From contig JBAZZB010000001.1 of assembly GCA_041659045.1 (NCBI GenBank), positions 198,111 to 262,110 of the forward strand: a DNA stretch of 64,000 bases, given 5' to 3'. The notes under the pieces are model-generated. The model was not told the origin of the DNA. It searched no databases and saw nothing but the letters and a program-made list of their open reading frames with translations. Shown piece by piece: positions 1 to 64,000 of this stretch; within the stretch, counting starts at the first letter, position 1; every line of letters starts with the position of its first letter. The position numbers and the translations under genes are program-made. The DNA is from Patescibacteria group bacterium (lineage in GTDB: Bacteria; Patescibacteriota; Patescibacteriia; SG8-24; DYFX01).

Positions 1-28
1 TGCGCTTCTGCGCGACCGTCGATCAATT

Positions 29-1318
<1,290 letters not shown>

Positions 1319-1332
1319 CGCGTGAGAAGCAG

Positions 1333-1641
1333 TCAGTTCGCGAGTCGAAGTGTGTACAAGATGTAGCTCTCCTTGCCCTTGGCGCGATTCTTGTTGTCCA
1401 GGTGGACGAGGCGTCTCGTCTTTCTTGCGGCAAAGAGCGTCATGTCAGAACCGGACATATCGATGCTGGTACGCGTGCCTTTGGGACGATCAGCGACGCC
1501 GAAGTCCTTGCCAGCCGGCAAGGCTCTCGTTTTGACCTTGCTGGGCTTGGACGAATAGAGCACGAAGCGCACGAGCTTTTTCCCGACGGTTACCGCCAGG
1601 AACAGGTCTATTCCGGTCTCGTTTCTGATTCCGACCATCAC
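1333..1641 (-). CDS. hypothetical small basic protein
   Basis: 102-aa ORF; GTG then ATG start preceded by AAGGAG 6-9 nt upstream; Lys/Arg-rich; no family recognised. Confidence 0.45.
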
Positions 1642-1685
1642 GGCAGGCTCCTTTCCTGGGGCTGCGGCTAGTATACGTCATGTCG

Positions 1686-1720
1686 CAAAAATGAAAAGCC
1701 GCCCGTTTCGAGCGGGCGGC
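1686..1720 (-). terminator. rho-independent terminator after the GT4 gene
   Basis: Stem gccgcccg (1698-1705), loop tttcgag, stem cgggcggc (1713-1720); on the minus strand it is followed by TTTTCATTTTT (plus 1686-1697). Confidence 0.55.
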
Positions 1721-1739
1721 CGTTGCAAGCCGTATCAAA

Positions 1740-2855
1740 CTAGTTGGTCATCGACGCGTAGAGCTCGGAATACTGCGCCGCAATCTTGTCCCAATCGAAC
1801 TTTGCCAGACGTCCCGTAGCAGTTTTCGAGAGATGTTCCGCGAAGGCGTGATTCGACAACACGCGCGTTATGGCTTCCGCAAGTGCTTTCGAATCGGAAG
1901 GGGGAACGAGCAATCCGCTCTGTTCGTGCTCGATCACGTCGGGGATGCCACCGACGTTTGTGCCGATGACGGGTACGCCGAGTGCTTGTGCCTCGAGCAA
2001 AACGATACCCAATCCTTCGCCCAAGGACGGCAAGATAAAGACGGCAGATTGCGCGACCTCGGTCATGGCTTCAAGGTTCGGCTTTGCGCCGAGGAAGTGA
2101 ACGATGTCTTGCAGGCCGAGTTCGGTTGTATGGGCTTTCAACGGTGCTTCAAGCGCGCCGCCGCCGACAAGAAAAAGTTCGGCATCGGCAATGGAGTGCC
2201 TCACGATCTTGATTGCCTCGATCAGAAACGGCAGGCCTTTTTCCGGCGAGAGACGCGCGACGGTCACGACGCGGTTCGTCTTTTTTTCATGCCTCGGTAC
2301 TTTGGCGAGGTGGCCGAAATCGACGCCGTTTGGAATCGTTGCGGTTTGCTTCGCACCAAGTTTGGCGGCGCGCATCGTGAGTGCTGTCGAAATACCGATA
2401 ACGTTGGTTGGCGACGTGTGAATATGCTTCCACACAAAACGCGGAATCTTTTTATTCTTCGCGGGCATATCCAAATCACCAGACTGCAATGTCAGCAGCG
2501 TCGGTTTTGTGCCACCAAAAACGCGATACCACCAAAGGGCGATGCCGGCGTAGGACTCCATCACGGCGTGCACGAGATCGTGCGGTTGTTTTAGCGACCA
2601 GAGCGGTGCCAGGAGGGGGAACAGGAATTTGTCCCATTTCTTGCCGAAGCCGAGACGCACAATCTCGTAGCTCGAACCGTCTTCGAATTTTTTTATCTCG
2701 CGCGCAGGCAACTTGGCATCGAGCTTGGCGGTGACGACGCGAATCGAAAAACGTCCAGCCAGGCGGCGGACGGTTTCAACGACCATCACTTCCGCTCCGG
2801 AGACGAACGGTTCGTAAAAAGCGGAGTAGAGGAGGACGTGTTTACGCGGCGTCAT
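1740..2855 (-). CDS. glycosyltransferase, family GT4
   Basis: 371 aa; C-terminal GT4 signature EGLGIVLLEAQALGVPVIGTNVGGIPDVIEHEQSGLLVPP (E-x7-E motif). Confidence 0.8.
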   Translation of the reverse strand: MTPRKHVLLYSAFYEPFVSGAEVMVVETVRRLAGRFSIRVVTAKLDAKLPAREIKKFEDGSSYEIVRLGFGKKWDKFLFPLLAPLWSLKQPHDLVHAVMESYAGIALWWYRVFGGTKPTLLTLQSGDLDMPAKNKKIPRFVWKHIHTSPTNVIGISTALTMRAAKLGAKQTATIPNGVDFGHLAKVPRHEKKTNRVVTVARLSPEKGLPFLIEAIKIVRHSIADAELFLVGGGALEAPLKAHTTELGLQDIVHFLGAKPNLEAMTEVAQSAVFILPSLGEGLGIVLLEAQALGVPVIGTNVGGIPDVIEHEQSGLLVPPSDSKALAEAITRVLSNHAFAEHLSKTATGRLAKFDWDKIAAQYSELYASMTN

Positions 2856-3816
2856 GCTTCGTTTTCATGTACTCGTAGGTTTCGCGCAAACCGGCTTCAA
2901 GCGGCGTTTCCGCTTTGCAGCCGATCAACTCATGCATCATTGTGACGTCAGGCGTGCGATATTTGATTTCCATCTTGCGCACAGGCAAGTATTCGATCTT
3001 CAGGTCTTTTCCAGAAATCGAAGCGACACGTTCCGCCAGTTCTTGGATCGTTGTCGGTGAACCTTTGCCGACGTTAATCGTTTCGCCGTTCGTCGAATCC
3101 TTGAGCATCGCCGTTAGGATCGTGTTGATGTTGTCCTTGTAGAAGACAAAGTCGCGTGTGGCCGAGCCGTCACCAAAAATTTGGAGTGCTTCTCCTTTGA
3201 GAGCCCGGTCGAGGAAGATGCTGACGACAAAGCCGTATGGCGAGCTCTCTTGGCGCGGGCCGTAGACGTTGAAGAAGCGTAATGCGACCGTTTTTAAGTC
3301 GTACTGATGGAAATAGTGATAGGTCAGGTTTTCGCCAAGCATCTTTACGATGCTGTACGGGTCGCGTGGACTCGGATTCACCGGGCCATGCTCGCGCGTC
3401 GGCAGCACGACCGGTTCCCCGTAGACTTCAGAAGAAGACGAATAGAGGATTTTTTTGACCTTGCGATCTTTGCAGAACTCGAAGATCGCGCGAATGCCGT
3501 CGATGTCTTTCAAGACGTCGAGGGGGCGCTCTTCGACGCGCTTCACGCCGCAGAAGGCGCCGAGATGAAACACGTACTCGGGTTTATGCGCATCAAAGAC
3601 GCGATCGAGTGTTTCCCAATCGTTGGCGTTGCCGTGCGTAAACGTAAACGCCGGGTTGCCTTCGTGCTGTGAGAGGTTTTCGCGCTTGCCTGTTGAGAGA
3701 TCGTCAAGAACAACGACGCGTGCGCCGAGTTCAAGTAATCGATCGGTCAGGTGGGATCCGATGAATCCAGCGCCGCCCGTGACCAGAATGCTGGCTCCTT
3801 TATACGCTTCAAACAT
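2842..3816 (-). CDS. NAD-dependent epimerase/dehydratase (extended SDR; UDP-sugar epimerase or decarboxylase-like)
   Basis: 324 aa; N-terminal Rossmann motif ILVTGGAGFIGSHL; catalytic region YSSSSEVYG...YxxxK; overlaps the GT4 gene by 14 nt. Confidence 0.8.
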   Translation of the reverse strand: MFEAYKGASILVTGGAGFIGSHLTDRLLELGARVVVLDDLSTGKRENLSQHEGNPAFTFTHGNANDWETLDRVFDAHKPEYVFHLGAFCGVKRVEERPLDVLKDIDGIRAIFEFCKDRKVKKILYSSSSEVYGEPVVLPTREHGPVNPSPRDPYSIVKMLGENLTYHYFHQYDLKTVALRFFNVYGPRQESSPYGFVVSIFLDRALKGEALQIFGDGSATRDFVFYKDNINTILTAMLKDSTNGETINVGKGSPTTIQELAERVASISGKDLKIEYLPVRKMEIKYRTPDVTMMHELIGCKAETPLEAGLRETYEYMKTKHDAA

Positions 3817-3898
3817 ATGGCGTTAGTCTAGCCGAGGCACTCGATTTTTACCAGTAGCCACAGAGTGAAATAAAAAATCCCCCGTTCGCTCAAGGGTC

Positions 3899-4333
3899 TC
3901 AGATACCCTTGTCTTTCGGGGGTGGGGGAGAGGGGTTCGGCGGCGGCGCGCCTTCGGTGGCAGGCTTCACGATCGGAGCCTCCTTGGGGATGTCGACCTT
4001 CACGCCGTCGAACACGTTGCGGTCGAGCTTCTTTCCGACGTCCGTCGCGGCATCCTCGGCAGCCTTCTTCTGGGCGTCGCGTCCGCCCGGAGCCGCCTTC
4101 TTGATGGCGTCTCGGACTTCCTTGGTGGCGCCGCCCTTGTCGTCGCCAGTGGCCTTCTCGGCGCGCTTCGCCTTGTCGGCGTTGTCGCGCTTGATGCGGT
4201 GTGCCTCGCGGCTGCTGGTTCCCTTGGGGATCGGCTGTTCCTTCGGCTTGACGGTGACGACGACTTCCTCAGGCTTGATCGGCAGCTTCTCCTGTTCGCG
4301 AGGATCGCCGCCACTCTTTTTGTCATCGGACAT
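3899..4333 (-). CDS. lysine/glutamate/alanine-rich intrinsically disordered protein (hypothetical)
   Basis: ATG at 4333 has AAGGAG 7 nt upstream; 144 aa of low-complexity K/E/A/P-rich sequence (MSDDKKSGGDPREQEK...PPPNPSPPPPKDKGI); very high GC3 codon usage. Confidence 0.5.
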   Translation of the reverse strand: MSDDKKSGGDPREQEKLPIKPEEVVVTVKPKEQPIPKGTSSREAHRIKRDNADKAKRAEKATGDDKGGATKEVRDAIKKAAPGGRDAQKKAAEDAATDVGKKLDRNVFDGVKVDIPKEAPIVKPATEGAPPPNPSPPPPKDKGI

Positions 4334-4371
4334 GGCACGACTCCTTGTATGAGGCCATGAACGCGAACAGC

Positions 4372-4400
4372 TTGACATTTCAAGGGAAAAGTGTAAAGCT
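4372..4400 (+). promoter_or_regulatory. candidate sigma70-type promoter for the 4451 gene
   Basis: Perfect -35 TTGACA (4372-4377), 16-nt spacer, weak -10 TAAAGC preceded by TG; in a divergent intergenic region. Confidence 0.25.
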
Positions 4401-4450
4401 GCGGCAGTATCTGGTTCGCTACAAACAGATCGAATGAGGGGAAAGCGACA

Positions 4451-4912
4451 ATGAAACGCGCCAAGGTTTTGATCAATCCACGCGAGCTTCGGAAGTCTGT
4501 GCACCTGGGGGCAACGCTCATCACGAGCGGTCCGCAACACATCCCTGCACTGCCATCGACGCCGTCAGAACTGGTCGTCGAGGTGAAGCGCATCACCTTC
4601 CACGAACAGCCGGATGAGCAGGCCGCGATCGTCCGTCAGCTCCTCCGCTTGGAGCGGAACGGCAAGACCGCGATCATCGCGATGACCAAGAACGCGAAGG
4701 TGCGCGAGTGCTACGACCAGAGCCTCCTCTGGTGGGGCTGGACACTCGTCGCGAGGGGCGACGTCTTCACTGTTCAGATGGTGGTCTTCCCGAAGCCTGC
4801 CCGGACCGATCTCGTGGGGGAGGTCGATCAAGGCAGCGTCTACGAGGTTTCCACCAGCAAGATCACGCCGTGGGACGGCAAGATCCATCTGGACGACCGC
4901 GTCGCCGCCTGA
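4451..4912 (+). CDS. hypothetical protein
   Basis: 153-aa ORF with GAGGGG SD-like element upstream; consistent high-GC3 codon usage; no family recognised. Confidence 0.45.
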   Translation: MKRAKVLINPRELRKSVHLGATLITSGPQHIPALPSTPSELVVEVKRITFHEQPDEQAAIVRQLLRLERNGKTAIIAMTKNAKVRECYDQSLLWWGWTLVARGDVFTVQMVVFPKPARTDLVGEVDQGSVYEVSTSKITPWDGKIHLDDRVAA

Positions 4913-4925
4913 ACATCGCTCAGAA

Positions 4926-4951
4926 GGACCCGTACGGGCCCTTTTTCATTT
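4926..4951 (+). terminator. putative rho-independent terminator
   Basis: GC-rich near-palindrome ggacccgtacgggccc immediately followed by TTTTTCATTT, 14 nt after the stop at 4912. Confidence 0.4.
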
Positions 4952-4991
4952 GCTTGAAAAATAGGCGTCAAACGGGTAGGCTAGGCCTACC

Positions 4992-6386
4992 ATGGCACTC
5001 GATCTCGGACACGTGCATCGTATTCATTGTGTCGGTATTGGCGGCATCGGCGTTTCTGCCGCCGCTAAGTTTTTGCGTTTACAAGGAAAGGACGTGAGCG
5101 GTTCCGATACGACGCGTTCCGTCGTGACGGCTGATGCTGAGCGCGCCGGTGTGCGCGTGGTGGAGCCACTTGCCGAGAACATCACCCCAGACATCGATCT
5201 CCTCATCTATACGTCCGCCGCGCCGGAGACGCAGCTTGAACGCCAAGCGGCGGCTGCCTTCGGTATCCCGCAGTTCAGTTATTTCGAATTCCTCGGATTG
5301 TTGTCCGAGGGGTACAAAACAATTGCGATCTCCGGCACGAATGGAAAATCGACGACAACCGCGATGCTTGCGCTCATGCTTGAGAAAGCGGGCCTGGACC
5401 CGACCGTCATTGTCGGAAGTCGCGTGCCGAGTTTCGAATACGGAAACCTCCGCGTTGGAAAAAGCAATCTTTTTGTCGTTGAAGCTTGCGAATATCGCGA
5501 GCAGTTCATGAGTCTCTCTCCTTCGATGGTCGTGGTCACAAAAATCGTTGAAGATCACCTCGACTATTACCGCGATCTCGCGCATATCCAAGAAACCTTC
5601 AAGGCGTTTGCCGCGAAGGTACCAGCAGAAGGATCGCTTATTTGGAATGCGGATGACGCGGCGAGCCGCGAGACATTCAGCGGTTTCGAGCAATCAAACG
5701 GAACATTCGGTTTTTCAAAAGAGGCAGAGGTGCGCGCCGAACAGCATGAAACCGCCGAGGGTGTTCAGCGGTTTGATGCTGTCTTTAAGGACGGTGTCGT
5801 TTGGCACGGTTTGGAGATGCATGTTCCAGGGGCATTCAACGTCTTAAACGCGCTTGCGGCGATCGCTGCGGCGCGTTCGCTTGGAGCGAGCGAGGTGGCC
5901 GTGCGCGAGGCGCTGGCTTCCTTTGCCGGTATTTGGCGTCGCTTTGAAAAAGTTGGCGAGCGATATGGTGCGCCTGTTATTTCAGACTATGGACACACGC
6001 CCGACGCGATCGAAGCGACGCTGAAAGCTGCGAAAGAGTTTTTCCCAGGGAAGAAACTGATCGTTGCCTTTCAACCGCACCATCACGACCGCACGCGCAA
6101 ACTCTTCGATGCCTTCATTCCAGCCTTTGATGCCGCAGACACGCTCGTCCTTTCCGAGATCTACGGCGTCGAGGGACGCAAGGAGGGTGAGAGCGAGATC
6201 TCCTCGCGGCAACTGGTGGAAGCGGTCGAAGCGCGCGGGAAGGTGTCAGCCGTCAGCTACGCCGCCACGCCCGACGAAGCTCTGCGTCAACTCGAGGCGC
6301 TTGATACGGAAAATGCTATGATGCTCATTATGGGCGCAGGCGACATCTATTCCATCGCGTATCCACTATGCAGAACATCCCGATGA
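4992..6386 (+). CDS. murC: UDP-N-acetylmuramate--L-alanine ligase
   Basis: 464 aa; N-terminal IHCVGIGGIGVSAAAKFLRLQGKDVSGSD Rossmann region typical of MurC; Mur-ligase P-loop ISGTNGKSTTTAM. Confidence 0.75.
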   Translation: MALDLGHVHRIHCVGIGGIGVSAAAKFLRLQGKDVSGSDTTRSVVTADAERAGVRVVEPLAENITPDIDLLIYTSAAPETQLERQAAAAFGIPQFSYFEFLGLLSEGYKTIAISGTNGKSTTTAMLALMLEKAGLDPTVIVGSRVPSFEYGNLRVGKSNLFVVEACEYREQFMSLSPSMVVVTKIVEDHLDYYRDLAHIQETFKAFAAKVPAEGSLIWNADDAASRETFSGFEQSNGTFGFSKEAEVRAEQHETAEGVQRFDAVFKDGVVWHGLEMHVPGAFNVLNALAAIAAARSLGASEVAVREALASFAGIWRRFEKVGERYGAPVISDYGHTPDAIEATLKAAKEFFPGKKLIVAFQPHHHDRTRKLFDAFIPAFDAADTLVLSEIYGVEGRKEGESEISSRQLVEAVEARGKVSAVSYAATPDEALRQLEALDTENAMMLIMGAGDIYSIAYPLCRTSR

Positions 6387-8578
6387 AACCGCTCGATTCG
6401 TTCCTCTTGAAGCTCGTTCGCTACGGCTTGTTCGCGGTGTTCGCGATCCCGTTTCTTGTTTGGCTGAGCCACCTCTATCCGTGGGTGACTGGCAAGATCT
6501 TGAGTTTTGAAATTATCGTCGCACTGCTCTTCCCGTGCTACGTTCTGCTCGCCTTTCGTCGCAAAGAATTCCGTCCTTCCAAGTCGCCATTCCTCTACGC
6601 GATGCTCGCGTATTTTGCGATCGCGACGCTCTCGATGCTCTTGGGGGATAACGTGAACCGTAGTTTCTGGTCAAAGCCTGACCGTTTGACGGGCTTGTTC
6701 TTCCAATACCATCTCCTCGCCTTTTTCCTGATGGCGGGCGCGACCTGGCGTAAGGTTGTCGTGCAACCTGTGATTGCGGCGACGATTTCAGCAATCATTC
6801 TCTCACTCCACGCGCTCATCCAGGTTGCGCTCCCGGCTGCTGGTGCTGTTGACGTGCGCGGATCCGCGACGCTCGGCAACGCCAGCTATCTCGGGCAGTA
6901 TCTCGTGCCGCACCTGTTCCTCGCGGCGTGGTTGGTGCTCCGTTATTGGAAAACATCGATGCGCTGGCTCTGGCTTGCTGCCGGTGCGGTGGTGATGTTC
7001 GGCATCATCAGCACGAAATCCAAAGGCGCACTCTTGGGTGTGCTGCTTGGCGTGCTCGTCGCCTCACTCATCGCGGCGGTACGCGGTGGTAAACGCGCTC
7101 GGAAATTCAGCTTGATCGGGCTCGGACTCGTCGCCTTGGCCGTTGTCGCCTACCTGATCGGTAACCAGGTGTATCCGTTCAAACGCTGGTTGTACGATGG
7201 ACGCTTGTCGATTCAGTATTTCCAAGAAACGAGCAACTCTCGTAAACTGCTGATCGAAAACGCCATCAAGGGTATTTCGCAGCGCCCGCTTCTCGGTTGG
7301 GGCCCTGAAAACTTTGAGAGCGGCTACTACTACAACTACAATCCGAAGACGCTGGTTTTCGGCGAGTACGAAACGCGCCAGGACCGTCCGCATAACCTCG
7401 TCCTGGAGATGCTGCATAACCTTGGCGTAATCGGCTTCCTGGCCTACGCGGCGGTGTTTGCGTTCGCGGTGCGCTTGGCTGTTTCCAAAAAGCGTGAGGA
7501 TTGGGTGCTTGGTGGTGGCTTGGCTGTCGCTGCCTTCTCACAAGTCGGCACGAACCTTTTCATTTTTGAGACGCCGATGTCGTACTTGGCGCTCTTCTTC
7601 ATGTTCTCCTTGGTTGCGGCCGATGCGGCCTCGCACGAGGAGCGCGAAGAGGGCTCTGATGAATCGACGCAAGCCGCGGTACCGCTCGCGCTTATCGTTG
7701 GCGTGCTGAGTATCTGGTGCCTGTACACAGTTTCAACGACGATCCGCGCCGCGAAGATTACGGCACAGATGATCATGGCCTTGTCCCAACAAGGTCGTTC
7801 GGCCGAAGAGTGGAACGGCATGCTTACGGAATTGCGTAAAAATGAATCTCCGTTTTACGAACGCCATATTCGCGCTACGACGTCGCATCTGAGCCAAGCG
7901 CGCGGCGAATATCTTGATGGTCCGTATCTTCCGATTTTGATCGATCTGGCCGACGATGAATATCGGCGCTTCAAAAATCGCAATGACTACGTTCAAGCGC
8001 TCGTCATCTCATCAGCGTACCTGAGTTTCGGGCCGCGTACGCCTGAACAACAGGCTGCGCTCGAAGATGCCGCCGCCCGCGCGGCCGAACGTTCGCCGAA
8101 TCGGCACGAAGTCGAAATCATTCTGGCGCAAATCGCCTGGGAAAAGAATCAGCTCGATGAGGCGGAAAAACATATCGTCCGTTTCCGCGACCTTGATCCG
8201 GGAAACATCCTTGGCGATGCTTGGTGGGTGCGCTGGCAGCTAGAGTTCCGTGACCCTGTCGTAGCAGCCACGTATTTGGCGCAGAAACCGGAAATGAAGA
8301 ACAACCAAGACGCTTGGGATCAAGTCGAATACGGCACGTTGCATCTGCTCAACCAGCGCCGTTGGAAGGATCTCGTTGCCTTGCAGAAAGCTTCCGTTGA
8401 AGCGAAGTCTCGCAACGTCCAATGGGACCTTGTCGGCGCGATTGGTGCATGGGCGCTCGGTGACAAAGCAAAAAGCGATATGATTATCAGCGAGGCGCGC
8501 GCTCTCTATCCAGAGAAACTTGATTTGGTGGAAGCGATCGCCGGCCAGCGCGAAAGTATCGTTACGAACGGCGGCTAA
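6368..8578 (+). CDS. Wzy_C / O-antigen ligase family polytopic membrane protein with an approx. 300-aa C-terminal helical domain
   Basis: 736 aa; at least 10 predicted TM helices in the first approx. 430 aa; O-antigen-ligase-type motif HNLVLEMLHNLGVIGF after the periplasmic loop (GWGPENF); C-terminal soluble helical-repeat region. Confidence 0.6.
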   Translation: MQNIPMKPLDSFLLKLVRYGLFAVFAIPFLVWLSHLYPWVTGKILSFEIIVALLFPCYVLLAFRRKEFRPSKSPFLYAMLAYFAIATLSMLLGDNVNRSFWSKPDRLTGLFFQYHLLAFFLMAGATWRKVVVQPVIAATISAIILSLHALIQVALPAAGAVDVRGSATLGNASYLGQYLVPHLFLAAWLVLRYWKTSMRWLWLAAGAVVMFGIISTKSKGALLGVLLGVLVASLIAAVRGGKRARKFSLIGLGLVALAVVAYLIGNQVYPFKRWLYDGRLSIQYFQETSNSRKLLIENAIKGISQRPLLGWGPENFESGYYYNYNPKTLVFGEYETRQDRPHNLVLEMLHNLGVIGFLAYAAVFAFAVRLAVSKKREDWVLGGGLAVAAFSQVGTNLFIFETPMSYLALFFMFSLVAADAASHEEREEGSDESTQAAVPLALIVGVLSIWCLYTVSTTIRAAKITAQMIMALSQQGRSAEEWNGMLTELRKNESPFYERHIRATTSHLSQARGEYLDGPYLPILIDLADDEYRRFKNRNDYVQALVISSAYLSFGPRTPEQQAALEDAAARAAERSPNRHEVEIILAQIAWEKNQLDEAEKHIVRFRDLDPGNILGDAWWVRWQLEFRDPVVAATYLAQKPEMKNNQDAWDQVEYGTLHLLNQRRWKDLVALQKASVEAKSRNVQWDLVGAIGAWALGDKAKSDMIISEARALYPEKLDLVEAIAGQRESIVTNGG

Positions 8579-9719
8579 GCGAACGGTAGAGCGCCAAAAC
8601 GCTTTCTGTCATCACGGTTCCGGAGCGGCGTTCCGCAATGCGCGGGGCGCCGCTTTTGAGTTCTTGGTAGAGCGTGCGATCTGACAAAACGTCGCGAATG
8701 GCACGGCGAAGCGCTTCGCGGTCTCCAGGTTCTACAAGAATTCCCGTCTGACGATCGTTGATCAGTTCCGGCAAGGCGCCGACACGCGTAGCAATGATGG
8801 GGAGTTCTGCTAGCGAGGCTTCAAGAATCGTCCACGGCATTCCTTCTTTCGTGGAGGGGAGCACGAAGATGTCAAAGCCTTTCAAAAGCGTCGCGGCGTC
8901 TTTGATAGCTCCAGGCAGGTGCACGCGGTCCTTGTGTGGGAGCGCCGCATGAAGTGTTCGCAAGCGCGGCATCTCGGGGCCGTCGCCCAGAATGACAAGG
9001 TCGAGGTTCGTGAACTCTGCGGCCACGCCTTCGAAGGCCTCGAAAAGCATCGGTAAATTTTTTGCGGGATAGGCGTTGGCAATCGTGCCGAGTACCAAGT
9101 GTCCGAGACGCGTACCGCACAATTCCGCGAGTCGTGCGTGGGCGGCGTCATGCTCCAAGAAATCAACTTCGTCTCGATCGATGCCGAGAGGGATAACAGC
9201 CAGATTCTCTCTCGTCGCCAGTTTGTTGCGCAGAGCGACGTCCCGCTCCATGTCTGAAAGCGTGATCGTGGCGGTTCTTAAACGAGCGGCAATCTTTTCG
9301 CTGAGGAGAAGTGTCAGACGAAAAAGCGCGGAGCGGCGTTCGAGGAAACCCCAGCCGTGCGCCGTGTAGACGACGCGTGGTCGGTGCTTCGATCGCCACG
9401 CAGCGATAGCGCCAAGAAGCCCGGCCTTGCTGCTGTTGGTATGAAGAATGTCATACCCTTCACGATCGATGAGGCGACGCAGAGTACGTACGGCGAACAA
9501 GTCGCTGATGGGGGAGATGGGTTGCCGCAGCTCTGGAATCTCGATCGTGCGGATTGTTGATGGCAACGAGGAAAACAACTCGCTTTTTGGTGAATGACCG
9601 GCCGCAACCGTCACGTCAAACTCCGCCGAGGCCGCTCGGGCGAGGCGAGAAACATAGCGCTCGGCACCTCCCCACGCAGAGGAAGTCACGAGAAAAAGAA
9701 GTTTTTGGCGGGTCGACAT
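8562..9719 (-). CDS. glycosyltransferase, family GT4
   Basis: 385 aa; STKEGMPWTILEASLAELPIIATRVGALPELI GT4 C-terminal motif. Confidence 0.8.
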   Translation of the reverse strand: MSTRQKLLFLVTSSAWGGAERYVSRLARAASAEFDVTVAAGHSPKSELFSSLPSTIRTIEIPELRQPISPISDLFAVRTLRRLIDREGYDILHTNSSKAGLLGAIAAWRSKHRPRVVYTAHGWGFLERRSALFRLTLLLSEKIAARLRTATITLSDMERDVALRNKLATRENLAVIPLGIDRDEVDFLEHDAAHARLAELCGTRLGHLVLGTIANAYPAKNLPMLFEAFEGVAAEFTNLDLVILGDGPEMPRLRTLHAALPHKDRVHLPGAIKDAATLLKGFDIFVLPSTKEGMPWTILEASLAELPIIATRVGALPELINDRQTGILVEPGDREALRRAIRDVLSDRTLYQELKSGAPRIAERRSGTVMTESVLALYRSLSRRS

Positions 9720-9721
9720 GA

Positions 9722-9751
9722 TTGACGCTTAAAAAGCAGGATAGGTACACT
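9722..9751 (+). promoter_or_regulatory. candidate promoter giving a near-leaderless transcript for the 9760 gene
   Basis: -35 TTGACG (9722-9727), 18-nt spacer, -10 TACACT (9746-9751), then 8 nt to the ATG at 9760; no SD present. Confidence 0.3.
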
Positions 9752-9759
9752 ATACACGC

Positions 9760-11979
9760 ATGAAAGTCGTTTTTGCTACCGGCATTTTTCCCCCCGACAT
9801 TGGCGGCCCCGCCACCTCGGTTTCAGCGTTGGCTGAAGCCTGGAGCGCGCGCGGGCACCGGGTTACGGTTGTGACGTATTCAGAGCACGAATCTGACGGG
9901 ATTCGCTCCGCCTATTCCGTCGTTCGTATTCCTCGCGCTCAGGCAGCTTGGAAGCGTTATGTGAACTTCACTCGCGCTGTCTGGCGCGCTTCGGATGAAT
10001 CTGGTCCAATTTTTGCGCAGGACGCCATCGCTTCCGGCTTGCCGGCACTTTGTGTCGCGTGGCTGCGACGCCGCAAACTCATTCTGCGCATCGCTGGGGA
10101 TTTTGCCTGGGAACAGGCGCAGGTAAAATACGGCTACGGCGACTCGCTCGAAAAATTTCAAAACGACTCAAACGTTCCGTTCGTGCCGATGTTGTTGCGT
10201 GCCGTGCAGCGCTTCGTGTACCGACGCGCGGATATGGCGATCGCTCCGAGTCGATACCTTGCCGACGTCTTGCGCGGTTGGGGTGTTCCGGATCGCCGCA
10301 TTCGCATGATCAACAACGGTGTGCATCTGCCGGAGGCTGCAGCACAGCGTGGCAAGTTTCCACATCGCATCGTTGCCGCGGGACGTTTGGTGCCGTGGAA
10401 AAATTTTGACGTGCTGCTCAAAGCGCTGCCGCGCGTGCTCGAACGTTTCCCCGATGCGGAACTCTTTATCGCGGGCGATGGTCCCGAAATGATGCGTTTG
10501 CGCGCACTCGCGAGCGCACCCATGCTTGAACAGCGCGTGACGTTCGCGGGAAAAATGGAACGAGAAGCTCTTTGGAAGATGATTGGAGAAAGCGGCGTCT
10601 TTGCGCTCGTCAGTTCCTACGAGGGTTTTTCGCATCAACTCGTCGAAGCTTCGGCCTGTGGCGCGGCTGTTGTCGCGAGTCGGGCTGGAGGGAATACGGA
10701 ACTTATTGAAGACGGAAAGAACGGGCTCCTGGTCGAACCGGGGGACGCGAATGGTCTCGCCCAGGCCTTGATCCGTTATTTGGAAGACCCGTCGTTCGCC
10801 CGCGCCTGCGCGGACGAAGCCTTGAAAGATTCCGGGCGTTTTTCAATCGAGCGCCAAATTGCGGAAACGTCGGAAACCGTCCTTGGAAAGCCAGGGCTTC
10901 GCGTCGTGCTGGTGAGCCGCGATGGGACGGTCGTCGACTCGTCCTCGCGCACGGCCGCGCGCATGCGTGCGTACGGAGAACGTGTTGATCACTTGCGCGT
11001 CGTCAGTCTCGCCAAACAAGAACCAGCTTCGGTTGAGCTCTCCGCGCGCGTGCATGCCGATGTTATCGATGTGCGCGGCTACCCGCTGCCATGGAGTCTT
11101 GTTCGTCAGGTACGTGAAGCGATCGTGGCCGAGCAGGCGACGCTTGTTGTTGCGCAAGACCCGTTTGAAGCGGGAATCGTTGCTGCCGCGGCTTCTTACG
11201 CCGAGCAGGTTCCTTTTGTTGTCGAAGAGCATGGCGGGGTCTACCTGTCTGACCATTGGCGGCAGGAAACTTTAAAAAACAAGCTTCTTTTTCCCCTCGG
11301 ACTTCGCGTGCTCAAGCGCGCGTCGGGTATTCGCGTTGTGAGCGTGAAAATTGAGGAAGATTTGCATCAGCGCTTGCCCGCCGCTTCGATTACCAGAATC
11401 CCGGTCTATACCGAACCTCGGGTTTGTCGATCGAGCGCGCCCGCGCATGTGTTTGGCTACGTTGGACGTTTTGTGCCGCAAAAGAATCTGTTCGGACTTC
11501 TTGAGGCCTTCGCTATCGTCGCGAAAGCGCTTCCACAAGCGAAGCTTATTCTCGTGGGTGCTGGTCCGTTGGAGAATGCGCTACAGGCACGCTCGTTCGT
11601 GCTTGGAGTGTCAGGACGCATTGAATGGGTTGCGCACACGGAAAGCGTCGATGCCATTTATGAGCGCATCGGAACACTCGTACTTTCTTCGTGGTACGAA
11701 GGTTGGGCGCGTGTCGTGCCGGAGGCAATGTCGTGCGGCATACCAATTGTGATGACTAACGTCGGCTGCGCGAACGAGCTTCCGCGCAATGGTGTCGAAG
11801 GCTACGTTGTTCCGGTTGGAAACGACGAGGTTTTGGCCAAAGCGATGATCGATATCGTGCAATCCGGAAAACATGGCTTGATGGGGGCGGCCGCCAAACG
11901 ACGCGTTGAAACATCGCCGACGCCGCAAGAGCTCGGTGATCGCCTCGTTGATTTTTGGAAGCGACACGGTTCCGCCTAG
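9760..11979 (+). CDS. tandem double GT4 glycosyltransferase
   Basis: 739 aa; two complete GT4 units, each with its own E-x7-E motif (SSYEGFSHQLVEASACGAAVVASRAGGNTELIEDGKNGLLVEPGD and SSWYEGWARVVPEAMSCGIPIVMTNVGCANELPRNGVEGYVVPVGN). Confidence 0.7.
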   Translation: MKVVFATGIFPPDIGGPATSVSALAEAWSARGHRVTVVTYSEHESDGIRSAYSVVRIPRAQAAWKRYVNFTRAVWRASDESGPIFAQDAIASGLPALCVAWLRRRKLILRIAGDFAWEQAQVKYGYGDSLEKFQNDSNVPFVPMLLRAVQRFVYRRADMAIAPSRYLADVLRGWGVPDRRIRMINNGVHLPEAAAQRGKFPHRIVAAGRLVPWKNFDVLLKALPRVLERFPDAELFIAGDGPEMMRLRALASAPMLEQRVTFAGKMEREALWKMIGESGVFALVSSYEGFSHQLVEASACGAAVVASRAGGNTELIEDGKNGLLVEPGDANGLAQALIRYLEDPSFARACADEALKDSGRFSIERQIAETSETVLGKPGLRVVLVSRDGTVVDSSSRTAARMRAYGERVDHLRVVSLAKQEPASVELSARVHADVIDVRGYPLPWSLVRQVREAIVAEQATLVVAQDPFEAGIVAAAASYAEQVPFVVEEHGGVYLSDHWRQETLKNKLLFPLGLRVLKRASGIRVVSVKIEEDLHQRLPAASITRIPVYTEPRVCRSSAPAHVFGYVGRFVPQKNLFGLLEAFAIVAKALPQAKLILVGAGPLENALQARSFVLGVSGRIEWVAHTESVDAIYERIGTLVLSSWYEGWARVVPEAMSCGIPIVMTNVGCANELPRNGVEGYVVPVGNDEVLAKAMIDIVQSGKHGLMGAAAKRRVETSPTPQELGDRLVDFWKRHGSA

Positions 11980-12968
11980 GCTTCTACGTCGTAGAAGCCT
12001 TTTTCGTTCTTTGAAAACTCGCGAATTTGTTCAAGAGGGCTCACGCAAAGGTCATTCGGTTTCAAGACAAAAGGAGCAATGTGCTCGTGGACGAGCAGGA
12101 GGCCACCGACGCAGCGCACGAGCCATTTTCCGTTTGGAAAGACTTCAAGAACAGTTCCGGCGCCTAACGTGGCTTGTCCATATTCGATCGTGTCCGTCTC
12201 AAAAATGGCAGCGCGCATGATCGTGACTTTTTCACCGCGTACGTACGTGAAAGCTCCGTTGAAAGGCGGTGCGACGGCGCGAATGAAGCGTTCGATCTCT
12301 ACGAGTCCGGTGCGCCAGTCGATCAGGCTGTCTTCGGGATTGCGTTTCGGATAGAACGTCGGCATTTCGTCGCTTTGTGCTTTCAGCGCAAAACTCCCAT
12401 CGCAAAGCGCGGCAAGATTTTTGGTGATGAGGCGTTTCATCGCCAAGGCGTTTTTGAAATGCATCGTTTCGGCGGTGTCTTCCGGACGGATCGTAAATTT
12501 GAACGTGTCCAGTACGGCGCCGGAATCGACGCCGGCATCGTAGCGAAAAAGATTGGTGTAAAACGCGTTGCGGCCTTCCAGAATCGACCAGTTCATGGGT
12601 GAACGGCCGCGTCCCTTCGGCAGGTTCTCGGCGCTGCCATGCATGCCGAAGGCTCCGATACAGATGAAATCGAGAACATCGGCGGGAATCAGGCGCTGCC
12701 AGCCGATCACGAATGCCAAGTCGAGTTTCATGCCACGGATCGCTTCGATGTCTTCCGCGTCTTTCAAGGTATAGCTGCGCGCGACGTAGCAGGGGATCCG
12801 GTTAGCTTCGGCGAAAGCGCGCAGATCTTCATAATCGGCAACCTCGTTTTTGGCAGCAAGCTCAGGGGAGATCGTAATGAGATGCTGGACGCCTCCCTGC
12901 GCCAAGAGCGCCTCGATCATGAAGCGCGTCGTTTGCTTGCAGCCGAAGATGGCAATCTTCGCGCTCAT
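11976..12968 (-). CDS. sugar N-formyltransferase (Fmt/ArnA N-terminal-domain family)
   Basis: 330 aa; formyl_trans_N-type motif HGSAENLPKGRGRSPMNWSILEGRNAFYTNLFRYDAGVDSGAVLD; last gene of the coupled minus-strand operon. Confidence 0.7.
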   Translation of the reverse strand: MSAKIAIFGCKQTTRFMIEALLAQGGVQHLITISPELAAKNEVADYEDLRAFAEANRIPCYVARSYTLKDAEDIEAIRGMKLDLAFVIGWQRLIPADVLDFICIGAFGMHGSAENLPKGRGRSPMNWSILEGRNAFYTNLFRYDAGVDSGAVLDTFKFTIRPEDTAETMHFKNALAMKRLITKNLAALCDGSFALKAQSDEMPTFYPKRNPEDSLIDWRTGLVEIERFIRAVAPPFNGAFTYVRGEKVTIMRAAIFETDTIEYGQATLGAGTVLEVFPNGKWLVRCVGGLLLVHEHIAPFVLKPNDLCVSPLEQIREFSKNEKGFYDVEA

Positions 12969-13672
12969 GAAGAAATGCGACTACGATACGGGATGCAATT
13001 GTCCGCGACATGCGTTTGGAAGCGGTTGGTGCGCTCGACGACGAAACGATCGAGGAGATCCACGTTGTCTTTGGTGTTCGAGAACATCCACCAGAGCGGA
13101 TGAATGAGGAGATGAATGGCTTTCGTTTGCTTCCATTCTTCCGTTTCGAAAGGGTGCCCGAAGCGAAACATGCCTTGGGAATCGGAAACGTATTTGATGT
13201 CTTTAAAGTATTTGTTCTGGTAGGTGTGCTCGACGCCGCAAAGAGGCGCGTCGCAGCTTTTTAAAAAATCGTTCGGACGATGGACGCTCATGACCGCGAC
13301 CGGCACGCCGAAATACGATTCAAAAAGCGTTTTCTCTTCAAGAAAGCCTTGCTCGATGTTCTCATAGTGCGTCGGATCGAAATGGATGCTGACGCGGTGT
13401 CCACGGGCATGAATCGAGCGAATGTATTCAGCGTTCGCTCGCGAAAACGGATTGTAGGAATCGGAACGCATCAGGAAAAAATACGTCGCTTTCACGCCGA
13501 GCGCGTCTTCCGCCAGCGACATATCGTGCGCCAGCTTCACGTCAAAATCGACGTCGTGACGCACAATCAGTTCTCCGGGGGCACCCGTTGCTTGATCGAA
13601 AAAAATCGGGCGATACCCGTTGAGGGTGAAGCCTTGGAGGAGTGCGGGATATTTTCCGAGATAGCTTTCCAT
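12965..13672 (-). CDS. polysaccharide deacetylase-like (CE4-like) protein, putative
   Basis: Start taken at internal Met (MESYLGKY) at 13672, abutting the DegT stop; contains RHDVD and HARGHRVSIH His/Asp-rich motifs reminiscent of metal-dependent deacetylases; family call is tentative. Confidence 0.4.
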   Translation of the reverse strand: MESYLGKYPALLQGFTLNGYRPIFFDQATGAPGELIVRHDVDFDVKLAHDMSLAEDALGVKATYFFLMRSDSYNPFSRANAEYIRSIHARGHRVSIHFDPTHYENIEQGFLEEKTLFESYFGVPVAVMSVHRPNDFLKSCDAPLCGVEHTYQNKYFKDIKYVSDSQGMFRFGHPFETEEWKQTKAIHLLIHPLWWMFSNTKDNVDLLDRFVVERTNRFQTHVADNCIPYRSRISS

Positions 13673-13676
13673 GTGT

Positions 13677-14702
13677 TCAGTGAATCGGCAGGCTGATGAC
13701 GTGCTTGGCCGCGAACTCGGAATGCGGGAGCAGCTTGTGCTTTCCGAACAATCCGATATACGCCTGCTGCCTGTATACCGGGGTTTCGTAATAGATTGCG
13801 GATGGAATGCCTTCGCGTTCCAATGCTTGGGCAAAGGCCTTGCGATTGCGGACAGTCAGCGTAAAGACGTTATAGGTATGCCCGGGCTGCTCAGGCATCG
13901 CAAGTACGTCCGGATGTTCACGAAATTTTTTGAACCACGTTTCGGCTTGAGAACGGCGGACGTCGAGATCTTCCTCCAGCCACGTCATTTTTTCAAGTAA
14001 AACCGCAGCTTGGATCGTGTCGAGTCGGCTGTTGCCGCCGATGATTTGGTGCACGTATTTTTTCGGCTGTCCGTGGTTCTTGAGCAGCTTAAAACGTTTC
14101 GCGACCGCCGATGAGCGAATGGTGACAGCGCCGCCGTCGCCAAAGCCGCCAAGATTCTTGGTTGGAAAAAAACTGAAACACCCGACATCGCCGAAAGTGC
14201 CCGTACGCTTGCCGTCGTGCTTCGCGCCATACGATTGAGCGCAGTCTTCAACGAGTTTCAGGCGGTATTTCTTGCAAAGGCGCACGATCGGCTTCATGTC
14301 GCAGGCGAGTCCATAGAGATGTACGACAAGTACGGCGCGCGTTCTCTTGGTCATCTTCTTTTCAATCTGCGCGGCATCAATATTGAATGTGCGCGGATCA
14401 ATGTCGACAAGAACGGGTTTCGCGCCGACGGTCGCAATCGCTTCAATGGTCGCGAAGTAGGTGAAAGCCGTCGTAATGACTTCATCGCCCGGTCCGATAC
14501 CGAGTGCCTTGAGACCGAGGGTAAGCGCGTCGGTGCCGGAGTTGCAGGTGATCGTCTCGACGCCAAAATAGTCCGTCATGCGGCGCTCGAGTTCGGTGGT
14601 TTCGGGGCCTCCGATAAATTGTTCAGACGCGACGACGCGTCCGATGCGCGCCAAGAGGCGATCGGTCCTCTCTTTGGAAAGTTTTTGCGAAAAGAATTTC
14701 AT
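13677..14702 (-). CDS. DegT/DnrJ/EryC1/StrS-family PLP-dependent sugar aminotransferase (WbpE-like)
   Basis: 341 aa; fold-type I aminotransferase with PLP-lysine context FSFFPTKNLGGFGDGG; start overlaps the upstream stop (ATGA). Confidence 0.85.
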   Translation of the reverse strand: MKFFSQKLSKERTDRLLARIGRVVASEQFIGGPETTELERRMTDYFGVETITCNSGTDALTLGLKALGIGPGDEVITTAFTYFATIEAIATVGAKPVLVDIDPRTFNIDAAQIEKKMTKRTRAVLVVHLYGLACDMKPIVRLCKKYRLKLVEDCAQSYGAKHDGKRTGTFGDVGCFSFFPTKNLGGFGDGGAVTIRSSAVAKRFKLLKNHGQPKKYVHQIIGGNSRLDTIQAAVLLEKMTWLEEDLDVRRSQAETWFKKFREHPDVLAMPEQPGHTYNVFTLTVRNRKAFAQALEREGIPSAIYYETPVYRQQAYIGLFGKHKLLPHSEFAAKHVISLPIH

Positions 14703-15430
14703 GCGGATGTGGGTCCATCGTAGGTAATTTCGTCGTCGCCGAGTCGGCGCGGACCGCGCACGGTTTCACGTTCCTCAATAATTTGCGCTAGGAGTCCTGG
14801 GAGGCGTGCCAGCGCAAAGATACCGCGCATCGGTTCGGGACCGAAGCCCATGTCGAGCAGAACGGCCGCCATAGCTCCGTCAACGTTGAGTGGTAGAGGT
14901 TTTTTCGCTTCGATGTTCAACGCAGATTCCACGCGTTCGGCGAATGCTGAATATGGACCGTAGACACCCAAGGTTTTGGCGTGCGCGAAGAGCGCTGCGC
15001 TGCGACGGTCCTTCGCGAGCAACTTGTGCCCGTATCCGGGCAAGCGGCGGCTGTTGGCACGGGCGCGAGAAACGACGCTGGTAGGATCCTCCTGAGCTTG
15101 CGCAAGGAAAAAACGGGCCGCATCCTCGATCGCACCGCCGTGGAGCGTGCCTTGTGCCAAGATGCCGGCGGCCAAGGCAACATGAGGATCGTTGCCGGAA
15201 GAAGCGACCGCGCGGGCAGTGATCGAAGAAACAGGCGCGGCGCCGTGATCGATCGCGGCGACAAGTACGGCTTCAAGCATGGCGGCTTGTTCTTTGGTCG
15301 GCCAACTTTCGCGCAACAAAAGCCACGTGACTTCCGTAAACGACCGCGTGCCGATCAAAGAGATCAGGTCGTGGCCGCGAAGGATCTCGCGTTCCTTGGT
15401 GACGTGAGAGATGCGTGTGTGGATCTTCAT
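14699..15430 (-). CDS. small citrate-synthase-like protein (citryl-CoA lyase-like)
   Basis: 243 aa; citrate-synthase-type catalytic motif PGYGHKLL (cf. GFGHRVY); the size matches the C-terminal citrate-synthase domain of ACL and CCL; stop and start overlap both neighbours by ATGA. Confidence 0.55.
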   Translation of the reverse strand: MKIHTRISHVTKEREILRGHDLISLIGTRSFTEVTWLLLRESWPTKEQAAMLEAVLVAAIDHGAAPVSSITARAVASSGNDPHVALAAGILAQGTLHGGAIEDAARFFLAQAQEDPTSVVSRARANSRRLPGYGHKLLAKDRRSAALFAHAKTLGVYGPYSAFAERVESALNIEAKKPLPLNVDGAMAAVLLDMGFGPEPMRGIFALARLPGLLAQIIEERETVRGPRRLGDDEITYDGPTSA

Positions 15431-16323
15431 GCGTGGACGGTCGGGTGAATCAATTCTACGAGATCTTCGAAGCGTTCGGCAACCAAGGCTCCGGCGTCCT
15501 GGAGCGCCGCCATTTTCTCACGAGCCGACTGTCCTTTGCCGACGATCGCACCGGCATGTCCGACAACGGTACCTGATGGAAGCGTTTCGGCGAAGGCTCC
15601 TCCGATATGCACTGCGAGCGGCTTCGTGAAGCCGCCGTCCTGCAGTAAGGACACGATTTCCCGTTCGTAATTCACGCCCTGTTCGGCGTAGATCACGACG
15701 GCTTTCGTGGTCGGGTCGGCTTCCATTTCCTTCAGCACGTCAGCGTAGGTCGTGCCGATCAAGAGTTCGCCTCCGACGTGGACAGCGGTGCTCTGTCCAA
15801 GACCGGCCTGGCGCACCAGCCAAGAAAGCTCGTTGGTCATGCCGCCCGAGCGCGAGATGACGCCGATCGGTCCAGGCGCGTAGATTTCATCGACCAAAGG
15901 CCCGCCGACGACTCCGAGGCGACCGATGCCAGGGACGAGGCAGCCGAGTGATCCGGGTCCGATAATCCGCGCGCCGCGTTCGCGCGCCGCAGCGAGGCAG
16001 TAGGCTGCGTCTTTGAGCGGCATTTTTTCCGTCATGACGTTCACGAGCGTAATGCCAGCTTCCAGCGCTTCAAGGATTGCGGCTTTTGCGGCGGCAGGCG
16101 GAACGTAGATTGCCGAGACAGTGGTTTCGGGAAAAGACGTAAGCGCGTCACGGACGGTTTCAAAAACTGGCGCGCCATCGGCGACGTGGCCGCCCTTGCC
16201 CGGCGTGACGCCGCATGGCACGCGCGTGTGATACGCCCGCATGGCCGTGAGTGCCCGCAAGCCCTCCTTACCGGTGATACCCTGGATCAACACCGAAGTG
16301 TTTTCCGTGAGCAAGATACTCAT
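15427..16323 (-). CDS. succinyl-CoA synthetase alpha-like CoA-binding/ligase subunit
   Basis: 298 aa; N-terminal MSILLTENTSVLIQGITGKEG (cf. SucD MSILIDKNTKVICQGFTG); phospho-histidine loop VVGHAGAIVGKG conserved. Confidence 0.75.
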   Translation of the reverse strand: MSILLTENTSVLIQGITGKEGLRALTAMRAYHTRVPCGVTPGKGGHVADGAPVFETVRDALTSFPETTVSAIYVPPAAAKAAILEALEAGITLVNVMTEKMPLKDAAYCLAAARERGARIIGPGSLGCLVPGIGRLGVVGGPLVDEIYAPGPIGVISRSGGMTNELSWLVRQAGLGQSTAVHVGGELLIGTTYADVLKEMEADPTTKAVVIYAEQGVNYEREIVSLLQDGGFTKPLAVHIGGAFAETLPSGTVVGHAGAIVGKGQSAREKMAALQDAGALVAERFEDLVELIHPTVHA

Positions 16324-17390
16324 AGCATCAACGCTTTCATGCGCGCCACGGCATCGTTCATCGAGGTCTCTTTGCCAAAAAGTTCGATCTTCAAACCATT
16401 GCGTTCCGCGCAGGCGCGCAGGAGTTCAAGACCTTCGCGTTCACGCGGGCCAGCGCGGCGGACCACGATCGGATAGGAAGGCTTGAGGGCATCGAGCGCC
16501 TCGGCAAGACCCTCGAACGTTTCCTTGATGTCGGTGAAATTAGCGATGCCGCCGATGATCAGCGCGCCGCGCAGATCCGGCTTCGACAACACGAGCGTCG
16601 CGAGTTCGCGGACTTTTTCTTTCGGTGGGTTCCCGGAATATTCAGCGTAATTGGCCGCATGGAGTCCGGCACGCTGCATGGCATCCATGTTCACGAGGCT
16701 GGCGCCGCCGCCCGAAAAAAGCGTGGCGATGTCGCCGGAGAGCGGATGAAAGGACGCGCCGAAGGCCGAGTGATCATGCACGGCGTCATCGAGCGCGACT
16801 TTCGCATCGAGCGCCACGAGCGTGCCGTCAGCGCGCTCAGCAACGGGGTTCACTTCGATCTGCCTCGCATCTTCTTCAAAAAAAGCTTTAACGATTTTCT
16901 CGCAAAATTCCGGCAGTGCTTTGGCGATCAGGCCCAGCTCGCCGAAAATTGTCTCGAGCGAGCGGCGAGGATCGCGCGGATCAAGCGGAAAGGAACGAAC
17001 GTCGTCGCGCGTCTCGATGCCGGAGCCGCCATGTCTGCCGACGAGCAAAAGCGGACCGTGCACTGCGACATCGTAGACGCACGAGACGTACAGTTCTTGC
17101 GTCGAGACGATATGTTCCTCGAGAAGCGCGCTTGTCACGGGTTGGCCGTTCAGGCCGTCTTTCAACCAGCCGGACACGGCCTTTTCGACGTCGGAAACGG
17201 ATTCGCAAAAAACCACGCCGCCGTGCGCGGCGCGGTTCCCCGCGAGCACCTGCGCCTTGGCGACCCAGCAGCCACCGAGGCTCTTCGCGGCTGCTTCGAT
17301 CTCTTCGACGCGTGAAAGGAGGATTCCGGCAGGAATCGCGATGCCGTGCTTTGCGAGAAGCGCCTTACCTTCGTGCTCGTAGACGTTCAT
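16320..17390 (-). CDS. succinyl-CoA synthetase beta-like ATP-grasp subunit
   Basis: 356 aa; N-terminal [22 protein letters not shown] (cf. SucC MNLHEYQAKQLFARYGLP); ATP-grasp fold throughout. Confidence 0.75.
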   Translation of the reverse strand: MNVYEHEGKALLAKHGIAIPAGILLSRVEEIEAAAKSLGGCWVAKAQVLAGNRAAHGGVVFCESVSDVEKAVSGWLKDGLNGQPVTSALLEEHIVSTQELYVSCVYDVAVHGPLLLVGRHGGSGIETRDDVRSFPLDPRDPRRSLETIFGELGLIAKALPEFCEKIVKAFFEEDARQIEVNPVAERADGTLVALDAKVALDDAVHDHSAFGASFHPLSGDIATLFSGGGASLVNMDAMQRAGLHAANYAEYSGNPPKEKVRELATLVLSKPDLRGALIIGGIANFTDIKETFEGLAEALDALKPSYPIVVRRAGPREREGLELLRACAERNGLKIELFGKETSMNDAVARMKALML

Positions 17391-18438
17391 ACTCTTCCTT
17401 CACGCGCCGCACGAGCTTTTTGAGATTGTGATGTTCAACGACGATCGAGCGCAGCGACTCTCCCATGCGCGCGCGGTCTTCGGCCGACAACGAGAGGCAG
17501 CTGTTGAGCTTTGCCGCAAAGTCCTCGGGACTCCATTCGTAGAAAAGGTACGGCAGCCACTCCCCGAGGTACTCGTTGAAGACGGGTGTGCAGACGAGTG
17601 TTGGAACGCCGCATGACATCGACTCAAGAAAATTCTTTCCGGCGCCGCCGCCGCGCTGCATGGCGACAAACGCCGCTGAACCGCACAAGTAGGGGAGAAT
17701 CTCCCGGTTCGGCACCGGGCCGACGAATTCAAATGCGTCCGACAATCCTGCCGCCGCGATGCGCTCTTTGAGACCGGCGACGTAGGTGACATCGGCATCG
17801 GTGAGTGGGCCGCCAATCATTTGCACAACGAAATCGCGTCGCCCGTAGTTGTTTCTCAACAACGTGCAGGCTTCGACCAGCAAATCGTATTCCTTAATAG
17901 GGGAGAGGCGACCGACGCTCAAAATAACTTTCCGTTCGGGGACGCGCGTCGGTACCGGGCAGCTGAAGAGATCGGGATCGACGCCGTGGCCGACCGCCAT
18001 AAACTTGGGTGAATCGCTGCCACGGAAGCTTTCCTTTGAAACAGAGACAACGCCGTTGCCAATCCAAAGTGCCATGAGCCGCAGCCAGCTGCCTCCTTTG
18101 TGCGCGAACCAGAGCAGTGTCGTTTTGCCCATGAGGCGCCAGAAGAGTCCGCCGAGCGTGACGTACTCCGAGTTCATGTGCACGAAAACGCAATCGTACT
18201 CCTTGCGCAGGCCGAAAATATATTTGTAGAAACGCCAAAGATACTGCAAGCGCGAGCGGTGTTCCTCTTTACCCAGCGAGTGCACGCGCACGTTCGCGGG
18301 AAGATCGTACGCGCCTTTTTTCAAACAGATTACCTCGACGGATTCGAAGACTTCCGCGAAGCGTCTGATCCATTGGTGGATGGCGCCGAGGACGTCGTCG
18401 TTCTTGTCGACAATTTGCGTGATGATCAGGAGCTTCAT
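17365..18438 (-). CDS. glycosyltransferase (GT4-like)
   Basis: Start taken at [10 protein letters not shown] (18438), abutting the LbH gene stop; GT-B architecture; C-terminal Gly-rich donor-binding region. Confidence 0.6.
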
Positions 18439-19025
18439 GCGAGTCGCACTATTCCGCTTTCGAGACGATAGGCCTTTTCGCAACGCGCACAGGATGCCGC
18501 ATTGTTCTCAAACGCGAGTCTTCCACCACATTCGCAAATCCAGCCGATCGGTTTGGCCGGCACGCCGACGACAATGGCGTAGTCGGGGACATCCTTCGTA
18601 ACAACGCAACCAGCGCCAATGAGCGCGTGCGCGCCAATCGTTGTGCCGCAAACAATCGTCGCGTTGGCACCGATCGAGGCGCCTGTCTTAAGTAGCGTCG
18701 GTGACCACGAGCCAAACTTCGGGTAGTCGCGCTTCGGATATTTGGCACGCGGCACGAGATCATTCGTGAACACAACGGAGGGGCCGACGAATACGAAATC
18801 CTCGAGTGTCACGAGATCCCAGACGTCGATATTCGCTTCAAGCTTCACACCGTTACCGAGTACGGCTTTGCCGAAAATCGTGCAGTTGTGGCCGATACCG
18901 CAGTTCTCTCCGATCCTGGCGCCGCTCACGACCTGGCTGTGACGCCAAATTTTGGTACCCGAACCGACCGACGCGTCATTGGCAACGTCGGCGGTTGGAT
19001 GGATCGTTACGCCGTCATGCGGCAT
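18435..19025 (-). CDS. hexapeptide-repeat (LbH) N-acyltransferase (WbpD/PglD-like)
   Basis: 196 aa; hexapeptide-repeat-rich (left-handed beta-helix type) sequence; C-terminal C-x-C...C-x2-C ribbon-like tail. Confidence 0.8.
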
Positions 19026-19812
19026 ACGCGGTATAGAGGGAATCGACGAGCTCGACGGAGGGCAATGTTTCGATCGGGCGCACGCCTTTGCCTTCGAGGA
19101 GGTCGAGATAGACGAGGCGGTGCAAGTTTTCGTACGACAAATTATCCTTCGACGAGAAATTGTAATCCTTGCCGTTCACGACGAAGCGGCGCTGCTGGTT
19201 GGCACGATCTCGATAGATGCCGACCGTCCAGGTGCAGCGGTAGCGCTCGCCTTCGATCACGCCCTTGCCAACCAAGTCGTTTAATTCCGTCGTCGTCACT
19301 TTCGTCGGCGCTCCGAAGATGTGTTGGAGCAGATCGAAATAATGGATGCCGATGTTGTAGAGGGGGCCGCCAGAGCGCCTGTTGTCGCCTTTCCACGTGC
19401 GGAAATATTTCTCGTCGCGATAGACGGAGATATTCATGTCGATCTCGAAGGTACCGCCAGCAGCGACCTGTGCGCGCAGTTCATGCACCATCGGATGATG
19501 ACGCAGCTGCATAACGGTGAACACCTTGTCGAAACCGGCGAGCGATTTGACCGATTCTGCGGAAATGCCGAGAGGCTTCTCACACAAAACAAGCTTGCCG
19601 GCCTCGGCCGCCATGCGCGCCATCGGCACGTGCAGGTCGTTCGGGCCGAGAATCACGATGCAGTCGGTTTTCGGGTTGTCCATCACGCCGGTTTTCCAGC
19701 GGTCTTCGCCGTACGCGGTATTCACCACGTCGATCAATTTTCCACCCAAAGCTTCAATCGCTTCGGCGTGTCGTGGCATGATGAAACCGGTTCCAATGAG
19801 GCTGAAGTTCAT
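19015..19812 (-). CDS. Gfo/Idh/MocA-family NAD(P)-dependent oxidoreductase (WbpB-like sugar 3-dehydrogenase)
   Basis: 265 aa; N-terminal Rossmann [18 protein letters not shown]; first gene of the coupled minus-strand operon. Confidence 0.8.
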
Positions 19813-19820
19813 ACTTCGGC

Positions 19821-19849
19821 ATTATCGGCGCGAAAGGCGGTTTCGTCAA
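19821..19849 (-). promoter_or_regulatory. candidate promoter giving a near-leaderless transcript for the 19812-to-11976 operon
   Basis: Minus strand reads TTGACG (plus 19844-19849), 17-nt spacer, GATAAT (plus 19821-19826), then 8 nt to the ATG at 19812; no SD. Confidence 0.4.
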
Positions 19850-19892
19850 TCAGATCTAGGCAAAAACCGTTTTTTTTGGCAGGATAGGGTTG

Positions 19893-22241
19893 ATGAATAT
19901 CGCCTACGTCGCCAACGTCCGCCTGCCGACTGAGAAGGCGCACGGGCTGCAGATCATGTCTATGTGCCGCGCGTTCGCGAGGAACGGCCACAAGGTGCGG
20001 CTCGTCGTTCCGAAGCGTAAGAACATCCACGATGAATCACCGTGGGCGTTTTACGGTTTCCGTGAGGAGTTCGAAATCGTGCACGTGCCGATCTATGATT
20101 TTATTTCGCATGATCGTGTGCTTGGTCGCGTCGCGTTATGGCTCAACACGCTGCAATTCCTGATTGCTGCGCGCCGCACTGTCCGACGTTTCAAACCGGA
20201 CGTCGTGTATGCCCGCGAAGCGTGGTATGGGAGCTTGGCACCGGAAGTGCCGCATGTTTTTGAAGCGCACGACTTTACCTCGCGCGTGACGCCGTTGCAT
20301 CGCCGTTGGTGGAAGCGCGTTGCGCGTATTGTGACCGTTACGAACGGTCTCAAGAAAGTTTTTGCGGCACAGGGCGTGCCGGAGGAAAAAATGACCGTTG
20401 CTCATGATGGCGTCGACGAAGCGACGTTCGCCGTGCGTGATACAAAAGCGGAAGCGCGCGCTATCCTCGGATTGCCGAGCGAGAGTTTTCTTGCGATCTA
20501 TACCGGACATTTGTACGACTATAAAGGTGCAGACGATTTGTTAGAGGCTGCGGTCTCTGTACCGCAGCACGTCAAAATTCTCTTTGTTGGCGGACGCCCA
20601 AACGACCTCGCGCGTCTGAAAGCGCGAGCAGCCGAACTTCGAACGACGAACGTGCTCTTCGCGGGGCAGGTGCCGCACGCCAAGATCCCGACGTATCTTC
20701 GCGCCGCCGATGTCGCCGTGCTGCCGACGCGCGGAACCGACCGTCACGCGTCGGAGTTTTTGTCGCCGCTCAAATTGTTTGAATATCTGGCGGCCGGCAA
20801 GGCTTTGGTTGCGACCGATCTTCCGTCGGTGCGTGAAGTATTGTCAGGCACGACTGCACTTTTTGTGCCCCCGTCTGACCCCGCGGCCTTGGCAAAAGCT
20901 TTGAGCACGCTCGCAGAGTCACCAGCGCGCGTAGCTTCTTTGGAGCAGGAGAGTTTGCGGCTCGCTGCCACGCATACCTGGACGCGTCGCGCGGAGAGTG
21001 TGCTCGCAGGCCTGAAAGCTTCCAGAGAGGCGCAGCCTTGGTACGCGCGATATCGCGTCGAGTTGCTCTGTGCCGTGCTGGCTTTCGCTCTTCGGTCGCT
21101 GTACGTCGCATACGTCCCCCAACTCAATATTGAAGGCGGCGACGGTACGATTTACCTCAGTCTGTCCGATTACGTGCGCGGCCTTGTCGAGACCGTTCCG
21201 AAAAATGACCTCCGCTTTTTCCCTGTCGGGTATCCGTATTTCTTGGCGGCGATCCGTGGCATTTTTGGCAACGATCTTCTCTGGATCCGTCTTGCGCAGT
21301 CTCTGCTTTCAGCTGCGACTGTCTTCGTTGGCGCACTTGCCGCGCGTCATTGGCTCGGCCGTAAAACCGGACTCCTTGCGGGAGTCCTGCTCGCCACCTA
21401 TTCACCGCTTGTTCTTGAAAGCGGCATTATCTACACCGAGACGCTCTACACATTCCTGCTGACGAGCGCAGTTGTTGTCGCTGTTCTGGCTGTGCAACAC
21501 GAGCGCCTGCGCTACGCCTGTCTTGCTGGTTTTGGTTTTATGTTGGCGGGCCTTACGCGCGAGCTCGGTTTTTATCAAGCGTTGTTGTTTGGTGGCTGGG
21601 CGCTTCTTTCACGGCGTTCGTGGAAGCTCGCGGCGCTGCTCGTGATCCCTACACTTCTCGCGTTTGGTGGGTTGTCTTTGCGAAATACGGCTATTGCCGA
21701 AAAGCACGCGCTGCGCGAGCAGCCGCTCGTTTCGAAAAACTACGAGCAAGCGCTTTTTGAGCCGACGCTCCTCGAGTTCTTGTTCTCGCCGTCACGCTGG
21801 CATTTCTACGTCGAAGGCACGTATCTGTATTGGCGCTTTCCACATCGTTTGGGCGACGTTGGAGCAGGGGAGCCGGTCGAGGATAAAACGAATCCTGATG
21901 GCGATGTCGTGTACCACCTGAATCCCAAGGCTGGATATTTCATGGCGGTGCAACCCATGCGCCAGGTGATCGTCAAATGGCTCTTGGTGCTCACGCACTG
22001 GTTTGTCCTGTTTCTTGCCGCCTATGGTTTCTGGCGTGGGAAGTTCTCGCGAGAAGTGAAAATTGGTTTCGCGCTCGCGATCCTCTTCGCTTTCGGCACG
22101 ATCATGCTCGGCGGCATGCATCGTTTGCAAGCCTTCGAGGGGTTCGAACCGCTCGCGCGCTATCGATTCCCAACCGAGCCGCTTATTCTTCTTCTCGCTG
22201 TCGCCGGCGCACAGGCGCTCGAGCTTCGCCGCAAGCGCTGA
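19893..22241 (+). CDS. fusion of GT4 glycosyltransferase and polytopic GT-C-like (PMT/ArnT-like) membrane domain
   Basis: N-terminal approx. 370 aa GT4 (MMNIAYVANVRLPTEKAHGLQ...) then approx. 400 aa with 10 or more TM helices; the track ORF starts with TTG at 19890, ATG at 19893. Confidence 0.65.
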   Translation: MNIAYVANVRLPTEKAHGLQIMSMCRAFARNGHKVRLVVPKRKNIHDESPWAFYGFREEFEIVHVPIYDFISHDRVLGRVALWLNTLQFLIAARRTVRRFKPDVVYAREAWYGSLAPEVPHVFEAHDFTSRVTPLHRRWWKRVARIVTVTNGLKKVFAAQGVPEEKMTVAHDGVDEATFAVRDTKAEARAILGLPSESFLAIYTGHLYDYKGADDLLEAAVSVPQHVKILFVGGRPNDLARLKARAAELRTTNVLFAGQVPHAKIPTYLRAADVAVLPTRGTDRHASEFLSPLKLFEYLAAGKALVATDLPSVREVLSGTTALFVPPSDPAALAKALSTLAESPARVASLEQESLRLAATHTWTRRAESVLAGLKASREAQPWYARYRVELLCAVLAFALRSLYVAYVPQLNIEGGDGTIYLSLSDYVRGLVETVPKNDLRFFPVGYPYFLAAIRGIFGNDLLWIRLAQSLLSAATVFVGALAARHWLGRKTGLLAGVLLATYSPLVLESGIIYTETLYTFLLTSAVVVAVLAVQHERLRYACLAGFGFMLAGLTRELGFYQALLFGGWALLSRRSWKLAALLVIPTLLAFGGLSLRNTAIAEKHALREQPLVSKNYEQALFEPTLLEFLFSPSRWHFYVEGTYLYWRFPHRLGDVGAGEPVEDKTNPDGDVVYHLNPKAGYFMAVQPMRQVIVKWLLVLTHWFVLFLAAYGFWRGKFSREVKIGFALAILFAFGTIMLGGMHRLQAFEGFEPLARYRFPTEPLILLLAVAGAQALELRRKR

Positions 22242-22242
22242 T

Positions 22243-23052
22243 ATGGATTCTTCAGAGATCAAAGGTTTCTACGAAACGTACGGCGATCGCATTGTCGAGA
22301 AGCGTCTCAATTCGCCGTACCCGCTCCGGAGGTACGCGCACCGCATGGGCTACGAAACAATTGCAAAGTTCGTGCAACCAGGCGAAACGGTTCTCGATGC
22401 CGGTTGCGGTGAAGGCGTGCTCTCGTGGTACTTGGCTGAGCGCGGCGCGAAGGTGACGGCAATGGATATTTCCAAACCCAACGTCGAGAACGCACGAAAA
22501 TTTTTGGAAAAGAAGGGTGTGCAGGATCGCGTGACGGTTTTGCTTGGAGACGCCGAGAACTTGCCGTTTCCGGACGCGAGCTTTGATTGGGTGATTTCTT
22601 CGCATGTCCTCGAGCACCTTCCTGATTTCGACAAAGGTCTTTCAGAGATTCGTCGCGTCACGAAGAAGAAGGCGATCGTCGCGCTTCCGACCTGTCTGAA
22701 CCTGTCAGGCGCATCTCAACTTGGTGGTGCGGATTTCTGGAAACCATCACTGCGCATGTTCAAGGCGCTGCCGCTCGGTCTGCTGCGTATCCTTGCGAAT
22801 CTCGGACGTGAAGGTGTTCAAGAAGGGTATGCCGGCATCGGCGATCTCCCACATATCTGGAGATATCCGTGGGTCATGCGACGCCGCTTGGAGCGCGGCG
22901 GTTTTCGCGTGGTACGTTTCGAGGCCGGTACGCTTGTGACGCCCTATTTCAACTTCCTTCTGCCGCTCGTGAAGATGCTCGATAAAGGAAAACACCTGCC
23001 GATCCTGCGCGATTTTGGTTACGGCTCGGTCGCGGTACTTGAAAAACGCTGA
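22243..23052 (+). CDS. class I SAM-dependent methyltransferase
   Basis: ATG at 22243, 2 nt after the upstream stop; motif I VLDAGCGEGVLS, motif post-I AKVTAMDIS. Confidence 0.7.
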   Translation: MDSSEIKGFYETYGDRIVEKRLNSPYPLRRYAHRMGYETIAKFVQPGETVLDAGCGEGVLSWYLAERGAKVTAMDISKPNVENARKFLEKKGVQDRVTVLLGDAENLPFPDASFDWVISSHVLEHLPDFDKGLSEIRRVTKKKAIVALPTCLNLSGASQLGGADFWKPSLRMFKALPLGLLRILANLGREGVQEGYAGIGDLPHIWRYPWVMRRRLERGGFRVVRFEAGTLVTPYFNFLLPLVKMLDKGKHLPILRDFGYGSVAVLEKR

Positions 23053-23059
23053 TACACGT

Positions 23060-23998
23060 ATGCCTCAACTTGATTCGAAGATGTCTTCACCGGATTTCGT
23101 ACGCGCCGTGAACTTGGCGTATCACGAAGAAGAAGCCGCGAACTACGACAGCCGACACCCAGAGATTTTTACGGACGAACTTGGTCACTGGAGCCGCATC
23201 GCCGAAAGGATCGGGGCGCTCAAGTCAGAGCTCAAGCGACCAATCAAGGTTGTTGATCTTGGAAGCGGTACGGGATTTGTGCCGCTGCGTTTGAAATCCG
23301 TGCTCGATCAGCAGGATGAAATCGTCCTGACGGATTTGAGTCCGACCATGCTTGATCGCGCGCGAGAGTCCTTGGCGGCCGCGGGCTTTGCGCCGCGCGT
23401 GTCGTATCTCGTGTCGGGAGCGGAATCACTCGAACTCGCGCCGGAATCCGTGGATGTCGTGACGATGAATTCGTTCATCCATCATATTCCGGAGACGAAT
23501 CGCATTTTTGCGAGCGTTCGTCGGATGCTGCGCCCGGGCGGCATTGTCGTCGTCGCGCACGAGCCGAATCTTCTTCACTTTAAGCATCCTGTCATCGGTG
23601 GACTCGACCGGCTCATTCGCCTTTTGCGGAAAGCACGGTCGAAGAAAAAGAGCGGTGCTCCTTCGGCAAGTCCGTTCATCGATCGCGTGAACGCTCGGTT
23701 GCTAGAAAACGGCACAATCGAAAATTCGCTTTCAACGGAAAAAATTGAATCGATCGTGGACATTCATTCTCCGACGGCGGGGCGGTCTGTCGACGCCGCG
23801 CGCGGTTTTGATCCGCGAGAGATCGCGAGACAGCGCTTCTCTGGGTACGCGGTGCTGGATTTGCAGACCTACCGACACTTCGGAAAACTGGATGTCGCCA
23901 AACGCCCGCGTCTTGCTCAAGCACAGCATCTGCTTGAAAAACTTTGGCCGCTTGCTGGCGCCATGTTCTTGCTCATCGTACAAAAACCGCGGGCCTGA
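23060..23998 (+). CDS. class I SAM-dependent methyltransferase
   Basis: Motif I VVDLGSGTGFVPL, acidic post-I LTDLSP; start chosen at MPQLDS; alternatives at 23015 and 23081. Confidence 0.6.
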   Translation: MPQLDSKMSSPDFVRAVNLAYHEEEAANYDSRHPEIFTDELGHWSRIAERIGALKSELKRPIKVVDLGSGTGFVPLRLKSVLDQQDEIVLTDLSPTMLDRARESLAAAGFAPRVSYLVSGAESLELAPESVDVVTMNSFIHHIPETNRIFASVRRMLRPGGIVVVAHEPNLLHFKHPVIGGLDRLIRLLRKARSKKKSGAPSASPFIDRVNARLLENGTIENSLSTEKIESIVDIHSPTAGRSVDAARGFDPREIARQRFSGYAVLDLQTYRHFGKLDVAKRPRLAQAQHLLEKLWPLAGAMFLLIVQKPRA

Positions 23999-24007
23999 GG
24001 CTGCGTC

Positions 24008-25324
24008 TCAACGCCCTTTTCGTTTCAAGACGCTGTAGATCGTTTTCAGTACGATCGCGACGTCGAGCGCGAGTGAGCGATGCTTCAAATAGTAGAGATC
24101 GTGGCGAAGTTTCATGAGGTGATCATCATGCGTGGCGGCGTACGGGGCTGAAACCTGGGCCCAACCGGTCAGCCCGGGGCGCACAAGATGTCGTACAGGA
24201 AAAAGTGGAATTGTTTTCGCCAGCTCGTCTTCAATTTCCGGGCGCTCCGGACGCGGTCCGACAAAACTCATTTCGCCGCGCAGAATGTTCCATATCTGGG
24301 GAAGTTCATCGAGGCGAGTGGCGCGCAAGAATCGTCCAAGGCGCGTGACGCGTGGGTCGTGTTCTTGTGCGAAAGCGGCACCATTTTTTTCGGCGTCGAT
24401 GCGCATCGTGCGAAACTTCACGATCGAGAAGGGTCTGCCGCCTTTTCCAACGCGCGTTTGGCGGTACAGAATCGGTCCGCGATCCTCGATCCAGATCGCG
24501 GCGGCAATCACGGGGGAGAGAAGAAGCGTCGGCACGGCGAAAAGAACGCCGCACAGAATGTCGCCGAGATGCTTGACGTGCTCGTAGATCGAGTCGTCTT
24601 GATTGGCGAGATTGTCGATGATCCATCGTTCATCAAGCGCGGACTCTGGTACCGAATGGCGGATTTTTTCGTAAAAGTTGGGAAGATCGACGATGGTGAT
24701 CGCTTGGAAAAATTTCCGATACAAACGCGCCGTTAAGTCGGTGCGGCCTTGCATCGTCCGAGCCACAACGATCACGTCACTGGCAGGGAGCGTGCTTCCC
24801 GTCATCTCTGGCACGATGCCGACGGACGTGTAACCCAGGTGCGGGTTGCTTTGGAGAATATGATTGAGCGTTCGCGACTCCTCATCATCGCCGAGGAACA
24901 GCACGCGCAAGTGGAAGCGCGCCTGCGAGAAGAGGTGCATGGTGAACATTCTCCAGCTCAAAAAGAGAATGGCAAAGACGCCGAGCACGATGACAAGATT
25001 TGTTTTTGGTGTGATGCCGACGCCCGGCGTGAAGTAGAAGACGGCCATCGAAACGAGAAAGGCGGCAACAAGCGCTTCTGCCGCGCGGCCGAGTAATTCG
25101 ATACGGCTGCGCAGGGCGTCAAAGTCGTACAGGCCGACGATATAGAAAATCGCGAGCCACAACAGGAAGACGATCGTGAAGGGTTGCACGTGATTCGGCC
25201 ACTCTAGGGTGAGCGCGGTGCTCCCGTAGCGCAACGAGAGGGTCAGAAGTAATGCCGAAAAGGCTGCAAGCAAGTCGCCTGCAGCAAGGAGCGTCAATTT
25301 AAATCGGCGTGGATCGCCGTTCAT
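24008..25324 (-). CDS. polyprenyl-phosphate sugar-1-phosphate transferase (WbaP/CpsE bacterial sugar transferase family)
   Basis: 438 aa; N-terminal TM helices; conserved C-terminal catalytic region ...RPGLTGWAQV... characteristic of the family. Confidence 0.8.
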   Translation of the reverse strand: MNGDPRRFKLTLLAAGDLLAAFSALLLTLSLRYGSTALTLEWPNHVQPFTIVFLLWLAIFYIVGLYDFDALRSRIELLGRAAEALVAAFLVSMAVFYFTPGVGITPKTNLVIVLGVFAILFLSWRMFTMHLFSQARFHLRVLFLGDDEESRTLNHILQSNPHLGYTSVGIVPEMTGSTLPASDVIVVARTMQGRTDLTARLYRKFFQAITIVDLPNFYEKIRHSVPESALDERWIIDNLANQDDSIYEHVKHLGDILCGVLFAVPTLLLSPVIAAAIWIEDRGPILYRQTRVGKGGRPFSIVKFRTMRIDAEKNGAAFAQEHDPRVTRLGRFLRATRLDELPQIWNILRGEMSFVGPRPERPEIEDELAKTIPLFPVRHLVRPGLTGWAQVSAPYAATHDDHLMKLRHDLYYLKHRSLALDVAIVLKTIYSVLKRKGR

Positions 25325-25396
25325 AGCGACTCTAGGATAGCCTTTTCAGGCTTGAAAAGCAAGGTTGTAGGGAGTACGCTTTCGGAGATACCGCGC

Positions 25397-26476
25397 ATGA
25401 AAGTCGCATTTCTCACAACGACGCTGGAAGAAACGATCGGCTGGGGTCGTTACGCCGCCGGTTTTTTGGCGGAAGCGCGTCGCCGCAATGGCAGAGAAAA
25501 CGTTGTCGCGCCTAATCCAGCGCGCTTGCGTTCATCGGAGATTCGTTGGAAGCAGCCGTTTCTCGCACTCCTCGACGCCCTTGTCCTGCAAGAGGAAGTG
25601 AAAAGCTGTGACGTTATTCATGCGGCGACGGAGCCTGTGGCACCGCTCGCGATGATGTTGTCGTTTTGGACGGGGAAACCCTACGTCCTCTCGGCGCACG
25701 GCACGTATTCGGACGCCATGACGTATCCTTGGTACTTGCGCTGGCTGTACACGCTTTCTTTCCGCAGGGCCTCGCGGATTCTCGCGGTGAGTCGGTACAC
25801 GGCTGAGGTTGTCTCGCGTACCTTTAAGGCTCAGGCTGTCGAAATCGTTCATGGTGGTTTTTCGATCGTCCCACGAAGTCTTGAGAAGAGAGCTCTCAGC
25901 GCTGATCACCGCGTGTTGTCCGTGGGCGCCATCAAGTCGCGTAAAGGTTTTCATACGTTGGTTGAAGCTTTCGGTCTCCTGAAGCGAAAAGATTTTACGT
26001 TCAAAGCCGAGTGCGTGGGTCCGAAAGATTCTTCGTCCTATGTTGAGCGTCTTGAAAAACGCGTGCGTGAACTCGGGCTTGAAGAGCGGGTCGTGTTCCA
26101 TGGGCGTGTGTCTGAAGAAGCGCTGCAACGCTTCTATGCTGATACCGACCTTTTCGTACTGCCTTCTGAACACAGCGGCACCGCTTTCGAAGGACTCGGT
26201 CTCGTGTACCTCGAAGCGATGGCGCAAGGCGTACCCGTCATTGGTTGCCTTGATTCGGGCGCGGAGGACGTCGTGCGCGACGGAGTGAATGGCAGGCTGG
26301 TTACGCCTGGTGATGCCGAGGCTCTGGCCGCCGCGATCAAAGAAATTTTTGATGATCCTGTCGCCTGGGAAAAAATGGCAACGGCCGCTCCTGAAAGCAT
26401 CGAACGCTTTCGTTGGGAGAATGTGGGTGCCGACATGGACGCTGCTTACAAAACCGTCGTGAATGAGCGCTCATGA
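25397..26476 (+). CDS. glycosyltransferase, family GT4
   Basis: Start at MKVAFLTT; C-terminal EHSGTAFEGLGLVYLEAMAQGVPVIGCLDSGAEDVVRDGVNGRLVTPGD E-x7-E motif. Confidence 0.75.
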   Translation: MKVAFLTTTLEETIGWGRYAAGFLAEARRRNGRENVVAPNPARLRSSEIRWKQPFLALLDALVLQEEVKSCDVIHAATEPVAPLAMMLSFWTGKPYVLSAHGTYSDAMTYPWYLRWLYTLSFRRASRILAVSRYTAEVVSRTFKAQAVEIVHGGFSIVPRSLEKRALSADHRVLSVGAIKSRKGFHTLVEAFGLLKRKDFTFKAECVGPKDSSSYVERLEKRVRELGLEERVVFHGRVSEEALQRFYADTDLFVLPSEHSGTAFEGLGLVYLEAMAQGVPVIGCLDSGAEDVVRDGVNGRLVTPGDAEALAAAIKEIFDDPVAWEKMATAAPESIERFRWENVGADMDAAYKTVVNERS

Positions 26477-27555
26477 AACGTGTGCTTTGGTTTGGATTTT
26501 ACGATCATTCTTTTCCGCGCACGCGCGTATTGATTGCCGAGTTGCGCAAGCGTGGAATCGCGGTCGATGAATGCCGTGTTGATCCGAAACGCTCACGCCG
26601 GAAATTTTCCGAGATTCTCGCGCTTAGCAAATCATATCGCGGCGTGTCCTATGACGCGGTTGTCGTGGGGTACCCGGGCGCGAACGTCGTTTGGCTCGCG
26701 AAACTCCTGTTCCGTGCGCCGGTGGTATATGACGCTGGCTTCTCCGTGTATCAGTCGGAGGTTGAGGAGCGCAAAACATGTAAGCCGCATAGCCTACGTG
26801 CAGCGCTCTTGTATGCAATGGAGTGGGTGACAATCCGTTTGGCGGACGCGGTCGTACTCGACACGCGGGCGCACGTGCGGTATTTCTGCGACCTGTTTCG
26901 CGTGTCCGAGAAAAAATTTCTTCTTGTACCGGTTGGAGCCGACGCCGAACTATTCACGCCGTCCTCGGAAGCGTCTCCTTCCGACGGTGTTTTCACGGTG
27001 CTGTTTTACGGATCGTTTATTCCGTTACATGGCGTTGATACCATTTTGGATGCGGCAACGCGGCTTCTTCCGCGCAAAGATGTTCGTTTTCGTTTGATTG
27101 GCAACGGTCAAACCGCCGAACGCATGCGACGCTTGGCTGATGAGCGCGCGTTGACCAACGTTGTGTTCGTCGGTAGTCTTCCACAGACATCCAAGGATAG
27201 CGCGAGCGTGCTCGGAGAAATTCGGAAAGCGGACGTGCTCCTGGGAATTTTCGGCAGCGGACGCAAGGCGCAGATGCAGGTTCCTCTCAAAGTGTTTGAA
27301 GCCATAGCCTGCGGCAAACCGGTCATCACGGCTGATACGCCCGCCGTGCGCGAGCTCTTGTTGCCTGGCCAAGACGTATGTACCGTGCCGGCGTCTGATG
27401 GAGCGGCACTGGCTGCAGCGATCTTGCGTCTAAAGGAAGACGCGGCGTTACGCGTTTCGCTTGCGGCGCATGGTCGCGCGACGTTTGAAAAACGGTTCCA
27501 GCCGGAACACCTTTGCGACAGCTTTCTTTCTGAAATGACACGTCATTTATTCTGA
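26473..27555 (+). CDS. glycosyltransferase (GT-B, GT4-like)
   Basis: 360 aa; start overlaps the upstream stop (ATGA); C-terminal donor-binding region FEAIACGKPVITADTPAVRELL. Confidence 0.6.
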   Translation: MKRVLWFGFYDHSFPRTRVLIAELRKRGIAVDECRVDPKRSRRKFSEILALSKSYRGVSYDAVVVGYPGANVVWLAKLLFRAPVVYDAGFSVYQSEVEERKTCKPHSLRAALLYAMEWVTIRLADAVVLDTRAHVRYFCDLFRVSEKKFLLVPVGADAELFTPSSEASPSDGVFTVLFYGSFIPLHGVDTILDAATRLLPRKDVRFRLIGNGQTAERMRRLADERALTNVVFVGSLPQTSKDSASVLGEIRKADVLLGIFGSGRKAQMQVPLKVFEAIACGKPVITADTPAVRELLLPGQDVCTVPASDGAALAAAILRLKEDAALRVSLAAHGRATFEKRFQPEHLCDSFLSEMTRHLF

Positions 27556-27556
27556 T

Positions 27557-29071
27557 ATGTGCAGCATCGCTGGCTTGGTCGGAGTGACCGGCATCGAAAA
27601 AATGATCAAGGTGCAGGCGCATCGCGCGCCGGACGAAAGCGGTGTCTTTAAAGACGGACCGCTTGAACTTGGCATGGGGCGTTTGAAAATTCTCGATCTC
27701 ACCTCGGGCGGTCTCGCGCCGTATGAGGAGGATCATTTTGTCATTGTCTACAACGGTGAAATTTACAACTACGTCGAGTTGCGTAAGGAATTGAAAAGAC
27801 TCGGTTGGATTTTCCGCACGACCGGCGACACGGAGGTGTTGCTCAAGGCTTGGCGCGAGTGGGGGATGAACATGTTTGATCGCTTGAACGGCATGTTCGC
27901 CTTCGCGATTTACGACAAGCGTCGCAAGAAGCTGGTCTTGGCGCGAGATATTGCTGGTGAAAAACCTTTGTATTTTTATCGCAAAGGCCGAGCGTTCGGA
28001 TTCGCTTCCGAGGCCAAGGCACTTCACAAGGTGCTGCCGCTCAAGGAACGCGATGACGAGCATTTTCACGTATTTCAGCACATTCATCACAAGACGCTCT
28101 GGGAGCATGTCGAGGTGCTGCCACCTGCGCACGTTGCCGTTTTCGATATCGCGACGCGCGAGCTGCGCGTCAAACCGTATTGGACGTTCAAGCCACGCGA
28201 AATCAAATTAAAAACCGCTCCCGAGGAACTTGAAGCGCTGCTTGAACATGCGGTAAAAATCCGCACGCGCAGCGATGTTCCTTATGGTTTGTATTATTCG
28301 AAAGGCATCGATTCGTCCTTGATCGCTAGTTTGTATCCTTTCAAACACAAATTCTATTTCGACGACACGAAGGATTGGAAGCAAGATTTTTACGCCAAGA
28401 TCGACAAGATCGCCTGGCACCTCGATTTCCCGGTCGGCTCGCTGTCGTCGTATCCGCTCTGGAAACTCGCCGAGCGCGCCACGAAAAAAGTGCGCGTCGT
28501 GCTTTCGGGCGAAGGCGCGGATGAAATTTTCGGCGGCTACATTCGCTACATGCCGCTCGCGCGCGAATGGGAGATGCGTCAGCGCTATCCTTCGTACACC
28601 TACCTCTTCAATAAATATTACCCGGCCTACCTCGACGGCTTCGCACGCATCACGGCGCGTAAAGATTCGCTCGAGTTGGTGCGCGAGACGATTCGTCCGT
28701 ATTTCGAAATGTTCGAGGACCCGGTCAACGCCATGGGTTTTGCCGATTTCAAATTGGTGATGCCGAGCCTGCTCCAGATGGGTGACCGCATGGCCTCGGC
28801 GCACAGTCTCGAGAACCGCTGCCCGTTCCTCGACCGACGCGTCATCGAATTTGGTTTCAGTCTGCCTTCGGAATTGAAAATCGCCGGTCTTGATCAGAAA
28901 GTCGTTTTGCGAAAAATTCTCGCGAAGCGCGGCTTGTGGGTACCGCTTCGTAACGAGAAGAAGGGTCTGACGATCAAATTCAATACCTGGTTCGGCAAGA
29001 AGGATTGGGATCGCGGCGCCTATTTCAATCTCTTGATCGAACGCTGGCGCAAGGCATTTAGCCGAGGTTGA
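27557..29071 (+). CDS. asparagine-synthetase-family glutamine amidotransferase (WbpG/AsnB-like)
   Basis: 504 aa; N-terminal MCSIAGLVG (Ntn Cys2 glutaminase); class II GATase then synthetase domain; the PP-loop reads SKGIDS instead of the canonical SGGLDS. Confidence 0.75.
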   Translation: MCSIAGLVGVTGIEKMIKVQAHRAPDESGVFKDGPLELGMGRLKILDLTSGGLAPYEEDHFVIVYNGEIYNYVELRKELKRLGWIFRTTGDTEVLLKAWREWGMNMFDRLNGMFAFAIYDKRRKKLVLARDIAGEKPLYFYRKGRAFGFASEAKALHKVLPLKERDDEHFHVFQHIHHKTLWEHVEVLPPAHVAVFDIATRELRVKPYWTFKPREIKLKTAPEELEALLEHAVKIRTRSDVPYGLYYSKGIDSSLIASLYPFKHKFYFDDTKDWKQDFYAKIDKIAWHLDFPVGSLSSYPLWKLAERATKKVRVVLSGEGADEIFGGYIRYMPLAREWEMRQRYPSYTYLFNKYYPAYLDGFARITARKDSLELVRETIRPYFEMFEDPVNAMGFADFKLVMPSLLQMGDRMASAHSLENRCPFLDRRVIEFGFSLPSELKIAGLDQKVVLRKILAKRGLWVPLRNEKKGLTIKFNTWFGKKDWDRGAYFNLLIERWRKAFSRG

Positions 29072-29111
29072 CACCGGACGTTTTTTCGGAGAGGATCGGC
29101 GCGGAGGAATC

Positions 29112-29975
29112 ATGACCGCACCTGACAAGCAGTACACGTTCAACGCTTTCGACGAGAAGTGGAGATGCGCCCGCACATGGGCGACGGCAACTGAAGCCGA
29201 CTATCGCCAGTGGTACCTGACGCGCTACGGCTACGGCACGCTCGAAGGGCTCGCCACGTTCTTGGCCGGCAAGCGTCGGATCCTCGAAGCCGGTTGCGGC
29301 CAAGCGCGCGACAGTAAGATGTTCGCGGAGCTGAACTCGACGGCGGTGATCATCGCGATGGATCAGAGCGTGAATGCGCTCGAAGTCGCGATGGAAAACT
29401 TGAGCGAGTTCCCGAACTGCGCGATCATGCGCGACGACATCACGTCGTTCGCGTTGCCCGAACCGTTCGACTTCATCTCCTGCGACCAGGTGATGCACCA
29501 CACGCCGGATCCGGCCGCGACACTTCGGCATCTCTACAGCCATCTGGCCGTCGGCGGTACCTTGAACTTCTTCGTCTGCCGCAAGAAAGGTCCGGCGCGC
29601 GATCTCGTCGATGACCTGATCATGGAGTGGGCCAAGACGGCCACCTTCGATCAACTCTGGGCTTTCGCACAAGAGGTCACCAGGTTCGGAAAGGCGCTGC
29701 ACGGACTCGGCATCACGAACGTCACGTTCAAGGGCGTGGTCTATCCCGATCTGCAGCGCTTGGTGCACAACCTGCTCTTTCGTTGCTGGTACAACCCGAA
29801 CATCGACTTCGATCTCTCGATCTCGTCGAACTTCGACTGGTTCTCCGGGAATCCGCGTTTCGACGCGGAGGAAGTGCGTGGCATGATCATGACCTTGCCC
29901 GAAGGGTCGTTCGAGGTCACGCGCTTCTACGAGGACGACCCGTCCATCTCTGTTTCGCTGACCCGCCTCCGTTGA
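29112..29975 (+). CDS. class I SAM-dependent methyltransferase
   Basis: 287 aa; GGAGG SD 5 nt upstream; motif I ILEAGCGQARDS; very high GC3. Confidence 0.65.
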   Translation: MTAPDKQYTFNAFDEKWRCARTWATATEADYRQWYLTRYGYGTLEGLATFLAGKRRILEAGCGQARDSKMFAELNSTAVIIAMDQSVNALEVAMENLSEFPNCAIMRDDITSFALPEPFDFISCDQVMHHTPDPAATLRHLYSHLAVGGTLNFFVCRKKGPARDLVDDLIMEWAKTATFDQLWAFAQEVTRFGKALHGLGITNVTFKGVVYPDLQRLVHNLLFRCWYNPNIDFDLSISSNFDWFSGNPRFDAEEVRGMIMTLPEGSFEVTRFYEDDPSISVSLTRLR

Positions 29976-30006
29976 CAGGGGTGGGTCTTTTTGTTACGTT
30001 CGCGCC

Positions 30007-30903
30007 ATGAAAGCACTTGTGACAGGTGTTTCTGGGTTCATTGGTCCACACATCGTCGAAGCCTGCCTCGCAGCAGGCATGGAGGTGATCGGTATCGACA
30101 AGAACGACTACCCGTACGAACGGCCCGAAGGCTTCTCTTTCACGCAGATGGACGTTCGCGATCTCACGCCTGAGCGGATGCACGTCGACTACGTCATCCA
30201 CCTTGCGTTCGTGACGAACATTCCATTCTCGATCGAGCACCCGCTCGAGACGACGCGCGACAACATCGACATGACCGCGTTCGCGCTCGACTGGGCGGCC
30301 AAGACCAAGGTCAAGAAGTTCGTCTTCTCGTCGACGGCCTCGCTCTACGGCAACAATCCGCCGCCCTGGCGGGAGGACATGCCGTCCGACGCGATCGAGC
30401 CGTACTGCTGGCAGAAGTTCTGTGGCGAGGCTGCCTGCCGTATGTGGGCGGCACGCTACGGACTGCCGACGGTTTCGCTGCGCCTCTTCCAGGTCTACGG
30501 CGAGAACCAGCGGCACGACACGGCCTTCGCCAAGTTCTTCAATGCGAAGCGCACCGGCAAGCCGATCGAGCTGATCGAGACGACGGCGCAGTCCACCTTC
30601 CGCACCGGCCAGCGCGACTTCATCTACGTGAAGGACGTGGCCGAGGCCTTCGTGCGCGCCTGCCTGTCCGACAAGGTCGGCAAGGGCGAGATCGTGAACG
30701 TCGGCACCGGTATCGTTCGCACGATGGAAGATGTCGCCAAGGCGATCTTGGGCGACGACGGCAACGTCGTCTTCAAGCCGCAGCGCAAGTGGGAAGTCGA
30801 GCGGCACGAGGCGGACATCACCGCGGCGCGCACCCTCCTCGGGTGGGAGCCGAAGGCGACGGACGTCCTCGCCTGGCTTCGGCACCACGTGTCCACCTTC
30901 TGA
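30007..30903 (+). CDS. NAD-dependent epimerase/dehydratase-family enzyme
   Basis: 298 aa; MKALVTGVSGFIGPHIVEA Rossmann; extended SDR fold; very high GC3. Confidence 0.7.
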   Translation: MKALVTGVSGFIGPHIVEACLAAGMEVIGIDKNDYPYERPEGFSFTQMDVRDLTPERMHVDYVIHLAFVTNIPFSIEHPLETTRDNIDMTAFALDWAAKTKVKKFVFSSTASLYGNNPPPWREDMPSDAIEPYCWQKFCGEAACRMWAARYGLPTVSLRLFQVYGENQRHDTAFAKFFNAKRTGKPIELIETTAQSTFRTGQRDFIYVKDVAEAFVRACLSDKVGKGEIVNVGTGIVRTMEDVAKAILGDDGNVVFKPQRKWEVERHEADITAARTLLGWEPKATDVLAWLRHHVSTF

Positions 30904-30929
30904 GAACCCGTACGAGCAAGGAGAACATC

Positions 30930-32186
30930 ATGGAGCTCATTCGCAACAAGGGCTGCCGCATGTGCGGCACGAACACCTTCAAGACCGTCATCGACATGGG
31001 CGTGCACCCGCTGGTCAACAGCCTGGTCGCCAAGGAAGACCTCGACAAGGAGGATCCGCGGTTCCCGCTGGTGGTCAAGCAGTGCATGGCCTGCTCTCTG
31101 GTGCAGCTCGTCGAGATCGTCGACGCGCACGACATCTACAAGGGTCAGGACTACCTGTTCTACTCGTCGGACATGCCTGGTCTCTCGAAGTACTTCGCGG
31201 ACTACGTGGTGCAGGATGTCATTCCGCATATCGATCCCGGCGACTTGGTCGTCGAGATCGGCAGCAATGACGGCGTCCTGCTCCAGCATCTGGTCGAGGA
31301 CTATGAAGTTCTCGGCGTCGATCCCTCGACGAACGTGGCGCTTCGCGCCATCCGGAAGGGGATTCCGACCGTACCACTCTTCTTCACCGAAGATCTGGCG
31401 CGGCAGATCGTGAACGAGTACGAGGGCAAGGCCAAGGCCATCGTGGCCAACAACTGCATCGCGCACCTGAACGGCCTCGATGACCTGATGCGCGGCGTTT
31501 CTCGGCTCCTGGCCGACGACGGCGTGTTCATCATCGAGTGTAACTACTGGGGCGGGATGGTCGTGAACGGCAACTATTCGTTGATCTACCACGACCACTA
31601 CAGCTACTTCTCGGCGCATGTCTGGGAGAGCTTCGCTCGGAAGTTCGGGATGCGGCCGTTCGACGCCTGGGTCACTCCGGCGCAGGGCGGTTCACTCCGG
31701 CTCTTCCTCTGCAAGGACAAGCGTCTGCCCACGCAACGCTACATGGATCTTCTGAAGCAGGAGAGCGTGAGTGGCCTCAACACGTACGCGACGAGTCTGC
31801 AGTACGAGGCCGACGTGCGCGCTGCCGCTCTGGCACTGCGCGACGGAGTCCTGGCACTCAAGGCCGACGGCAAGACGATCGCCGGCTACGGTGCTGCGGC
31901 CAAGGGCTTCACCATCCTGACCATGTCCGGCATCGGCGCGGAGCACATCTCGTACTTCGTCGACGACTCGCCGGCCAAGCAGGGGAAGTACACGCCCGTC
32001 GAGCACATCCCGATCATCACGCGCGCCGAGGCGGCTGCGAATCCACCGGACGTGTTCCTGGTGCTCGCGCCCAACTACGCCAAGGTGATCATCGAGAAGG
32101 AGCAGGCCTTCCTCAAGGCCGGCGGCACGATTGTCGTGCCCTTCGGTCGCGACATCCGTGTCGTGACCATCGATCAACCCCTCTGA
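30930..32186 (+). CDS. NDP-hexose C-methyltransferase (TylC3-type: N-terminal zinc ribbon plus Methyltransf_13/14 domains)
   Basis: ATG at 30930 with AAGGAG 7 nt upstream; N-terminal C-x2-C...C-x2-C (CRMCG...CMAC); SAM motif VVEIGSNDGVLLQH; C-terminal C-methyltransferase domain. Confidence 0.7.
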   Translation: MELIRNKGCRMCGTNTFKTVIDMGVHPLVNSLVAKEDLDKEDPRFPLVVKQCMACSLVQLVEIVDAHDIYKGQDYLFYSSDMPGLSKYFADYVVQDVIPHIDPGDLVVEIGSNDGVLLQHLVEDYEVLGVDPSTNVALRAIRKGIPTVPLFFTEDLARQIVNEYEGKAKAIVANNCIAHLNGLDDLMRGVSRLLADDGVFIIECNYWGGMVVNGNYSLIYHDHYSYFSAHVWESFARKFGMRPFDAWVTPAQGGSLRLFLCKDKRLPTQRYMDLLKQESVSGLNTYATSLQYEADVRAAALALRDGVLALKADGKTIAGYGAAAKGFTILTMSGIGAEHISYFVDDSPAKQGKYTPVEHIPIITRAEAAANPPDVFLVLAPNYAKVIIEKEQAFLKAGGTIVVPFGRDIRVVTIDQPL

Positions 32187-32214
32187 CCGTCCCAACTTCG
32201 GGACGGTTTTTTTA
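32187..32214 (+). terminator. rho-independent terminator
   Basis: Stem ccgtccc (32187-32193), loop aacttc, stem gggacgg (32200-32206), followed by TTTTTTT. Confidence 0.6.
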
Positions 32215-32249
32215 TTGTCGAAGCCAATCGCTTGACCTACACTAGGGAC

Positions 32250-33224
32250 ATGTCTTCACCAACCCATCTCACGACGGCATTCGGCGACCGTCTTAAAAAA
32301 GACGAGCCGCTCGCCAAGCACGTGCATATTCGGATCGGAGGTCCGGCAGATTTCTATCTTGAAGCCAAAAGTTCCGAAGAAATCGCGCAAGCCGTCGAAG
32401 CGGCTGTTTCCGACAATCTTCCATTTGCGATATTTGGCGGGGGATCAAACACCTTGCCGAGCGACGAAGGTTTTCGCGGACTCGTCATCCAAGCGGCAAA
32501 CCGCGCATGGCGCATCGAGGGAACGCGCGTCATTGCCGAGGCGGGTGTTCCTTCTGGTTTTCTCGCTCGTAAAACCGCCGAAGCTGGTCTGACAGGACTC
32601 GAGTGGGCGGTCTCGCTGCCGGGAACCATCGGGGGAGCCGTGCGCGGCAACGCCGGCTGCTTTGGCGGTGAAATCAAAGATATACTCGTTTCCGTCGACG
32701 TGTTGCGCGTTGCTGACGGTCGTGTTGAACGCAACGTTTGTAAAAATGAAGAATGCAGTTTTGCGTATCGCGAATCACGTTTCAAACGGAGCCACGACGC
32801 CGTGCTGTCAGCGGAGTTCATGCTTGCTTCGGCAACGAAGGAATCTTGCCTCGCGAAACTTGAGGACGTGCTCTCAAAACGCAAGGCGGATCAACCCAAC
32901 GAGGCGCCGTCGGCCGGCTGCATGTTCAAGAATTTTGATTTTAAAGATGAGGCCGAACTTGCCAAGCTGAAAGAACATGTCGAAGTACCCGACATGTTCG
33001 TGCGCGCCAAACGCTTGCCGGCAGGCTGGTTGATCGAGCAGGCAGATCTGAAAGGGAAGACAATCGGCGGCGCCCAGGTCTCCACGAAGCACGGAAATTT
33101 CCTGCTGAATCTCGGAAACGCGACCGCCTCCGACGTCTTGCAGCTTATTTCGCTCATCAAGATGCGTATTCGCGACGACTACGGACTTCAGCTGGAAGAA
33201 GAGGTGCAGCTGCTCGGATTTTGA
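32250..33224 (+). CDS. murB: UDP-N-acetylenolpyruvoylglucosamine reductase
   Basis: FAD-binding PCMH-type N-terminal region (HVHIRIGGPADFYLEAKS...FAIFGGGSNTL) and MurB C-terminal domain; start at MSSPTHL. Confidence 0.8.
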   Translation: MSSPTHLTTAFGDRLKKDEPLAKHVHIRIGGPADFYLEAKSSEEIAQAVEAAVSDNLPFAIFGGGSNTLPSDEGFRGLVIQAANRAWRIEGTRVIAEAGVPSGFLARKTAEAGLTGLEWAVSLPGTIGGAVRGNAGCFGGEIKDILVSVDVLRVADGRVERNVCKNEECSFAYRESRFKRSHDAVLSAEFMLASATKESCLAKLEDVLSKRKADQPNEAPSAGCMFKNFDFKDEAELAKLKEHVEVPDMFVRAKRLPAGWLIEQADLKGKTIGGAQVSTKHGNFLLNLGNATASDVLQLISLIKMRIRDDYGLQLEEEVQLLGF

Positions 33225-33263
33225 CAGCGAGACGTTCGGGCAATTTCTCGAAGAGTGCTGCCC

Positions 33264-33292
33264 TTGCGTGGGACAGCCTTTTCCTTTAAAGT
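33264..33292 (+). promoter_or_regulatory. candidate sigma70-type promoter for hpf-secA
   Basis: -35 TTGCGT (33264-33269), 17-nt spacer, -10 TAAAGT (33287-33292); ATG at 33319. Confidence 0.35.
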
Positions 33293-33318
33293 AGAGCCAC
33301 TAAAACAGGCTGTTCCCT

Positions 33319-33630
33319 ATGACCATTGATCGCATCAAAGCCACCGGAATCGAACTGACCGACGCCATTAAGGACGCCGTCGAGAAAGACCTCGCCGCGC
33401 TCGCACCGATGACGGCGCGCTTCGGCGAAGCCACCTCCGTCGATGTCGAAGTCGGCAAGACGACGAATCATCACCACAAAGGCGATATCTTCCGCGCCGA
33501 GATGAATTTGCATATTCCCGGTAAGACGATCCGCGTCGAAGAGACCGCTGAAGATCTCTACGCCGCCATCAAGGAAGCCGTCCGCACGCTCGGACGCGAA
33601 GTGGTCAAAGAAAAGGAACGCCACGACTAA
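33319..33630 (+). CDS. hpf: ribosome hibernation promoting factor (short HPF/RaiA/YfiA family)
   Basis: 103 aa; sigma54-modulation/S30EA fold; sequence features IELTDAIKDAVEKDL and HIPGKTIRVEETAEDLYAAIKEAV. Confidence 0.8.
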   Translation: MTIDRIKATGIELTDAIKDAVEKDLAALAPMTARFGEATSVDVEVGKTTNHHHKGDIFRAEMNLHIPGKTIRVEETAEDLYAAIKEAVRTLGREVVKEKERHD

Positions 33631-33636
33631 TACCGC

Positions 33637-36366
<2,730 letters not shown>

Positions 36367-36380
36367 TTCGCGAACAGAAG

Positions 36381-36409
36381 ACCGACGGTTGACAAACCGT
36401 CGGTTTTTG
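36381..36409 (+). terminator. rho-independent terminator after secA
   Basis: Stem accgacggtt, loop gaca, stem aaccgtcggt, followed by TTTT. Confidence 0.6.
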
Positions 36410-36432
36410 GTATCGTCGAAGAGGGAGGAATT

Positions 36433-37200
36433 ATGCGGATCATCACGTTGAATTGCTGGTGCGGACGCGCGGTCGATCGCTTGATCCCGTTTTTCGAGCA
36501 CTATCGGACGCGCACCGACGTTTTCTTCTTGCAGGAGATCTTGAACGGCGACCAGCGCGAGATCGATCGGCGCCATCCCGGCGCCGGCTCGTACGCCGAC
36601 CTCTTCAATCTGATCGCCGCCGCGCTGCCTGGTTTCCAAGGGTTCTTCGCGGGTTTCGAAGATCCGGATCGCATGAGCAATGCCGTCTTCGCGCGCGATT
36701 CGCTCTCGATCCACGACATCTCTGAGCACGTGGTCTACGAGCCGAAGAATCCTGTGCACGAAGGACACGTGATCACCTCGAGCCGCAAGCTTCAGACGAT
36801 CACGCTGGACGTGAACGGCCACTCCGTCCTGTACGGCAACTTGCACGGCCTTTGGGTCAACGGTCCTAAGACGGACACGCCGGACCGCCTCAAGCAGTCG
36901 GAGAAGGTCGTCGAAGTCTTCAAGGGGCACGCCGGGCCAAAGACGCTCGTCGGCGACTTCAATCTGCTGCCGGACACGGAGTCCGTGCGGATGTTGGAAA
37001 CTCACGCCGGGTTGCGCAATCTGGTCGTCGAGCACGCCATCCCTTCCACGCGCACGCCGCTCTACCGTCACTACGACAATCCGAGCGAACCGAACTTTGC
37101 CGACTACGTCATGCCCTCGCATGATCAGCGGGTGAAGGGCTTCAAGGTTCTGCCGGATGTCGTGTCAGACCACGCTGCGCTCTACGCCGAGTTCGCTTAG
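36433..37200 (+). CDS. endonuclease/exonuclease/phosphatase (EEP) family protein
   Basis: 255 aa; EEP-type catalytic residues (LQEI...; GDFN; SDHAALYAEF C-terminal SDH motif); high GC3. Confidence 0.6.
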   Translation: MRIITLNCWCGRAVDRLIPFFEHYRTRTDVFFLQEILNGDQREIDRRHPGAGSYADLFNLIAAALPGFQGFFAGFEDPDRMSNAVFARDSLSIHDISEHVVYEPKNPVHEGHVITSSRKLQTITLDVNGHSVLYGNLHGLWVNGPKTDTPDRLKQSEKVVEVFKGHAGPKTLVGDFNLLPDTESVRMLETHAGLRNLVVEHAIPSTRTPLYRHYDNPSEPNFADYVMPSHDQRVKGFKVLPDVVSDHAALYAEFA

Positions 37201-37218
37201 AACCGGCGTTTTTCTTTT
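37185..37218 (+). terminator. putative rho-independent terminator
   Basis: Stem cgccg (37185-37189), 14-nt loop, stem cggcg (37204-37208), followed by TTTTTCTTTT. Confidence 0.35.
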
Positions 37219-37286
37219 AAAAATCATGCCCAATACGCTGCGAATCTTGCCATTTTAAAGAAAACCAGCCATAGTACGAGAGACAT

Positions 37287-37892
37287 ATGGAGCAGTACTT
37301 CAAAGAAGCGATCGACCTTCAGCACGCGATCTTGCGGGACAAAGTCCTGCTCGACGCGCTGAAAGAGAGCGTTGCCCTCATCGAGGGTTGTTTGAAGCGT
37401 GGTCATAAACTGCTGATTGCCGGCAATGGCGGCAGCGCGGCGGATGCGCAGCATTTTGCCGCCGAGTTGGTGGGCCGATTCAAAAAAGAAAGGAAAGCCT
37501 ACCCTGCCCTCGCGCTGACCGTTGATACGTCGATTATCACAGCCTGGAGCAACGACTATTCGTTTGAGTCGGTCTTCGCGCGCCAGATCGAAGCTTACGG
37601 TAACGCAGGAGATATTTTTATTGGCATTTCGACGAGTGGAAACTCTTCAAATCTTCTCGCGGCCGTGAAGGAGGCGAAAGAAAAAGGAATCTTCAGCCTG
37701 TGTCTTTTGGGCAGAGGCGGCGGCGCTCTCAAGGACATCTGTGACAAGGCCTTGATCGTTCCGTCCGACAACATTCCGCGCATTCAAGAAGTGCACGAGA
37801 TGCTTCTTCATATCATTTGCGAAGAGGTCGAGCGCGGTCTTGTCGGTGCGGAGGCAGCGCATGAAAACACTCTTCATCACGTCCTTTCATAG
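37287..37892 (+). CDS. gmhA: SIS-domain sugar-phosphate isomerase (GmhA-type phosphoheptose isomerase)
   Basis: 201 aa; hallmark GNGGSAADAQHFAAEL and SIS fold (GISTSGNS). Confidence 0.75.
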   Translation: MEQYFKEAIDLQHAILRDKVLLDALKESVALIEGCLKRGHKLLIAGNGGSAADAQHFAAELVGRFKKERKAYPALALTVDTSIITAWSNDYSFESVFARQIEAYGNAGDIFIGISTSGNSSNLLAAVKEAKEKGIFSLCLLGRGGGALKDICDKALIVPSDNIPRIQEVHEMLLHIICEEVERGLVGAEAAHENTLHHVLS

Positions 37893-39270
37893 CTTTATTT
37901 CGAAGAACATCCTGAACACGGATGTTCTGAGAATCCTGGGCGGCGCGTCGGATCTGCGCGTCGTGATTTTCGTGCCGCAAAGCAAAGTCTCTTTTTTCGA
38001 GCGTCATTACGCGTCTGAAAACGTTCGCATCGAAGGCGTCGATGTCGCTACGATCACCGAATCAAAACGCAACGTTTTTTTCAGCCGCCTGTTCTTTTTG
38101 ATGATTCGTTCGCACTACCTTTGGTACAAGAGAGTGGAACGGAGGGACGCGCAGCCGACACTTTTGGCGTGGGTAAAGTACGTCGTCTATTCCGGACTCG
38201 TGCGTGTCCTGAGCGGTTCTCGCGCGCTGAATCGTCTCGCACGTTTTGCATCATATCGCTTTACGCCCAAAAATATTCTTGAGGCGCACTTCGCGCGTTA
38301 TCAACCGTCGCTCGTTTTTTCGACTGACGTGTTCGACCCCGTCGACGCGCAATTTTTAAAAGAGGCAAAGTATCATCATGTCGCGACGCTGGGCATGGTT
38401 CGTTCATGGGACAATTGTTATAGCAAGGGTTTGATGCCCGTGTTGCCTGACGCTCTTTTGACGAACAACGAACTGATTAAAGAGGAGGCGGTCACGCTTC
38501 ATAACTATCCCGCCGAACGCGTCACCGTCGTAGGCTTGCCGCAGTTCGATGCGTTTGTTCGGGAGGAGCGGATCTCACGCGAAGCATTTTTCAAATCGAT
38601 CGGAGTCGATCCAAGCCAAAAGCTCGTCTTGTTCGCTCCCGCCGGTTCTATTTTGTCGGACACCGATTGGCAGACCTGTGAGATTTTGGAGAATGCGCGC
38701 GCGAAAGGGGAGATTCGTCATCCCGTGCACTTTTTCGTCCGAAACCATCCGGGACACCCAGCAGATCTCTCTCGCTTTAAGGAGAACCCTCACTTCACCA
38801 TTCAAAATCCCGGCCAGATATTTGATACCAACTCCAAGAACAACGAGCTGGATCCGCGCGATCAAAAAGAGCTCGCCGATCTTTTGTATCATTCCGACGT
38901 GGTGTTGTTTGTCGCCACAACGCTCGGACTGGACGCCACGGTCTACGACAAGCCGCAGATCATGATCGATTTCGATGGCTACGAAAAAAAGGACTACACG
39001 AAGAGTGTCGCGCGCTATCACGACGAGGATCACATGAAGAAATACATCGCGACCGCTGGCGTGCGCGTCGTGCGTGACGCGAAGGAATTGATCGATTCGA
39101 TCAACGCGTATTTGGAGAATCCTCAAATTGACTCCGAAGGCAGGGATAGTATAGTGAGGGAGCAACTTTTCAAAATCGACGGAAAATCCGGAGAACGCGT
39201 CGCAGAGCAGATCTTGAAATCCTTGAGTGCTTCTTATGGCAAAGAACGAAACAACCAAAAAGAAGTTTGA
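37861..39270 (+). CDS. CDP-glycerol glycerophosphotransferase-family (TagB/TagF-like, Glyphos_transf) protein
   Basis: ATG at 37861 with GAGG upstream; C-terminal pattern KLVLFAPAG ... VRNHPGHP ... SDVVLFVATTLGLDA matches TagF catalytic-region motifs; lower GC3 than its neighbours. Confidence 0.5.
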   Translation: MKTLFITSFHSFISKNILNTDVLRILGGASDLRVVIFVPQSKVSFFERHYASENVRIEGVDVATITESKRNVFFSRLFFLMIRSHYLWYKRVERRDAQPTLLAWVKYVVYSGLVRVLSGSRALNRLARFASYRFTPKNILEAHFARYQPSLVFSTDVFDPVDAQFLKEAKYHHVATLGMVRSWDNCYSKGLMPVLPDALLTNNELIKEEAVTLHNYPAERVTVVGLPQFDAFVREERISREAFFKSIGVDPSQKLVLFAPAGSILSDTDWQTCEILENARAKGEIRHPVHFFVRNHPGHPADLSRFKENPHFTIQNPGQIFDTNSKNNELDPRDQKELADLLYHSDVVLFVATTLGLDATVYDKPQIMIDFDGYEKKDYTKSVARYHDEDHMKKYIATAGVRVVRDAKELIDSINAYLENPQIDSEGRDSIVREQLFKIDGKSGERVAEQILKSLSASYGKERNNQKEV

Positions 39271-40369
39271 CCCTTCTCTCATCGAACCGCTCGACGGTTC
39301 GCCGATGATCAGTGCGAACTGCTGGAACGCGGTTCTTGAAACTGTCGATGAGCGGGCGCGAACGGAAAAGCGCTTGCGCTGCCTTGAGTGGGGAGCTGGA
39401 AACAGTACGATCAGTTTGGTGCGCAAAGGTAGGAAGATGGAAAACGATTTTGAATTTGTTTCGATTGAACACGAAACGAATTTTTTCCACTGGCTCGCAG
39501 AGTCTGTCCTGGCAGAGTTCTTGGACGGCTCCAGCACGAATTTGAAAATCACCTGGCAGCCGCTTGCGGGCGCCGTCATTCCCTTAGCAAGACTTGGAGC
39601 GACGTTGAAAGAACACCGTGCGCTCGAGTGTGCGTCGCTCAGCTGGCAGATTCTTTTGGGTAACCGAAGACTGCAATACATCGACGGCTTCCGGCCGCAA
39701 TTCGATTTTTCCGCGTTCAAGCTGTTCAAACAGGCGGCAAGATTGCTTTTGATGAAAATGGGCTATGCCCTGTGGTTGGTAAAGAGCGTTGCGCGGTCGT
39801 TTATTTCAAAATCAGCCCCTGCTCAGACGCACAAACTGGCTGCGCCCACGCTCGTACTGTCGGGTGCGTCCATTAAGAAAGGTGCCTTCTTCGAACATTT
39901 CGAGGAGAATCCTGTTCCCGGCTGCCTCACGATAGAGCAGTCCGGTGCGCGCGTGGAGTTATGGCACCTGCCCGCGCTGGAAACGGTCTTTTGGAACAAG
40001 GGGGTTCTGCTGGATGGATCGATCAAGCAGCTGTTCGAGTACGTATGCGTGCCGTTGAACGGCTCGTTCGATGTGGTGTTCATCGATGGTCGTGCTCGTG
40101 TTTCCTGCATCAAGCGAACGCATCGAGATAAGCTTCTGAAAGACGGCGGCTCGTTGTTCGTGCACGATGCCTTCCGTGCCGAGATGGCGGAAGGTTTCCG
40201 GTTGTTTAGCCCTTCGTTTTCGTTCATCCGCGGCTCAAACACGACGTTGAATGGGCAGTCGAGATGCGAGGAGAAATTCGGTATGCCCTTGGCGCGCGTC
40301 GGCGATGATCTGCGCACGTTGCGTTGGGAGATCACCCAGGAAATGTTCACGTATAAGAATTCTCGTTGA
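39227..40369 (+). CDS. hypothetical protein, possibly a TylF/FkbM-like SAM-dependent methyltransferase
   Basis: 380 aa; Gly-rich loop CLEWGAGNSTISL followed by acidic EFVSIE; the C-terminal VVFIDGRA...LFVHDAF resembles macrocin-O-methyltransferase-type folds; weak. Confidence 0.35.
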   Translation: MLLMAKNETTKKKFDPSLIEPLDGSPMISANCWNAVLETVDERARTEKRLRCLEWGAGNSTISLVRKGRKMENDFEFVSIEHETNFFHWLAESVLAEFLDGSSTNLKITWQPLAGAVIPLARLGATLKEHRALECASLSWQILLGNRRLQYIDGFRPQFDFSAFKLFKQAARLLLMKMGYALWLVKSVARSFISKSAPAQTHKLAAPTLVLSGASIKKGAFFEHFEENPVPGCLTIEQSGARVELWHLPALETVFWNKGVLLDGSIKQLFEYVCVPLNGSFDVVFIDGRARVSCIKRTHRDKLLKDGGSLFVHDAFRAEMAEGFRLFSPSFSFIRGSNTTLNGQSRCEEKFGMPLARVGDDLRTLRWEITQEMFTYKNSR

Positions 40370-40370
40370 T

Positions 40371-41264
40371 ATGCCGCGCCCAAAATTCCTCCAAAATTTG
40401 ATGAAAGGACCCCGACGCTTTGAAGGGGGATTGGTGTTGAATGCTTTTGGGTATCACGCGCTTCGTATCCTAGGTTTCAAGATTGCGTATGCGTTACGAA
40501 GGAAAATTGAATCACAAGACGCGAACGTGAAGCGGGTTGCAGAAGAGGTTTTGCGCGACGGCATTGTCGTGCTTCCAAACTATTTTTCTGAAGAGGTTTT
40601 TTCGAAAATTAAACGCGAAGCGGATAGCTTGAACCTTGCGACGGTCAACGAACGCGCGCCGCGAATTTTGCGCAGCGTTATTGTCGCTGACGGTCGACCG
40701 ACTTCAAACGAGACGCTTGAGACGTATTTCGCGAAAAACGATTTTCTTAACGGCGTCGCGGCGACGGTGCTCAGAAAAAAGATTCTTTTGACACCGACCG
40801 TACAAGTCGAGAGGAGCTGGTACGCTCAGGAAGACCTAGGCAAAGAGTCCACGGACAAGGCGGACAATCTGCATTTTGACGTCAGTTATCCGACGGTCAA
40901 AGCCTTCTTGTATCTCAACGACGTCAGCGCGGACAACGCCGCCTTTTCTTACGCCAGAGGCTCGCAAAAAATGACGCTCGCGCGTTTGTGGATGGAATAC
41001 AAAATGAGCGTCAAATTTTGGTTGTGGGACAAAAAGAGCCGTGAGACCATTACGCCAGAAGTGAGCCGCGAATTTCTCAAGAACAACGGATTTGAACTCA
41101 AGTCGATCGTCGGAAAAGCGAATACGCTACTTATCGTTAATACGATGGGTATGCACCGCAGAGGCGATTACGCCATGACGACCCCGAGAGAAATGGTGAA
41201 TGTGAGCTACCGCGTGCTGGAGACGTTCAAATTCTTTCTGCGCGAGCTTCGTCAAAAACGGTAG
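40371..41264 (+). CDS. phytanoyl-CoA dioxygenase (PhyH)-like Fe(II)/2-oxoglutarate oxygenase, putative
   Basis: 297 aa; H-x-D motif HFDVSYPTVKAFLYLNDV and a distal His (MGMHRRG) consistent with a 2OG-oxygenase facial triad; tentative. Confidence 0.4.
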   Translation: MPRPKFLQNLMKGPRRFEGGLVLNAFGYHALRILGFKIAYALRRKIESQDANVKRVAEEVLRDGIVVLPNYFSEEVFSKIKREADSLNLATVNERAPRILRSVIVADGRPTSNETLETYFAKNDFLNGVAATVLRKKILLTPTVQVERSWYAQEDLGKESTDKADNLHFDVSYPTVKAFLYLNDVSADNAAFSYARGSQKMTLARLWMEYKMSVKFWLWDKKSRETITPEVSREFLKNNGFELKSIVGKANTLLIVNTMGMHRRGDYAMTTPREMVNVSYRVLETFKFFLRELRQKR

Positions 41265-41267
41265 ATC

Positions 41268-41972
41268 CTAGCGGCGGCGAAATTTATCGAGTGCGATGTG
41301 CAAATCTTCCGGCGTGTTGATGTCGCCGTCAAAAAATTCGTCCATGACGAACAGTTCCACTTTGTCTCCGTAGAGGTTTGAAGGTTCCTCGTACAGATTC
41401 GAAGGTTTCAAAATGTAAGCGATGTCGTTTCTCGAGTAGCAGGGCGGCAAGTCTTGGCTTCGCGTCCTGATGCTTTTGAGCGAGACGCCGTCAAAAAGCA
41501 CGACGCGTCCCTCTTCGTTTTTCCGCAAGATCCAGTGTGGGTTTCTGTTGGCGCGCGCTTCGGATACGGTCACGACGGAATCCGCCGCAGTTTCTTTGAA
41601 ACGGGTGATGGCTTGGTCGAGAACTTCCGGCGTACGCAAAGGGTTCGTGGGCATGAGCAGCGCGATTGCGTCAGGAACGTACCCTTCGTTTTTTTTGAGC
41701 CACTCGAGCGTGTCGATCAGGACAGGTTCAATACCGATCGTGTCCTGCGCCAGCGCGGCCGGACGCAAAAATGGCACGTCAGCACCGTGTGCCATGGCGA
41801 TCTCTTGAATCTCCGCGTCATCCGTATTCACCAACACCCTGGAAATCGAGGGTGTTTTCAGTGCGGTTTCAATCGCCCAGGCAATAACAGGCTTGCCGTC
41901 AAAATCAGCAATATTCTTTTTGGGAATACGTTTTGAGCCTCCGCGCGCTGGGATAATCGCTAAAACTTCCAT
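41268..41972 (-). CDS. acylneuraminate/ulosonate cytidylyltransferase (NeuA/PseF/KdsB family)
   Basis: 234 aa; N-terminal IIPARGGSKRIPKKN and LRPAALAQD motifs of CMP-sugar synthetases. Confidence 0.75.
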   Translation of the reverse strand: MEVLAIIPARGGSKRIPKKNIADFDGKPVIAWAIETALKTPSISRVLVNTDDAEIQEIAMAHGADVPFLRPAALAQDTIGIEPVLIDTLEWLKKNEGYVPDAIALLMPTNPLRTPEVLDQAITRFKETAADSVVTVSEARANRNPHWILRKNEEGRVVLFDGVSLKSIRTRSQDLPPCYSRNDIAYILKPSNLYEEPSNLYGDKVELFVMDEFFDGDINTPEDLHIALDKFRRR

Positions 41973-42054
41973 ACGATCCGATGCTACATGATCGCCATTA
42001 TTCCTTCAATATAGAAAAAAGCCGCATACGAGTTGTATGCGGCCGTCGTGAGTC

Positions 42055-43767
42055 TCACATGTTCAGGATCTTCTCGATCTCTCCGTTGTCGGCGTAGGCG
42101 CGCGCCTCGAGGAACTGATCCATGGGCATCGCGCCGAAGTAGAGCGGTTCGCCGTGCTCGTTGTGCATCACCTTGGTGGCGTCATCGAGCTCGAGGATGT
42201 ACTTCCGCAGCGCTTCGTCGCAAACGGGTTCGCCGTCGGCGCCGAAGGTGAGACCGAACGTCTTCGCCAGGATGTCCTTGGCCGCGGGGTCCTTGAACAT
42301 CGCGGTGCCAGGGTAGGCGGTCGCCGTGAACATCCGGGCGTTCACCGAGGCGTATGCCGTCTTGTAGACGTCGCTTCCTGGCGTGAGTCCCTGCGTGTAC
42401 AGCTCGCGCTGCCACTGGATGAACGCGACGCTGGTCTTGAGATCCGCGAGCGTCTCGCCGGGGTAGCCCATGATCCAGGTGCAGTTCGAGTGGATGCCGA
42501 AGGTTCGACAGTTGCTGATACCCTTCACCATCGTGACGGGGAACTCGTAGGCGCGGCCGTCGATCTTCATCGGCGTCAGGCCGTACTTGAGGATGTGGCC
42601 ACCCTTGTTCATCCGACGCAGCATGGGATCGCTGGCGCTTTCCGCGCCGAAGCCGATGTAGACGCAGCCGGCCTTCGCCATGAGCTCCGCCCGTTCGTCG
42701 GCCGCTTCGTCGAGACGCGTGTGCGTGCCCCAGCGAACGCCGAGTGCGGCGTAGGCGCCGACGAGCTGCTCGATCCGCTTCTTCTGGACCGCGAAGTTGT
42801 CGTCGGGATGGCCCATGAAGTCGATCTTGTACTTGTCGACGCGCTGGCGAACTTCTTCCACCAGCTTCTCGGCCGACCGCACGCCGTAGTCGCGCTCGCC
42901 CTGGGCGCCGCGAAAACAGAAGTTGCAGGCGTAGGGGCAGCCGCGGCTGCTGACGGCAGTCAGACTGCGTTCCATCGTGAAGGGCGTCGCCGAACTGTTG
43001 TTCGCGGCGGTGCCCCAGACGGGCGTCGTGATGTACCACTCGAGAACGGGGTTGCCGAACACATCTTCTTCCAGAAGATCCCAAGCCGCGAACGGCAGGA
43101 TGTCCAGGTCGGACGCACGGTTGCCTTCGTAGAGAAAGAGTGGCCGGCCGTCCGGAGCGGTTCCCATGTGGTACGGGCTCAGTCGAGGAGAGATGATGGC
43201 CTTCGAGACCCCCAGCTCCTTCATGAGCTTCACGTCGCGCGCACAGATGAGCATGATGTCGTCGCCTTCGGAGTGGCCGACCGCGTCGAGTTCCGGAATC
43301 CAGCCGAAGAGGCCGGTCCGAACCTCGGTCGCGAGTCCGCCGCCGGAGATGATGAAGGCGTCCGGAACAAGGTTCCGGCAGATCTTCGCGACGTTCTCCT
43401 GCCAGCGCAGCGTCGTGATCATGCCGGTGAAGGCGATGATGTCCGGCGCGCCGTGCTTGTGGAAGTGCGCCGCGAGCAAGTTCTTGGCCTCTTCGTACGT
43501 CAGGTGTCTGCCGTTGGGCAGTCCCGCCGACGCGACGTCCGTGATGCGGTACGCGTTCAAGTCGACGATCGTCGGATCCGCGCCGTACTGGCGCAGCCGC
43601 GCGGCCAGGAGACCTGGTCCCTCGGGCGGCGTGTTGGGCTTGGCGGTCTCGCGAAGCGGCATGTTGATGAAGACGACGCGAACGCCGAGCAGATCGTCAT
43701 ACGTCATTCCGCTGACCAGCGTGCTCGGATGGGCCTTCTGCGTCTTCAAAACGGTGAGTCGGGTCAT
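42055..43767 (-). CDS. cobalamin-binding radical SAM enzyme (class B radical SAM, probable methyltransferase)
   Basis: Start at MTRLTV (43767) with GGAGGGAG SD; N-terminal B12-binding Rossmann region; radical SAM motif SSRGCPYACNFCFRG (C-x3-C-x2-C); very high GC3. Confidence 0.75.
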   Translation of the reverse strand: MTRLTVLKTQKAHPSTLVSGMTYDDLLGVRVVFINMPLRETAKPNTPPEGPGLLAARLRQYGADPTIVDLNAYRITDVASAGLPNGRHLTYEEAKNLLAAHFHKHGAPDIIAFTGMITTLRWQENVAKICRNLVPDAFIISGGGLATEVRTGLFGWIPELDAVGHSEGDDIMLICARDVKLMKELGVSKAIISPRLSPYHMGTAPDGRPLFLYEGNRASDLDILPFAAWDLLEEDVFGNPVLEWYITTPVWGTAANNSSATPFTMERSLTAVSSRGCPYACNFCFRGAQGERDYGVRSAEKLVEEVRQRVDKYKIDFMGHPDDNFAVQKKRIEQLVGAYAALGVRWGTHTRLDEAADERAELMAKAGCVYIGFGAESASDPMLRRMNKGGHILKYGLTPMKIDGRAYEFPVTMVKGISNCRTFGIHSNCTWIMGYPGETLADLKTSVAFIQWQRELYTQGLTPGSDVYKTAYASVNARMFTATAYPGTAMFKDPAAKDILAKTFGLTFGADGEPVCDEALRKYILELDDATKVMHNEHGEPLYFGAMPMDQFLEARAYADNGEIEKILNM

Positions 43768-43898
43768 GCGATCTCCCTCCAGGAGCGTTGTGCAAGGATC
43801 TGGGCGAAGCGTAGTGTTTTTTTGCCGAATTGTCAAGGTTTTCATGGGACGAAACGCCGGATTTTACGGTTTGCGCAGAGGTGTTATGATGCCCCCAT

Positions 43899-44390
43899 AT
43901 GAAGATCGAGTGGAAAGACATCTTGCTTTTGGTTTCGGATTTCGACGGCGTCATGACCGACGGTCTTGTTCTTGTCGACCAGGACGGGAAAGAGTCGGTG
44001 CGCTGCAGCAGGAGAGACGGTTTGGGCGTCGCGCTTCTCGCCGAGCAGGGAGTAAAAACGATCGTCATCTCGAAGGAGCGTAACGGCGTCGTTGCCGCTC
44101 GCTGTGCAAAGCTCAAGATCGAGTGTTTTTCCGGCGTCGATGATAAAATCCAGCTCTTGAAAAAAGTTTTGGAAGAAAAAAGCGTTGATCCCCGGCAGGC
44201 CTGTTTCATCGGCGATGACGTCACCGACGTCGATTGCATCCGACATATCGGTATCGGTGTCGCGGTTGCTGATGCGATGCCGGCGGCGAGGGAGGCGGCG
44301 GACTACGTGACGCAGGCGAAAGGTGGAGATCACGCGGTTCGGGAAGTGTGCGATTTGATCTGTCATGCCAAACAAGAACATGCATCTTAA
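43899..44390 (+). CDS. HAD-IIIA phosphatase, KdsC-like (ulosonate-phosphate phosphatase)
   Basis: 163 aa; motif I VSDFDGVMTDG and overall KdsC architecture (GDDVTDVD motif IV). Confidence 0.75.
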   Translation: MKIEWKDILLLVSDFDGVMTDGLVLVDQDGKESVRCSRRDGLGVALLAEQGVKTIVISKERNGVVAARCAKLKIECFSGVDDKIQLLKKVLEEKSVDPRQACFIGDDVTDVDCIRHIGIGVAVADAMPAAREAADYVTQAKGGDHAVREVCDLICHAKQEHAS

Positions 44391-45153
44391 TCTGGAGGGC
44401 GCGACAATTTTTGTTTCGGGTTCGACGGGCGGCATCGGCTACGCGATTGCAGATTCTTTTTTGGCTGAAGGTGCGCGCGTCTTGATCCATGGAAGAGAGG
44501 AGGCAAAGTTGAAGATCCGTTTGGCGTCGCTGATTGAAAAATATCCTGAGCAGGTCATGGGCGTCGCGGCGGACCTGACGGATCCGAAAGGCCGGAGCGC
44601 GCTGTTCGACGAAATTCATAAAAAAAGCGGCCAGCTCGACGTCGCGGTTTTTTGCGTCGGCAACGGCAACGTCGCTAAGGGGCACAATCTGAGCCAAGAG
44701 CAGTGGGATGAAATTTTCGCGCAGAACTTTTTCGCCAACACCCTCACGGCAACGACGCTCATGCCATTGATGAAAAAAGGGAAGAGCGCGAGTTTGTGTT
44801 TTATTGGTTCAATCGCGGGACTTCAATACCTCAAGGCCCCGACGGGATACGCGGTTGCGAAGTCGGCGCTCGATACCTACGTGAAGTGCGTGGCGCAAGA
44901 GCTTGCCGCTGACGGTATTCGCGCGAATATCGTGCACCCCGGGAACATTCTTTTTGAAGGCGGTCGGTGGGAAGAATTGCGAAAAGAACGCGGTGAAGAG
45001 ACGGAAACGTATCTTGCCTCAAACGTCGCGATGAAACGTTTCGGCACTCCGGAAGAGGTAGCGGCGGCCGTTGTCTTTCTCGCTTCACCGAGAGCGTCGT
45101 TCATCACGGGCGCGTCGATCCTTGTAGATGGCGGGCAGGTAAAATCATTTTAA
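44365..45153 (+). CDS. short-chain dehydrogenase/reductase (SDR)
   Basis: TGGIGYAIA Rossmann motif; YAVAKSA Y-x3-K catalytic motif; the start may be 44380. Confidence 0.75.
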   Translation: MPNKNMHLNLEGATIFVSGSTGGIGYAIADSFLAEGARVLIHGREEAKLKIRLASLIEKYPEQVMGVAADLTDPKGRSALFDEIHKKSGQLDVAVFCVGNGNVAKGHNLSQEQWDEIFAQNFFANTLTATTLMPLMKKGKSASLCFIGSIAGLQYLKAPTGYAVAKSALDTYVKCVAQELAADGIRANIVHPGNILFEGGRWEELRKERGEETETYLASNVAMKRFGTPEEVAAAVVFLASPRASFITGASILVDGGQVKSF

Positions 45154-45255
45154 AACCGAGGCTAGAGAACACGCCGTGCGTCGCTACTGGACGAAATGCC
45201 CTGCGCGCGCTATATTCTCGTGTCAGAGATTTTCTTAGAAAGAAAGGAACTAGCC

Positions 45256-46098
45256 ATGGAGCTTTCAGGATCAGCGACAATGGAGGCGTTTACCCTTACG
45301 GGTAAGGTCTACGTCATCACGGGTGGAGCGGGCTATCTCGGCACGCAGCACGCCGAAGCAATTCTCGATGCGGGAGGCAGTGTCGCGCTTTTTGATATCT
45401 CCGAAGGCGTTTTTGAAAAAGCGAAGCAACTTCAAGCATCGCGTAAGCAGCCCGTACGCGGCTATCGCGTCGACATCACGTCAAAATCGGACATCGAGAA
45501 AGCGGTCAGCTCGGTCGTTGCCGATTTCGGCGGGGTTGACGGGCTCATCAATAACGCGGCCTGTAATTCAGAAATGGATCGAGGCGGCAGTGGCTATCGT
45601 GGTGAGTTTGAAAACTTGCCGCTCGAACAGTGGAACAAGGAAATCGAAGTTGGACTCACGGGCGCGTTCTTGATGGCTCAAGTTGTCGGTCCGTTCTTGG
45701 TGCAAAAGGGGAGTGGCGTGATTTTAAACATCGCCTCCGACCTTTCCGTTATTGCTCCTGATCAGCGCTTGTACCGCAACGAGGAAGCGCCGGACGAACG
45801 CCAATCGTTCAAGCCCGCGACCTATTCAGTCACGAAACACGCCTTGGTCGGCCTGACCAAATATTTGGCGACCTATTGGGCCGACAAAGGCATTCGCGTC
45901 AACGCCATTTCGCCGGGTCCCGTCTATAAGGAAGGGGCGGATCCCAAGTTCGTTCAGCGCATCAGCAAATTAATTCCGCTGGGAAGAATGGCGAAGTACG
46001 ACGAATACAAAGCCGCCATTGTTTTTCTCTGCTCCGACGCGTCTTCGTATATGACGGGGCAGAACGTGATCATGGATGGAGGGCGAAGTGTTTGGTAA
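45256..46098 (+). CDS. short-chain dehydrogenase/reductase (SDR)
   Basis: VITGGAGYLGTQHAE Rossmann motif; YSVTKHAL Y-x3-K motif. Confidence 0.7.
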   Translation: MELSGSATMEAFTLTGKVYVITGGAGYLGTQHAEAILDAGGSVALFDISEGVFEKAKQLQASRKQPVRGYRVDITSKSDIEKAVSSVVADFGGVDGLINNAACNSEMDRGGSGYRGEFENLPLEQWNKEIEVGLTGAFLMAQVVGPFLVQKGSGVILNIASDLSVIAPDQRLYRNEEAPDERQSFKPATYSVTKHALVGLTKYLATYWADKGIRVNAISPGPVYKEGADPKFVQRISKLIPLGRMAKYDEYKAAIVFLCSDASSYMTGQNVIMDGGRSVW

Positions 46099-46912
46099 AA
46101 ACCAGATCGGCATCATCCAGGGCCGCCTGACGGCTTCGGACGGAAAACTCCAATGCTTTCCGTATGGGAAATGGAAGGAGGAGTTTTTTATTGCGCGGTC
46201 TCTGGGATTCGACTGTATTGAACTTATTGTCGAAAGAAAGGTTGGTGCGCCAAATCCGCTTTGGGAGACGGATGGTGTCCGCGAACTTCTCGCGGTTTCA
46301 AAAGAATCGGGCGTGCGCGCTTTTTCTTTGTGCGACGATCAGATCATGGACGCAGGACTGCTTTCCGCTGAAGGTCCTGGGGCTGCCGTGTGCTTTGAGA
46401 CGCTCGTGAAACTTCTTGGTCAACTTAAGCAGCTCGGCGCGACGAGATTAATTTTGCCGTTTCTTGAGGAGGCGAGTGTGAAAGAAAATCGCGAAGGTTT
46501 CCTGGCCGTCAGGGGATATTTGGAAAAACTCGTACCGATCGCGGAAGACTGCGGTGTCGAGATAATGCTGGAGAATGATCTTCCTACGCCGCTTTTGAAG
46601 GAGCTTGTCTCGACGACGGCTGGCAAAATCGGCGTGTGCTATGACACGGGAAACAGGACGTGGTTCGGCTTTACTCCAGGCGAAGAGATTCTTGAATTAG
46701 GGTCGCTCGTCCGGCACGTGCATATAAAGGACAAAGCCGCTGACGGAAAAAATGTCATGCTTGGCACGGGTGCGGTTGATTTTGCTTCCGTCTTTTCCGC
46801 GTTGCGGAAGATCAAATACGATGGCCCACTCATTCTTGAAACGTCGCGCGGCGACGAAGATGTTCAAGCGGGGCGCGAAAATATCGCATTCGTGCGACGT
46901 TTTCTTGGATAG
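46076..46912 (+). CDS. sugar-phosphate isomerase/epimerase (xylose-isomerase-like TIM barrel)
   Basis: 278 aa; AP-endonuclease-2/xylose-isomerase-like barrel features (IELIVERK, MLENDLP, VHIKDK). Confidence 0.55.
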   Translation: MEGEVFGKNQIGIIQGRLTASDGKLQCFPYGKWKEEFFIARSLGFDCIELIVERKVGAPNPLWETDGVRELLAVSKESGVRAFSLCDDQIMDAGLLSAEGPGAAVCFETLVKLLGQLKQLGATRLILPFLEEASVKENREGFLAVRGYLEKLVPIAEDCGVEIMLENDLPTPLLKELVSTTAGKIGVCYDTGNRTWFGFTPGEEILELGSLVRHVHIKDKAADGKNVMLGTGAVDFASVFSALRKIKYDGPLILETSRGDEDVQAGRENIAFVRRFLG

Positions 46913-47017
46913 TACCGAAGTTTTTTAACGCGTCTTACGTACCGTGAGTACGGGTCTTGTCAATTCCATTTTAAAGTGTTAGGGTCGCACCAAGGTCCTT
47001 ACAGCTAGGAGCAAGAC

Positions 47018-47884
47018 ATGACGAAGGTGAAGATCGGCAACTGCAATGTTGGTTCCGGTTCCCCGTGTTTCGTGGTCGGCGAGATCGGCATCAATCACAA
47101 CGGCGATCTCGCGATCGCGAAGAAGCTCATCGACGCCGCGGCCGACGCCGGCTGTGACGCGGTGAAGTTCCAGAAGCGATCCGTTGACGTGGTCTACTCG
47201 GCTGAGGAGCTGGCCAAGCCGCGGGAGAGCCCCTGGGGCAAGACCAACGGTGATCAGAAGCGCGGTCTCGAGTTCGATCTGGAGCAGTACGCCGTCATCG
47301 ACGCGTACTGCCGCATGCGCGGAATCCTGTGGTTCGCGTCCCCCTGGGACGAGGACAGCGTGGACTTCCTCGAGAAGTTCGATCCGCCGTGCTACAAGAT
47401 CGCGTCAGCGTCCCTGACCGACGACGGCTTGCTCCGGCACATCCGGTTCAAGAACCGTCCCATCATTCTCTCGACGGGCATGTCCACGATGGACGAGGTC
47501 GACCATGCGGTCGCCCTCTTGGGCAGCACGGACCTCGTCCTGCTGCACACCGTCTCGACCTACCCGGCGGAGAACAAGGATCTGAACCTCCGTACGATCC
47601 AGACGCTCGCCAAGCGCTTCCCGCAGCTGCCCATTGGCTACAGCGGTCACGAGCGCGGCACGACGCTCTCGGTCAACGCGGTCGCGCTCGGCGCCTGCAT
47701 GATCGAGCGCCACATCACGCTCGACCGTACGATGTACGGCAGTGACCAGGCCGCGAGCCTGGAGCCGACGGGCCTCAAGCTCATGGTCGACAAGATCCGC
47801 GCGCTCGAGGAAGCCCTGGGCGACGGCGAGAAGATGGTTCTCCCCGCGGAGGTCGCGATCAAGGCGAAGCTCCGGCGCAAGTAA
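47018..47884 (+). CDS. N-acylneuraminate/nonulosonate synthase family (NeuB/PseI/LegI-like) catalytic domain
   Basis: 288 aa; AGGAG SD; N-terminal CFVVGEIGINHNGDLAIAKKLIDAAADAGCDAVKFQ hallmark; there is no C-terminal SAF (antifreeze-like) domain before the stop. Confidence 0.8.
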   Translation: MTKVKIGNCNVGSGSPCFVVGEIGINHNGDLAIAKKLIDAAADAGCDAVKFQKRSVDVVYSAEELAKPRESPWGKTNGDQKRGLEFDLEQYAVIDAYCRMRGILWFASPWDEDSVDFLEKFDPPCYKIASASLTDDGLLRHIRFKNRPIILSTGMSTMDEVDHAVALLGSTDLVLLHTVSTYPAENKDLNLRTIQTLAKRFPQLPIGYSGHERGTTLSVNAVALGACMIERHITLDRTMYGSDQAASLEPTGLKLMVDKIRALEEALGDGEKMVLPAEVAIKAKLRRK

Positions 47885-47896
47885 GCTCTCAAGTAT

Positions 47897-47930
47897 GGGG
47901 AGGCACGTGTAGTGCCTCCCCGTTTTTTTT
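47897..47930. terminator. rho-independent terminator shared by convergent genes
   Basis: Stem ggggaggcac, loop gtgta, stem gtgcctcccc, followed by TTTTTTTT; the stop codon of the minus-strand flippase gene lies within the T-tract. Confidence 0.65.
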
Positions 47931-49128
47931 ATTCGCGCAAGCGCCTGAACAAGATAATCGAAGCGGCGGAACTCAGTGCGTTGCCGAGAATGAAGGCATA
48001 GACTGCACCCCAGACTCCGTACGGCGGAAGCAGGAGGAGAAGTAGAATGATGCGTGATCCGTTGACGAAAAACTTAAGAATGTAGAGCTCCCTCTGCCTT
48101 TTCTGCGCGAACATCGTTTGCGAAAAGAGAACAGCTGGATGAAACAGATATCCGAGTGCGAGCGCTTGAGACACGGTCACGGCGTCGAGGTACTGCGGGA
48201 AGATCCAACGGAAAACGAAAGGCGCGGCCGCGATATAGGCCGCGATAATGACGGCGTACGCCAAGAAAATTCTAAGAGATTTGTCGTAAATCGTGGCTCG
48301 GATGGTTTCCAAAGACGACGAACTGAGTTTGGGGAAGATAAGCGTCGTTAGCATTTTTGAAACGACCTTCAACTGCGCCGGCAAGCTGAAGCCGATGCTA
48401 TAGATCGCGAGCGGTACGGCGCCAAGATAGTGGTAGATCAACACCTTGTCCGCATGAAAGACGATGATGCTGATGATATTCAAAACGCTGACATGCTTCC
48501 CGTAGCTGATGTTCGAATAGTCCACCGTGTTTCCCGGCTTGTACTTCTGAAGGGTACGAAGGTAGAGAATGCTGCTTGTCGCCGCGTGCGAAAGAAAATA
48601 GGCGAGCACGATCACGATGACGTTGCGGGTGATGAGGATTGTCCCCAAGAGCGCAATGGCGGGAACGACGCTTCTGAAGATGCCGTAGATCGAATCGGTC
48701 TGAAAATCTTTTTTCCCACCCAGAAAGGAGGAATACAAAGAAGTGCTCTCGATGATAGGCAAGAGAGCGCCAGCGATTAAGAAAGAGATCGCGACGATCC
48801 AGTTATTTTGGATGAAGTAATAGGTCGCGCCGACCAGAGCGGCGAGAAGTACGAGCACGCTCCATTTCAGCTGCACCCAAAAACCCGTACGGATCATGCC
48901 TTCAAACCCTCTGGCGACGGCTTGAGTAACGGCGATGCCCATGCCGCTGAGAGAAAAGGCCGCGAGGATTCCCGCCAGAGAGAGGATGTATTTATAGTCC
49001 CCGTACACCTCCTTTGGCAGAAGGTTCGCGAAAGCGACGGCAAGCAAGAGTCCTGAAACCATCGAAACGCCCTGGCCCACCATGAGCCAAAAACTACCCT
49101 TCGCAAGGTAGAGCATGTCGGTTTTCAT
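47929..49128 (-). CDS. Wzx-type polysaccharide flippase (MOP/PST family)
   Basis: Approx. 12 predicted TM helices; PST-family architecture; start ambiguous (49128, 49182 or 49392 in the track). Confidence 0.7.
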   Translation of the reverse strand: MKTDMLYLAKGSFWLMVGQGVSMVSGLLLAVAFANLLPKEVYGDYKYILSLAGILAAFSLSGMGIAVTQAVARGFEGMIRTGFWVQLKWSVLVLLAALVGATYYFIQNNWIVAISFLIAGALLPIIESTSLYSSFLGGKKDFQTDSIYGIFRSVVPAIALLGTILITRNVIVIVLAYFLSHAATSSILYLRTLQKYKPGNTVDYSNISYGKHVSVLNIISIIVFHADKVLIYHYLGAVPLAIYSIGFSLPAQLKVVSKMLTTLIFPKLSSSSLETIRATIYDKSLRIFLAYAVIIAAYIAAAPFVFRWIFPQYLDAVTVSQALALGYLFHPAVLFSQTMFAQKRQRELYILKFFVNGSRIILLLLLLPPYGVWGAVYAFILGNALSSAASIILFRRLRE

Positions 49129-49293
49129 GTATTTCTCGCTCCAGCGCAAAAGGCGCACGATGCGGTCTCGTAGGATATCCATGAAAGGAGTATGCCACCG
49201 AAGGTCGAACGTTCCAAGGGTGACGTTGCTGTTCTGTCTCATCCGCGCTAGGATTTCCGCGCGTTCATTTTTGCGGCGCACAGAGGAGGTTTC

Positions 49294-49905
49294 ATGAACT
49301 ACAAATCGGAAACGATCGCTGCCTACGACGCGTACCCCGATCGCTTCGATCAAGAGTTCGAGCAGCACATGCTTCGGCACAACTCCGAGCACATTCGAAG
49401 GTTCCTCGCCGCGCTTCGCGGCCCGCGTGTTCTTGATCTCGGGTCAGGACCAGGTAATCACGCGGCTGCGTTCGTACACGCTGGTTGCGACGTTCTCTGC
49501 GGAGACCTATCTGTCGCCATGATCGAACAGTGCCGGAAGAAGGGTCTTGAGGCGGAGGTGCTCGACCTTGAGACGTTCGAGCTCGGTCGTCGTTTCAACG
49601 GTGTGTGGGCCAACGCGTGCTTGCTTCATCTGCCCAAGAAGCAGATCCCCGGCGTTCTTGATCGGATCAGGCGTCATCTCGAACCGACGGGTGTATTCGC
49701 TTGCGGTGTAAAAGAAGGGGAGGGGGAGCGTTTCGAGTCCGACGTCGACTACCCAGATACCCAACGCTTCTTCAGTCGCTACACCGACGAGGAGTTCCGT
49801 GCACTGCTCGCGCCGACCTTTCTGGTCGAACACTTCGAACGCACGTCCTCGCCCTCTGGCCGCACCGTCTTCCTCAAATATCTCGCGCATCCGCGGCACT
49901 CTTGA
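49294..49905 (+). CDS. class I SAM-dependent methyltransferase
   Basis: 203 aa; GGAGG SD 5 nt upstream; motif I VLDLGSGPGNHA, post-I CGDLS. Confidence 0.65.
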   Translation: MNYKSETIAAYDAYPDRFDQEFEQHMLRHNSEHIRRFLAALRGPRVLDLGSGPGNHAAAFVHAGCDVLCGDLSVAMIEQCRKKGLEAEVLDLETFELGRRFNGVWANACLLHLPKKQIPGVLDRIRRHLEPTGVFACGVKEGEGERFESDVDYPDTQRFFSRYTDEEFRALLAPTFLVEHFERTSSPSGRTVFLKYLAHPRHS

Positions 49906-49974
49906 CGCTGTTGGTCACCTCCGCGCTCCGATGGTAAAATCTCGCCATCGGATTTTTTATCCCCACCCGCCACT

Positions 49975-50388
49975 ATGCCCAGCCTAGAAGAAGTACACGG
50001 CCGTTTGCGCGTCAAAGCTCGCGAAAAGAGCGAATTGCAGAAGGCGTTCAAGGATGAACTCGCCAATAATCCTCGGTACCAGCAGATCTCTGAACAGCTC
50101 AAGGTCTTGAAAGAAGAGAAGAAATCGATCGAGAACCAGGTTTGGGCGGCTTCCTCGGCGGACGCGCAGAAGCTCGACTTGCTGGCACTCGACATCAAGT
50201 CGGATCGCGAGATGCTCTCCGAATTGGCGCTCAACATGTACGTTAAAGGAGAAACCGTGCAGATCGTCGACGAGTATCAGGCTCGCTGGGTTCCGAAATT
50301 TGCCGTGACGTTTAAGAAAGATGACGAGACGCAGGAGGAGCGTACGTCAGCCGCCGCTCAAGTCCCTGAACCGGATTTTGCGGCCTAA
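49975..50388 (+). CDS. hypothetical coiled-coil protein
   Basis: 137-aa ORF with heptad-like charged region (ELQKAFKDELANNPRYQQISEQLKVLKEEKKSIENQ); no family recognised. Confidence 0.35.
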   Translation: MPSLEEVHGRLRVKAREKSELQKAFKDELANNPRYQQISEQLKVLKEEKKSIENQVWAASSADAQKLDLLALDIKSDREMLSELALNMYVKGETVQIVDEYQARWVPKFAVTFKKDDETQEERTSAAAQVPEPDFAA

Positions 50389-50403
50389 CGATTCGTCCTC
50401 CGT

Positions 50404-51042
50404 ATGGAAGAAAAATCGATTCAAAAATTGAACGCGGCGATCTCCGTCGTGTTTATCGTGGCCGCGCTCATTCTCTTCGGTGTCGCGCTCAAAAATCGCA
50501 ACGTACCCGAGCCTTCTCCGGAAACTTCCGCACCTGCGCCTGCGCAAGAAACGCAGCAATACCAAGATCTCGCCGGCATGCGCCAGCTCGAACTCGCCAA
50601 GGACTTCGCGAGCTGGACGCCAGGCGCCAAAGTCGAACCTGAAAAAACCCGTAGCGCCAACTTGGTCGTCCTCGGCACCGTCAGCAAGGCTTTTTTGACG
50701 GTCAAAACTTCGGTCGACGGTAAGCCGCTCACGAAATACGAGAGTGTCTTCGTGAAGTTGAATGACGCTGGCGGACATTTGTTTCGCCCACAGTCACTCG
50801 CGACTCCGGGATCAGACGTGACGAGACTTCTCTTCTCTTTGAATGAGGTGCCCGTGCTTCCGAGTATTCCGTACGACGAAACACGAACGCCGTCCCAGGC
50901 AAATTTGCTCGACGTGTTGGAAGACGGAAAAATCGTCAAACTCACCGCTTTCATTTCTTCGCTTCGTCCCGCGTTGTTCGATGAGCTCTCGCTTTCCTAT
51001 ATGTGCGCCGAGGGTTCCGATTGCAGCGTGTCACTTCGTTAA
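50404..51042 (+). CDS. hypothetical membrane-anchored protein
   Basis: 212 aa; single N-terminal TM (AISVVFIVAALILFGVAL) then Pro/Ala/Glu-rich linker and a soluble domain. Confidence 0.4.
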   Translation: MEEKSIQKLNAAISVVFIVAALILFGVALKNRNVPEPSPETSAPAPAQETQQYQDLAGMRQLELAKDFASWTPGAKVEPEKTRSANLVVLGTVSKAFLTVKTSVDGKPLTKYESVFVKLNDAGGHLFRPQSLATPGSDVTRLLFSLNEVPVLPSIPYDETRTPSQANLLDVLEDGKIVKLTAFISSLRPALFDELSLSYMCAEGSDCSVSLR

Positions 51043-51119
51043 AAAGGTGAGGTGGATAACCGACCTGGCGCTTCGGCGACCGGGTCGGTATTGTTTTTCT
51101 GTTCCCCAAGGAGGAGTCG

Positions 51120-51833
51120 ATGGAGAAGTTTCATGAAATCGAATTGCGGATTTCGCGCTGCCTGACGCGCTTCCGCCGGCTCCGGCGGAACAACCCCAGA
51201 ATCCGTCCTTTCGTCGTCGAGCTGCTCGGTACGCCGAAGTCGGGCAAGACGACTATTGCGGAAGCGATCGAACACACGCTCAAGCGCAACGACGGCATCG
51301 TCACGGCGCGTCCCGAAGGCGCGACGGTTGTCGATCGCGTGAAGCGCGACACGCCGCACTACAACCTCGAGACCTGCCGCTACGCCCTTTCCGAGGTCAC
51401 GCAGCGATTGGAAAGCGATCTCGATCTCATCATCCTCGATCGCGGCCTCATGGACGGCATGATCTGGATGGAGTACTGGCAGAAGAGAGGAGATCTTTCT
51501 GAAGATGACTATGCCAAGGCGATCGCCTTCTACGGCATGGAAATCTTTCGTGATCTTTTCGACCTGCACGTCCTCCTGGTCTGCGAGCCCGAAGTCGCCA
51601 TGCAGCGCGAGCTCGCCAAGCGCCGCTCCAAGAAGGATGGCGACACGATGAATCTCGGCACCATTCAGAAGCTGCGCGGCTATCACGACAATCTCTGGAC
51701 TCGTCTGGACGGCAACAGCGACCATCGCATGTCGATGCACGATTCTTCCAGGGAAACTTCCGAGGAGACCCTCGACGTCGTTCTCGCACACATGGCTGAC
51801 GTCTTCGAACGTCGTCTCGTCGGTCTCAAATAA
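51120..51833 (+). CDS. P-loop NTPase, putative nucleoside/nucleotide kinase (dNK/TMPK-like)
   Basis: 237 aa; Walker A LLGTPKSGKTT; DRG(L) motif IILDRGLMDG resembling the DRY/ERS motif of dNK/TMPK kinases; tentative. Confidence 0.4.
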   Translation: MEKFHEIELRISRCLTRFRRLRRNNPRIRPFVVELLGTPKSGKTTIAEAIEHTLKRNDGIVTARPEGATVVDRVKRDTPHYNLETCRYALSEVTQRLESDLDLIILDRGLMDGMIWMEYWQKRGDLSEDDYAKAIAFYGMEIFRDLFDLHVLLVCEPEVAMQRELAKRRSKKDGDTMNLGTIQKLRGYHDNLWTRLDGNSDHRMSMHDSSRETSEETLDVVLAHMADVFERRLVGLK

Positions 51834-51858
51834 CCCACGATGTCGTGGGCTTTTATTT
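51834..51858 (+). terminator. rho-independent terminator
   Basis: Stem cccacga, loop tg, stem tcgtggg, followed by cTTTTATTTTA, right after the stop at 51833. Confidence 0.5.
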
Positions 51859-51878
51859 TATGTTAGGGTGGAAGCGCT

Positions 51879-52454
51879 ATGAATCCTTTGCGTATCGGCA
51901 TCGATTTCGACGGCGTTTTAGCAGATCATCGCTTGCACAAGCTTCGACTCGCGAAGGAGCACGGTTTCGCGCTCGACGCTTGGCAGACGAATTCAAACGT
52001 CATGCGCAACTTTCTTCCTCTCGAAGCGTATGAGAGTGTACGCACTATTTTGTACGGGGATATGACACACGAAGCTCCACCGGTCGCGGGCGCTCTCGAA
52101 GCAGTTGCACGATTGCCCGGCGAGCTTTACGTCATCACGGCGCGTCGGAGACCGAGCGTGCCAGCTTTAGAGTGGATGAAAAAACATGGAGTTGCAGAGC
52201 GTATTCCGCCCGAGCGCGTGCGCTTTTGCGGAAATAAGGAATCCAAAAACACGACCTGCCTCGAACTTGGTATTGATCTTTTCATCGATGATCAGCTTTC
52301 TTTGTTGGAGATCTTGCCGCAGAGCGTCACGAAGGTTCTGTTTGACAATGACGGCATTGCGGCGAAGCTGTCCGTTCCCGGAGATATTCGTGTGGTAGGT
52401 ACATGGGAGGAATTTTCTTTGCTTGCCACCAAGCTCGCGAATGAGAAGGTGTAA
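51879..52454 (+). CDS. HAD-superfamily 5'(3')-deoxyribonucleotidase-like (NT5C family) hydrolase
   Basis: 191 aa; N-terminal IGIDFDGVLADH matches the NT5C/HAD motif I D-x-D-G-V-L-A-D. Confidence 0.55.
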   Translation: MNPLRIGIDFDGVLADHRLHKLRLAKEHGFALDAWQTNSNVMRNFLPLEAYESVRTILYGDMTHEAPPVAGALEAVARLPGELYVITARRRPSVPALEWMKKHGVAERIPPERVRFCGNKESKNTTCLELGIDLFIDDQLSLLEILPQSVTKVLFDNDGIAAKLSVPGDIRVVGTWEEFSLLATKLANEKV

Positions 52455-52489
52455 AAAAAGACTCCAATGCATGGCATCGGAGCCGAGGA

Positions 52490-52945
52490 TCACTTCTTGC
52501 TTTTCGCGCTCGCTGCGACGCGCTTCTGGTCGCGTCGATCAACGATCTTGAGCGTGATCGCGCCGAGTAAGGTCGCTCCTCCACCGAAGGCGAAGGGAAC
52601 CCAGTGCGGCGCATAGAGAAGGGCCGGAAAGCTTCCGGCGACGGCGAGACAGGGGAGGAGAAGCAGCCACTGACGCTTCACGAAGGCGGCGAGCAGACCG
52701 TAGAGGCTGAGGATGCCGGCTGCTCCGAATGCGGAGCCGAGCGCCACCCAACCGCCAATCGCTTGCGTCTCCGTCGACACTGCGGATGTGAAGACGAGCC
52801 AGTCGTTGCGCGAGAGTCCCAGGCCAACCGCCACGGCTGTACCGAGCAGCGCCGCGAGTATCCAGAACGTGATGAAGAGCTTCTTGAACCCCCTTCCGTA
52901 GTTCTTTCCGACATCCGGAATGACGTATGAATTCGGATCCCTCAT
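52490..52945 (-). CDS. hypothetical small membrane protein (about 4 TM)
   Basis: 151 aa; AAGGAGG SD 6 nt upstream of the ATG; four hydrophobic helices. Confidence 0.5.
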   Translation of the reverse strand: MRDPNSYVIPDVGKNYGRGFKKLFITFWILAALLGTAVAVGLGLSRNDWLVFTSAVSTETQAIGGWVALGSAFGAAGILSLYGLLAAFVKRQWLLLLPCLAVAGSFPALLYAPHWVPFAFGGGATLLGAITLKIVDRRDQKRVAASAKSKK

Positions 52946-53028
52946 CGCGGCCTCCTTGTTGTTGCGCGTTGTGTTAGTCTAGGCCTCGTAAAGCTCAGTG
53001 TCAATATTCAAGGGTGTTTTGCCCCACG

Positions 53029-53057
53029 TTGCCTTTTTCCGCGCGCTTCTTTATACT
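53029..53057 (+). promoter_or_regulatory. candidate sigma70-type promoter for secDF
   Basis: -35 TTGCCT (53029-53034), 17-nt spacer, -10 TATACT (53052-53057); about 50-nt leader to the ATG at 53116. Confidence 0.4.
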
Positions 53058-53115
53058 GCCTCCGTATTGTGGATTGTTCGGACGTTCTGATCTGATTTGA
53101 CCCAGATTTTCCCGT

Positions 53116-55185
53116 ATGACTACTCGCAGCGGCCGGTCGTTTTTTTACTACGTGTCTGTTCCGTTCATCTGGCTCGGCAAAGCGCTCAGCCGGCTCGTTA
53201 AACCCTCGCCTCGCGGCAAAGTCCGCTGGGCGGTGTTGACTGTGCTCGTCCTCGCTGGATTGGCCGGGTTCTTGTCGTATCCGAACGTGTGGGACCGCGG
53301 TGCCAATGTTTGGAACGCTAAGGTTGTCGAGGCGTACAAGCTTCCTGGTGCGCTTAAGATTCCTCACTTCAAGAACGTTCCGTTCCGCCTTGGTCTCGAT
53401 CTTCAGGGTGGCACGCACCTCGTCTATGAAGCGGACACGAATGATATCGTTCCGAACGAGCGCGATGCTGCCATGGAGGGTGTGCGCGACGTCATCGAAC
53501 GCCGCGTCAACGCTTTTGGCGTCGCCGAACCGATCGTGCAAACCAACAAGTCGAACGACCGTTGGCGCATTATCGTCGAGTTGGCTGGCGTGAGTGATGT
53601 GAGCCAGGCGATCCGCATGATCGGCGAAACGCCCATCCTTGAGTTCAAGGAAGAAAACCCGGTGGAGAATATTCCTCTTACTCCGGAACAGCAGAAAGAA
53701 CTCGAGAAGAAGAATGTCGATCTCAAAAAACAGGCGAATGACACGTTGCGCAAGGCGCTCTTGAACCCGAACGACGCTTCGCTTACGTGGACGAAACTCG
53801 GGCTCGTGGGCGAATCGCAACAGCCAGAACTTTGGAAGTGGGCCGACACACATCGTGGCGCCAAAATTTCCGGCACGTTGGTTGAAGATCCGCTCGGTTG
53901 GAACGTGCTGCGCGTGAACGCACGCGATGCCGCCGCCAAAGAAGTGCGCGCAAGCCACATCTTGATCTGCTGGGAAGGCGCGCAAGGTTGTGGAGAGCCG
54001 CTCACAAAAGAGCAGGCTTTGGCGCAAGCGACCGCCCTGCGCGGTGAGTTGACGGTCCAAAACTTCGGCGAAAAAGCCAAAGCAAATTCAACCGACGGTT
54101 CGGCGCAAACGAACGCGGGTGATCTTGGTTGGTTCAGCGAAGGAGCGATGGTGAAAGAGTTCCAAGATGCCGCCTTCGCTCTCAAAACGGGAGAAATTTC
54201 CCAGCCGGTCGAATCTCCCTTTGGCTATCACCTGATCTACAAGTCCGGAGAACGTCCGCTCATCCGTTACGACGTGGACCGCATCTTCGTCGAGAAGGCG
54301 ACGGCGGCTGATGTTGCGCCGGAAGCGGATCCATGGAAGAACACCGGTTTGTCCGGCAAGCACGTGCAGCGCGCCCAGGTTGAGTTCGACCAGACCGTCA
54401 ATCGTCCGCAAGTGCTCCTGACCTTCAACGAAGAAGGGAAGGAACTCTTCGCCGAACTGACGAAGCGCAGCGTCGGAAAGCTGATCGCGATCTATCTCGA
54501 TGGCGAACCGATCTCCATTCCGCGTGTCCAGCAAGAAATCTCGGACGGCAACGCTGTGATCTCCGGAGACTTCGACGTCAAAGAAGCAAAACTTTTGTCG
54601 CAGCGCCTGAACGCCGGAGCGCTCCCGGTTCCGATCAAGCTGCTCTCGCAGCAGACGATCGGTGCTTCGCTCGGTCAGGATTCTCTCGCGAAGAGCTTGC
54701 ACGCCGGTATGATCGGTTTCCTGATCGTCGTGATCTTCATGACGCTCTACTACCGTCTGCCCGGCTTGATCGCCTCGCTTGCGTTGCTCATGTATACCGG
54801 CTTCAGCTTGGCAGTCTTCAAGATGCTCGGTGTCACCCTGACCTTGTCGGGCATCGCCGGCGTTATTCTGTCGATCGGTATGGCTGTCGACGCCAACATC
54901 CTGATCTTCGAGCGCATGAAAGAAGAATTGAAGAATGGACGACCGCTTGATTCGGCTATCGGTGAAGGTTTCAAGCGCGCCTGGACGTCCATCTACGACT
55001 CGAACATCTCGTCGCTCATCACCTGCGCGATCCTCTACACGTTCACATCGAGCTCCGTGCGCGGCTTTGCCGTCACGCTGGCGCTCGGCATCCTGATCTC
55101 CATGTTCTCCGCAATCACCGTGACGCGTACGTTGCTTCGCTTGGTCGCGCCGTGGACTACCAAATATCACTGGCTGTTCAAGTAA
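53116..55185 (+). CDS. secD: protein translocase subunit SecD with an inserted parvulin-type (PpiC) PPIase domain
   Basis: 689 aa; SecD TM1 and periplasmic head; an internal approx. 100-aa segment ASHILICW...AGDLGWFSEGAMVKEFQDAAFALKTGEISQPVESPFGYHLIYK matches the parvulin rotamase signature; C-terminal 6-TM SecD core. Confidence 0.85.
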   Translation: MTTRSGRSFFYYVSVPFIWLGKALSRLVKPSPRGKVRWAVLTVLVLAGLAGFLSYPNVWDRGANVWNAKVVEAYKLPGALKIPHFKNVPFRLGLDLQGGTHLVYEADTNDIVPNERDAAMEGVRDVIERRVNAFGVAEPIVQTNKSNDRWRIIVELAGVSDVSQAIRMIGETPILEFKEENPVENIPLTPEQQKELEKKNVDLKKQANDTLRKALLNPNDASLTWTKLGLVGESQQPELWKWADTHRGAKISGTLVEDPLGWNVLRVNARDAAAKEVRASHILICWEGAQGCGEPLTKEQALAQATALRGELTVQNFGEKAKANSTDGSAQTNAGDLGWFSEGAMVKEFQDAAFALKTGEISQPVESPFGYHLIYKSGERPLIRYDVDRIFVEKATAADVAPEADPWKNTGLSGKHVQRAQVEFDQTVNRPQVLLTFNEEGKELFAELTKRSVGKLIAIYLDGEPISIPRVQQEISDGNAVISGDFDVKEAKLLSQRLNAGALPVPIKLLSQQTIGASLGQDSLAKSLHAGMIGFLIVVIFMTLYYRLPGLIASLALLMYTGFSLAVFKMLGVTLTLSGIAGVILSIGMAVDANILIFERMKEELKNGRPLDSAIGEGFKRAWTSIYDSNISSLITCAILYTFTSSSVRGFAVTLALGILISMFSAITVTRTLLRLVAPWTTKYHWLFK

Positions 55186-55186
55186 T

Positions 55187-56098
55187 ATGTTGCGCATCAC
55201 GCATCACCGCAGAATCTACTACACGCTCTCCGGACTCCTGACCGGCCTCTCTTTGGCCGCTTGGCTCGTCTGGGGTCTCAAACCCGGTATCGACTTCACC
55301 GGGGGATCCTTGTTGGAGGTTGAGTTCTCCCAGAACCGCCCAAGCGTCGAGCAGATTGTTGAGATCGCAAAGGCAAACGTCGAAAGCGAAGAACTGACCG
55401 CGCAGCCCTTGGGGGAGAGCGGCATGGTTCTCAGAATGCCTCCGATCGAGGAAGCTGCACATCAGAAACTTTTCGCGGGGCTCAAGAGCAGCTACGAAAA
55501 GGACGGCACCGTTCTGGTTGAGAAGCGCTTTGAGTCGATCGGTCCCCTGATCGGCGAAGAGCTTCGGAAAAAGACGATCTACGCTGTCGTCGGCGCCATC
55601 TTGGCGATCATGCTCTACATCACCTACGCGTTCCGTAAGGTTTCCCACCCGGTCGCTTCCTGGAAGTACGGCGCCTGTACGGTCGTTGCCTTGGCTCACG
55701 ACGTCGTGATCCCGGTCGGCGTCTTCTCGGTGCTCGGTCACTTCTACGGTGTCGAAGTGGGCGCTTGGGTCGTGACGGCGCTTCTGACGGTTCTTGGTTT
55801 CTCGGTCCACGACACGATCGTCGTGTTCGACCGCGTTCGCGAAAATCTTTCGCATGGACGCCGCGAAAGCTTTGAGGATGTCGTCAATGTGAGCTTGAAT
55901 GAAACGCTAGGTCGCTCGATCAATACGTCGCTTACGGTGCTGTTCGTGCTTTTCTCCGCCTATTTCCTTGGCGGCGAATCCATTCGTAACTTCATCTTGA
56001 CGATGATTATCGGTATCTCGGTCGGCGTCTACTCATCGATCTTCCTGGGCAGCCCGCTGCTCGTCAGCTGGCACCTCCGCGATTCCAAGAAGGGCTAA
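55187..56098 (+). CDS. secF: protein translocase subunit SecF
   Basis: 303 aa; SecF-type N-terminal TM, periplasmic domain and C-terminal TM core (RSINTSLTVLFVLFSAYFLGG). Confidence 0.85.
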   Translation: MLRITHHRRIYYTLSGLLTGLSLAAWLVWGLKPGIDFTGGSLLEVEFSQNRPSVEQIVEIAKANVESEELTAQPLGESGMVLRMPPIEEAAHQKLFAGLKSSYEKDGTVLVEKRFESIGPLIGEELRKKTIYAVVGAILAIMLYITYAFRKVSHPVASWKYGACTVVALAHDVVIPVGVFSVLGHFYGVEVGAWVVTALLTVLGFSVHDTIVVFDRVRENLSHGRRESFEDVVNVSLNETLGRSINTSLTVLFVLFSAYFLGGESIRNFILTMIIGISVGVYSSIFLGSPLLVSWHLRDSKKG

Positions 56099-56142
56099 GA
56101 AAAGGGAAAAAAACACCCTTCCAAGAAGCCGAAAAATATGCT

Positions 56143-56180
56143 ACGCTTCCGTTGATTACGGAAGCGTCGCTTTTTTCTTT
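56143..56180 (+). terminator. strong rho-independent terminator after secF
   Basis: 9-bp stem acgcttccg (56143-56151), loop ttgatta, stem cggaagcgt (56159-56167), then cgcTTTTTTcTTT. Confidence 0.7.
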
Positions 56181-56184
56181 GTAC

Positions 56185-57504
56185 ATGCCTCAGATCGTCT
56201 TGGACTTGTCGCCGCTCTACGCGCTCTTGGACCAGTCGCCACTCCAGATCGCCTGGACGTTTTTCATGTACGGCGGTTGGATCCCGTTTGCTTGGATCCT
56301 CTGGATGGGTTTTTCGGAAATCTGGATCGGTTCGCGGCAGGACAAATACGCCGGCACGATCAACTACGTCCTCTTGAGCGTCAACATTCCGAGAATGAAC
56401 GAGCAGACGCCGAAGGCTGCCGAGCATATTTTTTCGCATCTTGCCGGCACGTTCTCCTCGCCGAACTTTAAGGAAAAGTGGCTCATCGGAAAATTTACGC
56501 CGGGTTTTTCTTTCGAGTACGCCTCGATCGATGGCTATACCCAATTCATCGTCCGTTCTCCGATTCAGTTTCGCGACCTGATCGAAGCCTCGGTTTTTTC
56601 CCAGTATCCGGACGCAGAAATCAGCGAAATCGCCGACTACACAAAAAACGTGCCGCTCAAGCATCCCGATCCGGAGTGGGATTGCTGGGGCACGGAGTTT
56701 ACGCTCGCGAAACCGTCGGCGATTCCGCTGCGCACCTACACGGAATTCGAACACACGCTCTCGCAAGAGCTGAAGGATCCGCTTTCGACGTTACTCGAAA
56801 CACTTTCGCGTCTCAAGAGAGGGGAGCAAGTCTGGATCCAGATTCTGGTCTATCCGCGCGATCAAACGTGGATCCAGGAATCAATCAAGGTTGCCAACAA
56901 AATGAAGGGCCGCGAGGTCAAGAAAAAACCTCCAGCGTGGCAAAACCTTGTCGAAGAAGGCTTCAGTCTTATGACGGTTGGTGTCAGCCAGATCGTCGGA
57001 GTCGGTGCTGAGGAAAAAGAAAAGAAAAAAGAGGAGAGTCGCGTGCCAAACCTTTCTCCAGGCGAGAAACGGTTGCTTGAAGGCGTCGAAAACAAGATGT
57101 CCAAGTTCGGCTTCGGTGTAAAAATTCGTTTTGTCTACGTTGGCAAGCGCCCCGTGTTCCGTAAAGGACCGATGATCTCGATGGTGCGCGGCGCCTTCGG
57201 CTTGTTCGGCTCACTCGACGGCAACAGTCTGAAGAACTATGGTAAAGCGGCTCCGAAGTCAGATTACTTCTGGCAGAGGTGGAGCACGGAAGAGAAGAAG
57301 ACGAAAATTATTTCACGGTTCTCAAGCCGTTCGGGCGAGGGTGCTGAGAAATTCATTTTGAACGTCGAAGAGCTGGCAAGCCTGTGGCACTTCCCGCAGA
57401 TCCTGATCAAAGCACCGCTTCTGAAAAAGGTTGATTCCCGCAAAGTCGAACCGCCGTTCGCGTTGCCCGAGGCGCCGGACGTCTTGTTGCCGACTGAAGA
57501 ATAG
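56185..57504 (+). CDS. hypothetical membrane-anchored protein (partner of the downstream ATPase)
   Basis: The track ORF begins with TTG at 56152 inside the terminator loop; the first ATG is 56185 (MPQIVLDL...); N-terminal TM segment(s) (IAWTFFMYGGWIPFAWILWMGF); the remaining approx. 380 aa are soluble with Lys-rich patches; no family recognised. Confidence 0.5.
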   Translation: MPQIVLDLSPLYALLDQSPLQIAWTFFMYGGWIPFAWILWMGFSEIWIGSRQDKYAGTINYVLLSVNIPRMNEQTPKAAEHIFSHLAGTFSSPNFKEKWLIGKFTPGFSFEYASIDGYTQFIVRSPIQFRDLIEASVFSQYPDAEISEIADYTKNVPLKHPDPEWDCWGTEFTLAKPSAIPLRTYTEFEHTLSQELKDPLSTLLETLSRLKRGEQVWIQILVYPRDQTWIQESIKVANKMKGREVKKKPPAWQNLVEEGFSLMTVGVSQIVGVGAEEKEKKKEESRVPNLSPGEKRLLEGVENKMSKFGFGVKIRFVYVGKRPVFRKGPMISMVRGAFGLFGSLDGNSLKNYGKAAPKSDYFWQRWSTEEKKTKIISRFSSRSGEGAEKFILNVEELASLWHFPQILIKAPLLKKVDSRKVEPPFALPEAPDVLLPTEE

Positions 57505-57510
57505 AGCCCT

Positions 57511-59397
57511 ATGCCGTTTACCGCGCCGCCCTACAATCACGATCACGAAAACGAAGTCATCCCGTTCGCGGAAACGAATTTTCGCGGAGAGAATCGCAAG
57601 TTCGGCATCAAAACCGACGACCGGCGCCGCCACGTCTACGTCATCGGTAAGACGGGTATGGGTAAGACGACCCTGCTCGAAAACTTCGTCATGTCCGACA
57701 TCTACGCCGGTCACGGTTTGGCGTACGTTGATCCGCACGGTGACACGGCTGACAAAATTCTCGATTTCATTCCGCCGTGGCGCATCAACGATGTTGTCTA
57801 TTTCAACCCGGCCGACATGGAGTTTCCGGTCGGTTTCAATATTCTTGAAATTGCCAACGAAAACCAAAAGCACCTCGTCGCATCCGGACTCATGGGTGTT
57901 TTCAAGAAGATTTGGCCGGATGTTTGGTCGGCGCGCATGGAGTACATCTTGCTCAACTGCGTCTTGGCGTTGCTTGATACGCCCGGCTCGACGCTCTTGG
58001 GTATCAGCCGTATTTTGGCAGACAAGGATTTTAGAAAAAAGATCGTTGAGAACGTCAAAGATCCAGTGGTGAAGGGTTTCTGGGTCAATGAATTCGCCAA
58101 GTACACCGACAAGTTCGCCTCGGAAGCAATCGCACCGGTTCAAAACAAAGTCGGTCAATTTTTGTCGAACACCGTCATCCGCAACATCGTCGCGCAGACG
58201 AAGTCCACGATCGACATTCGCAAGATCATGGATGAACGGAAAATCCTGATTGTGAACCTGTCGAAAGGCTTGGTCGGCGAAGACTCGAGCAAGCTTCTGG
58301 GCGGCATGCTGATTACGCGTCTGCAGCTCGCGGCCATGGAGCGCGTCGACATGCTCGAAAAAGACCGCCAGGACTTCTATCTCTACGTCGACGAGTTTCA
58401 AAACTTCGCGACGGAATCTTTTGCGAACATCTTGTCTGAAGCGCGTAAGTATCGCTTGGCGCTTATTACGGCTCACCAATACATCGAACAGCTCGAAGAG
58501 GAAGTCGCGGCCGCCGTCTTCGGTAACGTCGGCACAATCATCTCGTTTCGCGTCGGCGCCAATGATGCCGAGCATCTCGCGAAGGAGTTCGCGCCGGTCT
58601 TCGTCGAAGAAGATATCATCAACCTCGCGAAGTACGAGGTGTATCTCAAGCTCATGATCGACGGCGTGGCCTCTTCGCCGTTTTCAGCCAAGACGCTTTC
58701 ACCGATCGCGAAGCGAACGGATAGTCGCGAAAAGGTTGTGAAGGCATCGCGTGAGCGCTATGCGTTAACGCGCGTCGATATTGAAACGAAGGTGAATACC
58801 TGGGCGGGTTTCGATGAATCGACGGGTACGTTCACTGGCAAATCGGCTTCCGAAGGCGGTCCGAGCACCTCGGCAGGGGAGGCACCGCGAGAAAATTCAG
58901 ATCGTCAATACAAAGCGAATTGCTCGCGCTGCAACAAGGAGTTGCATTTGAAGTTCCCGCCCGATCCGAGTCGGCCATTTTACTGCAAAGAATGCTTGCC
59001 GTTTGCGCGCGCCGAAGCGTCCGCTGCTCCAAAGCCACCTATGCGAGCTGTGAGCGCGCCGTCTTCAGCGCCGCGACCTGTTCAGAAAACGACGGCGCCC
59101 GTTCCATCTCCAGCGCCGACGCCCGCGCCGGCATTGGCACCCACGCCCGCCGCGCCGCGACCCCCGAAGGTCGAAGCGCCGAAAGCGGCTCCGAAGCCGG
59201 CCGAACCAGCAAAAACAGACCGACCTCTTCCGCCTCCCCCGAAGCCTGGAATGTTTGCGGGGAAGATTCGTGTGGTGACCGGCGCACAGGAGCAAGAGAC
59301 GCTCACCCCTCCAAAACCACCAGAATCCGCGACAGCCCCTCTGCAAAAGCCAGCCCCGCCTCGTTTACCACCTTTGAGCTTAAAACCACGCGTTTGA
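57511..59397 (+). CDS. FtsK/HerA/TraD-superfamily P-loop ATPase (VirD4/TraG coupling-protein-like) with C-terminal zinc ribbon and Pro/Ala-rich tail
   Basis: 628 aa; Walker A VIGKTGMGKTT, Walker B YLYVDEFQNF, T4CP-like YVDPHGD and YFNPADMEFPVGFNIL segments, Q-rich LALITAHQYIEQL; C-terminal CSRC-x17-CKEC ribbon then PAPTPAPALAPTPAAPRPPK low complexity; 7 nt downstream of the preceding gene. Confidence 0.6.
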   Translation: MPFTAPPYNHDHENEVIPFAETNFRGENRKFGIKTDDRRRHVYVIGKTGMGKTTLLENFVMSDIYAGHGLAYVDPHGDTADKILDFIPPWRINDVVYFNPADMEFPVGFNILEIANENQKHLVASGLMGVFKKIWPDVWSARMEYILLNCVLALLDTPGSTLLGISRILADKDFRKKIVENVKDPVVKGFWVNEFAKYTDKFASEAIAPVQNKVGQFLSNTVIRNIVAQTKSTIDIRKIMDERKILIVNLSKGLVGEDSSKLLGGMLITRLQLAAMERVDMLEKDRQDFYLYVDEFQNFATESFANILSEARKYRLALITAHQYIEQLEEEVAAAVFGNVGTIISFRVGANDAEHLAKEFAPVFVEEDIINLAKYEVYLKLMIDGVASSPFSAKTLSPIAKRTDSREKVVKASRERYALTRVDIETKVNTWAGFDESTGTFTGKSASEGGPSTSAGEAPRENSDRQYKANCSRCNKELHLKFPPDPSRPFYCKECLPFARAEASAAPKPPMRAVSAPSSAPRPVQKTTAPVPSPAPTPAPALAPTPAAPRPPKVEAPKAAPKPAEPAKTDRPLPPPPKPGMFAGKIRVVTGAQEQETLTPPKPPESATAPLQKPAPPRLPPLSLKPRV

Positions 59398-59467
59398 ATA
59401 CCTGCAGGTTGCGAGTCTGTAAGTTTTTTGTTGTACTTCCGTCTTATCTAGTGAACTCGATCGCGTA

Positions 59468-60022
59468 ATGGAATGGCTGAAAGAGGCAACGCTTCTGCGC
59501 AGAATCCGGTCGGGAGACGAAACGGCGTTCGTTGAGACGTACGAGCTTTTCGGCCCGAAAATCTATCGACACGCCTTATTTCGCACCAGCTCGCCAGAAA
59601 CGGCTGACGACATCATGAGCGAAACCTTCGTGCGCGCTTGGGAAACCATTCGCGTGAAGGCGGCTGAAATTCAGCGTCTACGAGCCTTTCTCTATCGGGT
59701 CGCGGACAACCTCATCATCGATCATTACCGTCGCAACGCCCGCTCCGCCGTCTCGATGACTGACGAGATTGAGGAATCCCTGCAAGCCCCGGGGGACCCG
59801 CACGCTGAGATCGACCGCTTGCTGAGGAGTGAACGACTGGCACAGGAACTCGCGCAAATGAGACCCGAAGTCCGCGACCTCCTTGTGATGCGTTACGTCG
59901 ACGACCTCTCGATCGAAGAGATCGCAAGCGTGACCGGAAAGAAAAAAAACGCCGTCTACGTCGCGCTTCATCGCGCCGTCAAAGAATTGAAACTCGCATG
60001 TCCTGCAATCCCAGAGAATTAA
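59468..60022 (+). CDS. ECF-type RNA polymerase sigma-70 family factor
   Basis: 184 aa; sigma70 region 2 (YRHALFRTSS...ETFVRAWE) and region 4 HTH (LSIEEIASVTGKKKNAVYVALHRA). Confidence 0.8.
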   Translation: MEWLKEATLLRRIRSGDETAFVETYELFGPKIYRHALFRTSSPETADDIMSETFVRAWETIRVKAAEIQRLRAFLYRVADNLIIDHYRRNARSAVSMTDEIEESLQAPGDPHAEIDRLLRSERLAQELAQMRPEVRDLLVMRYVDDLSIEEIASVTGKKKNAVYVALHRAVKELKLACPAIPEN

Positions 60023-60801
60023 AAGAACTCCGACGCTTTCCGGTTCCGGCGAGCGCTCTTGAGACTGGTCGTGAACGGTTGCGTATCGTCATGGCGGAAT
60101 TGCCGTTCGTGCCGGGGACGAGCCGTCGATTCGGCATTTTTATCTGGAAGCCTGCCATGACCTTCGCGTTGGTGTGTGTGCTTGTGCTTTCAAGCGGGGG
60201 AGTCGTCATGGCTTCTCGAGGCGCTGTTCCTGGCGAACGTTTGTACCCGGTGAAACTCGTTTCCGAGGGCGTCCAAGAGCGTCTGGCAGTTTCGCCTGCG
60301 CGGAAGTTTACGGTACAAGCCGCGCACGCCGCGCATCGTTTGGAAGAGACGGAAAAACTTATCGTCAACAAGAAATTGATCGAAGAGGATCGTGACGAGC
60401 GCATCCAAACTGCCTTGCAAGGTTATGAAGATCACCTTTTCACGATGAGTGCGCTTGCGGTGCGCTTGTCCGTAGATCCGCCAAAGCTGAAAGCGGGTGA
60501 CCGCGCGCTCCAGGCCGCTGAGCGTATGTTCGACCGGCACGCCGAGCTTGTCGATTCGGCGACCGTCACCCAACTCGTCTTGGCCGAAGCGGTGCTTGAA
60601 CCTATCGACATGACGCTTGATTTGCAGAACGAAGTGCTTGAGGCCAGGATGAATCGTGGTCGAGAGCGAGGTGACGAAAAAGACCACGACGAGCTCGAGG
60701 AACGTCATCATGTGCGCTCCGAAAAAATTCAAAAGCGTTTGAGAACGTTCCAGTTTGAGCTTGAAGCCGTAAAAACACTTGAAAACATTCCAAAAAAGTG
60801 A
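59998..60801 (+). CDS. putative anti-sigma factor / DUF5667-like membrane protein
   Basis: Overlaps the sigma gene by 25 nt; single TM (MTFALVCVLVLSSGGVVMA) then an extracytoplasmic helical domain; call by position and architecture only. Confidence 0.4.
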   Translation: MSCNPRELKELRRFPVPASALETGRERLRIVMAELPFVPGTSRRFGIFIWKPAMTFALVCVLVLSSGGVVMASRGAVPGERLYPVKLVSEGVQERLAVSPARKFTVQAAHAAHRLEETEKLIVNKKLIEEDRDERIQTALQGYEDHLFTMSALAVRLSVDPPKLKAGDRALQAAERMFDRHAELVDSATVTQLVLAEAVLEPIDMTLDLQNEVLEARMNRGRERGDEKDHDELEERHHVRSEKIQKRLRTFQFELEAVKTLENIPKK

Positions 60802-60818
60802 TATACTTTCTCCGGAAT

Positions 60819-61520
60819 ATGCCGGAAAAAGTTTTATCTTTGAAAGCCGTCCTCGCGTCATCCGCCCTGTTTTTCTTGTTGGCCTCGCCGGCCGACGCTT
60901 TTCAGCCTTCCACATTCGATACGGACGGGGATGGCTATGATGATGCGACCGAAATGGCATTCGGCTATACGCCGTACGGCGTAGGTCGCTTGGATACGAA
61001 CGATGCGGACAGCGACCATCTTTCAGATGGCGATGAGATTATTTTTGGAACCGACCCGCTGTTGCAGGATTCGGACCATGACGGCTACGAAGACGGTGTT
61101 GAAGTAAAATCGGGCTACGATCCTGCCAGGGGCAATGAAGCGCGACTCAAGAAACGCATCGTTATTACGCTCGCGTCACAGACGTTGACGTATTCGATTG
61201 GTCCGAAAAAAATTGAAACATTCTCCGTTTCAACCGGACGTCCTGGTCGCCCAACGCCGATTGGAACGTTCACGATTCGCGACAAAATGCCGAGGGCGTG
61301 GTCGCGGAGCGCTAAGCTCTGGATGCCATATTGGATGCCGTTTATCGGTACGACGTATGGCCTGCATGAGCTGCCCGAGTGGCCAGGAGGCAAAAAGGAG
61401 GGCGAGGACCACCTCGGCACGCCGGTTTCTGGCGGCTGCGTCCGTTTAGGTGTCGGACCCGCGAAAACACTCTACGAGTGGGCTGAGGTCGGTACGGAAG
61501 TCACGATTTCAAAAACCTGA
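60819..61520 (+). CDS. L,D-transpeptidase (YkuD domain) with N-terminal Asp-rich calcium-binding-like repeats
   Basis: Signal peptide MPEKVLSLKAVLASSALFFLLASPADA; three D-x-D-x-D-G repeats (DTDGDGYDD, DADSDHLSDGDE, DSDHDGYEDG); YkuD catalytic region HELPEWPGG...GTPVSGGCVRL (His/Cys). Confidence 0.75.
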   Translation: MPEKVLSLKAVLASSALFFLLASPADAFQPSTFDTDGDGYDDATEMAFGYTPYGVGRLDTNDADSDHLSDGDEIIFGTDPLLQDSDHDGYEDGVEVKSGYDPARGNEARLKKRIVITLASQTLTYSIGPKKIETFSVSTGRPGRPTPIGTFTIRDKMPRAWSRSAKLWMPYWMPFIGTTYGLHELPEWPGGKKEGEDHLGTPVSGGCVRLGVGPAKTLYEWAEVGTEVTISKT

Positions 61521-61523
61521 GGC

Positions 61524-62045
61524 ATGAAAAAAATTCTGTTGGACGAAAAAGAAATCGGTCTTGATGGAATGGATTTTCCGATTCTGATTCATGGAAGCGA
61601 CGGCTCAGGTGCCTCACTGTACACGATTTCGCTGGCTGCGGCTGCTCATGCGGAGGGTGAAAATCTGCTTTTTCTTTGCGGATTCCCGATGGCCGAGAAA
61701 GAATTCGATACGCAGGTTGGCGCGTCACATCCGCGCGCGCACTTTTTTACCAAAGAACATCTTGAAGAATTTAAGGCACGTTTGGAAAGTACGGAGCAAA
61801 ACGTTCTCTTCGTAAAAAACGCGGAGCTGTTTGATGAGGATTTGATCAACTCGGTCGTGCGTCACCAGCGCGCCGTCATTTCGGGGGATATTGAACGCTG
61901 TGCGGCGAAGGCTCTGCTTCTTGCTGCGCAATTTCCGACGAGAATTCTTTTTTCAAAGCTTGGGACGGAAGATGTTCCGGAACTTCAAAAATATCAAGCT
62001 TTTTATACCGGGAGCGGACGGAACGGTCTGACTTCACTCGCTTGA
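61524..62045 (+). CDS. hypothetical protein with a degenerate P-loop-like motif
   Basis: 173 aa; ILIHGSDGSGASLYTISLAAAA resembles a Walker A lacking the Lys; stop overlaps the start of the HD gene. Confidence 0.35.
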   Translation: MKKILLDEKEIGLDGMDFPILIHGSDGSGASLYTISLAAAAHAEGENLLFLCGFPMAEKEFDTQVGASHPRAHFFTKEHLEEFKARLESTEQNVLFVKNAELFDEDLINSVVRHQRAVISGDIERCAAKALLLAAQFPTRILFSKLGTEDVPELQKYQAFYTGSGRNGLTSLA

Positions 62046-63379
62046 CGCTGTCTATGTACGAGCTGCGCGACCCCATCCACCAAACGATTGATTTTGATGA
62101 GCGCGAAAAAGCGGTTATCGATCACCCTGTTTTTCAGCGCATGCGCTACGTGCGACAGCTGGGGTTGTCGTATCTGGTCTATCCTGGATCGACGCACGAT
62201 CGCTTCAGTCACATGCTGGGCGCCATGCACATTGCGGGACGCGTCTGGGATAACATCGCGAGAGTCAGCGCGGACGTGCTCACTCCGATGTATACCAAGC
62301 GCGATCTCACGTACTTCCGTACGATTCTTCGTTTCGCTGCCTTGCTCCACGACGTTGGTCATGCGCCATTTTCGCACGTTTCCGAAAAATTAATGCCGAA
62401 GTTCTCCGCGCTTGAAACGCCGCGGGAATGGTATCGCGCGTATGATCTTGATGCTCCAGCGGAGCACGAAGATTATTCGGTCATGATGATTGCGGCGCTT
62501 GGGCGCGATCGCTCCGTGCCGATCGAGCCGTACATGGCACAGGATATCGCTTCGCTTTTGCATCACGGCATCAAACCATCGGCGCGCTGGAATAAAAAAT
62601 ACGGCGGCAAGAAAGGCGCAATCCACGATCTGCTCAGCTCGCTTATTTCTGGCGAGCTGGATGTCGATCGTATGGACTACTTGATGCGCGATGCCTACTT
62701 CACGGGAGTGGCGTACGGTTTCTACGACATGGATCATCTGATTCGAAACCTCGGCGTCACGCTCCTGAACGGACGTCCGACGCTGACAATCGACTCGACA
62801 GCGATGCGCGCTTTTGAGGATTTTCTCCTCGCGCGCTACCACATGTTCCTCCAGGTCTATCATCACAAGACGACCAACGGTTTTGATCATTTCTTGAAAC
62901 AGGCTTTCATGCGACGCGAGGTTCAGATCCATGTGCCTGGCACGGTTGCCGGCTATTTGGAAATGCGCGACAGTACGTTTCTTGAAGCGCTGTTCATGGC
63001 GGCGAAAGATCCCAAAAACGTCTGGTCACGACGCTTCGCAGAACGTGAGCCGGCCAAGCGGCTCTTCACGGCAAGTGGTGATCATCCGGAGTCGCGCGTC
63101 ACCATGCGAAAGCTGCGCAAGACGCTGACGAAAGCGGGCGTGCCTTTTTTCACCATCAACTCACATCAGTATCTTTCCAAGCTCGATGCCTTCCGCAAGT
63201 TTAAGAAAGCGGGGGACGCACGCATGTATGTGCGCGAGAAGTCCCTTAGTCGGAAAATCTACACGCCCGTCGAGCACTACAGCGCGCTTCTCAAGAAGTA
63301 CAACGAGGTCATTGATATCGTGAACCTCTACGTCTTGCCTGAGCACGAAGCGAAAGCGTTGAAAGCGATTGGGATGTAA
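62042..63379 (+). CDS. HD-domain phosphohydrolase, dGTPase/dNTP triphosphohydrolase-like
   Basis: 445 aa; N-terminal DPIHQTIDFDEREKAVIDHPVFQRMRYVRQLG...HDRFSHMLG and second HD motif LLHDVGHAPFSH match the Dgt/SAMHD1-type HD family. Confidence 0.7.
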   Translation: MTLSMYELRDPIHQTIDFDEREKAVIDHPVFQRMRYVRQLGLSYLVYPGSTHDRFSHMLGAMHIAGRVWDNIARVSADVLTPMYTKRDLTYFRTILRFAALLHDVGHAPFSHVSEKLMPKFSALETPREWYRAYDLDAPAEHEDYSVMMIAALGRDRSVPIEPYMAQDIASLLHHGIKPSARWNKKYGGKKGAIHDLLSSLISGELDVDRMDYLMRDAYFTGVAYGFYDMDHLIRNLGVTLLNGRPTLTIDSTAMRAFEDFLLARYHMFLQVYHHKTTNGFDHFLKQAFMRREVQIHVPGTVAGYLEMRDSTFLEALFMAAKDPKNVWSRRFAEREPAKRLFTASGDHPESRVTMRKLRKTLTKAGVPFFTINSHQYLSKLDAFRKFKKAGDARMYVREKSLSRKIYTPVEHYSALLKKYNEVIDIVNLYVLPEHEAKALKAIGM

Positions 63380-63450
63380 GGCTGGACACGTCATTCGCGA
63401 ATGACGTGTCTGGACACGGAGCGTTTTGCGTGCTAGAGTCGCGTATCACT

Positions 63451-64000
63451 ATGAACCTCGTAAAGCTCGCCAGCGCATTGGAAGGCCAACCGGCCTATCG
63501 CGTCGCCCAGGCGGCGGAACTCGTGTTTCGCGGCCTGATTTCCGATTGGGACGAGGCGACGTCGCTCTCCAAGGATCTGCGCGCCAAGCTGAAGGCAGAG
63601 GTGGTAATTTCGAGTGTCGAAAGCGTACGATCTTCCGCATCGATGAAGGGGGATACTCAAAAGGAAGCGCTTCGGCTGCATGACGGACAAATCATTGAAA
63701 CGGTGCTCATGCGCCATGAGGATGAGCGTGCGACGGTCTGCGTGTCGTCTCAGGCCGGGTGTCCCATGGCCTGTGCTTTTTGCGCGACGGGTACGCTCGG
63801 TTTGAAACGCAACCTCACGTCCGAAGAAATTATCGATCAGGTGCTGCACTTTGCGCGCCGTTTGAAAAAAGAAGGTGAGGCGGTCACGAACGTCGTCTTG
63901 ATGGGAATGGGCGAGCCGCTTCACAACTACGATAACGTCATGGAGGCGCTCAAATCGCTCAACGATCCGAAGGGATTCGGTTTTGGCGCGCGACGTATGT
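63451..64000 (+). CDS. rlmN: 23S rRNA (adenine2503-C2)-methyltransferase, radical SAM (5' partial, runs off the window)
   Basis: MNLVKLASALEGQPAYRVAQAAELVFRG N-terminus and radical SAM motif CVSSQAGCPMACAFCATG; no stop before the window end. Confidence 0.8.
   Translation, partial: MNLVKLASALEGQPAYRVAQAAELVFRGLISDWDEATSLSKDLRAKLKAEVVISSVESVRSSASMKGDTQKEALRLHDGQIIETVLMRHEDERATVCVSSQAGCPMACAFCATGTLGLKRNLTSEEIIDQVLHFARRLKKEGEAVTNVVLMGMGEPLHNYDNVMEALKSLNDPKGFGFGARRM

Follow-up and report, generated by a model that had tools for sequence, protein, structure and literature searches.

A translationally coupled nine-gene operon in a Patescibacteria genome predicted to combine amino-sugar synthesis, citrate splitting and acyl exchange

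The 64,000-nucleotide stretch of DNA analysed here (the window) originates from a metagenome-assembled genome of the tiny-celled Patescibacteria (CPR), and carries a translationally coupled nine-gene operon within a surface-glycan locus. Comparison with related loci revealed that the operon consists of three modules with different evolutionary distributions, rather than one indivisible pathway: module A (g1, g2, g3 and g7), module B, a trio of citryl-CoA synthetase/lyase genes (g4-g6), and module C, the terminal g8-g9 pair. Relatives were found to hold the trio alone, modules A and B, or all three modules, amounting to gene sets of the trio only, seven, nine or ten genes. In the reading that we favour, to which we assign a probability of roughly 55%, module A would produce an amino sugar, the trio would supply acetyl-CoA and module C would exchange an acyl group, all from one operon. 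A sequence-only reading of this DNA had treated the nine genes as a single pathway; their tight packing was confirmed, but the singleness of the pathway was not, given the differing module distributions.

Operon layout and promoter

The nine genes are minus-strand open reading frames (ORFs) extending from 19812 to 11976, none with internal stops (Table 1). With ATG starts, g1 and g2 overlap by 11 nt and g3 and g4 by 26 nt, the g2/g3, g4/g5, g5/g6, g6/g7 and g8/g9 junctions are 4-nt ATGA overlaps, and g7 and g8 are separated by 4 nt, as the coupled minus-strand unit had been described. The open frames of g3 and g8 extend further upstream, to TTG; their ATG starts were preferred because homologue lengths agree, the GT4 (g3) being 357 aa in loci L006 and L012 and most of the closest g8 homologues 235 aa. 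Overlap lengths of 11/4/26/4/4/4 were found again in orthologous loci with 80-91% CCL identity, and the packing has therefore been inherited and is not due to chance. Purifying selection acts on each of the nine genes (dN/dS 0.04-0.13 versus the 91% relative).

Table 1. Features of the operon and its flanks, in order of transcription.
Feature	Coordinates	Strand	Basis or remark
Promoter-like site	19821..19849	-	TTGACG (19849-19844), 17-nt spacer, GATAAT (19826-19821)
g1, compact Gfo/Idh/MocA oxidoreductase, 265 aa, WbpB/WlbA-like UDP-HexNAc 3-dehydrogenase	19015..19812	-	GFO_IDH_MocA domains
g2, left-handed beta-helix N-acetyltransferase, WlbB/WbpD-like	18435..19025	-	Hexapep; 3mqg match
g3, GT4 glycosyltransferase, 357 aa from ATG at 18438	17365..18438	-	Glycos_transf_1
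g4, citryl-CoA synthetase large (beta-type) subunit	16320..17390	-	ATP-grasp and ACL-type citrate-binding domain
g5, citryl-CoA synthetase small (alpha-type) subunit	15427..16323	-	CoA-binding domain and phosphohistidine loop (GHAGA)
g6, citryl-CoA lyase, truncated citrate-synthase fold	14699..15430	-	NF004869, 6hxp
g7, DegT-family PLP aminotransferase, WbpE-like	13677..14702	-	DegT_DnrJ_EryC1 5e-102
g8, unannotated 235-aa CE4/NodB-fold hydrolase, proposed nucleotide-sugar N-deacetylase	12965..13672	-	AlphaFold2 and Foldseek
g9, ArnA/Fmt-like formyltransferase homologue, Gly replacing catalytic Asn	11976..12968	-	Formyl_trans_N and Formyl_trans_C
Perfect 10-bp hairpin	11978..12000		Within g9 last codons; T-run follows on + strand

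The previously noted promoter-like site was the sole 10/12 consensus match, and the best in the region, when 8.8 kb were scanned on both strands, with the last base of its GATAAT element 8 nt upstream of the g1 ATG. Five orthologous loci share TTGAC, GATAAT and an unchanged distance to the ATG although their spacers have diverged, and the elements are kept even in L011, whose first gene differs. Since the -10 hexamer is only 8 nt from the ATG, the first gene appears leaderless or nearly so; the operon mRNA is thus predicted to be probably leaderless or to have a leader of 1-2 nt. Within the unit there are a weak 9/12 promoter-like site (15482-15453) and weak terminator-like matches (hairpin plus T-run) at 17231 and 13619. 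Promoter-like sites were at shuffle level (4 versus 2.5 ± 1.7), and terminator-like sites on both strands were about 2 sd higher than in shuffles (21 versus 12.5 ± 4.0). The hairpin at the end of g9 has no T-run on the minus strand, and is a candidate terminator-like structure for the convergent double-GT4 gene ending at 11979.

Predicted synthesis and transfer of a 3-amino sugar

Domain and structure searches bore out the family-level identities proposed earlier for all nine genes. Both the N- and C-terminal Pfam GFO_IDH_MocA domains were matched by g1, which contains an EKP motif and has WbpB structures as its closest solved relatives (3oa2, 5.7e-26; 3o9z, 6.8e-25). The best solved match of the g2 product, aligned over residues 6-196 (5.1e-49), was 3mqg, whose deposited title is that of a lipopolysaccharide biosynthesis acetyltransferase and which we take to be WlbB. 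The g7 product carries the lysine motif FSFFPTK, and in its ranking of solved structures WbpE (3nu7, 1.7e-78) follows three unnamed DegT-family entries. These similarities give good support to the earlier suggestion that a UDP-2-acetamido-3-amino intermediate is formed and subsequently N-acylated. The four module A genes have been gained or lost jointly across relatives; g3 was found in L006, L008 and L011-L016, and no g3 orthologue was present in the trio operon of L007, where the opposite strand carries one 35%-identical GT4.

Module A is predicted from these assignments to convert UDP-GlcNAc to UDP-GlcNAc3NAc and to transfer the product. The g1 enzyme would oxidise UDP-GlcNAc at C3, g7 would transaminate the 3-keto sugar to UDP-GlcNAc3N, g2 would acetylate the new amine with acetyl-CoA, yielding UDP-GlcNAc3NAc, and g3 would move this residue onto the growing glycan.

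The Wbp/Wlb pathway of Pseudomonas aeruginosa and Bordetella (WbpA, WbpB/WlbA, WbpE/WlbC, WbpD/WlbB and WbpI/WlbD) makes UDP-ManNAc3NAcA, and shares with the operon a core of Gfo/Idh/MocA 3-dehydrogenase, DegT aminotransferase and beta-helix N-acetyltransferase. Unlike that pathway, the operon has no 6-dehydrogenase or 2-epimerase found within the window, a dehydrogenase some 50 residues shorter, a GT4 and the citrate-lyase trio between acetyltransferase and aminotransferase, an added deacetylase/formyltransferase-like pair at its end, and a host belonging to the Patescibacteria, which are not known to have an outer membrane.

The earlier reading had allowed either a uronic or a hexose intermediate. 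The enzymes of known function nearest to g1 and g7, WbpB and WbpE, use the uronic acid UDP-GlcNAcA as substrate, and in L010 a UDPG_MGDP_dh gene precedes the same enzyme set, which would suit a classical 2,3-diacetamido-2,3-dideoxy-hexuronic acid pathway with WbpA and WbpI encoded elsewhere and an AsnB-like enzyme at 27557, within the same glycan locus, amidating the carboxylate. Against this, neither UDPG_MGDP_dh nor Epimerase_2 domains were detected in the ORFs scanned across the 64-kb window and the flanks of six related loci, and g1 is shortened (265 aa versus 312-318 aa in solved WbpB chains, with orthologues spanning 265-272 aa). A hexose is therefore likelier and the uronic option is unsupported here, although WbpA could be encoded beyond the window, a point against the hexose; overall, we regard the hexuronic acid pathway as unlikely. 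The hexose route has a precedent in GnnA/GnnB of Acidithiobacillus ferrooxidans, which convert UDP-GlcNAc to UDP-GlcNAc3N. The same oxidation and transamination take place there directly on UDP-GlcNAc, with no uronic acid step, as proposed here, but the product goes to lipid A, whereas that of the operon would go to a surface glycan.

An acetamidino modification by a WbpG-like protein at 27557 had also been suggested. This protein belongs among the glutamine-dependent AsnB-family enzymes (TIGR01536, 342 bits, exceeding the cut-off) and has no WbpG/WbuX-type family among its matches, and its gene lies 7.7 kb from the operon in a separate transcription unit; the acetamidino idea is therefore not supported.

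The putative citrate-splitting trio and its genomic contexts

The trio, to which no role had been given previously, is the constant element among relatives, being the only part of the operon found in every related glycan locus. The g4 product matched ATP-grasp_2 (4e-27), Citrate_bind (1.8e-30) and the citryl-CoA synthetase 6hxq_B (3.8e-41), and the citrate-contact residues of human ACLY (listed in PMC11365397) align with its G, YSG, IANFT and R. CoA_binding, Succ_CoA_lig and Ligase_CoA domains were identified in g5, along with the sequence VVGHAGAIV; its match to the succinate-CoA ligase alpha model (8e-72) falls under the equivalog cut-off. The g6 product passes the citryl-CoA lyase model NF004869 (218.7 bits, cut-off 212) and matches citryl-CoA lyase 6hxp (1.5e-47), with D61-H62, H97, H135, D184 and R209 invariant across 24 homologues; the His, Asp and Arg residues presumably represent the citrate-synthase catalytic motifs. 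Together g4-g6 would form a two-enzyme ATP-citrate lyase, in which citrate, ATP and CoA give citryl-CoA and then acetyl-CoA and oxaloacetate, and whose proposed role is to supply acetyl-CoA for amino-sugar N-acetylation.

The best solved matches of the trio are CcsA/CcsB and Ccl of Hydrogenobacter thermophilus (6hxq, 6hxp), which comprise the same three polypeptides and domains; the trio keeps the citrate-binding and catalytic residues. The Hydrogenobacter enzymes serve the reductive TCA cycle, whereas the trio sits in amino-sugar operons of organisms with no obvious TCA cycle, and the g4 subunit is 356 aa compared with 429 aa. Trio-bearing organisms are not known to have a TCA cycle, so that the citrate which the proposed role would require is a point against it, and they probably have few alternative uses of acetyl-CoA. 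The g4 gene (dN/dS 0.125, 91% relative) has a 30-aa in-frame deletion shared with L012, a further point against the proposed role, and evolves faster than g5 and g6. The deletion and the faster evolution would fit activation of a carboxylic acid other than citrate, with g2 or another enzyme attaching the resulting non-acetyl group to the amino sugar; unusual N-acyl groups are common on the amino sugars of bacterial glycans. Retention of the ACLY citrate contacts in g4 and of the invariant g6 residues, and the full-length similarity of g2 to the acetyl-CoA-dependent WlbB, render this highly improbable.

Trio contexts were also counted in 37 more distant Patescibacteria loci, each with at least 5 kb of upstream sequence. 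Genes upstream of the trio on the same strand encoded GlmS (31/37), a YvcK-type protein (32/37), a small GNAT (28/37) and a GlmU-like uridylyltransferase without its acetyltransferase half (23/37). The GNAT often lies immediately next to the trio, with 12 of the 32 distances between the two falling in the range from -8 to +9 nt. The GlmS/YvcK/GNAT arrangement was upstream of the trio in none of 12 non-CPR loci, where trio homologues occur in unrelated contexts, one of them close to aconitase. With a WlbB-like g2 here and a GNAT in the distant loci, the trio lies beside an amino-sugar N-acetyltransferase in both contexts, and this linkage is consistent with the trio as a source of acetyl-CoA for amino-sugar N-acetylation.

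The trio might instead be a housekeeping module of central metabolism with no specific link to the sugar pathway, supplying acetyl-CoA or oxaloacetate, or operating in the opposite direction to yield ATP. Only one copy apparently exists in the complete genome of the 91% relative (one CP129476.1 locus among the best 80), and the trio may therefore serve the whole cell rather than this operon alone. Its retention in L007 without g1, g2 and g7 and the non-CPR contexts point the same way. However, the conserved start/stop overlaps with sugar genes on either side and the amino-sugar neighbours that recur in distant Patescibacteria speak against a housekeeping module, and chance poorly explains two independent N-acetyltransferase-centred contexts, such that we consider it doubtful.

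The terminal g8-g9 pair

No sequence match to g8 was obtained in Pfam, NCBIfam or the PDB. Its AlphaFold2 model (pLDDT 94.4) had CE4 deacetylases/esterases as top Foldseek matches (E 1e-5, TM 0.42-0.46); as modelled, and judged from these distant matches, the fold is CE4 with a putative metal site. The motifs RHDxD, GHxxxxHFDP, HRP and LxHPxWW are invariant. Fusions of g8 domains to UDP-GlcNAc 2-epimerase (Epimerase_2), DegT or GNAT indicate that g8 acts at the level of nucleotide sugars, beside an acyltransferase. The formyltransferase identity of g9 stands at family level, with a match to the ArnA formyltransferase domain (3.3e-31), but its G-M-H aligns with ArnA N-L-H (Asn102) across a 2-residue insertion, with His and Asp retained, and FGMHGS is invariant in 27 homologues. 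Formyl transfer is therefore not certain, because ArnA, Fmt and PurN all have a catalytic Asn that g9 lacks.

The two genes were neighbours in every locus inspected, including L009 of the Bacteroidota and L010 of the Rhodobacteraceae, the latter with the order WbpA-WbpB-WbpD-g8-g9-WbpE. No aminotransferase was found within 8 kb of g8-g9 in L009, and the amine for acylation in that locus must therefore arise by deacetylation. Recurrence of the pair in other phyla and the g8 fusions suggest that a nucleotide sugar has an N-acetyl group exchanged for N-formyl. The g8 enzyme would strip a UDP-HexNAc-type sugar of one N-acetyl group, the 2-N-acetyl being the most economical choice, and g9 would re-acylate the resulting amine, with N10-formyl-tetrahydrofolate as the presumed formyl donor; the product here would be UDP-GlcNFo3NAc.

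The Arn pathway brings together the DegT aminotransferase ArnB, the formyltransferase domain of ArnA and the CE4 deformylase ArnD, and the operon resembles it in that g7 is likewise of the DegT family, g9 is an ArnA-like formyltransferase homologue and g8 is an amidohydrolase with the CE4 fold. The consecutive g7, g8 and g9 genes, the same combination of enzyme types, and the ArnA domain as the closest solved relative of g9 would fit formylation by g9 of the 3-amino sugar from g7, pulling the unfavourable transamination forward, followed by deformylation by g8 after glycosyl transfer to leave a free, positively charged amine in the glycan. We judge such a scheme to be quite unlikely. ArnD matches the Pfam CE4 model PF01522, which misses g8, and g9 has Gly at ArnA Asn102; g8 lies upstream of g9, with its stop overlapping the g9 start; its fusions to soluble nucleotide-sugar enzymes and GNAT fit deacylation and then re-acylation; L009 has the pair without any nearby aminotransferase; and the operon already has a dedicated N-acetyltransferase, g2, for that 3-amine. 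Gene order, fusions and L009 thus speak for removal of an acetyl group before re-acylation, rather than for addition and later removal of a formyl group.

Homologues of the trio are known from CPR and DPANN genomes, where they were assigned no role in amino-sugar acetylation (10.1101/2022.10.25.513756). The operon described here, which is predicted from its gene content to make a doubly N-acylated amino sugar, is unusual in having its own putative citrate-splitting set.

Operon architecture and gene modules

The nine minus-strand genes, termed g1 to g9 in operon order, were all found to be uninterrupted ORFs, and their junctions, taken with ATG starts, are listed in the table below. For g3 and g8, the open frame extends upstream as far as a TTG, but the ATG starts agree with homologue lengths, at 357 aa in g3 and at the 235 aa shared by most of the closest g8 homologues. 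Inspection of the 30 nt upstream of each start revealed a clear Shine-Dalgarno sequence (GAAGGAAG) only before g4, as would be expected if most of the remaining genes are coupled by termination-reinitiation. Identical overlap lengths were found again in loci with 80-91% identity in the g6-type citryl-CoA lyase, and dN/dS relative to the closest relative was 0.04-0.13 for all nine genes. The close nine-gene packing noted by the sequence-only reading is thus real and conserved.

The promoter motif that it had placed before the first gene was also borne out. TTGACG-N17-GATAAT, with 8 nt between its end and the ATG of g1, is the region's top consensus match (10 of 12 positions). When the upstream regions of five orthologous loci were aligned, TTGAC, GATAAT and their distance from the ATG did not vary, in contrast to the spacer. 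Locus L011, one of the five, conforms to this although an additional hexapeptide-repeat gene comes first there. Since only 8 nt separate the -10 hexamer and the ATG, the operon mRNA is predicted to be leaderless or nearly so, although an AAGGAGG within this short interval of L011 weakens the prediction. Within the divergent intergenic region of 80 nt, a palindromic A8/T5 tract (CCAAAAAAAACGGTTTTTGCC) directly precedes the -35 hexamer. Locus L006 has this tract as well, and it may function as an operator or belong to the promoter of the divergent gene. A candidate internal promoter in g5 was rejected, being indistinguishable from chance (4 such sites observed, 2.5 +/- 1.7 after shuffling). At the 3' end, g9 and a convergent double-GT4 gene overlap by 4 nt, and a perfect hairpin within the last g9 codons is likely the terminator of the latter; no canonical terminator was found for the nine-gene operon itself.

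The operon lies in a large glycan locus encoding several GT4s, a GT4-PMT_2 fusion, a 736-aa Wzy_C protein, a Bac_transf initiating transferase, methyltransferases and an AsnB-family enzyme, flanked by a Mur ligase, MurB and SecA. Scanning the window for Rfam families and tRNAs detected no RNA features.

When related Patescibacteria loci from this type of glycan neighbourhood were compared, the trio g4-g6 proved constant, whilst g1, g2, g3 and g7 travel as a set, and g8 and g9 as a pair. Since related loci differ in the gene subsets they carry, these three groups represent separate units. The earlier proposal of a single amino-sugar operon holds for six of the nine genes, and the whole is better described as three modules.

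Features of the window and of the compared loci
Feature	Position	Description
Nine-gene operon, g1 to g9	19812-11976	minus strand
g1/g2 junction		11-nt overlap
g2/g3 junction		4-nt overlap, ATGA
g3/g4 junction		26-nt overlap
g4/g5 junction		4-nt overlap, ATGA
g5/g6 junction		4-nt overlap, ATGA
g6/g7 junction		4-nt overlap, ATGA
g7/g8 junction		4-nt gap
g8/g9 junction		4-nt overlap, ATGA
A8/T5 tract	19853-19873	palindromic
Rejected internal promoter	15482-15453	TTGCCG-18-TAGAAT, 9/12 match, 22 nt before g6
Hairpin	11978-12000	perfect, 10 bp; T-run after it on the plus strand
GT4-PMT_2 fusion gene	19890-22241	divergent from the operon; 783 aa, GT4 plus PMT_2 (GT-C, ArnT-like) membrane domain; conserved in relatives
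Mur-ligase and Wzy_C genes	4992-8578	19-nt overlap; Wzy_C protein O-antigen ligase/polymerase-like; pairing kept in all related glycan loci (L006-L008, L012)
Second glycan-type cluster	37287-49392	SIS protein, Glyphos_transf (teichoic-acid-type) enzyme, PhyH-like dioxygenase, CMP-sugar-type cytidylyltransferase, radical SAM protein, two SDRs, xylose-isomerase-like TIM barrel, NeuB (nonulosonic acid synthase), Wzx-type flippase
SecD gene	53116-55185	inserted PPIC-type peptidyl-prolyl isomerase (rotamase) domain
TrwB/TraG-like gene	57511-59397	type IV coupling protein with treble-clef zinc finger
All nine genes		L012, L013, L014
Nine genes with an additional Hexapep gene in front		L011
g1-g7 only		L006, L008, L015, L016
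Trio only		L007
Trio gene string (L001, L004 and ~30 further loci)	e.g. L001:2319-12157	TrmB regulator, GlmU-like uridylyltransferase half, GlmS, HAD/beta-phosphoglucomutase-like protein, YvcK-type CofD, ~110-aa GNAT, trio, TIGR00375/MJ0043_C (function unassigned)
GNAT (Acetyltransf_3) gene, Planctomycetota	L079:10733-11278	directly downstream of a trio homologue
Aconitase gene	L090:12676-14643	two genes downstream of a non-CPR trio homologue
g8-domain fusion proteins		P0423, P0429, P0437, P0443, P0462, P0465, P0483, P0494, P0361

The amino-sugar genes and the citryl-CoA synthetase/lyase trio

The g1 product is a compact Gfo/Idh/MocA oxidoreductase, matched by both the N- and C-terminal Pfam domains but with a shortened N-terminal Rossmann part, and its top PDB matches were WbpB from two organisms (3oa2, 5.7e-26; 3o9z, 6.8e-25). 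A PDB sequence match to the acetyltransferase 3mqg (WlbB) covered the full length of g2 (5.1e-49), g3 is a GT4 glycosyltransferase, and the DegT aminotransferase g7 matched WbpE (3nu7, 1.7e-78, residues 13-341), with three unnamed DegT-family entries scoring better. This set resembles the Wbp/Wlb 2,3-diacetamido sugar pathway in its WbpB/WlbA-type 3-dehydrogenase (g1), WbpE/WlbC-type PLP aminotransferase (g7) and WbpD/WlbB-type beta-helix N-acetyltransferase (g2), and the operon is predicted to provide a compact enzyme set for UDP-GlcNAc3NAc.

The known pathway also has WbpA and WbpI, whereas neither domain type was found within the window: the UDPG_MGDP_dh domain (WbpA, UDP-GlcNAc 6-dehydrogenase) was absent from the window ORFs scanned and from related loci, and the Epimerase_2 domain (WbpI, 2-epimerase) from the window ORFs scanned. 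The uronic-acid version of the sugar, which the sequence-only reading had entertained, is therefore without support here, though a WbpA gene could lie outside the 64 kb. Its suggestion of an acetamidino group, added by a WbpG-like protein at 27557, was rejected, in that this protein matched the glutamine-dependent AsnB family (TIGR01536), had no WbpG/WbuX-type family among its matches and belongs to a separate transcription unit.

The product of g4, which spans 16320-17390, contains ATP-grasp_2 and the ACL-specific Citrate_bind domain (1.8e-30), and its top match was the large subunit of Hydrogenobacter citryl-CoA synthetase (6hxq_B, 3.8e-41). The citrate-contact residues of human ACLY (280-281, 307-310, 343-348 and 379; PMC11365397) align in g4 to S-G, Y-S-G-N, G-I-A-N-F-T and R. 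Kept amongst these are G281, Y307-S308-G309, I344 to T348 and R379. An in-frame deletion of 30 residues around residue 205, between the ATP-grasp and citrate-binding parts, is common to the window and its closest relative and absent from all other homologues aligned, and g4 with this deletion is still under purifying selection; a relative with 91% lyase identity sits in a complete 1.17-Mb genome (CP129476.1). A succinyl-CoA-synthetase-alpha-type subunit with CoA_binding and Succ_CoA_lig domains is encoded by g5, and carries a GHAGA loop, assigned as the phosphohistidine loop by analogy with succinyl-CoA synthetase. The g6 product passes the NCBI citryl-CoA lyase model NF004869 (218.7 bits, cut-off 212) and matched 6hxp (1.5e-47), and its DH, LHGG, GYGH and NVD motifs and one Arg are invariant across 24 lyase homologues; presumably these supply the equivalents of the two His and one Asp that act in citrate-synthase catalysis, and of its oxaloacetate-binding Arg.

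The trio is therefore alike to the two-enzyme ATP-citrate lyase in having a citrate-binding large subunit with contact residues kept, a small subunit with a CoA-binding domain and phosphohistidine-type loop, and a short citrate-synthase-fold lyase with the His/His/Asp motifs. Judged by its residues, it looks catalytically competent and citrate-specific. No TCA genes were found in the window.

The neighbourhood of the trio was scanned in one genome per species, with neighbours labelled by BLAST. Homologues with 41-59% lyase identity originated almost exclusively from Patescibacteria (e.g. Magasanikbacteria, Uhrbacteria and Paceibacter). In the 37 of these loci that have 5 kb or more of upstream sequence, the trio was preceded by co-directional genes for a CofD-family protein (32 loci), GlmS (31), a ~110-aa GNAT (28) and an NTP-transferase (23), and a TIGR00375/MJ0043_C protein was encoded downstream in 30 of the 56 loci with enough downstream sequence. 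NCBIfam identified the neighbouring GlmS as genuine (777 bits) and the CofD-family protein as the UDP-GlcNAc-binding YvcK type. The NTP-transferase matched GlmU residues 3-242 only, which make up the uridylyltransferase half, and lacks the acetyltransferase half. This gene string resembles a pathway to UDP-GlcNAc that uses a split GlmU and brings its own supply of acetyl-CoA. None of 12 non-CPR trio loci had a GlmS/YvcK/GNAT-type neighbourhood.

In both Patescibacteria contexts an amino-sugar N-acetyltransferase stands beside the trio, either the GNAT or the WlbB-like g2, which led us to propose that the trio would make acetyl-CoA for amino-sugar N-acetylation. This proposal is drawn from genomic association and does not amount to proof. 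Homologues of CCS/CCL in CPR are mentioned in a preprint (10.1101/2022.10.25.513756), and no description of the linkage of the trio with amino-sugar genes, or of this arrangement, was found in searchable literature on the trio in CPR, on WbpB/WbpE together with a formyltransferase, or on 2- and 3-formamido sugars.

The g8-g9 pair

Sequence searches with g8 returned no usable match in Pfam (including CE4, PF01522), NCBIfam or the PDB, and its assignment derives from structure prediction and Foldseek only. The AlphaFold2 model, built from 34 homologues, had a pLDDT of 94.4, and its top Foldseek PDB matches were CE4/NodB deacetylases and esterases, all distant (probability 1.00, E down to 1e-5, TM 0.42-0.46). 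It thus has the predicted fold of the CE4/NodB de-N-acetylases, but not their PF01522 sequence match, and is a putative CE4-fold hydrolase. Four motifs are invariant in the family (RHDxD, GHxxxxHFDP, HRP and LxHPxWW), within which HDxD, HxxxxH, HRP and LxHP resemble CE4 motifs 1, 2, 3 and 5 in sequence and may form an Asp-His-His metal site with catalytic Asp and His. The family comprises 1183 cluster representatives at E <= 1e-30, and the named homologues among the matches listed were all called hypothetical protein.

In every locus inspected g8 adjoins g9, and at least 25 contigs (matched by length) were common to the best 120 matches of the two families. A Rhodobacteraceae locus (L010) has the gene order WbpA-WbpB-WbpD-g8-g9-WbpE, whilst a Bacteroidota locus (L009) has g8-g9 with no aminotransferase within 8 kb, such that the amine there would come only from deacetylation. 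The g8 domain was also found fused to UDP-GlcNAc 2-epimerase (six cases), DegT and GNAT domains. A further observation is that one g8-family fusion carries EAD11 and TRADD-N, which are typical conflict-system domains. On the grounds of the CE4-type fold and motifs, the adjacency to g9, locus L009 and the fusions, we favour g8 as a soluble nucleotide-sugar N-deacetylase, the freed amine then being re-acylated.

The g9 product contains both formyltransferase domains, PF00551 (Formyl_trans_N) and PF02911 (C-terminal), and its top match was the ArnA formyltransferase domain (3.3e-31). It shares the Formyl_trans_N core with ArnA, Fmt and PurN, and the C-terminal domain with ArnA and Fmt, but has Gly in place of the Asn of their Asn-His-Asp triad, which is consequently incomplete. 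The N-L-H of ArnA aligns with G-M-H in g9, a two-residue insertion follows HGS, and ArnA His110 and Asp148 are kept; FGMHGS, including Gly108, is invariant in 27 g9 homologues from several phyla. Owing to this substitution of the catalytic Asn, g9 is termed a formyltransferase homologue and not a proven member, and formyl transfer is plausible from its sequence but unproven. The relationship to ArnA raises an Arn-like role for the pair, in which a formyl group is added and later removed; both locus L009 and the g8 domain fusions argue against this, and we rank it below acyl exchange.

Under acyl exchange, removal of the 3-N-acetyl group just added by g2 would be futile, which makes the 2-N-acetyl group the more economical target: g8 would remove it and g9 would re-acylate the amine, yielding UDP-GlcNFo3NAc. 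The two enzymes may instead work on another UDP-HexNAc, one that serves a different part of the glycan.

Proposed acetyl supply and acyl exchange in Patescibacteria

All enzyme families of the operon are of already known kinds. Its most interesting element is the trio with its proposed tie to amino-sugar N-acetylation across Patescibacteria, followed by g8/g9, a putative acyl-exchange cassette built from two uncharacterised subfamilies. Jointly, we consider there to be roughly a one-in-three chance that a citrate-lyase-type acetyl-CoA generator is hard-wired to N-acetylation and that g8 and g9 replace an N-acetyl with an N-formyl or other acyl group. In most Patescibacteria lineages the generator would operate beside GlmS, a YvcK-like protein, a GNAT and a uridylyltransferase, the GNAT taking the place of the acetyltransferase half that GlmU lacks there, and in this lineage it would do so inside a WbpB/D/E-type operon.

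If this is true, the acetyl groups of cell-envelope sugars would derive from citrate, which the cells probably scavenge from a host or from their environment, and the oxaloacetate co-product might here be the keto-acid partner for the dehydrogenase or transaminase. The g8 and g9 families would form an undescribed cassette acting on nucleotide sugars, widespread across phyla. As uncharacterised partner families, one CE4-fold without a Pfam model and the other a Gly-variant homologue, they could explain 2-N-formyl or other re-acylated amino sugars in bacterial surface glycans. The Patescibacteria are abundant, mostly uncultured and metabolically minimal, and how they obtain their building blocks is poorly understood; the genomic link between the trio and N-acetyltransferases offers a testable hypothesis for the origin and main use of acetyl-CoA in these organisms, and points to citrate as a candidate host-derived metabolite.

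Follow-up and report, generated by a model that had tools for sequence, protein, structure and literature searches.

Why would homologs of a citrate-cleaving enzyme set be encoded in the midst of genes for modified amino sugars? The question is raised by a nine-gene operon in a Patescibacteria (CPR) genome, located within a 64,000 nt stretch of DNA (the window). In particular, a trio of genes encoding homologs of the two citryl-CoA synthetase (CCS) subunits and of citryl-CoA lyase (CCL) is preceded by WbpB- and WbpD-like genes and a GT4 gene, and followed by genes for a WbpE-like aminotransferase, a CE4-fold protein and a formyltransferase. From the upstream end, the features are:

19821..19849, minus strand: sigma-70-like promoter match TTGACG-17-GATAAT, within the 77 bp that precede the first gene of the operon (consensus match only)
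19015..19812, minus strand: WbpB-like GFO/IDH/MocA oxidoreductase (sugar 3-dehydrogenase type), 265 aa (Pfam GFO_IDH_MocA domains)
18435..19025, minus strand: WbpD/WlbB-like left-handed beta-helix (LbH) N-acetyltransferase (Pfam Hexapep)
17365..18438, minus strand: GT4 glycosyltransferase (Pfam Glycos_transf_1)
16320..17390, minus strand: CCS beta (large) subunit homolog, 356 aa (Pfam, PDB, motifs)
15427..16323, minus strand: CCS alpha (small) subunit homolog, 298 aa (Pfam, PDB)
14699..15430, minus strand: CCL homolog with a short citrate-synthase fold, 243 aa (NCBIfam, PDB, motifs)
13677..14702, minus strand: WbpE-like DegT-family sugar aminotransferase, 341 aa (Pfam DegT_DnrJ_EryC1, 5e-102)
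12965..13672, minus strand: CE4 (NodB)-fold putative sugar de-N-acylase, 235 aa from the ATG at 13672 (AF2 model)
11976..12968, minus strand: ArnA-type sugar N-formyltransferase, 330 aa, last operon gene (Pfam Formyl_trans_N, Formyl_trans_C)
11978..12000, no strand assigned: hairpin with a 10-bp stem, where the operon converges end to end with a plus-strand GT4 gene (pattern match only)

ATGA start/stop overlaps are read directly at the beta/alpha, alpha/lyase, lyase/DegT and CE4/formyltransferase junctions, and the GT4 gene likely starts at the ATG at 18438, which overlaps the acetyltransferase gene by ATGA (the L001 ortholog has 357 aa). The first-pass annotation described the trio as three consecutive, ATGA-coupled genes for SucC-like, SucD-like and citrate-synthase-like proteins; the ORF call places them at exactly the same minus-strand coordinates, the overlaps are present, and the Pfam matches agree. 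A single promoter-like site lies upstream of the operon; it matches 10 of 12 consensus positions, and the number of such sites in the region does not exceed the shuffle expectation. The downstream hairpin is a possible terminator.

Judged by sequence, the trio is nearer to the characterised Hydrogenobacter CCS and CCL than to SucCD or citrate synthase, at identities of only ~40-50% in the PDB comparison, and its predicted products are a compact two-subunit CCS (356 + 298 aa) and a separate CCL (243 aa). ATP-grasp_2, CoA_binding, Ligase_CoA and Citrate_synt are all matched by the expected genes. The beta subunit contains ATP-grasp_2 (4e-27) and the PF16114 'ATP citrate lyase citrate-binding' domain (1.8e-30), and the CCS large subunit of H. 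thermophilus tops its PDB matches (6hxq_B, 144 bits). When the C-terminal domain is compared by itself, CCS and ATP-citrate lyases (ACLs) give 66-84 bits and SCS-beta gives at most 40; the whole protein reaches 171.8 against NCBIfam SucC (cutoff 370). Moreover, the human ACLY residues G309, N346-T348 and R379 align with its EYSG, ANFT and VRRAGP motifs, and EYSG, ANFT and VRRxGP are retained in 62-66 of 68 family members.

The alpha subunit comprises CoA_binding, Succ_CoA_lig and Ligase_CoA domains (Pfam), carries VVGHAGAIVGKG, and has the GHAGA phospho-His loop, earlier noted as intact, which is kept in 66 of the family's 69 alpha subunits. Its PDB matches do not help to choose between CCS and SCS, with about equal scores for the CCS small subunit (6hxq_A, 207 bits) and an archaeal SCS-alpha (212 bits); against NCBIfam SucD it scores 241.9 (cutoff 336). 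The lyase, by comparison, passes the NCBIfam citryl-CoA lyase model (NF004869; 218.7 bits, cutoff 212), covers only profile positions 162-350 of 357 in Citrate_synt (1.3e-39), and matches H. thermophilus CCL (6hxp) with 165.7 bits, versus at most 73 for ACL modules and 62 for citrate synthases. Its length of 243 aa and PGYGHKLL motif are as first described; the lyase alignment shows no variation in the motifs HGG, G[YF]GH and N[VI]DG or in the arginines, and across the family nearly all lyases keep the citrate-synthase catalytic motifs. Overall, the citrate-binding and catalytic motifs of the trio are intact, its proteins group apart from housekeeping SucCD and citrate synthase, and the initial assignment to the domain set of ACL, or of CCS plus CCL, as three polypeptides is narrowed by the PDB and NCBIfam scores to the CCS/CCL type.

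These residues bear on whether the ligase and lyase might instead act on another hydroxy-acid or sugar acid (malate, citramalate or a uronic acid), yielding an unusual acyl-CoA or branched product for sugar decoration. Such novel acid-CoA chemistry, an alternative put forward by the first-pass annotation, would be compatible with the modest identity to characterised enzymes, with an operon that makes modified amino sugars and includes a CE4-fold enzyme and a formyltransferase of unassigned specificities, and with a Planctomycetota relative that pairs an SCS-like beta subunit with a CCL-like gene. However, it is disfavoured because the human ACLY citrate-binding residues are conserved across the family and the lyase shows no variation in its citrate-synthase His/His/Asp motifs and arginines; further, the trio also adjoins plain hexosamine genes (GlmS, GNAT, the GlmU uridylyltransferase domain) that need acetyl-CoA only. 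We consider this chemistry improbable.

Within the operon, the predicted acetyl-CoA user is the WbpD/WlbB-like acetyltransferase, whose best PDB match, over its full length, is the LPS-biosynthesis acetyltransferase WlbB/WbpD (3mqg; 169.8 bits, 5e-49). The oxidoreductase best matches WbpB (3oa2 and 3o9z, E 6e-26), the DegT protein matches WbpE (PDB 3nu7) at 267 bits, and the formyltransferase matches NCBIfam NF005414 and ArnA, both under cutoff. Pfam and PDB matches thus uphold the flanks as originally named (WbpD-like acyltransferase and glycosyltransferase; DegT protein and formyltransferase). The ORF called 'deacetylase-like' has no Pfam, NCBIfam or PDB sequence match; despite this, its CE4 fold is supported by a confident AF2 model (pLDDT 95.3) whose top 19 Foldseek matches are all CE4 deacetylases, and RHDxD, HxxxxH, RP and LxH are invariant in its family. 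The modelled fold suggests a putative de-N-acylase from a family that has no Pfam model. Bacteroidota polysaccharide loci likewise conserve a CE4-fold protein paired with a formyltransferase.

The trio could also be incidentally co-located, as a housekeeping central-metabolism remnant (for general acetyl-CoA or oxaloacetate) in a long envelope gene cluster. The window's 0-50 kb consists entirely of envelope and glycan genes, so that any gene placed there would acquire glycan neighbours, and compact CPR genomes contain long co-directional arrays. However, the trio is inserted into a single pathway, after the WbpD and before the WbpE gene, with start and stop codons that overlap, and its relatives show similar associations. 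All three genes are found together in 60 of 79 related loci, and the GFO-LbH-GT4-trio-DegT order is retained in relatives down to 60-63% CCL identity, indicating that the arrangement is not due to chance. Among 43 species-level loci with full flanks, 37 have a hexosamine or glycan gene, and 29 a GNAT or LbH acetyltransferase, at most five genes away; five of the six remaining species loci have GlmS-YvcK-GNAT ~9 genes upstream. The linked hexosamine genes are typically GlmS, YvcK/GlmR and a small GNAT; among 112 ORFs in the two positions preceding the trio, 30 encode GNATs and 24 encode YvcK-like proteins. The enrichment of acetyltransferases is specific to immediate neighbours (they account for 31 of the 333 ORFs up to two genes from the trio, and for 4 of the 465 ORFs lying beyond five genes), with the significance from a Fisher test on linkage being overstated because the loci share phylogeny and are not independent.

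Moreover, the linkage is re-created in different forms. The arrangement is GlmS-trio-GNAT in Saccharibacteria; in Uhrbacteria the trio lies in a pseudaminic/legionaminic-type (nonulosonic-acid) cluster, in Kaiserbacteria it accompanies a GNAT and DegT/GFO/SDR genes, and at loci L037 and L057 an LbH acetyltransferase or GNAT is inserted within the trio itself. The acetyltransferase and glycan link survives independent rearrangements in different lineages, with at least four arrangements in different classes. The GlmS linkage may in part reflect inherited synteny and not function, because CPR genomes pack unrelated genes into long co-directional clusters; for example, genes for rRNA methyltransferase and pseudouridine synthase lie among the others in the same cluster. 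Overall, the conserved neighbourhood, together with the separation from SucCD and citrate synthase, goes against the outcome that the first-pass annotation named as refuting its idea, and we regard incidental co-location as unlikely.

The recurring GNAT raises a further explanation, that it forms with the trio a split Pat/PatZ-type protein lysine acetyltransferase (an NDP-forming acyl-CoA-synthetase-like domain plus GNAT), used for regulatory protein acetylation and not for sugar metabolism. The alpha subunit weakly matches Pat-type protein acetyltransferases in the PDB (9isq and 9it0, E ~1e-5), and the small GNATs have generic best matches, with GNA1 reaching only E ~7e-5 and no acceptor assignable. 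A Pat-type role is nevertheless very improbable: the catalytic His loop is retained, the citrate-binding domain and lyase gene are always present though neither is required by Pat, the partner in the window and at L037 is an LbH sugar acetyltransferase (with a strong WlbB match), and the surrounding genes encode GlmS, YvcK and nucleotide-sugar enzymes.

Both ACL and CCS/CCL catalyse reversible reactions, and the trio might run in the citrate-forming direction, from acetyl-CoA and oxaloacetate through citryl-CoA to citrate and ATP, replacing citrate synthase and conserving thioester energy, with the glycan location a matter of inherited gene order. No canonical citrate synthase is found within the window, and the mixing of unrelated genes in CPR clusters would also fit. 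However, the trio repeatedly relocates, in different lineages, beside enzymes that consume acetyl-CoA and belong to two unrelated folds (GNAT and LbH), a pattern that fits supply of acetyl-CoA and not competition for it, and no examined cluster has an aconitase or isocitrate dehydrogenase gene to use the citrate. Citrate formation has only a slim chance of being the correct explanation.

We instead favour, with modest confidence, a trio that converts citrate into acetyl-CoA and oxaloacetate to supply amino-sugar N-acetylation. The data show the gene content, the homology, the conservation of motifs, the operon structure and the conserved linkage; we infer citrate as the substrate, cleavage as the direction, and supply as the role. 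Citrate, ATP and CoA would first yield citryl-CoA, ADP and Pi via a phospho-histidine on the alpha subunit; citryl-CoA would then be split into acetyl-CoA and oxaloacetate, the two steps together amounting to the ATP-citrate-lyase reaction. In a TCA-poor, host-dependent Patescibacteria lineage, the trio would operate outside any carbon-fixation cycle, and its predicted co-transcription with acetyl-CoA-consuming N-acetylation enzymes points to a dedicated supply for cell-wall and surface-glycan amino sugars. Here, the consumer would be the WbpD-like 3-N-acetyltransferase of a WbpB/WbpE/WbpD-type 2,3-diamino-sugar pathway; in most relatives, where a small GNAT adjoins GlmS, YvcK/GlmR and a GlmU without an acetyltransferase domain, it would be that GNAT. 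Relatives almost always keep the trio beside sugar N-acetyltransferases, which suggests the acetyl-CoA version of the local acyl-CoA supply first proposed. Oxaloacetate-handling genes occur in some trio clusters (malic enzyme in six loci, an aspartate-type aminotransferase in one). Weighing against supply, close relatives have in the beta subunit a ~33-residue linker that is missing from the window's copy, no citrate transporter or citrate source is identified in the window or examined loci, and other acetyl-CoA sources (PFOR, Acs, Pta-Ack) may lie elsewhere in the genomes, beyond the loci examined, making a dedicated supply unnecessary.

CCS/CCL-clade genes in CPR are already in the literature, where we found no report linking them to glycan loci. 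In Pseudomonas and Bordetella O-antigen loci, WbpB/WbpE/WbpD (WlbA/C/B) form the pathway to UDP-2,3-diacetamido-2,3-dideoxy-glucuronic acid, in which WbpD uses acetyl-CoA. The flanking genes best match these structures; unlike in Wbp/Wlb loci, the trio and GT4 gene are inserted between wbpD and wbpE. We know of no described Wbp/Wlb locus that holds an acetyl-CoA-generating enzyme set and found none in the literature; the first-pass annotation was likewise unaware of the arrangement in described O-antigen or capsule loci. The last two operon genes resemble the ArnA formyltransferase domain and ArnD (a CE4 deformylase) of the lipid A Ara4N pathway, but the CE4-fold protein, unlike ArnD-type CE4 enzymes, has no detectable similarity to Pfam Polysacc_deac_1.

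The trio shares its fold family with SucCD, and its alpha subunit scores about equally against both types; in contrast to SucCD, both subunits fall well under the NCBIfam SucC and SucD cutoffs, and citrate-binding motifs of the ACL type are present in the C-terminal domain of the beta subunit. The closest counterparts are CcsAB and Ccl of Hydrogenobacter thermophilus and other Aquificae (6hxq, 6hxp), which provide the best sequence matches and share the three-polypeptide architecture, the ATP-grasp and citrate-binding domains, the phospho-His loop and a short lyase with catalytic motifs. However, the Aquificae enzymes cleave citrate as one step of the autotrophic reductive TCA cycle, whereas the trio lies in amino-sugar and glycan operons beside acetyltransferases in a ~1.2-Mb CPR genome, has smaller subunits (356/298/243 aa versus chain lengths of 429/353/268), and has the citrate loop ANFT, as in ACLs, in place of the ANNT of H. 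thermophilus. With ACL (Chlorobium AclAB, eukaryotic ACLY), the trio shares the expected overall reaction and the conserved ACLY residues; ACL fuses its alpha (CoA-ligase) part to the lyase module, whereas the trio has separate genes and a lyase far closer to free CCL. Cytosolic ACLY supplies acetyl-CoA for acetylation, including the eukaryotic hexosamine pathway, a parallel to the role proposed here.

The three ORFs that the first-pass annotation placed within 14699-17390 were found exactly there, all on the minus strand, and two of them encode the ligase subunits and one the lyase of a putative citrate-cleaving set. These ORFs and a fourth from the same operon, previously described as deacetylase-like, are:

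16320-17390, minus strand: citryl-CoA synthetase (CCS) beta-subunit homolog, 356 aa, with ATP-grasp_2 (4e-27) and PF16114 Citrate_bind (1.8e-30) domains in Pfam
15427-16323, minus strand: CCS alpha-subunit homolog, 298 aa, with CoA_binding, Succ_CoA_lig and Ligase_CoA domains in Pfam and the motif GHAGAIVGKG
14699-15430, minus strand: citryl-CoA lyase (CCL) homolog, 243 aa, with the motif PGYGHKLL
12965-13672, minus strand: 235-aa ORF, read from the ATG at 13672

The unit is a nine-gene operon extending from 19812 to 11976, as indicated by ATGA stop/start overlaps, read directly at the beta/alpha, alpha/lyase, lyase/DegT and 235-aa ORF/formyltransferase junctions, by short overlaps or a 4-nt gap at the other junctions, and by two features that are pattern matches only, a sigma-70-like site within the 77-bp gap 5′ of the first gene and a hairpin at the operon's end. 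Across the scans, promoter and terminator counts were near the shuffle expectation, with one plausible upstream promoter. A fused ATP-citrate lyase (ACL) was rejected, as the alpha subunit and the lyase are separate ORFs that overlap by an ATGA at 15427-15430.

The lyase gene is the most clearly classified of the three. Its match to PF00285 in Pfam is limited to profile positions 162-350 of 357, the C-terminal half of citrate synthase; the N-terminal half is absent, leaving a short citrate-synthase-fold protein whose 243 aa agree with the ~250 aa expected of CCL. It scores 218.7 bits on the NCBIfam citryl-CoA lyase model NF004869, above the cutoff of 212, and in a PDB search its closest structure is the Hydrogenobacter thermophilus citryl-CoA lyase 6hxp (165.7 bits), compared to at most 73 bits for ACL lyase modules and at most 62 bits for citrate synthases. 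Within lyase alignment A1, H97 (HGG), H135 (GYGH), D184 (NVDG), R143, R209, R228 and R229 are invariant, and all seven are identical in the alignment to 6hxp; the motifs HGG, G[YF]GH and N[VI]DG are kept in nearly all homologous lyases. By motif, we take H97, H135 and D184 to be His274, His320 and Asp375 of pig citrate synthase. A TCA-cycle citrate synthase was rejected on length (243 aa, not the ~370-430 aa of the full-length enzyme) and on score, with at most 87 bits on all NCBIfam citrate synthase models, whose cutoffs are at least 330.

Of the ligase subunits, the beta subunit has an ATP-grasp domain followed by an ACL/CCS-type citrate-binding domain and is closest in the PDB to the H. thermophilus CCS large subunit (6hxq_B, 144 bits), ahead of Chlorobium ACL-B (113) and the beta subunits of succinyl-CoA synthetase (SCS; ~105); its C-terminal domain alone scores 84 bits against CCS, 66-74 against ACLs and at most 40 against SCS-beta. 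Its EYSG (EYSGNP), ANFT (IANFTD) and VRRAGP motifs align with G309, N346-F347-T348 and R378-R379 of human ACLY, numbered from the 3mwd alignment; among these, G309, N346-T348 and R379 are the citrate-contacting residues. Citrate-site motifs are kept in 62-66 of 68 homologous beta subunits, and the GHAGA phospho-His loop is present in the window's alpha subunit and in 66 of 69 homologs. The alpha subunit itself scores alike on both families (207.4 bits for CCS 6hxq_A and 211.7 bits for Aeropyrum SCS-alpha in the PDB). SucCD was rejected, with the beta subunit at 171.8 bits against the SucC cutoff of 370 (NF001913) and the alpha subunit at 241.9 against the SucD cutoff of 336 (NF004230), and the curated cutoffs and PDB score ranking rule out a housekeeping SucCD accompanied by a citrate synthase fragment. 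Pseudogenes or a decayed remnant were also rejected, given intact ORFs, catalytic motifs kept in ~70 homologs and an operon kept to 60% identity.

Judged by these sequence comparisons, the trio is of the split CCS plus CCL type and not a fused ACL; the cutoffs, PDB ranking and motifs bear out the earlier interpretation of the ATGA-coupled genes as the domain set either of an ACL or of a citryl-CoA synthetase and lyase, and sharpen it to the latter. All of its parts look catalytically competent and citrate-specific, because the citrate-site, phospho-His and citrate-synthase motifs are conserved, and we see little likelihood that the trio acts on a different acid substrate. As a separate observation, the window's 356-aa beta subunit is without a ~33-residue linker between its ATP-grasp and citrate-binding domains that is present in relatives at 60-77% identity (393-396 aa); the same gap arises independently in Saccharibacteria and Kaiserbacteria homologs.

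The operon's other genes belong to sugar metabolism. The left-handed beta-helix (LbH) acetyltransferase (18435-19025) has a full-length match of 170 bits to 3mqg, a WlbB/WbpD structure; WbpB is the best PDB match of the GFO/IDH/MocA protein, and WbpE gives 267 bits with the DegT protein. These best or near-best matches indicate that the operon encodes together the predicted dehydrogenase, aminotransferase and N-acetyltransferase triad of a 2,3-diacetamido-sugar pathway, with the GT4 gene and the trio inserted between the acetyltransferase and aminotransferase genes. The remainder of the window's first ~50 kb consists of envelope and glycan genes, including GT4s, Wzy_C, a Mur ligase and Bac_transf, as well as AsnB-like, methyltransferase, MurB, NeuB-like and CTP_transf_3 genes.

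Three large envelope proteins encoded in the window are unusual: a 783-aa GT4 glycosyltransferase fused to a PMT_2 (GT-C) membrane domain (19890-22241, plus strand), a 739-aa double GT4 (9760-11979, plus strand) and a Wzy_C protein of 736 aa whose C-terminus is extended at length (6368-8578, plus strand). All are conserved in three related loci (L001, L091 and L092). More sugar-tailoring genes lie at 27557-32186 and 41268-47884, comprising an AsnB-like amidotransferase, SAM methyltransferases, a C-methyltransferase with a zinc-binding domain, a 596-aa radical SAM protein, a CTP_transf_3 cytidylyltransferase, two SDRs and a NeuB-like gene, which suggest a second pathway of nonulosonic-acid type. 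At the edge of the glycan region, a serine hydroxymethyltransferase (29-1318, minus strand) could provide the operon's formyltransferase with one-carbon units.

The 235-aa ORF had no sequence match in Pfam, NCBIfam or the PDB (the last by phmmer). A structure predicted from 33 homologs (pLDDT 95.3) has CE4/NodB deacetylases as all of its top 19 Foldseek matches (E from 2.7e-5, TM ~0.45), and the family's invariant RHDxD, HxxxxH, RP and LxH fit the CE4 motifs. We are confident in the predicted CE4/NodB deacetylase fold; the de-N-acylase activity is putative. An ArnA-type formyltransferase always follows the ORF, both in the window and in Bacteroidota polysaccharide loci (L089, 7001-8690, and L090, 7001-8714, carry the pair), and this arrangement points to an ArnD/ArnA-like pair, a predicted de-N-acylase and N-formyltransferase. 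The pair is variably present among relatives that keep the Wbp-type operon.

Nearly all lyase homologs belong to Patescibacteria (CPR) MAGs, with lineages that include Uhrbacteria, Magasanikbacteria, Kerfeldbacteria, Paceibacteria, Kaiserbacteria and Saccharibacteria; a relative is encoded on 178 stretches of a one-genome-per-species collection. The closest genome, at 91% identity and with the same operon, is CP129476.1, a complete 1.17-Mb 'Patescibacteria group bacterium' chromosome. Many trio-bearing species MAGs (loci L006-L085) are titled 'uncultured Gammaproteobacteria bacterium' in public records; judged by the genes they carry and their nearest relatives, this title seems to be a placeholder or a mislabel.

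Neighbourhoods were compared across 80 species loci, taking ±10 kb around each match, calling ORFs and labelling them with seed proteins; labels were checked with Pfam, NCBIfam and precomputed Pfam annotation. The full trio was detected in 60 of 79 loci. The dominant context begins with a TrmB regulator, a HAD protein, a 255-aa GlmU-like protein and GlmS, continues with a beta-phosphoglucomutase-family HAD, YvcK/GlmR (TIGR01826, above cutoff), a 110-aa acetyltransferase of the unrelated GNAT fold, beta, alpha and lyase, and ends with variable genes (rRNA methyltransferase, pseudouridine synthase, malic enzyme) and a TIGR00375/MJ0043_C PHP protein. The 255-aa protein matches the uridylyltransferase half of GlmU only, and YvcK/GlmR is a UDP-GlcNAc-binding protein. 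This conserved Patescibacteria hexosamine supercluster (L060, 477-16665; also L086, L087, L030, L055 and L074) suggests a non-canonical UDP-GlcNAc route in which the stand-alone GNAT replaces the acetyltransferase domain of GlmU. As a GlcN-6-P acetyltransferase, the 110-aa GNAT has weak, non-specific matches only, and that assignment comes from its context.

Among the 43 loci with full flanks, a GNAT or LbH acetyltransferase lies within five genes of the trio in 29, and a member of any hexosamine or glycan seed family in 37; in five of the six remaining loci, GlmS-YvcK-GNAT lies about nine genes upstream. Of the 112 ORFs in the two positions directly upstream of the trio, 30 are GNATs and 24 are YvcK-like. 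Overall, 31 of the 333 ORFs that lie no further than two genes from the trio are acetyltransferases, compared with 4 of the 465 that lie beyond five genes, a descriptive enrichment across loci that are not independent. More telling than such counts are the recreated arrangements. In particular, the trio lies between UDP-sugar dehydrogenases and PseB/PseC/GNAT/cytidylyltransferase/NeuB in an Uhrbacteria cluster of pseudaminic/legionaminic type, and it accompanies an Acetyltransf_3 GNAT, DegT, GFO, SDR and GT9 in a Kaiserbacteria locus, while the Wbp-type order GFO-LbH-GT4-beta-alpha-lyase-DegT is kept to 60-63% lyase identity. Further examples from other genomes are:

L079: Saccharibacteria arrangement, GlmS-trio-GNAT
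L037: LbH acetyltransferase between beta and alpha
L057: GNAT between alpha and lyase

Common to all arrangements is a predicted acetyl-CoA-dependent amino-sugar N-acetyltransferase, which belongs to one or the other of two unrelated folds. Clusters in CPR are known to bring unrelated genes together, and the co-location with glycan genes could be incidental; in view of the recreated arrangements, we regard this as unlikely. It is very improbable that the trio and GNAT form a Pat-like protein acetylation system, as there is no ACS-like/GNAT fusion of the Pat/PatZ type, the catalytic His loop is retained, and in the window the trio is partnered with a sugar acetyltransferase of LbH fold.

Other features of these loci stand apart from the acetyltransferase linkage. 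Many CPR genomes carry extra small ORFs between the trio genes (GIY-YIG, methyltransferase, HD_4, TfoX_C and unknowns of 200-410 aa), possibly mobile or selfish elements that have entered a gene string conserved in other respects:

L088: 1945-2229
L086: 5563-6165 and 7145-7999
L087: 5660-6420 and 7387-7992
L074: 6930-8162 and 9005-9991

A short 377-aa malic enzyme lies downstream of the lyase in six species loci, including L060 (12777-13910), and an aspartate-type aminotransferase lies upstream in L032; either enzyme could draw off the oxaloacetate that the lyase would release. The Planctomycetota locus L083 (7431-11278) encodes a 521-aa beta subunit with SCS-like motifs (VIRLGGN, without ANFT); after it come an alpha subunit, a CCL-like gene and an Acetyltransf_3 GNAT. 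Because its beta subunit is SCS-like, the locus combines another type of ligase with the same lyase/acetyltransferase theme and is set apart from the support for the trio.

From homology, motifs, operon structure and linkage, we infer citrate as the substrate, cleavage as the direction and acetyl-CoA supply as the physiological role. The beta and alpha subunits would activate citrate to citryl-CoA via the phospho-His, and the lyase would split it into acetyl-CoA and oxaloacetate. The acetyl-CoA would be used by the co-encoded acetyltransferases, the WbpD-like enzyme in the window and the GNAT in the hexosamine cluster, whose GlmU no longer has an acetyltransferase domain; malic enzyme or aminotransferase may remove the oxaloacetate in some clusters. 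Operation in the reverse, citrate-forming direction seems improbable. The first-pass annotation had offered two ideas, local acetyl-CoA supply for sugar N-acylation or a novel acid-CoA chemistry; its proposal holds up overall, with the former favoured, and the chemistry itself is probably conventional. Our tentative reading, which we place somewhat short of an even chance, is that TCA-less, host-dependent Patescibacteria keep a minimal CCS/CCL for the sole purpose of making acetyl-CoA from scavenged citrate for the N-acetylation of amino sugars, with UDP-GlcNAc, nonulosonic acids and diacetamido sugars as the products that would be served. In a stronger variant, the trio would physically channel acetyl-CoA to the neighbouring acetyltransferases. 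No citrate source or transporter was identified in the window or the loci examined.

CCS/CCL and ACL serve in microbial genomics as markers of autotrophic CO2 fixation by the reductive TCA (rTCA) cycle. Their presence amid amino-sugar operons, in tiny symbiont genomes without the rTCA cycle, would caution against such use in metagenomes and would surprise those who rely on it. The findings also bear on how CPR build their envelopes, and they are directly testable. If the scavenged-citrate reading is true, it would offer an explanation of where CPR obtain acetyl-CoA for peptidoglycan and surface glycans, and would make citrate a key host-derived metabolite for both, a useful pointer for those trying to cultivate them. 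To glycobiology it would add an acetyl-CoA precursor-supply module encoded inside an O-antigen-like operon.

Enzymes of this kind are already known, and brief notice has been taken of them in CPR: in the text available from each source, a 2022 preprint (10.1101/2022.10.25.513756) finds sequences from CPR and DPANN that carry SCS or citrate synthase (CS) annotations to be monophyletic with CCS and CCL, a 2025 study (PMC12577380) lists aclAB as enriched in Saccharimonadia MAGs, and neither gives these CPR genes a role. The literature searched mentions the CCS/CCL clade or aclAB in CPR only in passing and nowhere connects CCS/CCL or ACL with loci for amino sugars or of O-antigen type; that these genes are embedded in glycan and hexosamine operons, and the non-autotrophic supply role that this implies, appear undescribed.

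Among known systems, the trio shares with CcsAB (EC 6.2.1.18) a large subunit with ATP-grasp and citrate-binding domains, the citrate-contact residues, and a small subunit with CoA-binding and phospho-His elements. In contrast, ACL (AclAB/ACLY, EC 2.3.3.8) fuses the CoA-ligase alpha part to the lyase module, whereas the trio keeps the alpha subunit and the lyase separate. Should the scavenged-citrate reading be true, the trio would be a bacterial counterpart of the eukaryotic link between ACLY and hexosamine.

What the first reader, a model, noticed from the sequence alone, without database searches (positions are those of the whole stretch)
42055..43767. Cobalamin-dependent radical SAM enzyme inside a CMP-(non)ulosonic acid module
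A class-B radical SAM protein (B12-binding domain plus CPYACNFC) lies convergent with a NeuA-like cytidylyltransferase. It sits next to a KdsC-like phosphatase, two SDRs, a TIM-barrel isomerase and a NeuB-like synthase. B12-rSAM enzymes C-methylate unactivated sugar carbons in antibiotic pathways (GenK- or Fom3-like chemistry). Here it could create a C-methylated or otherwise alkylated nonulosonic or ulosonic acid, which is not a commonly described glycan modification.
Basis: partly seen in the sequence, partly recalled or inferred. Interest (0 to 1): 0.55.

Follow-up and report, generated by a model that had tools for sequence, protein, structure and literature searches.

The report
Radical SAM enzyme tailoring a CMP-sugar-acid
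A real gene for an uncharacterised, unusually conserved B12-type radical SAM enzyme sits in a strain-specific surface-sugar island of a candidate-phyla-radiation bacterium, and its relatives, also found in marine phages, almost always accompany genes that make CMP-activated sialic-acid-like sugars, so it probably adds a chemical modification not yet described for this sugar class.

Summary
Window 42055-43767 (- strand) encodes a 570-aa radical SAM protein with CPYACNFC and a B12-binding-type N-terminal domain. It lies among a PseF-like cytidylyltransferase, a KdsC-type phosphatase, two SDRs, a TIM-barrel enzyme and a NeuB-type synthase that lacks the SAF domain. One detail is wrong: the rSAM and the cytidylyltransferase are tandem, not convergent.

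The protein belongs to a tight, unnamed family, about 60% identical across Patescibacteria, a few other phyla and 29 viral contigs. It reaches no curated family cut-off (BchE, HpnJ, PhpK, AprD4). In loci with long flanks, NeuB (31/39 cellular, 21/21 viral) and the cytidylyltransferase (32/39, 16/21) accompany it.

The reverse does not hold. Only 1 of 80 loci anchored on the same NeuB type carries it, so it is an accessory tailoring gene. The whole 12-kb module is a strain-specific island: close relatives carry a Kdo-type or minimal cassette in the same SecA-SecDF slot.

The chemistry is unproven. Cobalamin-dependent C-methylation is the leading reading (about 0.4). AprD4-like dehydration and other radical rearrangements remain open. 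The carbon number of the sugar (8, 9 or 10) is also unknown. No paper in the searched library links radical SAM enzymes to ulosonic acids.

The parts
37218..49284 (.). Strain-specific 12.07-kb ulosonic-acid island between the conserved SecA/Exo_endo_phos genes and the conserved MTase/SecDF genes
   Evidence: blastn synteny with L192 (SecA 97% aa identity): L192 8625-13580 matches window 32250-37217, and L192 16613-19511 matches window 49285-52147. In L192 the island is replaced by 3.0 kb. L190 and L191 carry other cassettes in the same slot.
37287..37892 (+). GmhA-like SIS sugar-phosphate isomerase
   Evidence: TIGR00441 206 bits (cut-off 209.45), SIS_2 88 bits. Found in 16 of the 74 cellular rSAM-anchored loci and 15/80 NeuB-anchored loci.
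37840..39270 (+). TagF-like (Glyphos_transf / BFO_1060-like) putative ulosonic-acid transferase
   Evidence: PF04464 37.2 bits; NF046086 58.6 bits, below its cut-off of 200. Found in 19/39 full-flank rSAM loci but 3/80 NeuB-only loci.
39227..40369 (+). Class I SAM methyltransferase-like protein
   Evidence: Weak Methyltransf_24 hit. In L106 the 407-aa gene in the corresponding position is Methyltransf_23. The same gene order is seen in L054.
40251..41264 (+). PhyH-like Fe(II)/2-oxoglutarate dioxygenase (the true start is probably downstream of 40251)
   Evidence: PF05721 25.3 bits against a cut-off of 22. Present only in window-type loci (3/76).
41268..41972 (-). CMP-ulosonic-acid synthetase (PseF/KdsB-like cytidylyltransferase), in tandem downstream of the rSAM
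   Evidence: CTP_transf_3 78.4 bits; TIGR03584 PseF 164 bits, below its cut-off of 205.7. Found in 32/39 cellular and 16/21 viral full-flank rSAM loci. Forms an isolated rSAM+CMP-transferase pair in L023, L026 and L029.
42020..42044 (-). Terminator-like hairpin (10-bp stem plus T-tract) just after the rSAM stop codon
   Evidence: Consensus scan. The total number of such sites in the region is no more than chance, so the position is only suggestive.
42055..43767 (-). Class-B-architecture radical SAM enzyme (570 aa): B12-binding-type Rossmann domain (about 25-205), rSAM core with C277/C281/C284 (about 265-450), and a family-specific C-terminal region (about 450-570)
43863..43890 (+). Promoter-like site in the 131-bp divergent region ahead of the HAD gene
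   Evidence: Consensus scan, (1 found against 0.9 expected, so weak).
43899..44390 (+). KdsC/YrbI-family HAD phosphatase (ulosonate-phosphate phosphatase)
   Evidence: TIGR01670 116.4 bits against a cut-off of 106.95. The Kdn-9-P phosphatase model scores 94.2, below its cut-off of 180.
44365..45153 (+). SDR oxidoreductase 1
   Evidence: adh_short_C2 173.8 bits.
45196..46098 (+). SDR oxidoreductase 2, resembling sugar-acid dehydrogenases (GolD/DthD, gluconate-5-DH, KduD)
   Evidence: NF005309 174 bits, NF006070 156 bits, KduD 131 bits, all below their cut-offs. Within 3 kb of the rSAM in 37/74 loci.
46076..46912 (+). Xylose-isomerase-like TIM-barrel isomerase/epimerase
   Evidence: AP_endonuc_2 89 bits. 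Weak hits to L-ribulose-5-P 3-epimerase and IolO/IolE. Fused to NeuB-SAF in L072.
47018..47884 (+). NeuB-family PEP-condensing synthase without the SAF domain
   Evidence: PF03102 271.6 bits. TIGR03569 scores 267, below its cut-off of 399.65, and matches model positions 1-278 of 329. It is 45-68% identical to the NeuB of rSAM loci.
47929..49392 (-). Wzx-type polysaccharide flippase
   Evidence: Polysacc_synt 61.4 bits. Found in 24/39 full-flank rSAM loci.

Best explanation
The ORF encodes the signature enzyme of an unnamed, tightly conserved family of class-B-type radical SAM proteins. These proteins have a B12-binding-like Rossmann domain, a CX3CX2C [4Fe-4S]/SAM core and a family-specific C-terminal region. 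The enzyme acts as an accessory tailoring enzyme on a CMP-activated 3-deoxy-2-ulosonic acid.

Inferred pathway in the window: a GmhA-like isomerase supplies an aldose phosphate. The SAF-less NeuB condenses it with PEP. The KdsC-type phosphatase removes the terminal phosphate. The two SDRs and the TIM-barrel enzyme edit stereochemistry or oxidation state. The cytidylyltransferase makes the CMP-sugar. A TagF-like transferase and a Wzx flippase place it on a surface glycan.

The rSAM, always closest to the cytidylyltransferase, modifies an unactivated carbon of the free or CMP-linked sugar. The most likely reaction is as follows: the 5'-deoxyadenosyl radical abstracts a hydrogen from a hydroxyl-bearing carbon, and methylcobalamin delivers a methyl group, as GenK and Fom3 do. 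The product would be a C-methylated (branched or chain-extended) ulosonic acid.

Shown: the gene, its fold class, the conserved linkage, its accessory status and the island structure. Inferred: every enzymatic step, cobalamin use and the methyl transfer.

My probabilities: acts on the ulosonic-acid pathway, about 0.9; uses cobalamin, about 0.55; C-methylation, about 0.4.
For: Linkage to the module. In rSAM-anchored loci with at least 8 kb on both sides, NeuB is present in 31/39 cellular and 21/21 viral loci, and the cytidylyltransferase in 32/39 and 16/21. Example loci from a Sungiibacteriota genome, a groundwater contig and a Tara scaffold show the same genes. More distant relatives (35-46% identity) in Desulfobulbia and in T4-like and P22-like phage contigs still sit beside NeuB, CTP_transf_3, methyltransferases and GT29 sialyltransferase-like genes.

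Accessory status. Only 1 of 80 loci anchored on the same SAF-less NeuB type carries the family, and 0 of 15 with long flanks do, although HAD, SDR, TIM, GmhA and the CMP-transferase recur there.

Coupling to cytidylylation. The two genes are in tandem in the window, in L106 and in most loci. In Polyangiaceae and Opitutia MAGs they form an isolated two-gene pair in unrelated surroundings. From my own knowledge, Fom3 methylates a CMP-linked substrate.

Cobalamin-type domain. PF02310 is hit by 20/25 family members and by nearly all of the listed sister-clade members. The N-terminal-domain profile finds only TokK's cobalamin domain among natural PDB chains (24.4 bits, E 1.7e-4) and not AprD4. The full-length profile ranks TokK above AprD4 (39.6 against 35.2 bits). 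One relative lies next to a MeaB-like B12-chaperone GTPase.

A self-contained reaction. No SDR accompanies the isolated rSAM+CMP-transferase pairs, and an SDR is present in only 12/21 viral and 25/39 cellular full-flank loci. This argues against an obligatory AprD3-type reductase partner.

No auxiliary cluster. Only four invariant cysteines are present: C277, C281, C284 and C368.
Against: No biochemical or mass-spectrometric data exist. The window protein's own B12-binding hit is below Pfam's threshold (19.9 against 32.1 bits). AprD4, which has the same architecture but uses no cobalamin, is as close structurally as the methylases (Foldseek E 9e-16, TM 0.64 on the target). Class B members also catalyse cyclisation, ring contraction and P-methylation, and no curated family cut-off is approached. 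An SDR resembling sugar-acid dehydrogenases lies within 3 kb in half of the loci, and keto-sugar aminotransferases follow the rSAM in viral operons. Both would fit a dehydratase that produces a ketone. Separate class I methyltransferases are frequent in the loci, so methyl groups on the final sugar need not come from the rSAM.
Confidence: 0.4

Rival explanations
1. A cobalamin-independent radical dehydratase like AprD4. The 5'-deoxyadenosyl radical abstracts a hydrogen from a vicinal diol of the ulosonic acid (for example its glycerol-like side chain). Water is eliminated to give a deoxy-ketone. A neighbouring SDR then reduces the ketone (an AprD3-like step), or in phage and some CPR loci an aminotransferase aminates it. 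The product is a deoxy- or amino-deoxy-ulosonic acid.
For: AprD4 (6fd2) is among the top structural and sequence matches (Foldseek E 9e-16; phmmer 30.3 bits; profile 35.2 bits). SDR2 lies within 3 kb in 37/74 cellular loci and resembles 2-keto-3-deoxy-sugar-acid dehydrogenases. In viral operons the order is rSAM, CMP-transferase, DegT or class IV aminotransferase, SDR, NeuB.
Against: The AprD4 family model scores 37.1 bits against a cut-off of 500. AprD4's N-terminal domain is not detected by the family's N-terminal profile, whereas TokK's cobalamin domain is. The isolated rSAM+CMP-transferase pairs have no SDR. The SDR/TIM genes belong to the core module, which exists without the rSAM, so they are not its dedicated partners.
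Confidence: 0.2
2. Some other radical chemistry on the same sugar: epimerisation at an unactivated centre, carbon-skeleton rearrangement or ring contraction (as in OxsB or HpnJ), oxidation or cyclisation, with or without cobalamin.
For: Class B architecture supports all of these, and HpnJ and BchE models give scores similar to the methylase models. The family is well separated from every characterised group: only 60 representatives at E<=1e-30, then generic proteins at about 120 bits. It has a unique, conserved C-terminal region. Very high conservation (about 60% identity across phyla) fits a demanding reaction.
Against: Nothing specific points to any of these reactions. Stereochemical editing is already plausibly covered by the SDR/TIM/SDR set. 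From my own knowledge, most characterised class B enzymes are methylases.
Confidence: 0.2
3. The rSAM has nothing to do with the sugar module and acts on another substrate (lipid, peptide or cofactor). On this view its position is a by-product of island shuffling.
For: The island is mosaic and strain-variable. The rSAM may be its own transcription unit, with a terminator-like hairpin after its stop codon. Its GC3 (0.85) differs from most neighbours.
Against: Linkage to NeuB and CTP_transf_3 persists across Patescibacteria, Desulfobulbia, other phyla and phages, through many different gene orders, and down to 35-40% identity. NeuB shares the high GC3 (0.90).
Confidence: 0.03

Closest known systems
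Cobalamin-dependent (class B) radical SAM C-methyltransferases acting on hydroxyl-bearing sp3 carbons: GenK (gentamicin C6') and Fom3 (CMP-2-hydroxyethylphosphonate); structurally TokK, CysS, TsrM and MgmA
   Same: Two-domain architecture (Rossmann B12-type domain plus CX3CX2C core). The fold matches TsrM, TokK, CysS and MgmA. TokK's cobalamin domain is the only natural PDB match to the N-terminal domain. The context is carbohydrate tailoring, and the gene is tightly coupled to a cytidylyltransferase, recalling Fom3's CMP-linked substrate (my own knowledge).
   Different: 15-17% identity to the solved structures. No curated methylase model is approached (PhpK family 74.7 against 600, KedN5 36.3 against 700). 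It has a different C-terminal region. The substrate class (ulosonic acid) is not known for any class B enzyme. Cobalamin binding and methyl transfer are untested.
AprD4/AprD3 (apramycin C3'-deoxygenation): a radical SAM diol dehydratase plus an NADPH reductase
   Same: Same overall fold (Foldseek E 9e-16). It acts on a sugar, and an SDR is often adjacent.
   Different: NF033070 scores 37.1 bits against a cut-off of 500. The N-terminal domains are not detectably similar. The SDRs belong to the rSAM-independent core module.
Kdo pathway (KdsD-KdsA-KdsC-KdsB), the phosphorylated Kdn route of Bacteroides, and Streptomyces teichulosonic-acid loci (NeuB-like plus CMP-transferase plus TagF-like; my own knowledge)
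   Same: The same logic of isomerase, PEP-condensing synthase, KdsC-family phosphatase and cytidylyltransferase. A close relative carries a true Kdo-type cassette (SIS+CBS, DAHP_synth_1, phosphatase, CTP_transf_3) in the same genomic slot. A TagF-like transferase is present, as in teichulosonic-acid loci.
   Different: The synthase is NeuB-family rather than KdsA, and it lacks the SAF domain of characterised NeuB/NANS. The isomerase is GmhA-like rather than KdsD. Extra SDR/TIM/SDR, PhyH, methyltransferase and radical SAM genes are present. The Kdn-9-P phosphatase equivalog cut-off is not met (94.2 against 180).
Canonical CMP-nonulosonic acid pathways (Neu5Ac, legionaminic and pseudaminic acid)
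   Same: A NeuB-family synthase and a CTP_transf_3 cytidylyltransferase (PseF model 164 bits).
   Different: None of the island ORFs scanned is a nucleotide-sugar 4,6-dehydratase, aminotransferase, N-acetyltransferase or hydrolysing 2-epimerase. The NeuB and PseF equivalog cut-offs are not met. A phosphatase implies a phosphorylated intermediate.

Membership tests
Radical SAM superfamily | CX3CX2C cluster motif and the Radical_SAM domain above Pfam's threshold | tested here: met
   C277-X3-C281-X2-C284, invariant in 99 homologues. PF04055 68.9 bits against a cut-off of 29.5.
Class B (cobalamin-dependent) radical SAM | N-terminal B12-binding (PF02310-type) Rossmann domain fused to the rSAM core | tested here: inconclusive
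   The window protein scores 19.9 bits, below the cut-off of 32.1. 20/25 family members hit at E<=0.01. The fold matches TsrM, TokK, CysS and MgmA, but equally the cobalamin-free AprD4. TokK's Cbl domain is the only natural PDB hit of the N-terminal profile.
Class B (cobalamin-dependent) radical SAM | Bound cobalamin and methyl transfer via methylcobalamin (SAH and 5'-dA both formed) | not testable with these tools
   Needs purified protein, UV-visible or EPR spectroscopy and product analysis.
AprD4 family radical SAM diol dehydratase | NF033070 equivalog score of at least 500 | tested here: not met
   37.1 bits, core region only.
BchE / HpnJ (bacteriochlorophyll and hopanoid class B enzymes) | TIGR02026 at least 481.35 bits; TIGR03471 at least 577.6 bits | tested here: not met
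   72.8 and 60.9 bits. No pigment or hopanoid genes nearby.
PhpK/Fom3-like and other named class B methylases | Curated model cut-offs (TIGR04479 600; NF033712 700; TIGR03975 281.85; TIGR04014 360) | tested here: not met
   74.7, 36.3, 40.9 and 32.0 bits. No curated GenK or Fom3 model gave a hit.
CMP-nonulosonic acid (Neu/Leg/Pse) biosynthesis module | NeuB/PseI/LegI-type synthase with SAF domain at equivalog level | tested here: not met
   PF03102 271.6 bits, but TIGR03569 scores 267 (cut-off 399.65) and PseI 221 (cut-off 340.25). The match ends at model position 278 of 329, so there is no SAF domain.
CMP-nonulosonic acid (Neu/Leg/Pse) biosynthesis module | Nucleotide-hexosamine precursor enzymes (4,6-dehydratase, aminotransferase, N-acetyltransferase, hydrolysing 2-epimerase) in the module | tested here: not met
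   None found among the island ORFs scanned (37218-49284). The DegT, hexapeptide and GFO genes at 13.6-19.8 kb belong to a separate part of the glycan locus.
Kdo/Kdn-type phosphorylated ulosonic-acid route | KdsC/YrbI-family phosphatase with a PEP-condensing synthase and a CMP-transferase | tested here: met
   TIGR01670 116.4 bits against a cut-off of 106.95. NeuB-family synthase and CTP_transf_3 are present. KdsA itself is absent, and the Kdn-9-P phosphatase equivalog is not met (94.2 against 180).
Conserved rSAM-ulosonic-acid gene neighbourhood (the unnamed family defined here) | Co-location with NeuB and CTP_transf_3 across unrelated genomes | tested here: met
   31/39 and 32/39 cellular full-flank loci; 21/21 and 16/21 viral full-flank loci.

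The most novel reading that the evidence does not exclude
This family is a cobalamin-dependent C-methylase that extends or branches the carbon skeleton of a CMP-linked ulosonic acid, for example by methylating the terminal hydroxymethyl carbon as GenK and Fom3 do. The products would be ten-carbon or C-branched sialic-acid-like sugars on the surfaces of CPR bacteria and of phage-infected marine bacteria. This would give a genetic route to the 'higher-carbon' CMP-ulosonic acids seen by mass spectrometry in Magnetospirillum gryphiswaldense, for which the preprint assigns no genes (bioRxiv 10.64898/2026.04.20.719630).
Probability: 0.3. Interest if true: 0.8.

Novelty: new variant of a known kind. 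Interest (0 to 1): 0.62.

Why it matters
Sialic-acid-like sugars cap microbial surfaces and decide recognition by hosts, phages and immune systems. Their known diversity comes from N- and O-substituents and from stereochemistry. A radical SAM step would add carbon-level editing to this sugar class.

The family is abundant in Patescibacteria, whose tiny genomes nevertheless keep it. In the window's lineage it sits in a hypervariable surface-glycan island. Large marine phages also carry it together with NeuB and a cytidylyltransferase, which makes it a candidate auxiliary gene set for remodelling host or virion glycans.

No cultured organism appeared among the 70 reference-genome loci, which were all MAGs. 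That may explain why the family has escaped study. It gives a concrete, clonable candidate for explaining unassigned higher-carbon ulosonic acids, and for the enzymatic synthesis of modified CMP-sugars.

Tried and rejected
- The + strand ORF 42154-43902 is a shadow ORF. The longer 596-aa start is not supported by the homologues' lengths.
- Exact-sequence look-ups of the window protein found no record.
- Literature searches found nothing relevant: 'radical SAM' with nonulosonic, ulosonic acid, pseudaminic, or NeuB+cytidylyltransferase, and Patescibacteria with nonulosonic. The cyanophage and marine-virome papers that surfaced mention the terms in unrelated places.
- A cultured-phage search found only a distant 27%-identity rSAM in Streptomyces phage SF3.
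- Rfam and tRNA scans of the window were empty; in particular no cobalamin riboswitch was found.
- I searched the sister clade hoping for a named Magnetospirillum homologue to link to the C10 sugars. None appeared among the 120 listed hits.
- I first read the rSAM as integral to the pathway because of its strong linkage. I rejected this after the NeuB-anchored scan showed the module is common without it.
- I had provisionally assigned the window to Eremiobacterota because one 85% homologue is labelled Baltobacteraceae. SecA placed the window in Patescibacteria instead.
Full report
**1. What is in the sequence**

Two long ORFs overlap at the reported position. The minus-strand one translates to a typical enzyme that contains SSRGCPYACNFCFRG. 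The plus-strand one is a low-complexity, R/G/V/A-rich shadow ORF.

Pfam finds Radical_SAM (68.9 bits, cut-off 29.5) and a sub-threshold B12-binding hit (19.9 bits, cut-off 32.1, residues 101-171). At family level the B12-binding domain is hit by 20 of 25 members.

An AlphaFold model built on 99 homologues is confident (pLDDT 90.1, pTM 0.90). Foldseek against the PDB returns only class-B-architecture enzymes at the top: TsrM, AprD4, MgmA, TokK and CysS (E 3e-16 to 5e-12, TM 0.45-0.64). Generic rSAM cores follow.

The named neighbours are all real:
- a PseF-like cytidylyltransferase
- a KdsC/YrbI-family HAD phosphatase, above its subfamily cut-off
- two SDRs
- an AP_endonuc_2 TIM barrel
- a NeuB-family synthase that stops before the SAF domain

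The same island also holds a GmhA-like isomerase, a TagF-like transferase, a methyltransferase-like protein, a PhyH-like dioxygenase and a Wzx flippase.

One detail in the finding is wrong. The rSAM and the cytidylyltransferase are on the same strand, in tandem with an 82-bp gap that holds a terminator-like hairpin. They are not convergent.

**2. Which family**

No NCBIfam model comes near its cut-off. The best scores are ApyD 83 (cut-off 750), PhpK family 74.7 (600), BchE 72.8 (481), HpnJ 60.9 (578) and AprD4 37.1 (500). All of these align only to the rSAM core.

The protein has 832 homologues at E<=1e-5. The best 120 are 57-91% identical over the full length, and almost all are unnamed. In a library clustered at 50% identity, only 60 representatives score E<=1e-30. 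After them come generic class B proteins of 430-480 aa at about 120 bits, and these are themselves unassigned.

So this is a compact, distinct family with its own conserved C-terminal region. It has many invariant polar residues and only four invariant cysteines, which argues against an auxiliary cluster.

In one-genome-per-species bacterial and archaeal references, all 70 loci are MAGs. Most are Patescibacteria, with a few Polyangiaceae, Opitutia, Pirellulales, delta- and gammaproteobacterial bins. A further 29 loci lie on IMG/VR viral contigs of up to 203 kb.

**3. Neighbourhood**

I searched six-frame ORFs of all loci with profiles built from the window's proteins. Counts for rSAM-anchored loci with at least 8 kb on both sides:

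| Neighbour | Cellular (of 39) | Viral (of 21) |
|---|---|---|
| Cytidylyltransferase | 32 | 16 |
| NeuB | 31 | 21 |
| Any SDR | 25 | 12 |
| Flippase | 24 | 0 |
| KdsC-like HAD | 23 | 0 |
| TagF-like transferase | 19 | 0 |
| TIM barrel | 10 | 2 |
| GmhA | 10 | 0 |

Independent gene calls with precomputed Pfam hits show the same genes in a Sungiibacteriota genome, a groundwater contig and a Tara scaffold.

In viral operons the order is typically rSAM, cytidylyltransferase, aminotransferase, SDR, NeuB.

In Polyangiaceae and Opitutia MAGs the rSAM and the cytidylyltransferase form an isolated two-gene pair among unrelated genes. The tightest partner is therefore the cytidylyltransferase.

The linkage holds for more distant relatives:
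- A Desulfobulbia clade of about 440 aa (36% identity) sits beside a NeuB-SAF-TIM-barrel fusion, a CTP_transf_3, a methyltransferase, a second B12-rSAM, an HldE-like gene and GmhA.
- Relatives on T4-like and P22-like phage contigs sit beside NeuB, a methyltransferase and GT29-like genes, and the T4-like contig also has a short CTP_transf_3.

**4. Accessory, not core**

I ran the converse test by anchoring on the SAF-less NeuB. A metagenome scan gave at least 597 relatives. The best 80 are 55-67% identical to the window's NeuB.

In these loci HAD (46), SDR2 (24), TIM (18), GmhA (15) and the cytidylyltransferase (14) recur. The rSAM family appears in only one locus (L173), and in none of the 15 loci with at least 6 kb on both sides.

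The isomerase-synthase-phosphatase-oxidoreductase-cytidylyltransferase module is therefore widespread on its own. The rSAM is an add-on.

A 313-aa class I methyltransferase lies in 20 of 74 cellular rSAM loci, typically between the rSAM and the cytidylyltransferase, and in none of the NeuB-only loci. It is absent from the window.

**5. Genomic setting**

SecA places the window in Patescibacteria. It is 97-89% identical to several 'Patescibacteria group' MAGs, one of them on a 1.17-Mb contig, and about 63% identical to Candidatus Uhrbacteria.

Synteny with three close relatives shows that window 37218-49284 is a strain-specific island between conserved SecA/Exo_endo_phos and a conserved methyltransferase/SecDF block. 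The same slot in the relatives holds:
- 97%-SecA relative: a 491-aa unknown protein plus a flippase
- 93%-SecA relative: a cytidylyltransferase, a His_Phos_1 phosphatase and a 479-aa protein
- 89%-SecA relative: a Kdo-type cassette of SIS+CBS isomerase, DAHP_synth_1 (KdsA-like), phosphatase and cytidylyltransferase

The window's island is thus one of several interchangeable ulosonic-acid cassettes. Its logic parallels the Kdo pathway, with NeuB in place of KdsA and a GmhA-like isomerase in place of KdsD.

The rest of the window from 6 to 32 kb is a large glycan locus.

**6. What the rSAM does**

The pathway order given in the best explanation is inferred from family assignments.

*Evidence for cobalamin use*
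- The N-terminal domain profile matches TokK's cobalamin domain alone among natural PDB chains, and does not match AprD4.
- The full profile ranks TokK above AprD4.
- PF02310 hits are near-universal in the sister clade.
- One relative lies next to a MeaB-like GTPase.

*Evidence against an obligatory AprD3-like partner*
- SDRs are missing from the isolated pairs and from many loci.
- The SDR/TIM genes belong to the rSAM-independent core module.

*Evidence for the dehydratase rival*
- AprD4 is an equally good structural match.
- SDR2 resembles 2-keto-3-deoxy-sugar-acid dehydrogenases.
- Aminotransferases follow the rSAM in phage operons.

I therefore put cobalamin-dependent C-methylation at about 0.4, AprD4-like dehydration at about 0.2, other radical chemistry at about 0.2, and no role in the sugar pathway at about 0.03.

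Coupling to the cytidylyltransferase recalls Fom3, which methylates a CMP-linked substrate (my own knowledge). It suggests that the CMP ester may be the substrate.

**7. Comparison and novelty**

The family works like a sugar-tailoring class B rSAM, but it fails every curated membership test. It is not a member of the GenK, Fom3, PhpK, AprD4, BchE or HpnJ families as far as can be tested.

The module is not a canonical Neu/Leg/Pse pathway. The equivalog cut-offs are not met, the synthase has no SAF domain, and no hexosamine precursor genes were found in it. It is closest to the phosphorylated Kdo/Kdn routes.

In a library of 8 million papers, none links radical SAM enzymes to nonulosonic or ulosonic acids.

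A 2026 preprint reports CMP-activated ten-carbon ulosonic acids in Magnetospirillum gryphiswaldense and assigns no genes to them. A C-methylating rSAM would be one way to make such sugars. However, those sugars are diamino sugars, and I found no named Magnetospirillum homologue, so this is only a lead.

**8. Verdict**

It is a new functional variant within a known enzyme class, with broad distribution in CPR bacteria and marine phages, and it is directly testable.

Noticed in passing
window 42055-43767 and 47018-47884 (also 36433-37200, 29112-29975, 4451-4912): GC3 of the rSAM ORF (0.85) and the NeuB ORF (0.90) is far above that of their island neighbours (0.56-0.67) and above SecA/SecDF (0.71-0.75). 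The cause could be codon optimisation of two highly conserved genes, or a different origin from the rest of the island. It is unexplained.
   Followed up: no
window 14699-17390 (- strand): An ATP-citrate-lyase / citryl-CoA-like trio lies inside the glycan locus, between a DegT aminotransferase and a GT4. It consists of a citrate synthase C-terminal domain, a CoA-binding/succinyl-CoA-ligase-like protein, and an ATP-grasp_2 plus citrate-binding protein. It might supply an unusual acyl group for a sugar.
   Followed up: no
window 53116-55185; also L190 18188-20257 and L192 20465-22534: SecD carries an inserted PPIC-type peptidyl-prolyl isomerase domain (residues about 267-375). The insertion is conserved in the close Patescibacteria relatives.
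   Followed up: partly
window 36367-53115 compared with L190, L191, L192: The slot between SecA and SecDF is hypervariable among strains with 89-97% identical SecA. It holds NeuB-type plus rSAM (window), a Kdo-type KdsD/KdsA cassette (L191), a cytidylyltransferase plus His_Phos_1 only (L190), or a 491-aa unknown protein plus a flippase (L192). Unknown proteins of 479-491 aa recur in it and may be the transferases.
   Followed up: partly
L077-L105, L005, L188, L189 (viral contigs): Large, low-GC (0.30-0.42) marine viral contigs, including T4-like and P22-portal types, carry the rSAM (or a 35-45% identical relative). With it come NeuB, a short cytidylyltransferase, aminotransferases, SDRs, methyltransferases and GT29 sialyltransferase-like genes. 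This looks like a phage-borne ulosonic-acid pathway.
   Followed up: partly
L023, L026 (Polyangiaceae), L029 (Opitutia): The rSAM plus cytidylyltransferase occur as an isolated two-gene pair among unrelated genes (RF3, GH5, PFK, ornithine decarboxylase-like). In L023 the ORF is 678 aa by the longest start.
   Followed up: partly
L072 6810-16052 (Desulfocapsaceae MAG): A NeuB-SAF-TIM-barrel fusion protein (639 aa) is followed by CTP_transf_3, a methyltransferase, two tandem B12-rSAM genes (445 and 497 aa), an HldE-like kinase/nucleotidyltransferase and GmhA. This links heptose genes with the ulosonic-acid synthase.
   Followed up: partly
L187 8001-10544: A 439-aa relative of the family lies directly upstream of a MeaB/ArgK-like G3E GTPase. 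MeaB is the family of the chaperone for B12-dependent methylmalonyl-CoA mutase.
   Followed up: no
L001 12152-13555 (Sungiibacteriota genome CP066690.1): A reverse transcriptase (RVT_1) and a bAvd gene, the hallmark pair of a diversity-generating retroelement, lie beside the rSAM, separated from it by one small 126-aa ORF. An S-adenosylmethionine synthetase gene lies about 4 kb upstream.
   Followed up: no
L025 9013-9816: An additional small SPASM-domain radical SAM protein (267 aa) lies between NeuB and the class B rSAM in one Patescibacteria locus.
   Followed up: no
window 30444-32186: A sugar C-methyltransferase of the TylC3 type (Methyltransf_13 zinc-binding domain plus Methyltransf_14 C-terminal domain) lies next to an NDP-sugar epimerase. 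The same glycan locus therefore already encodes a conventional, SAM-only route to a C-methyl-branched sugar.
   Followed up: no
window 57511-59397: A type IV secretion coupling-protein-like gene (TrwB/TraG-D) lies downstream of SecDF. It is conserved in L190.
   Followed up: no
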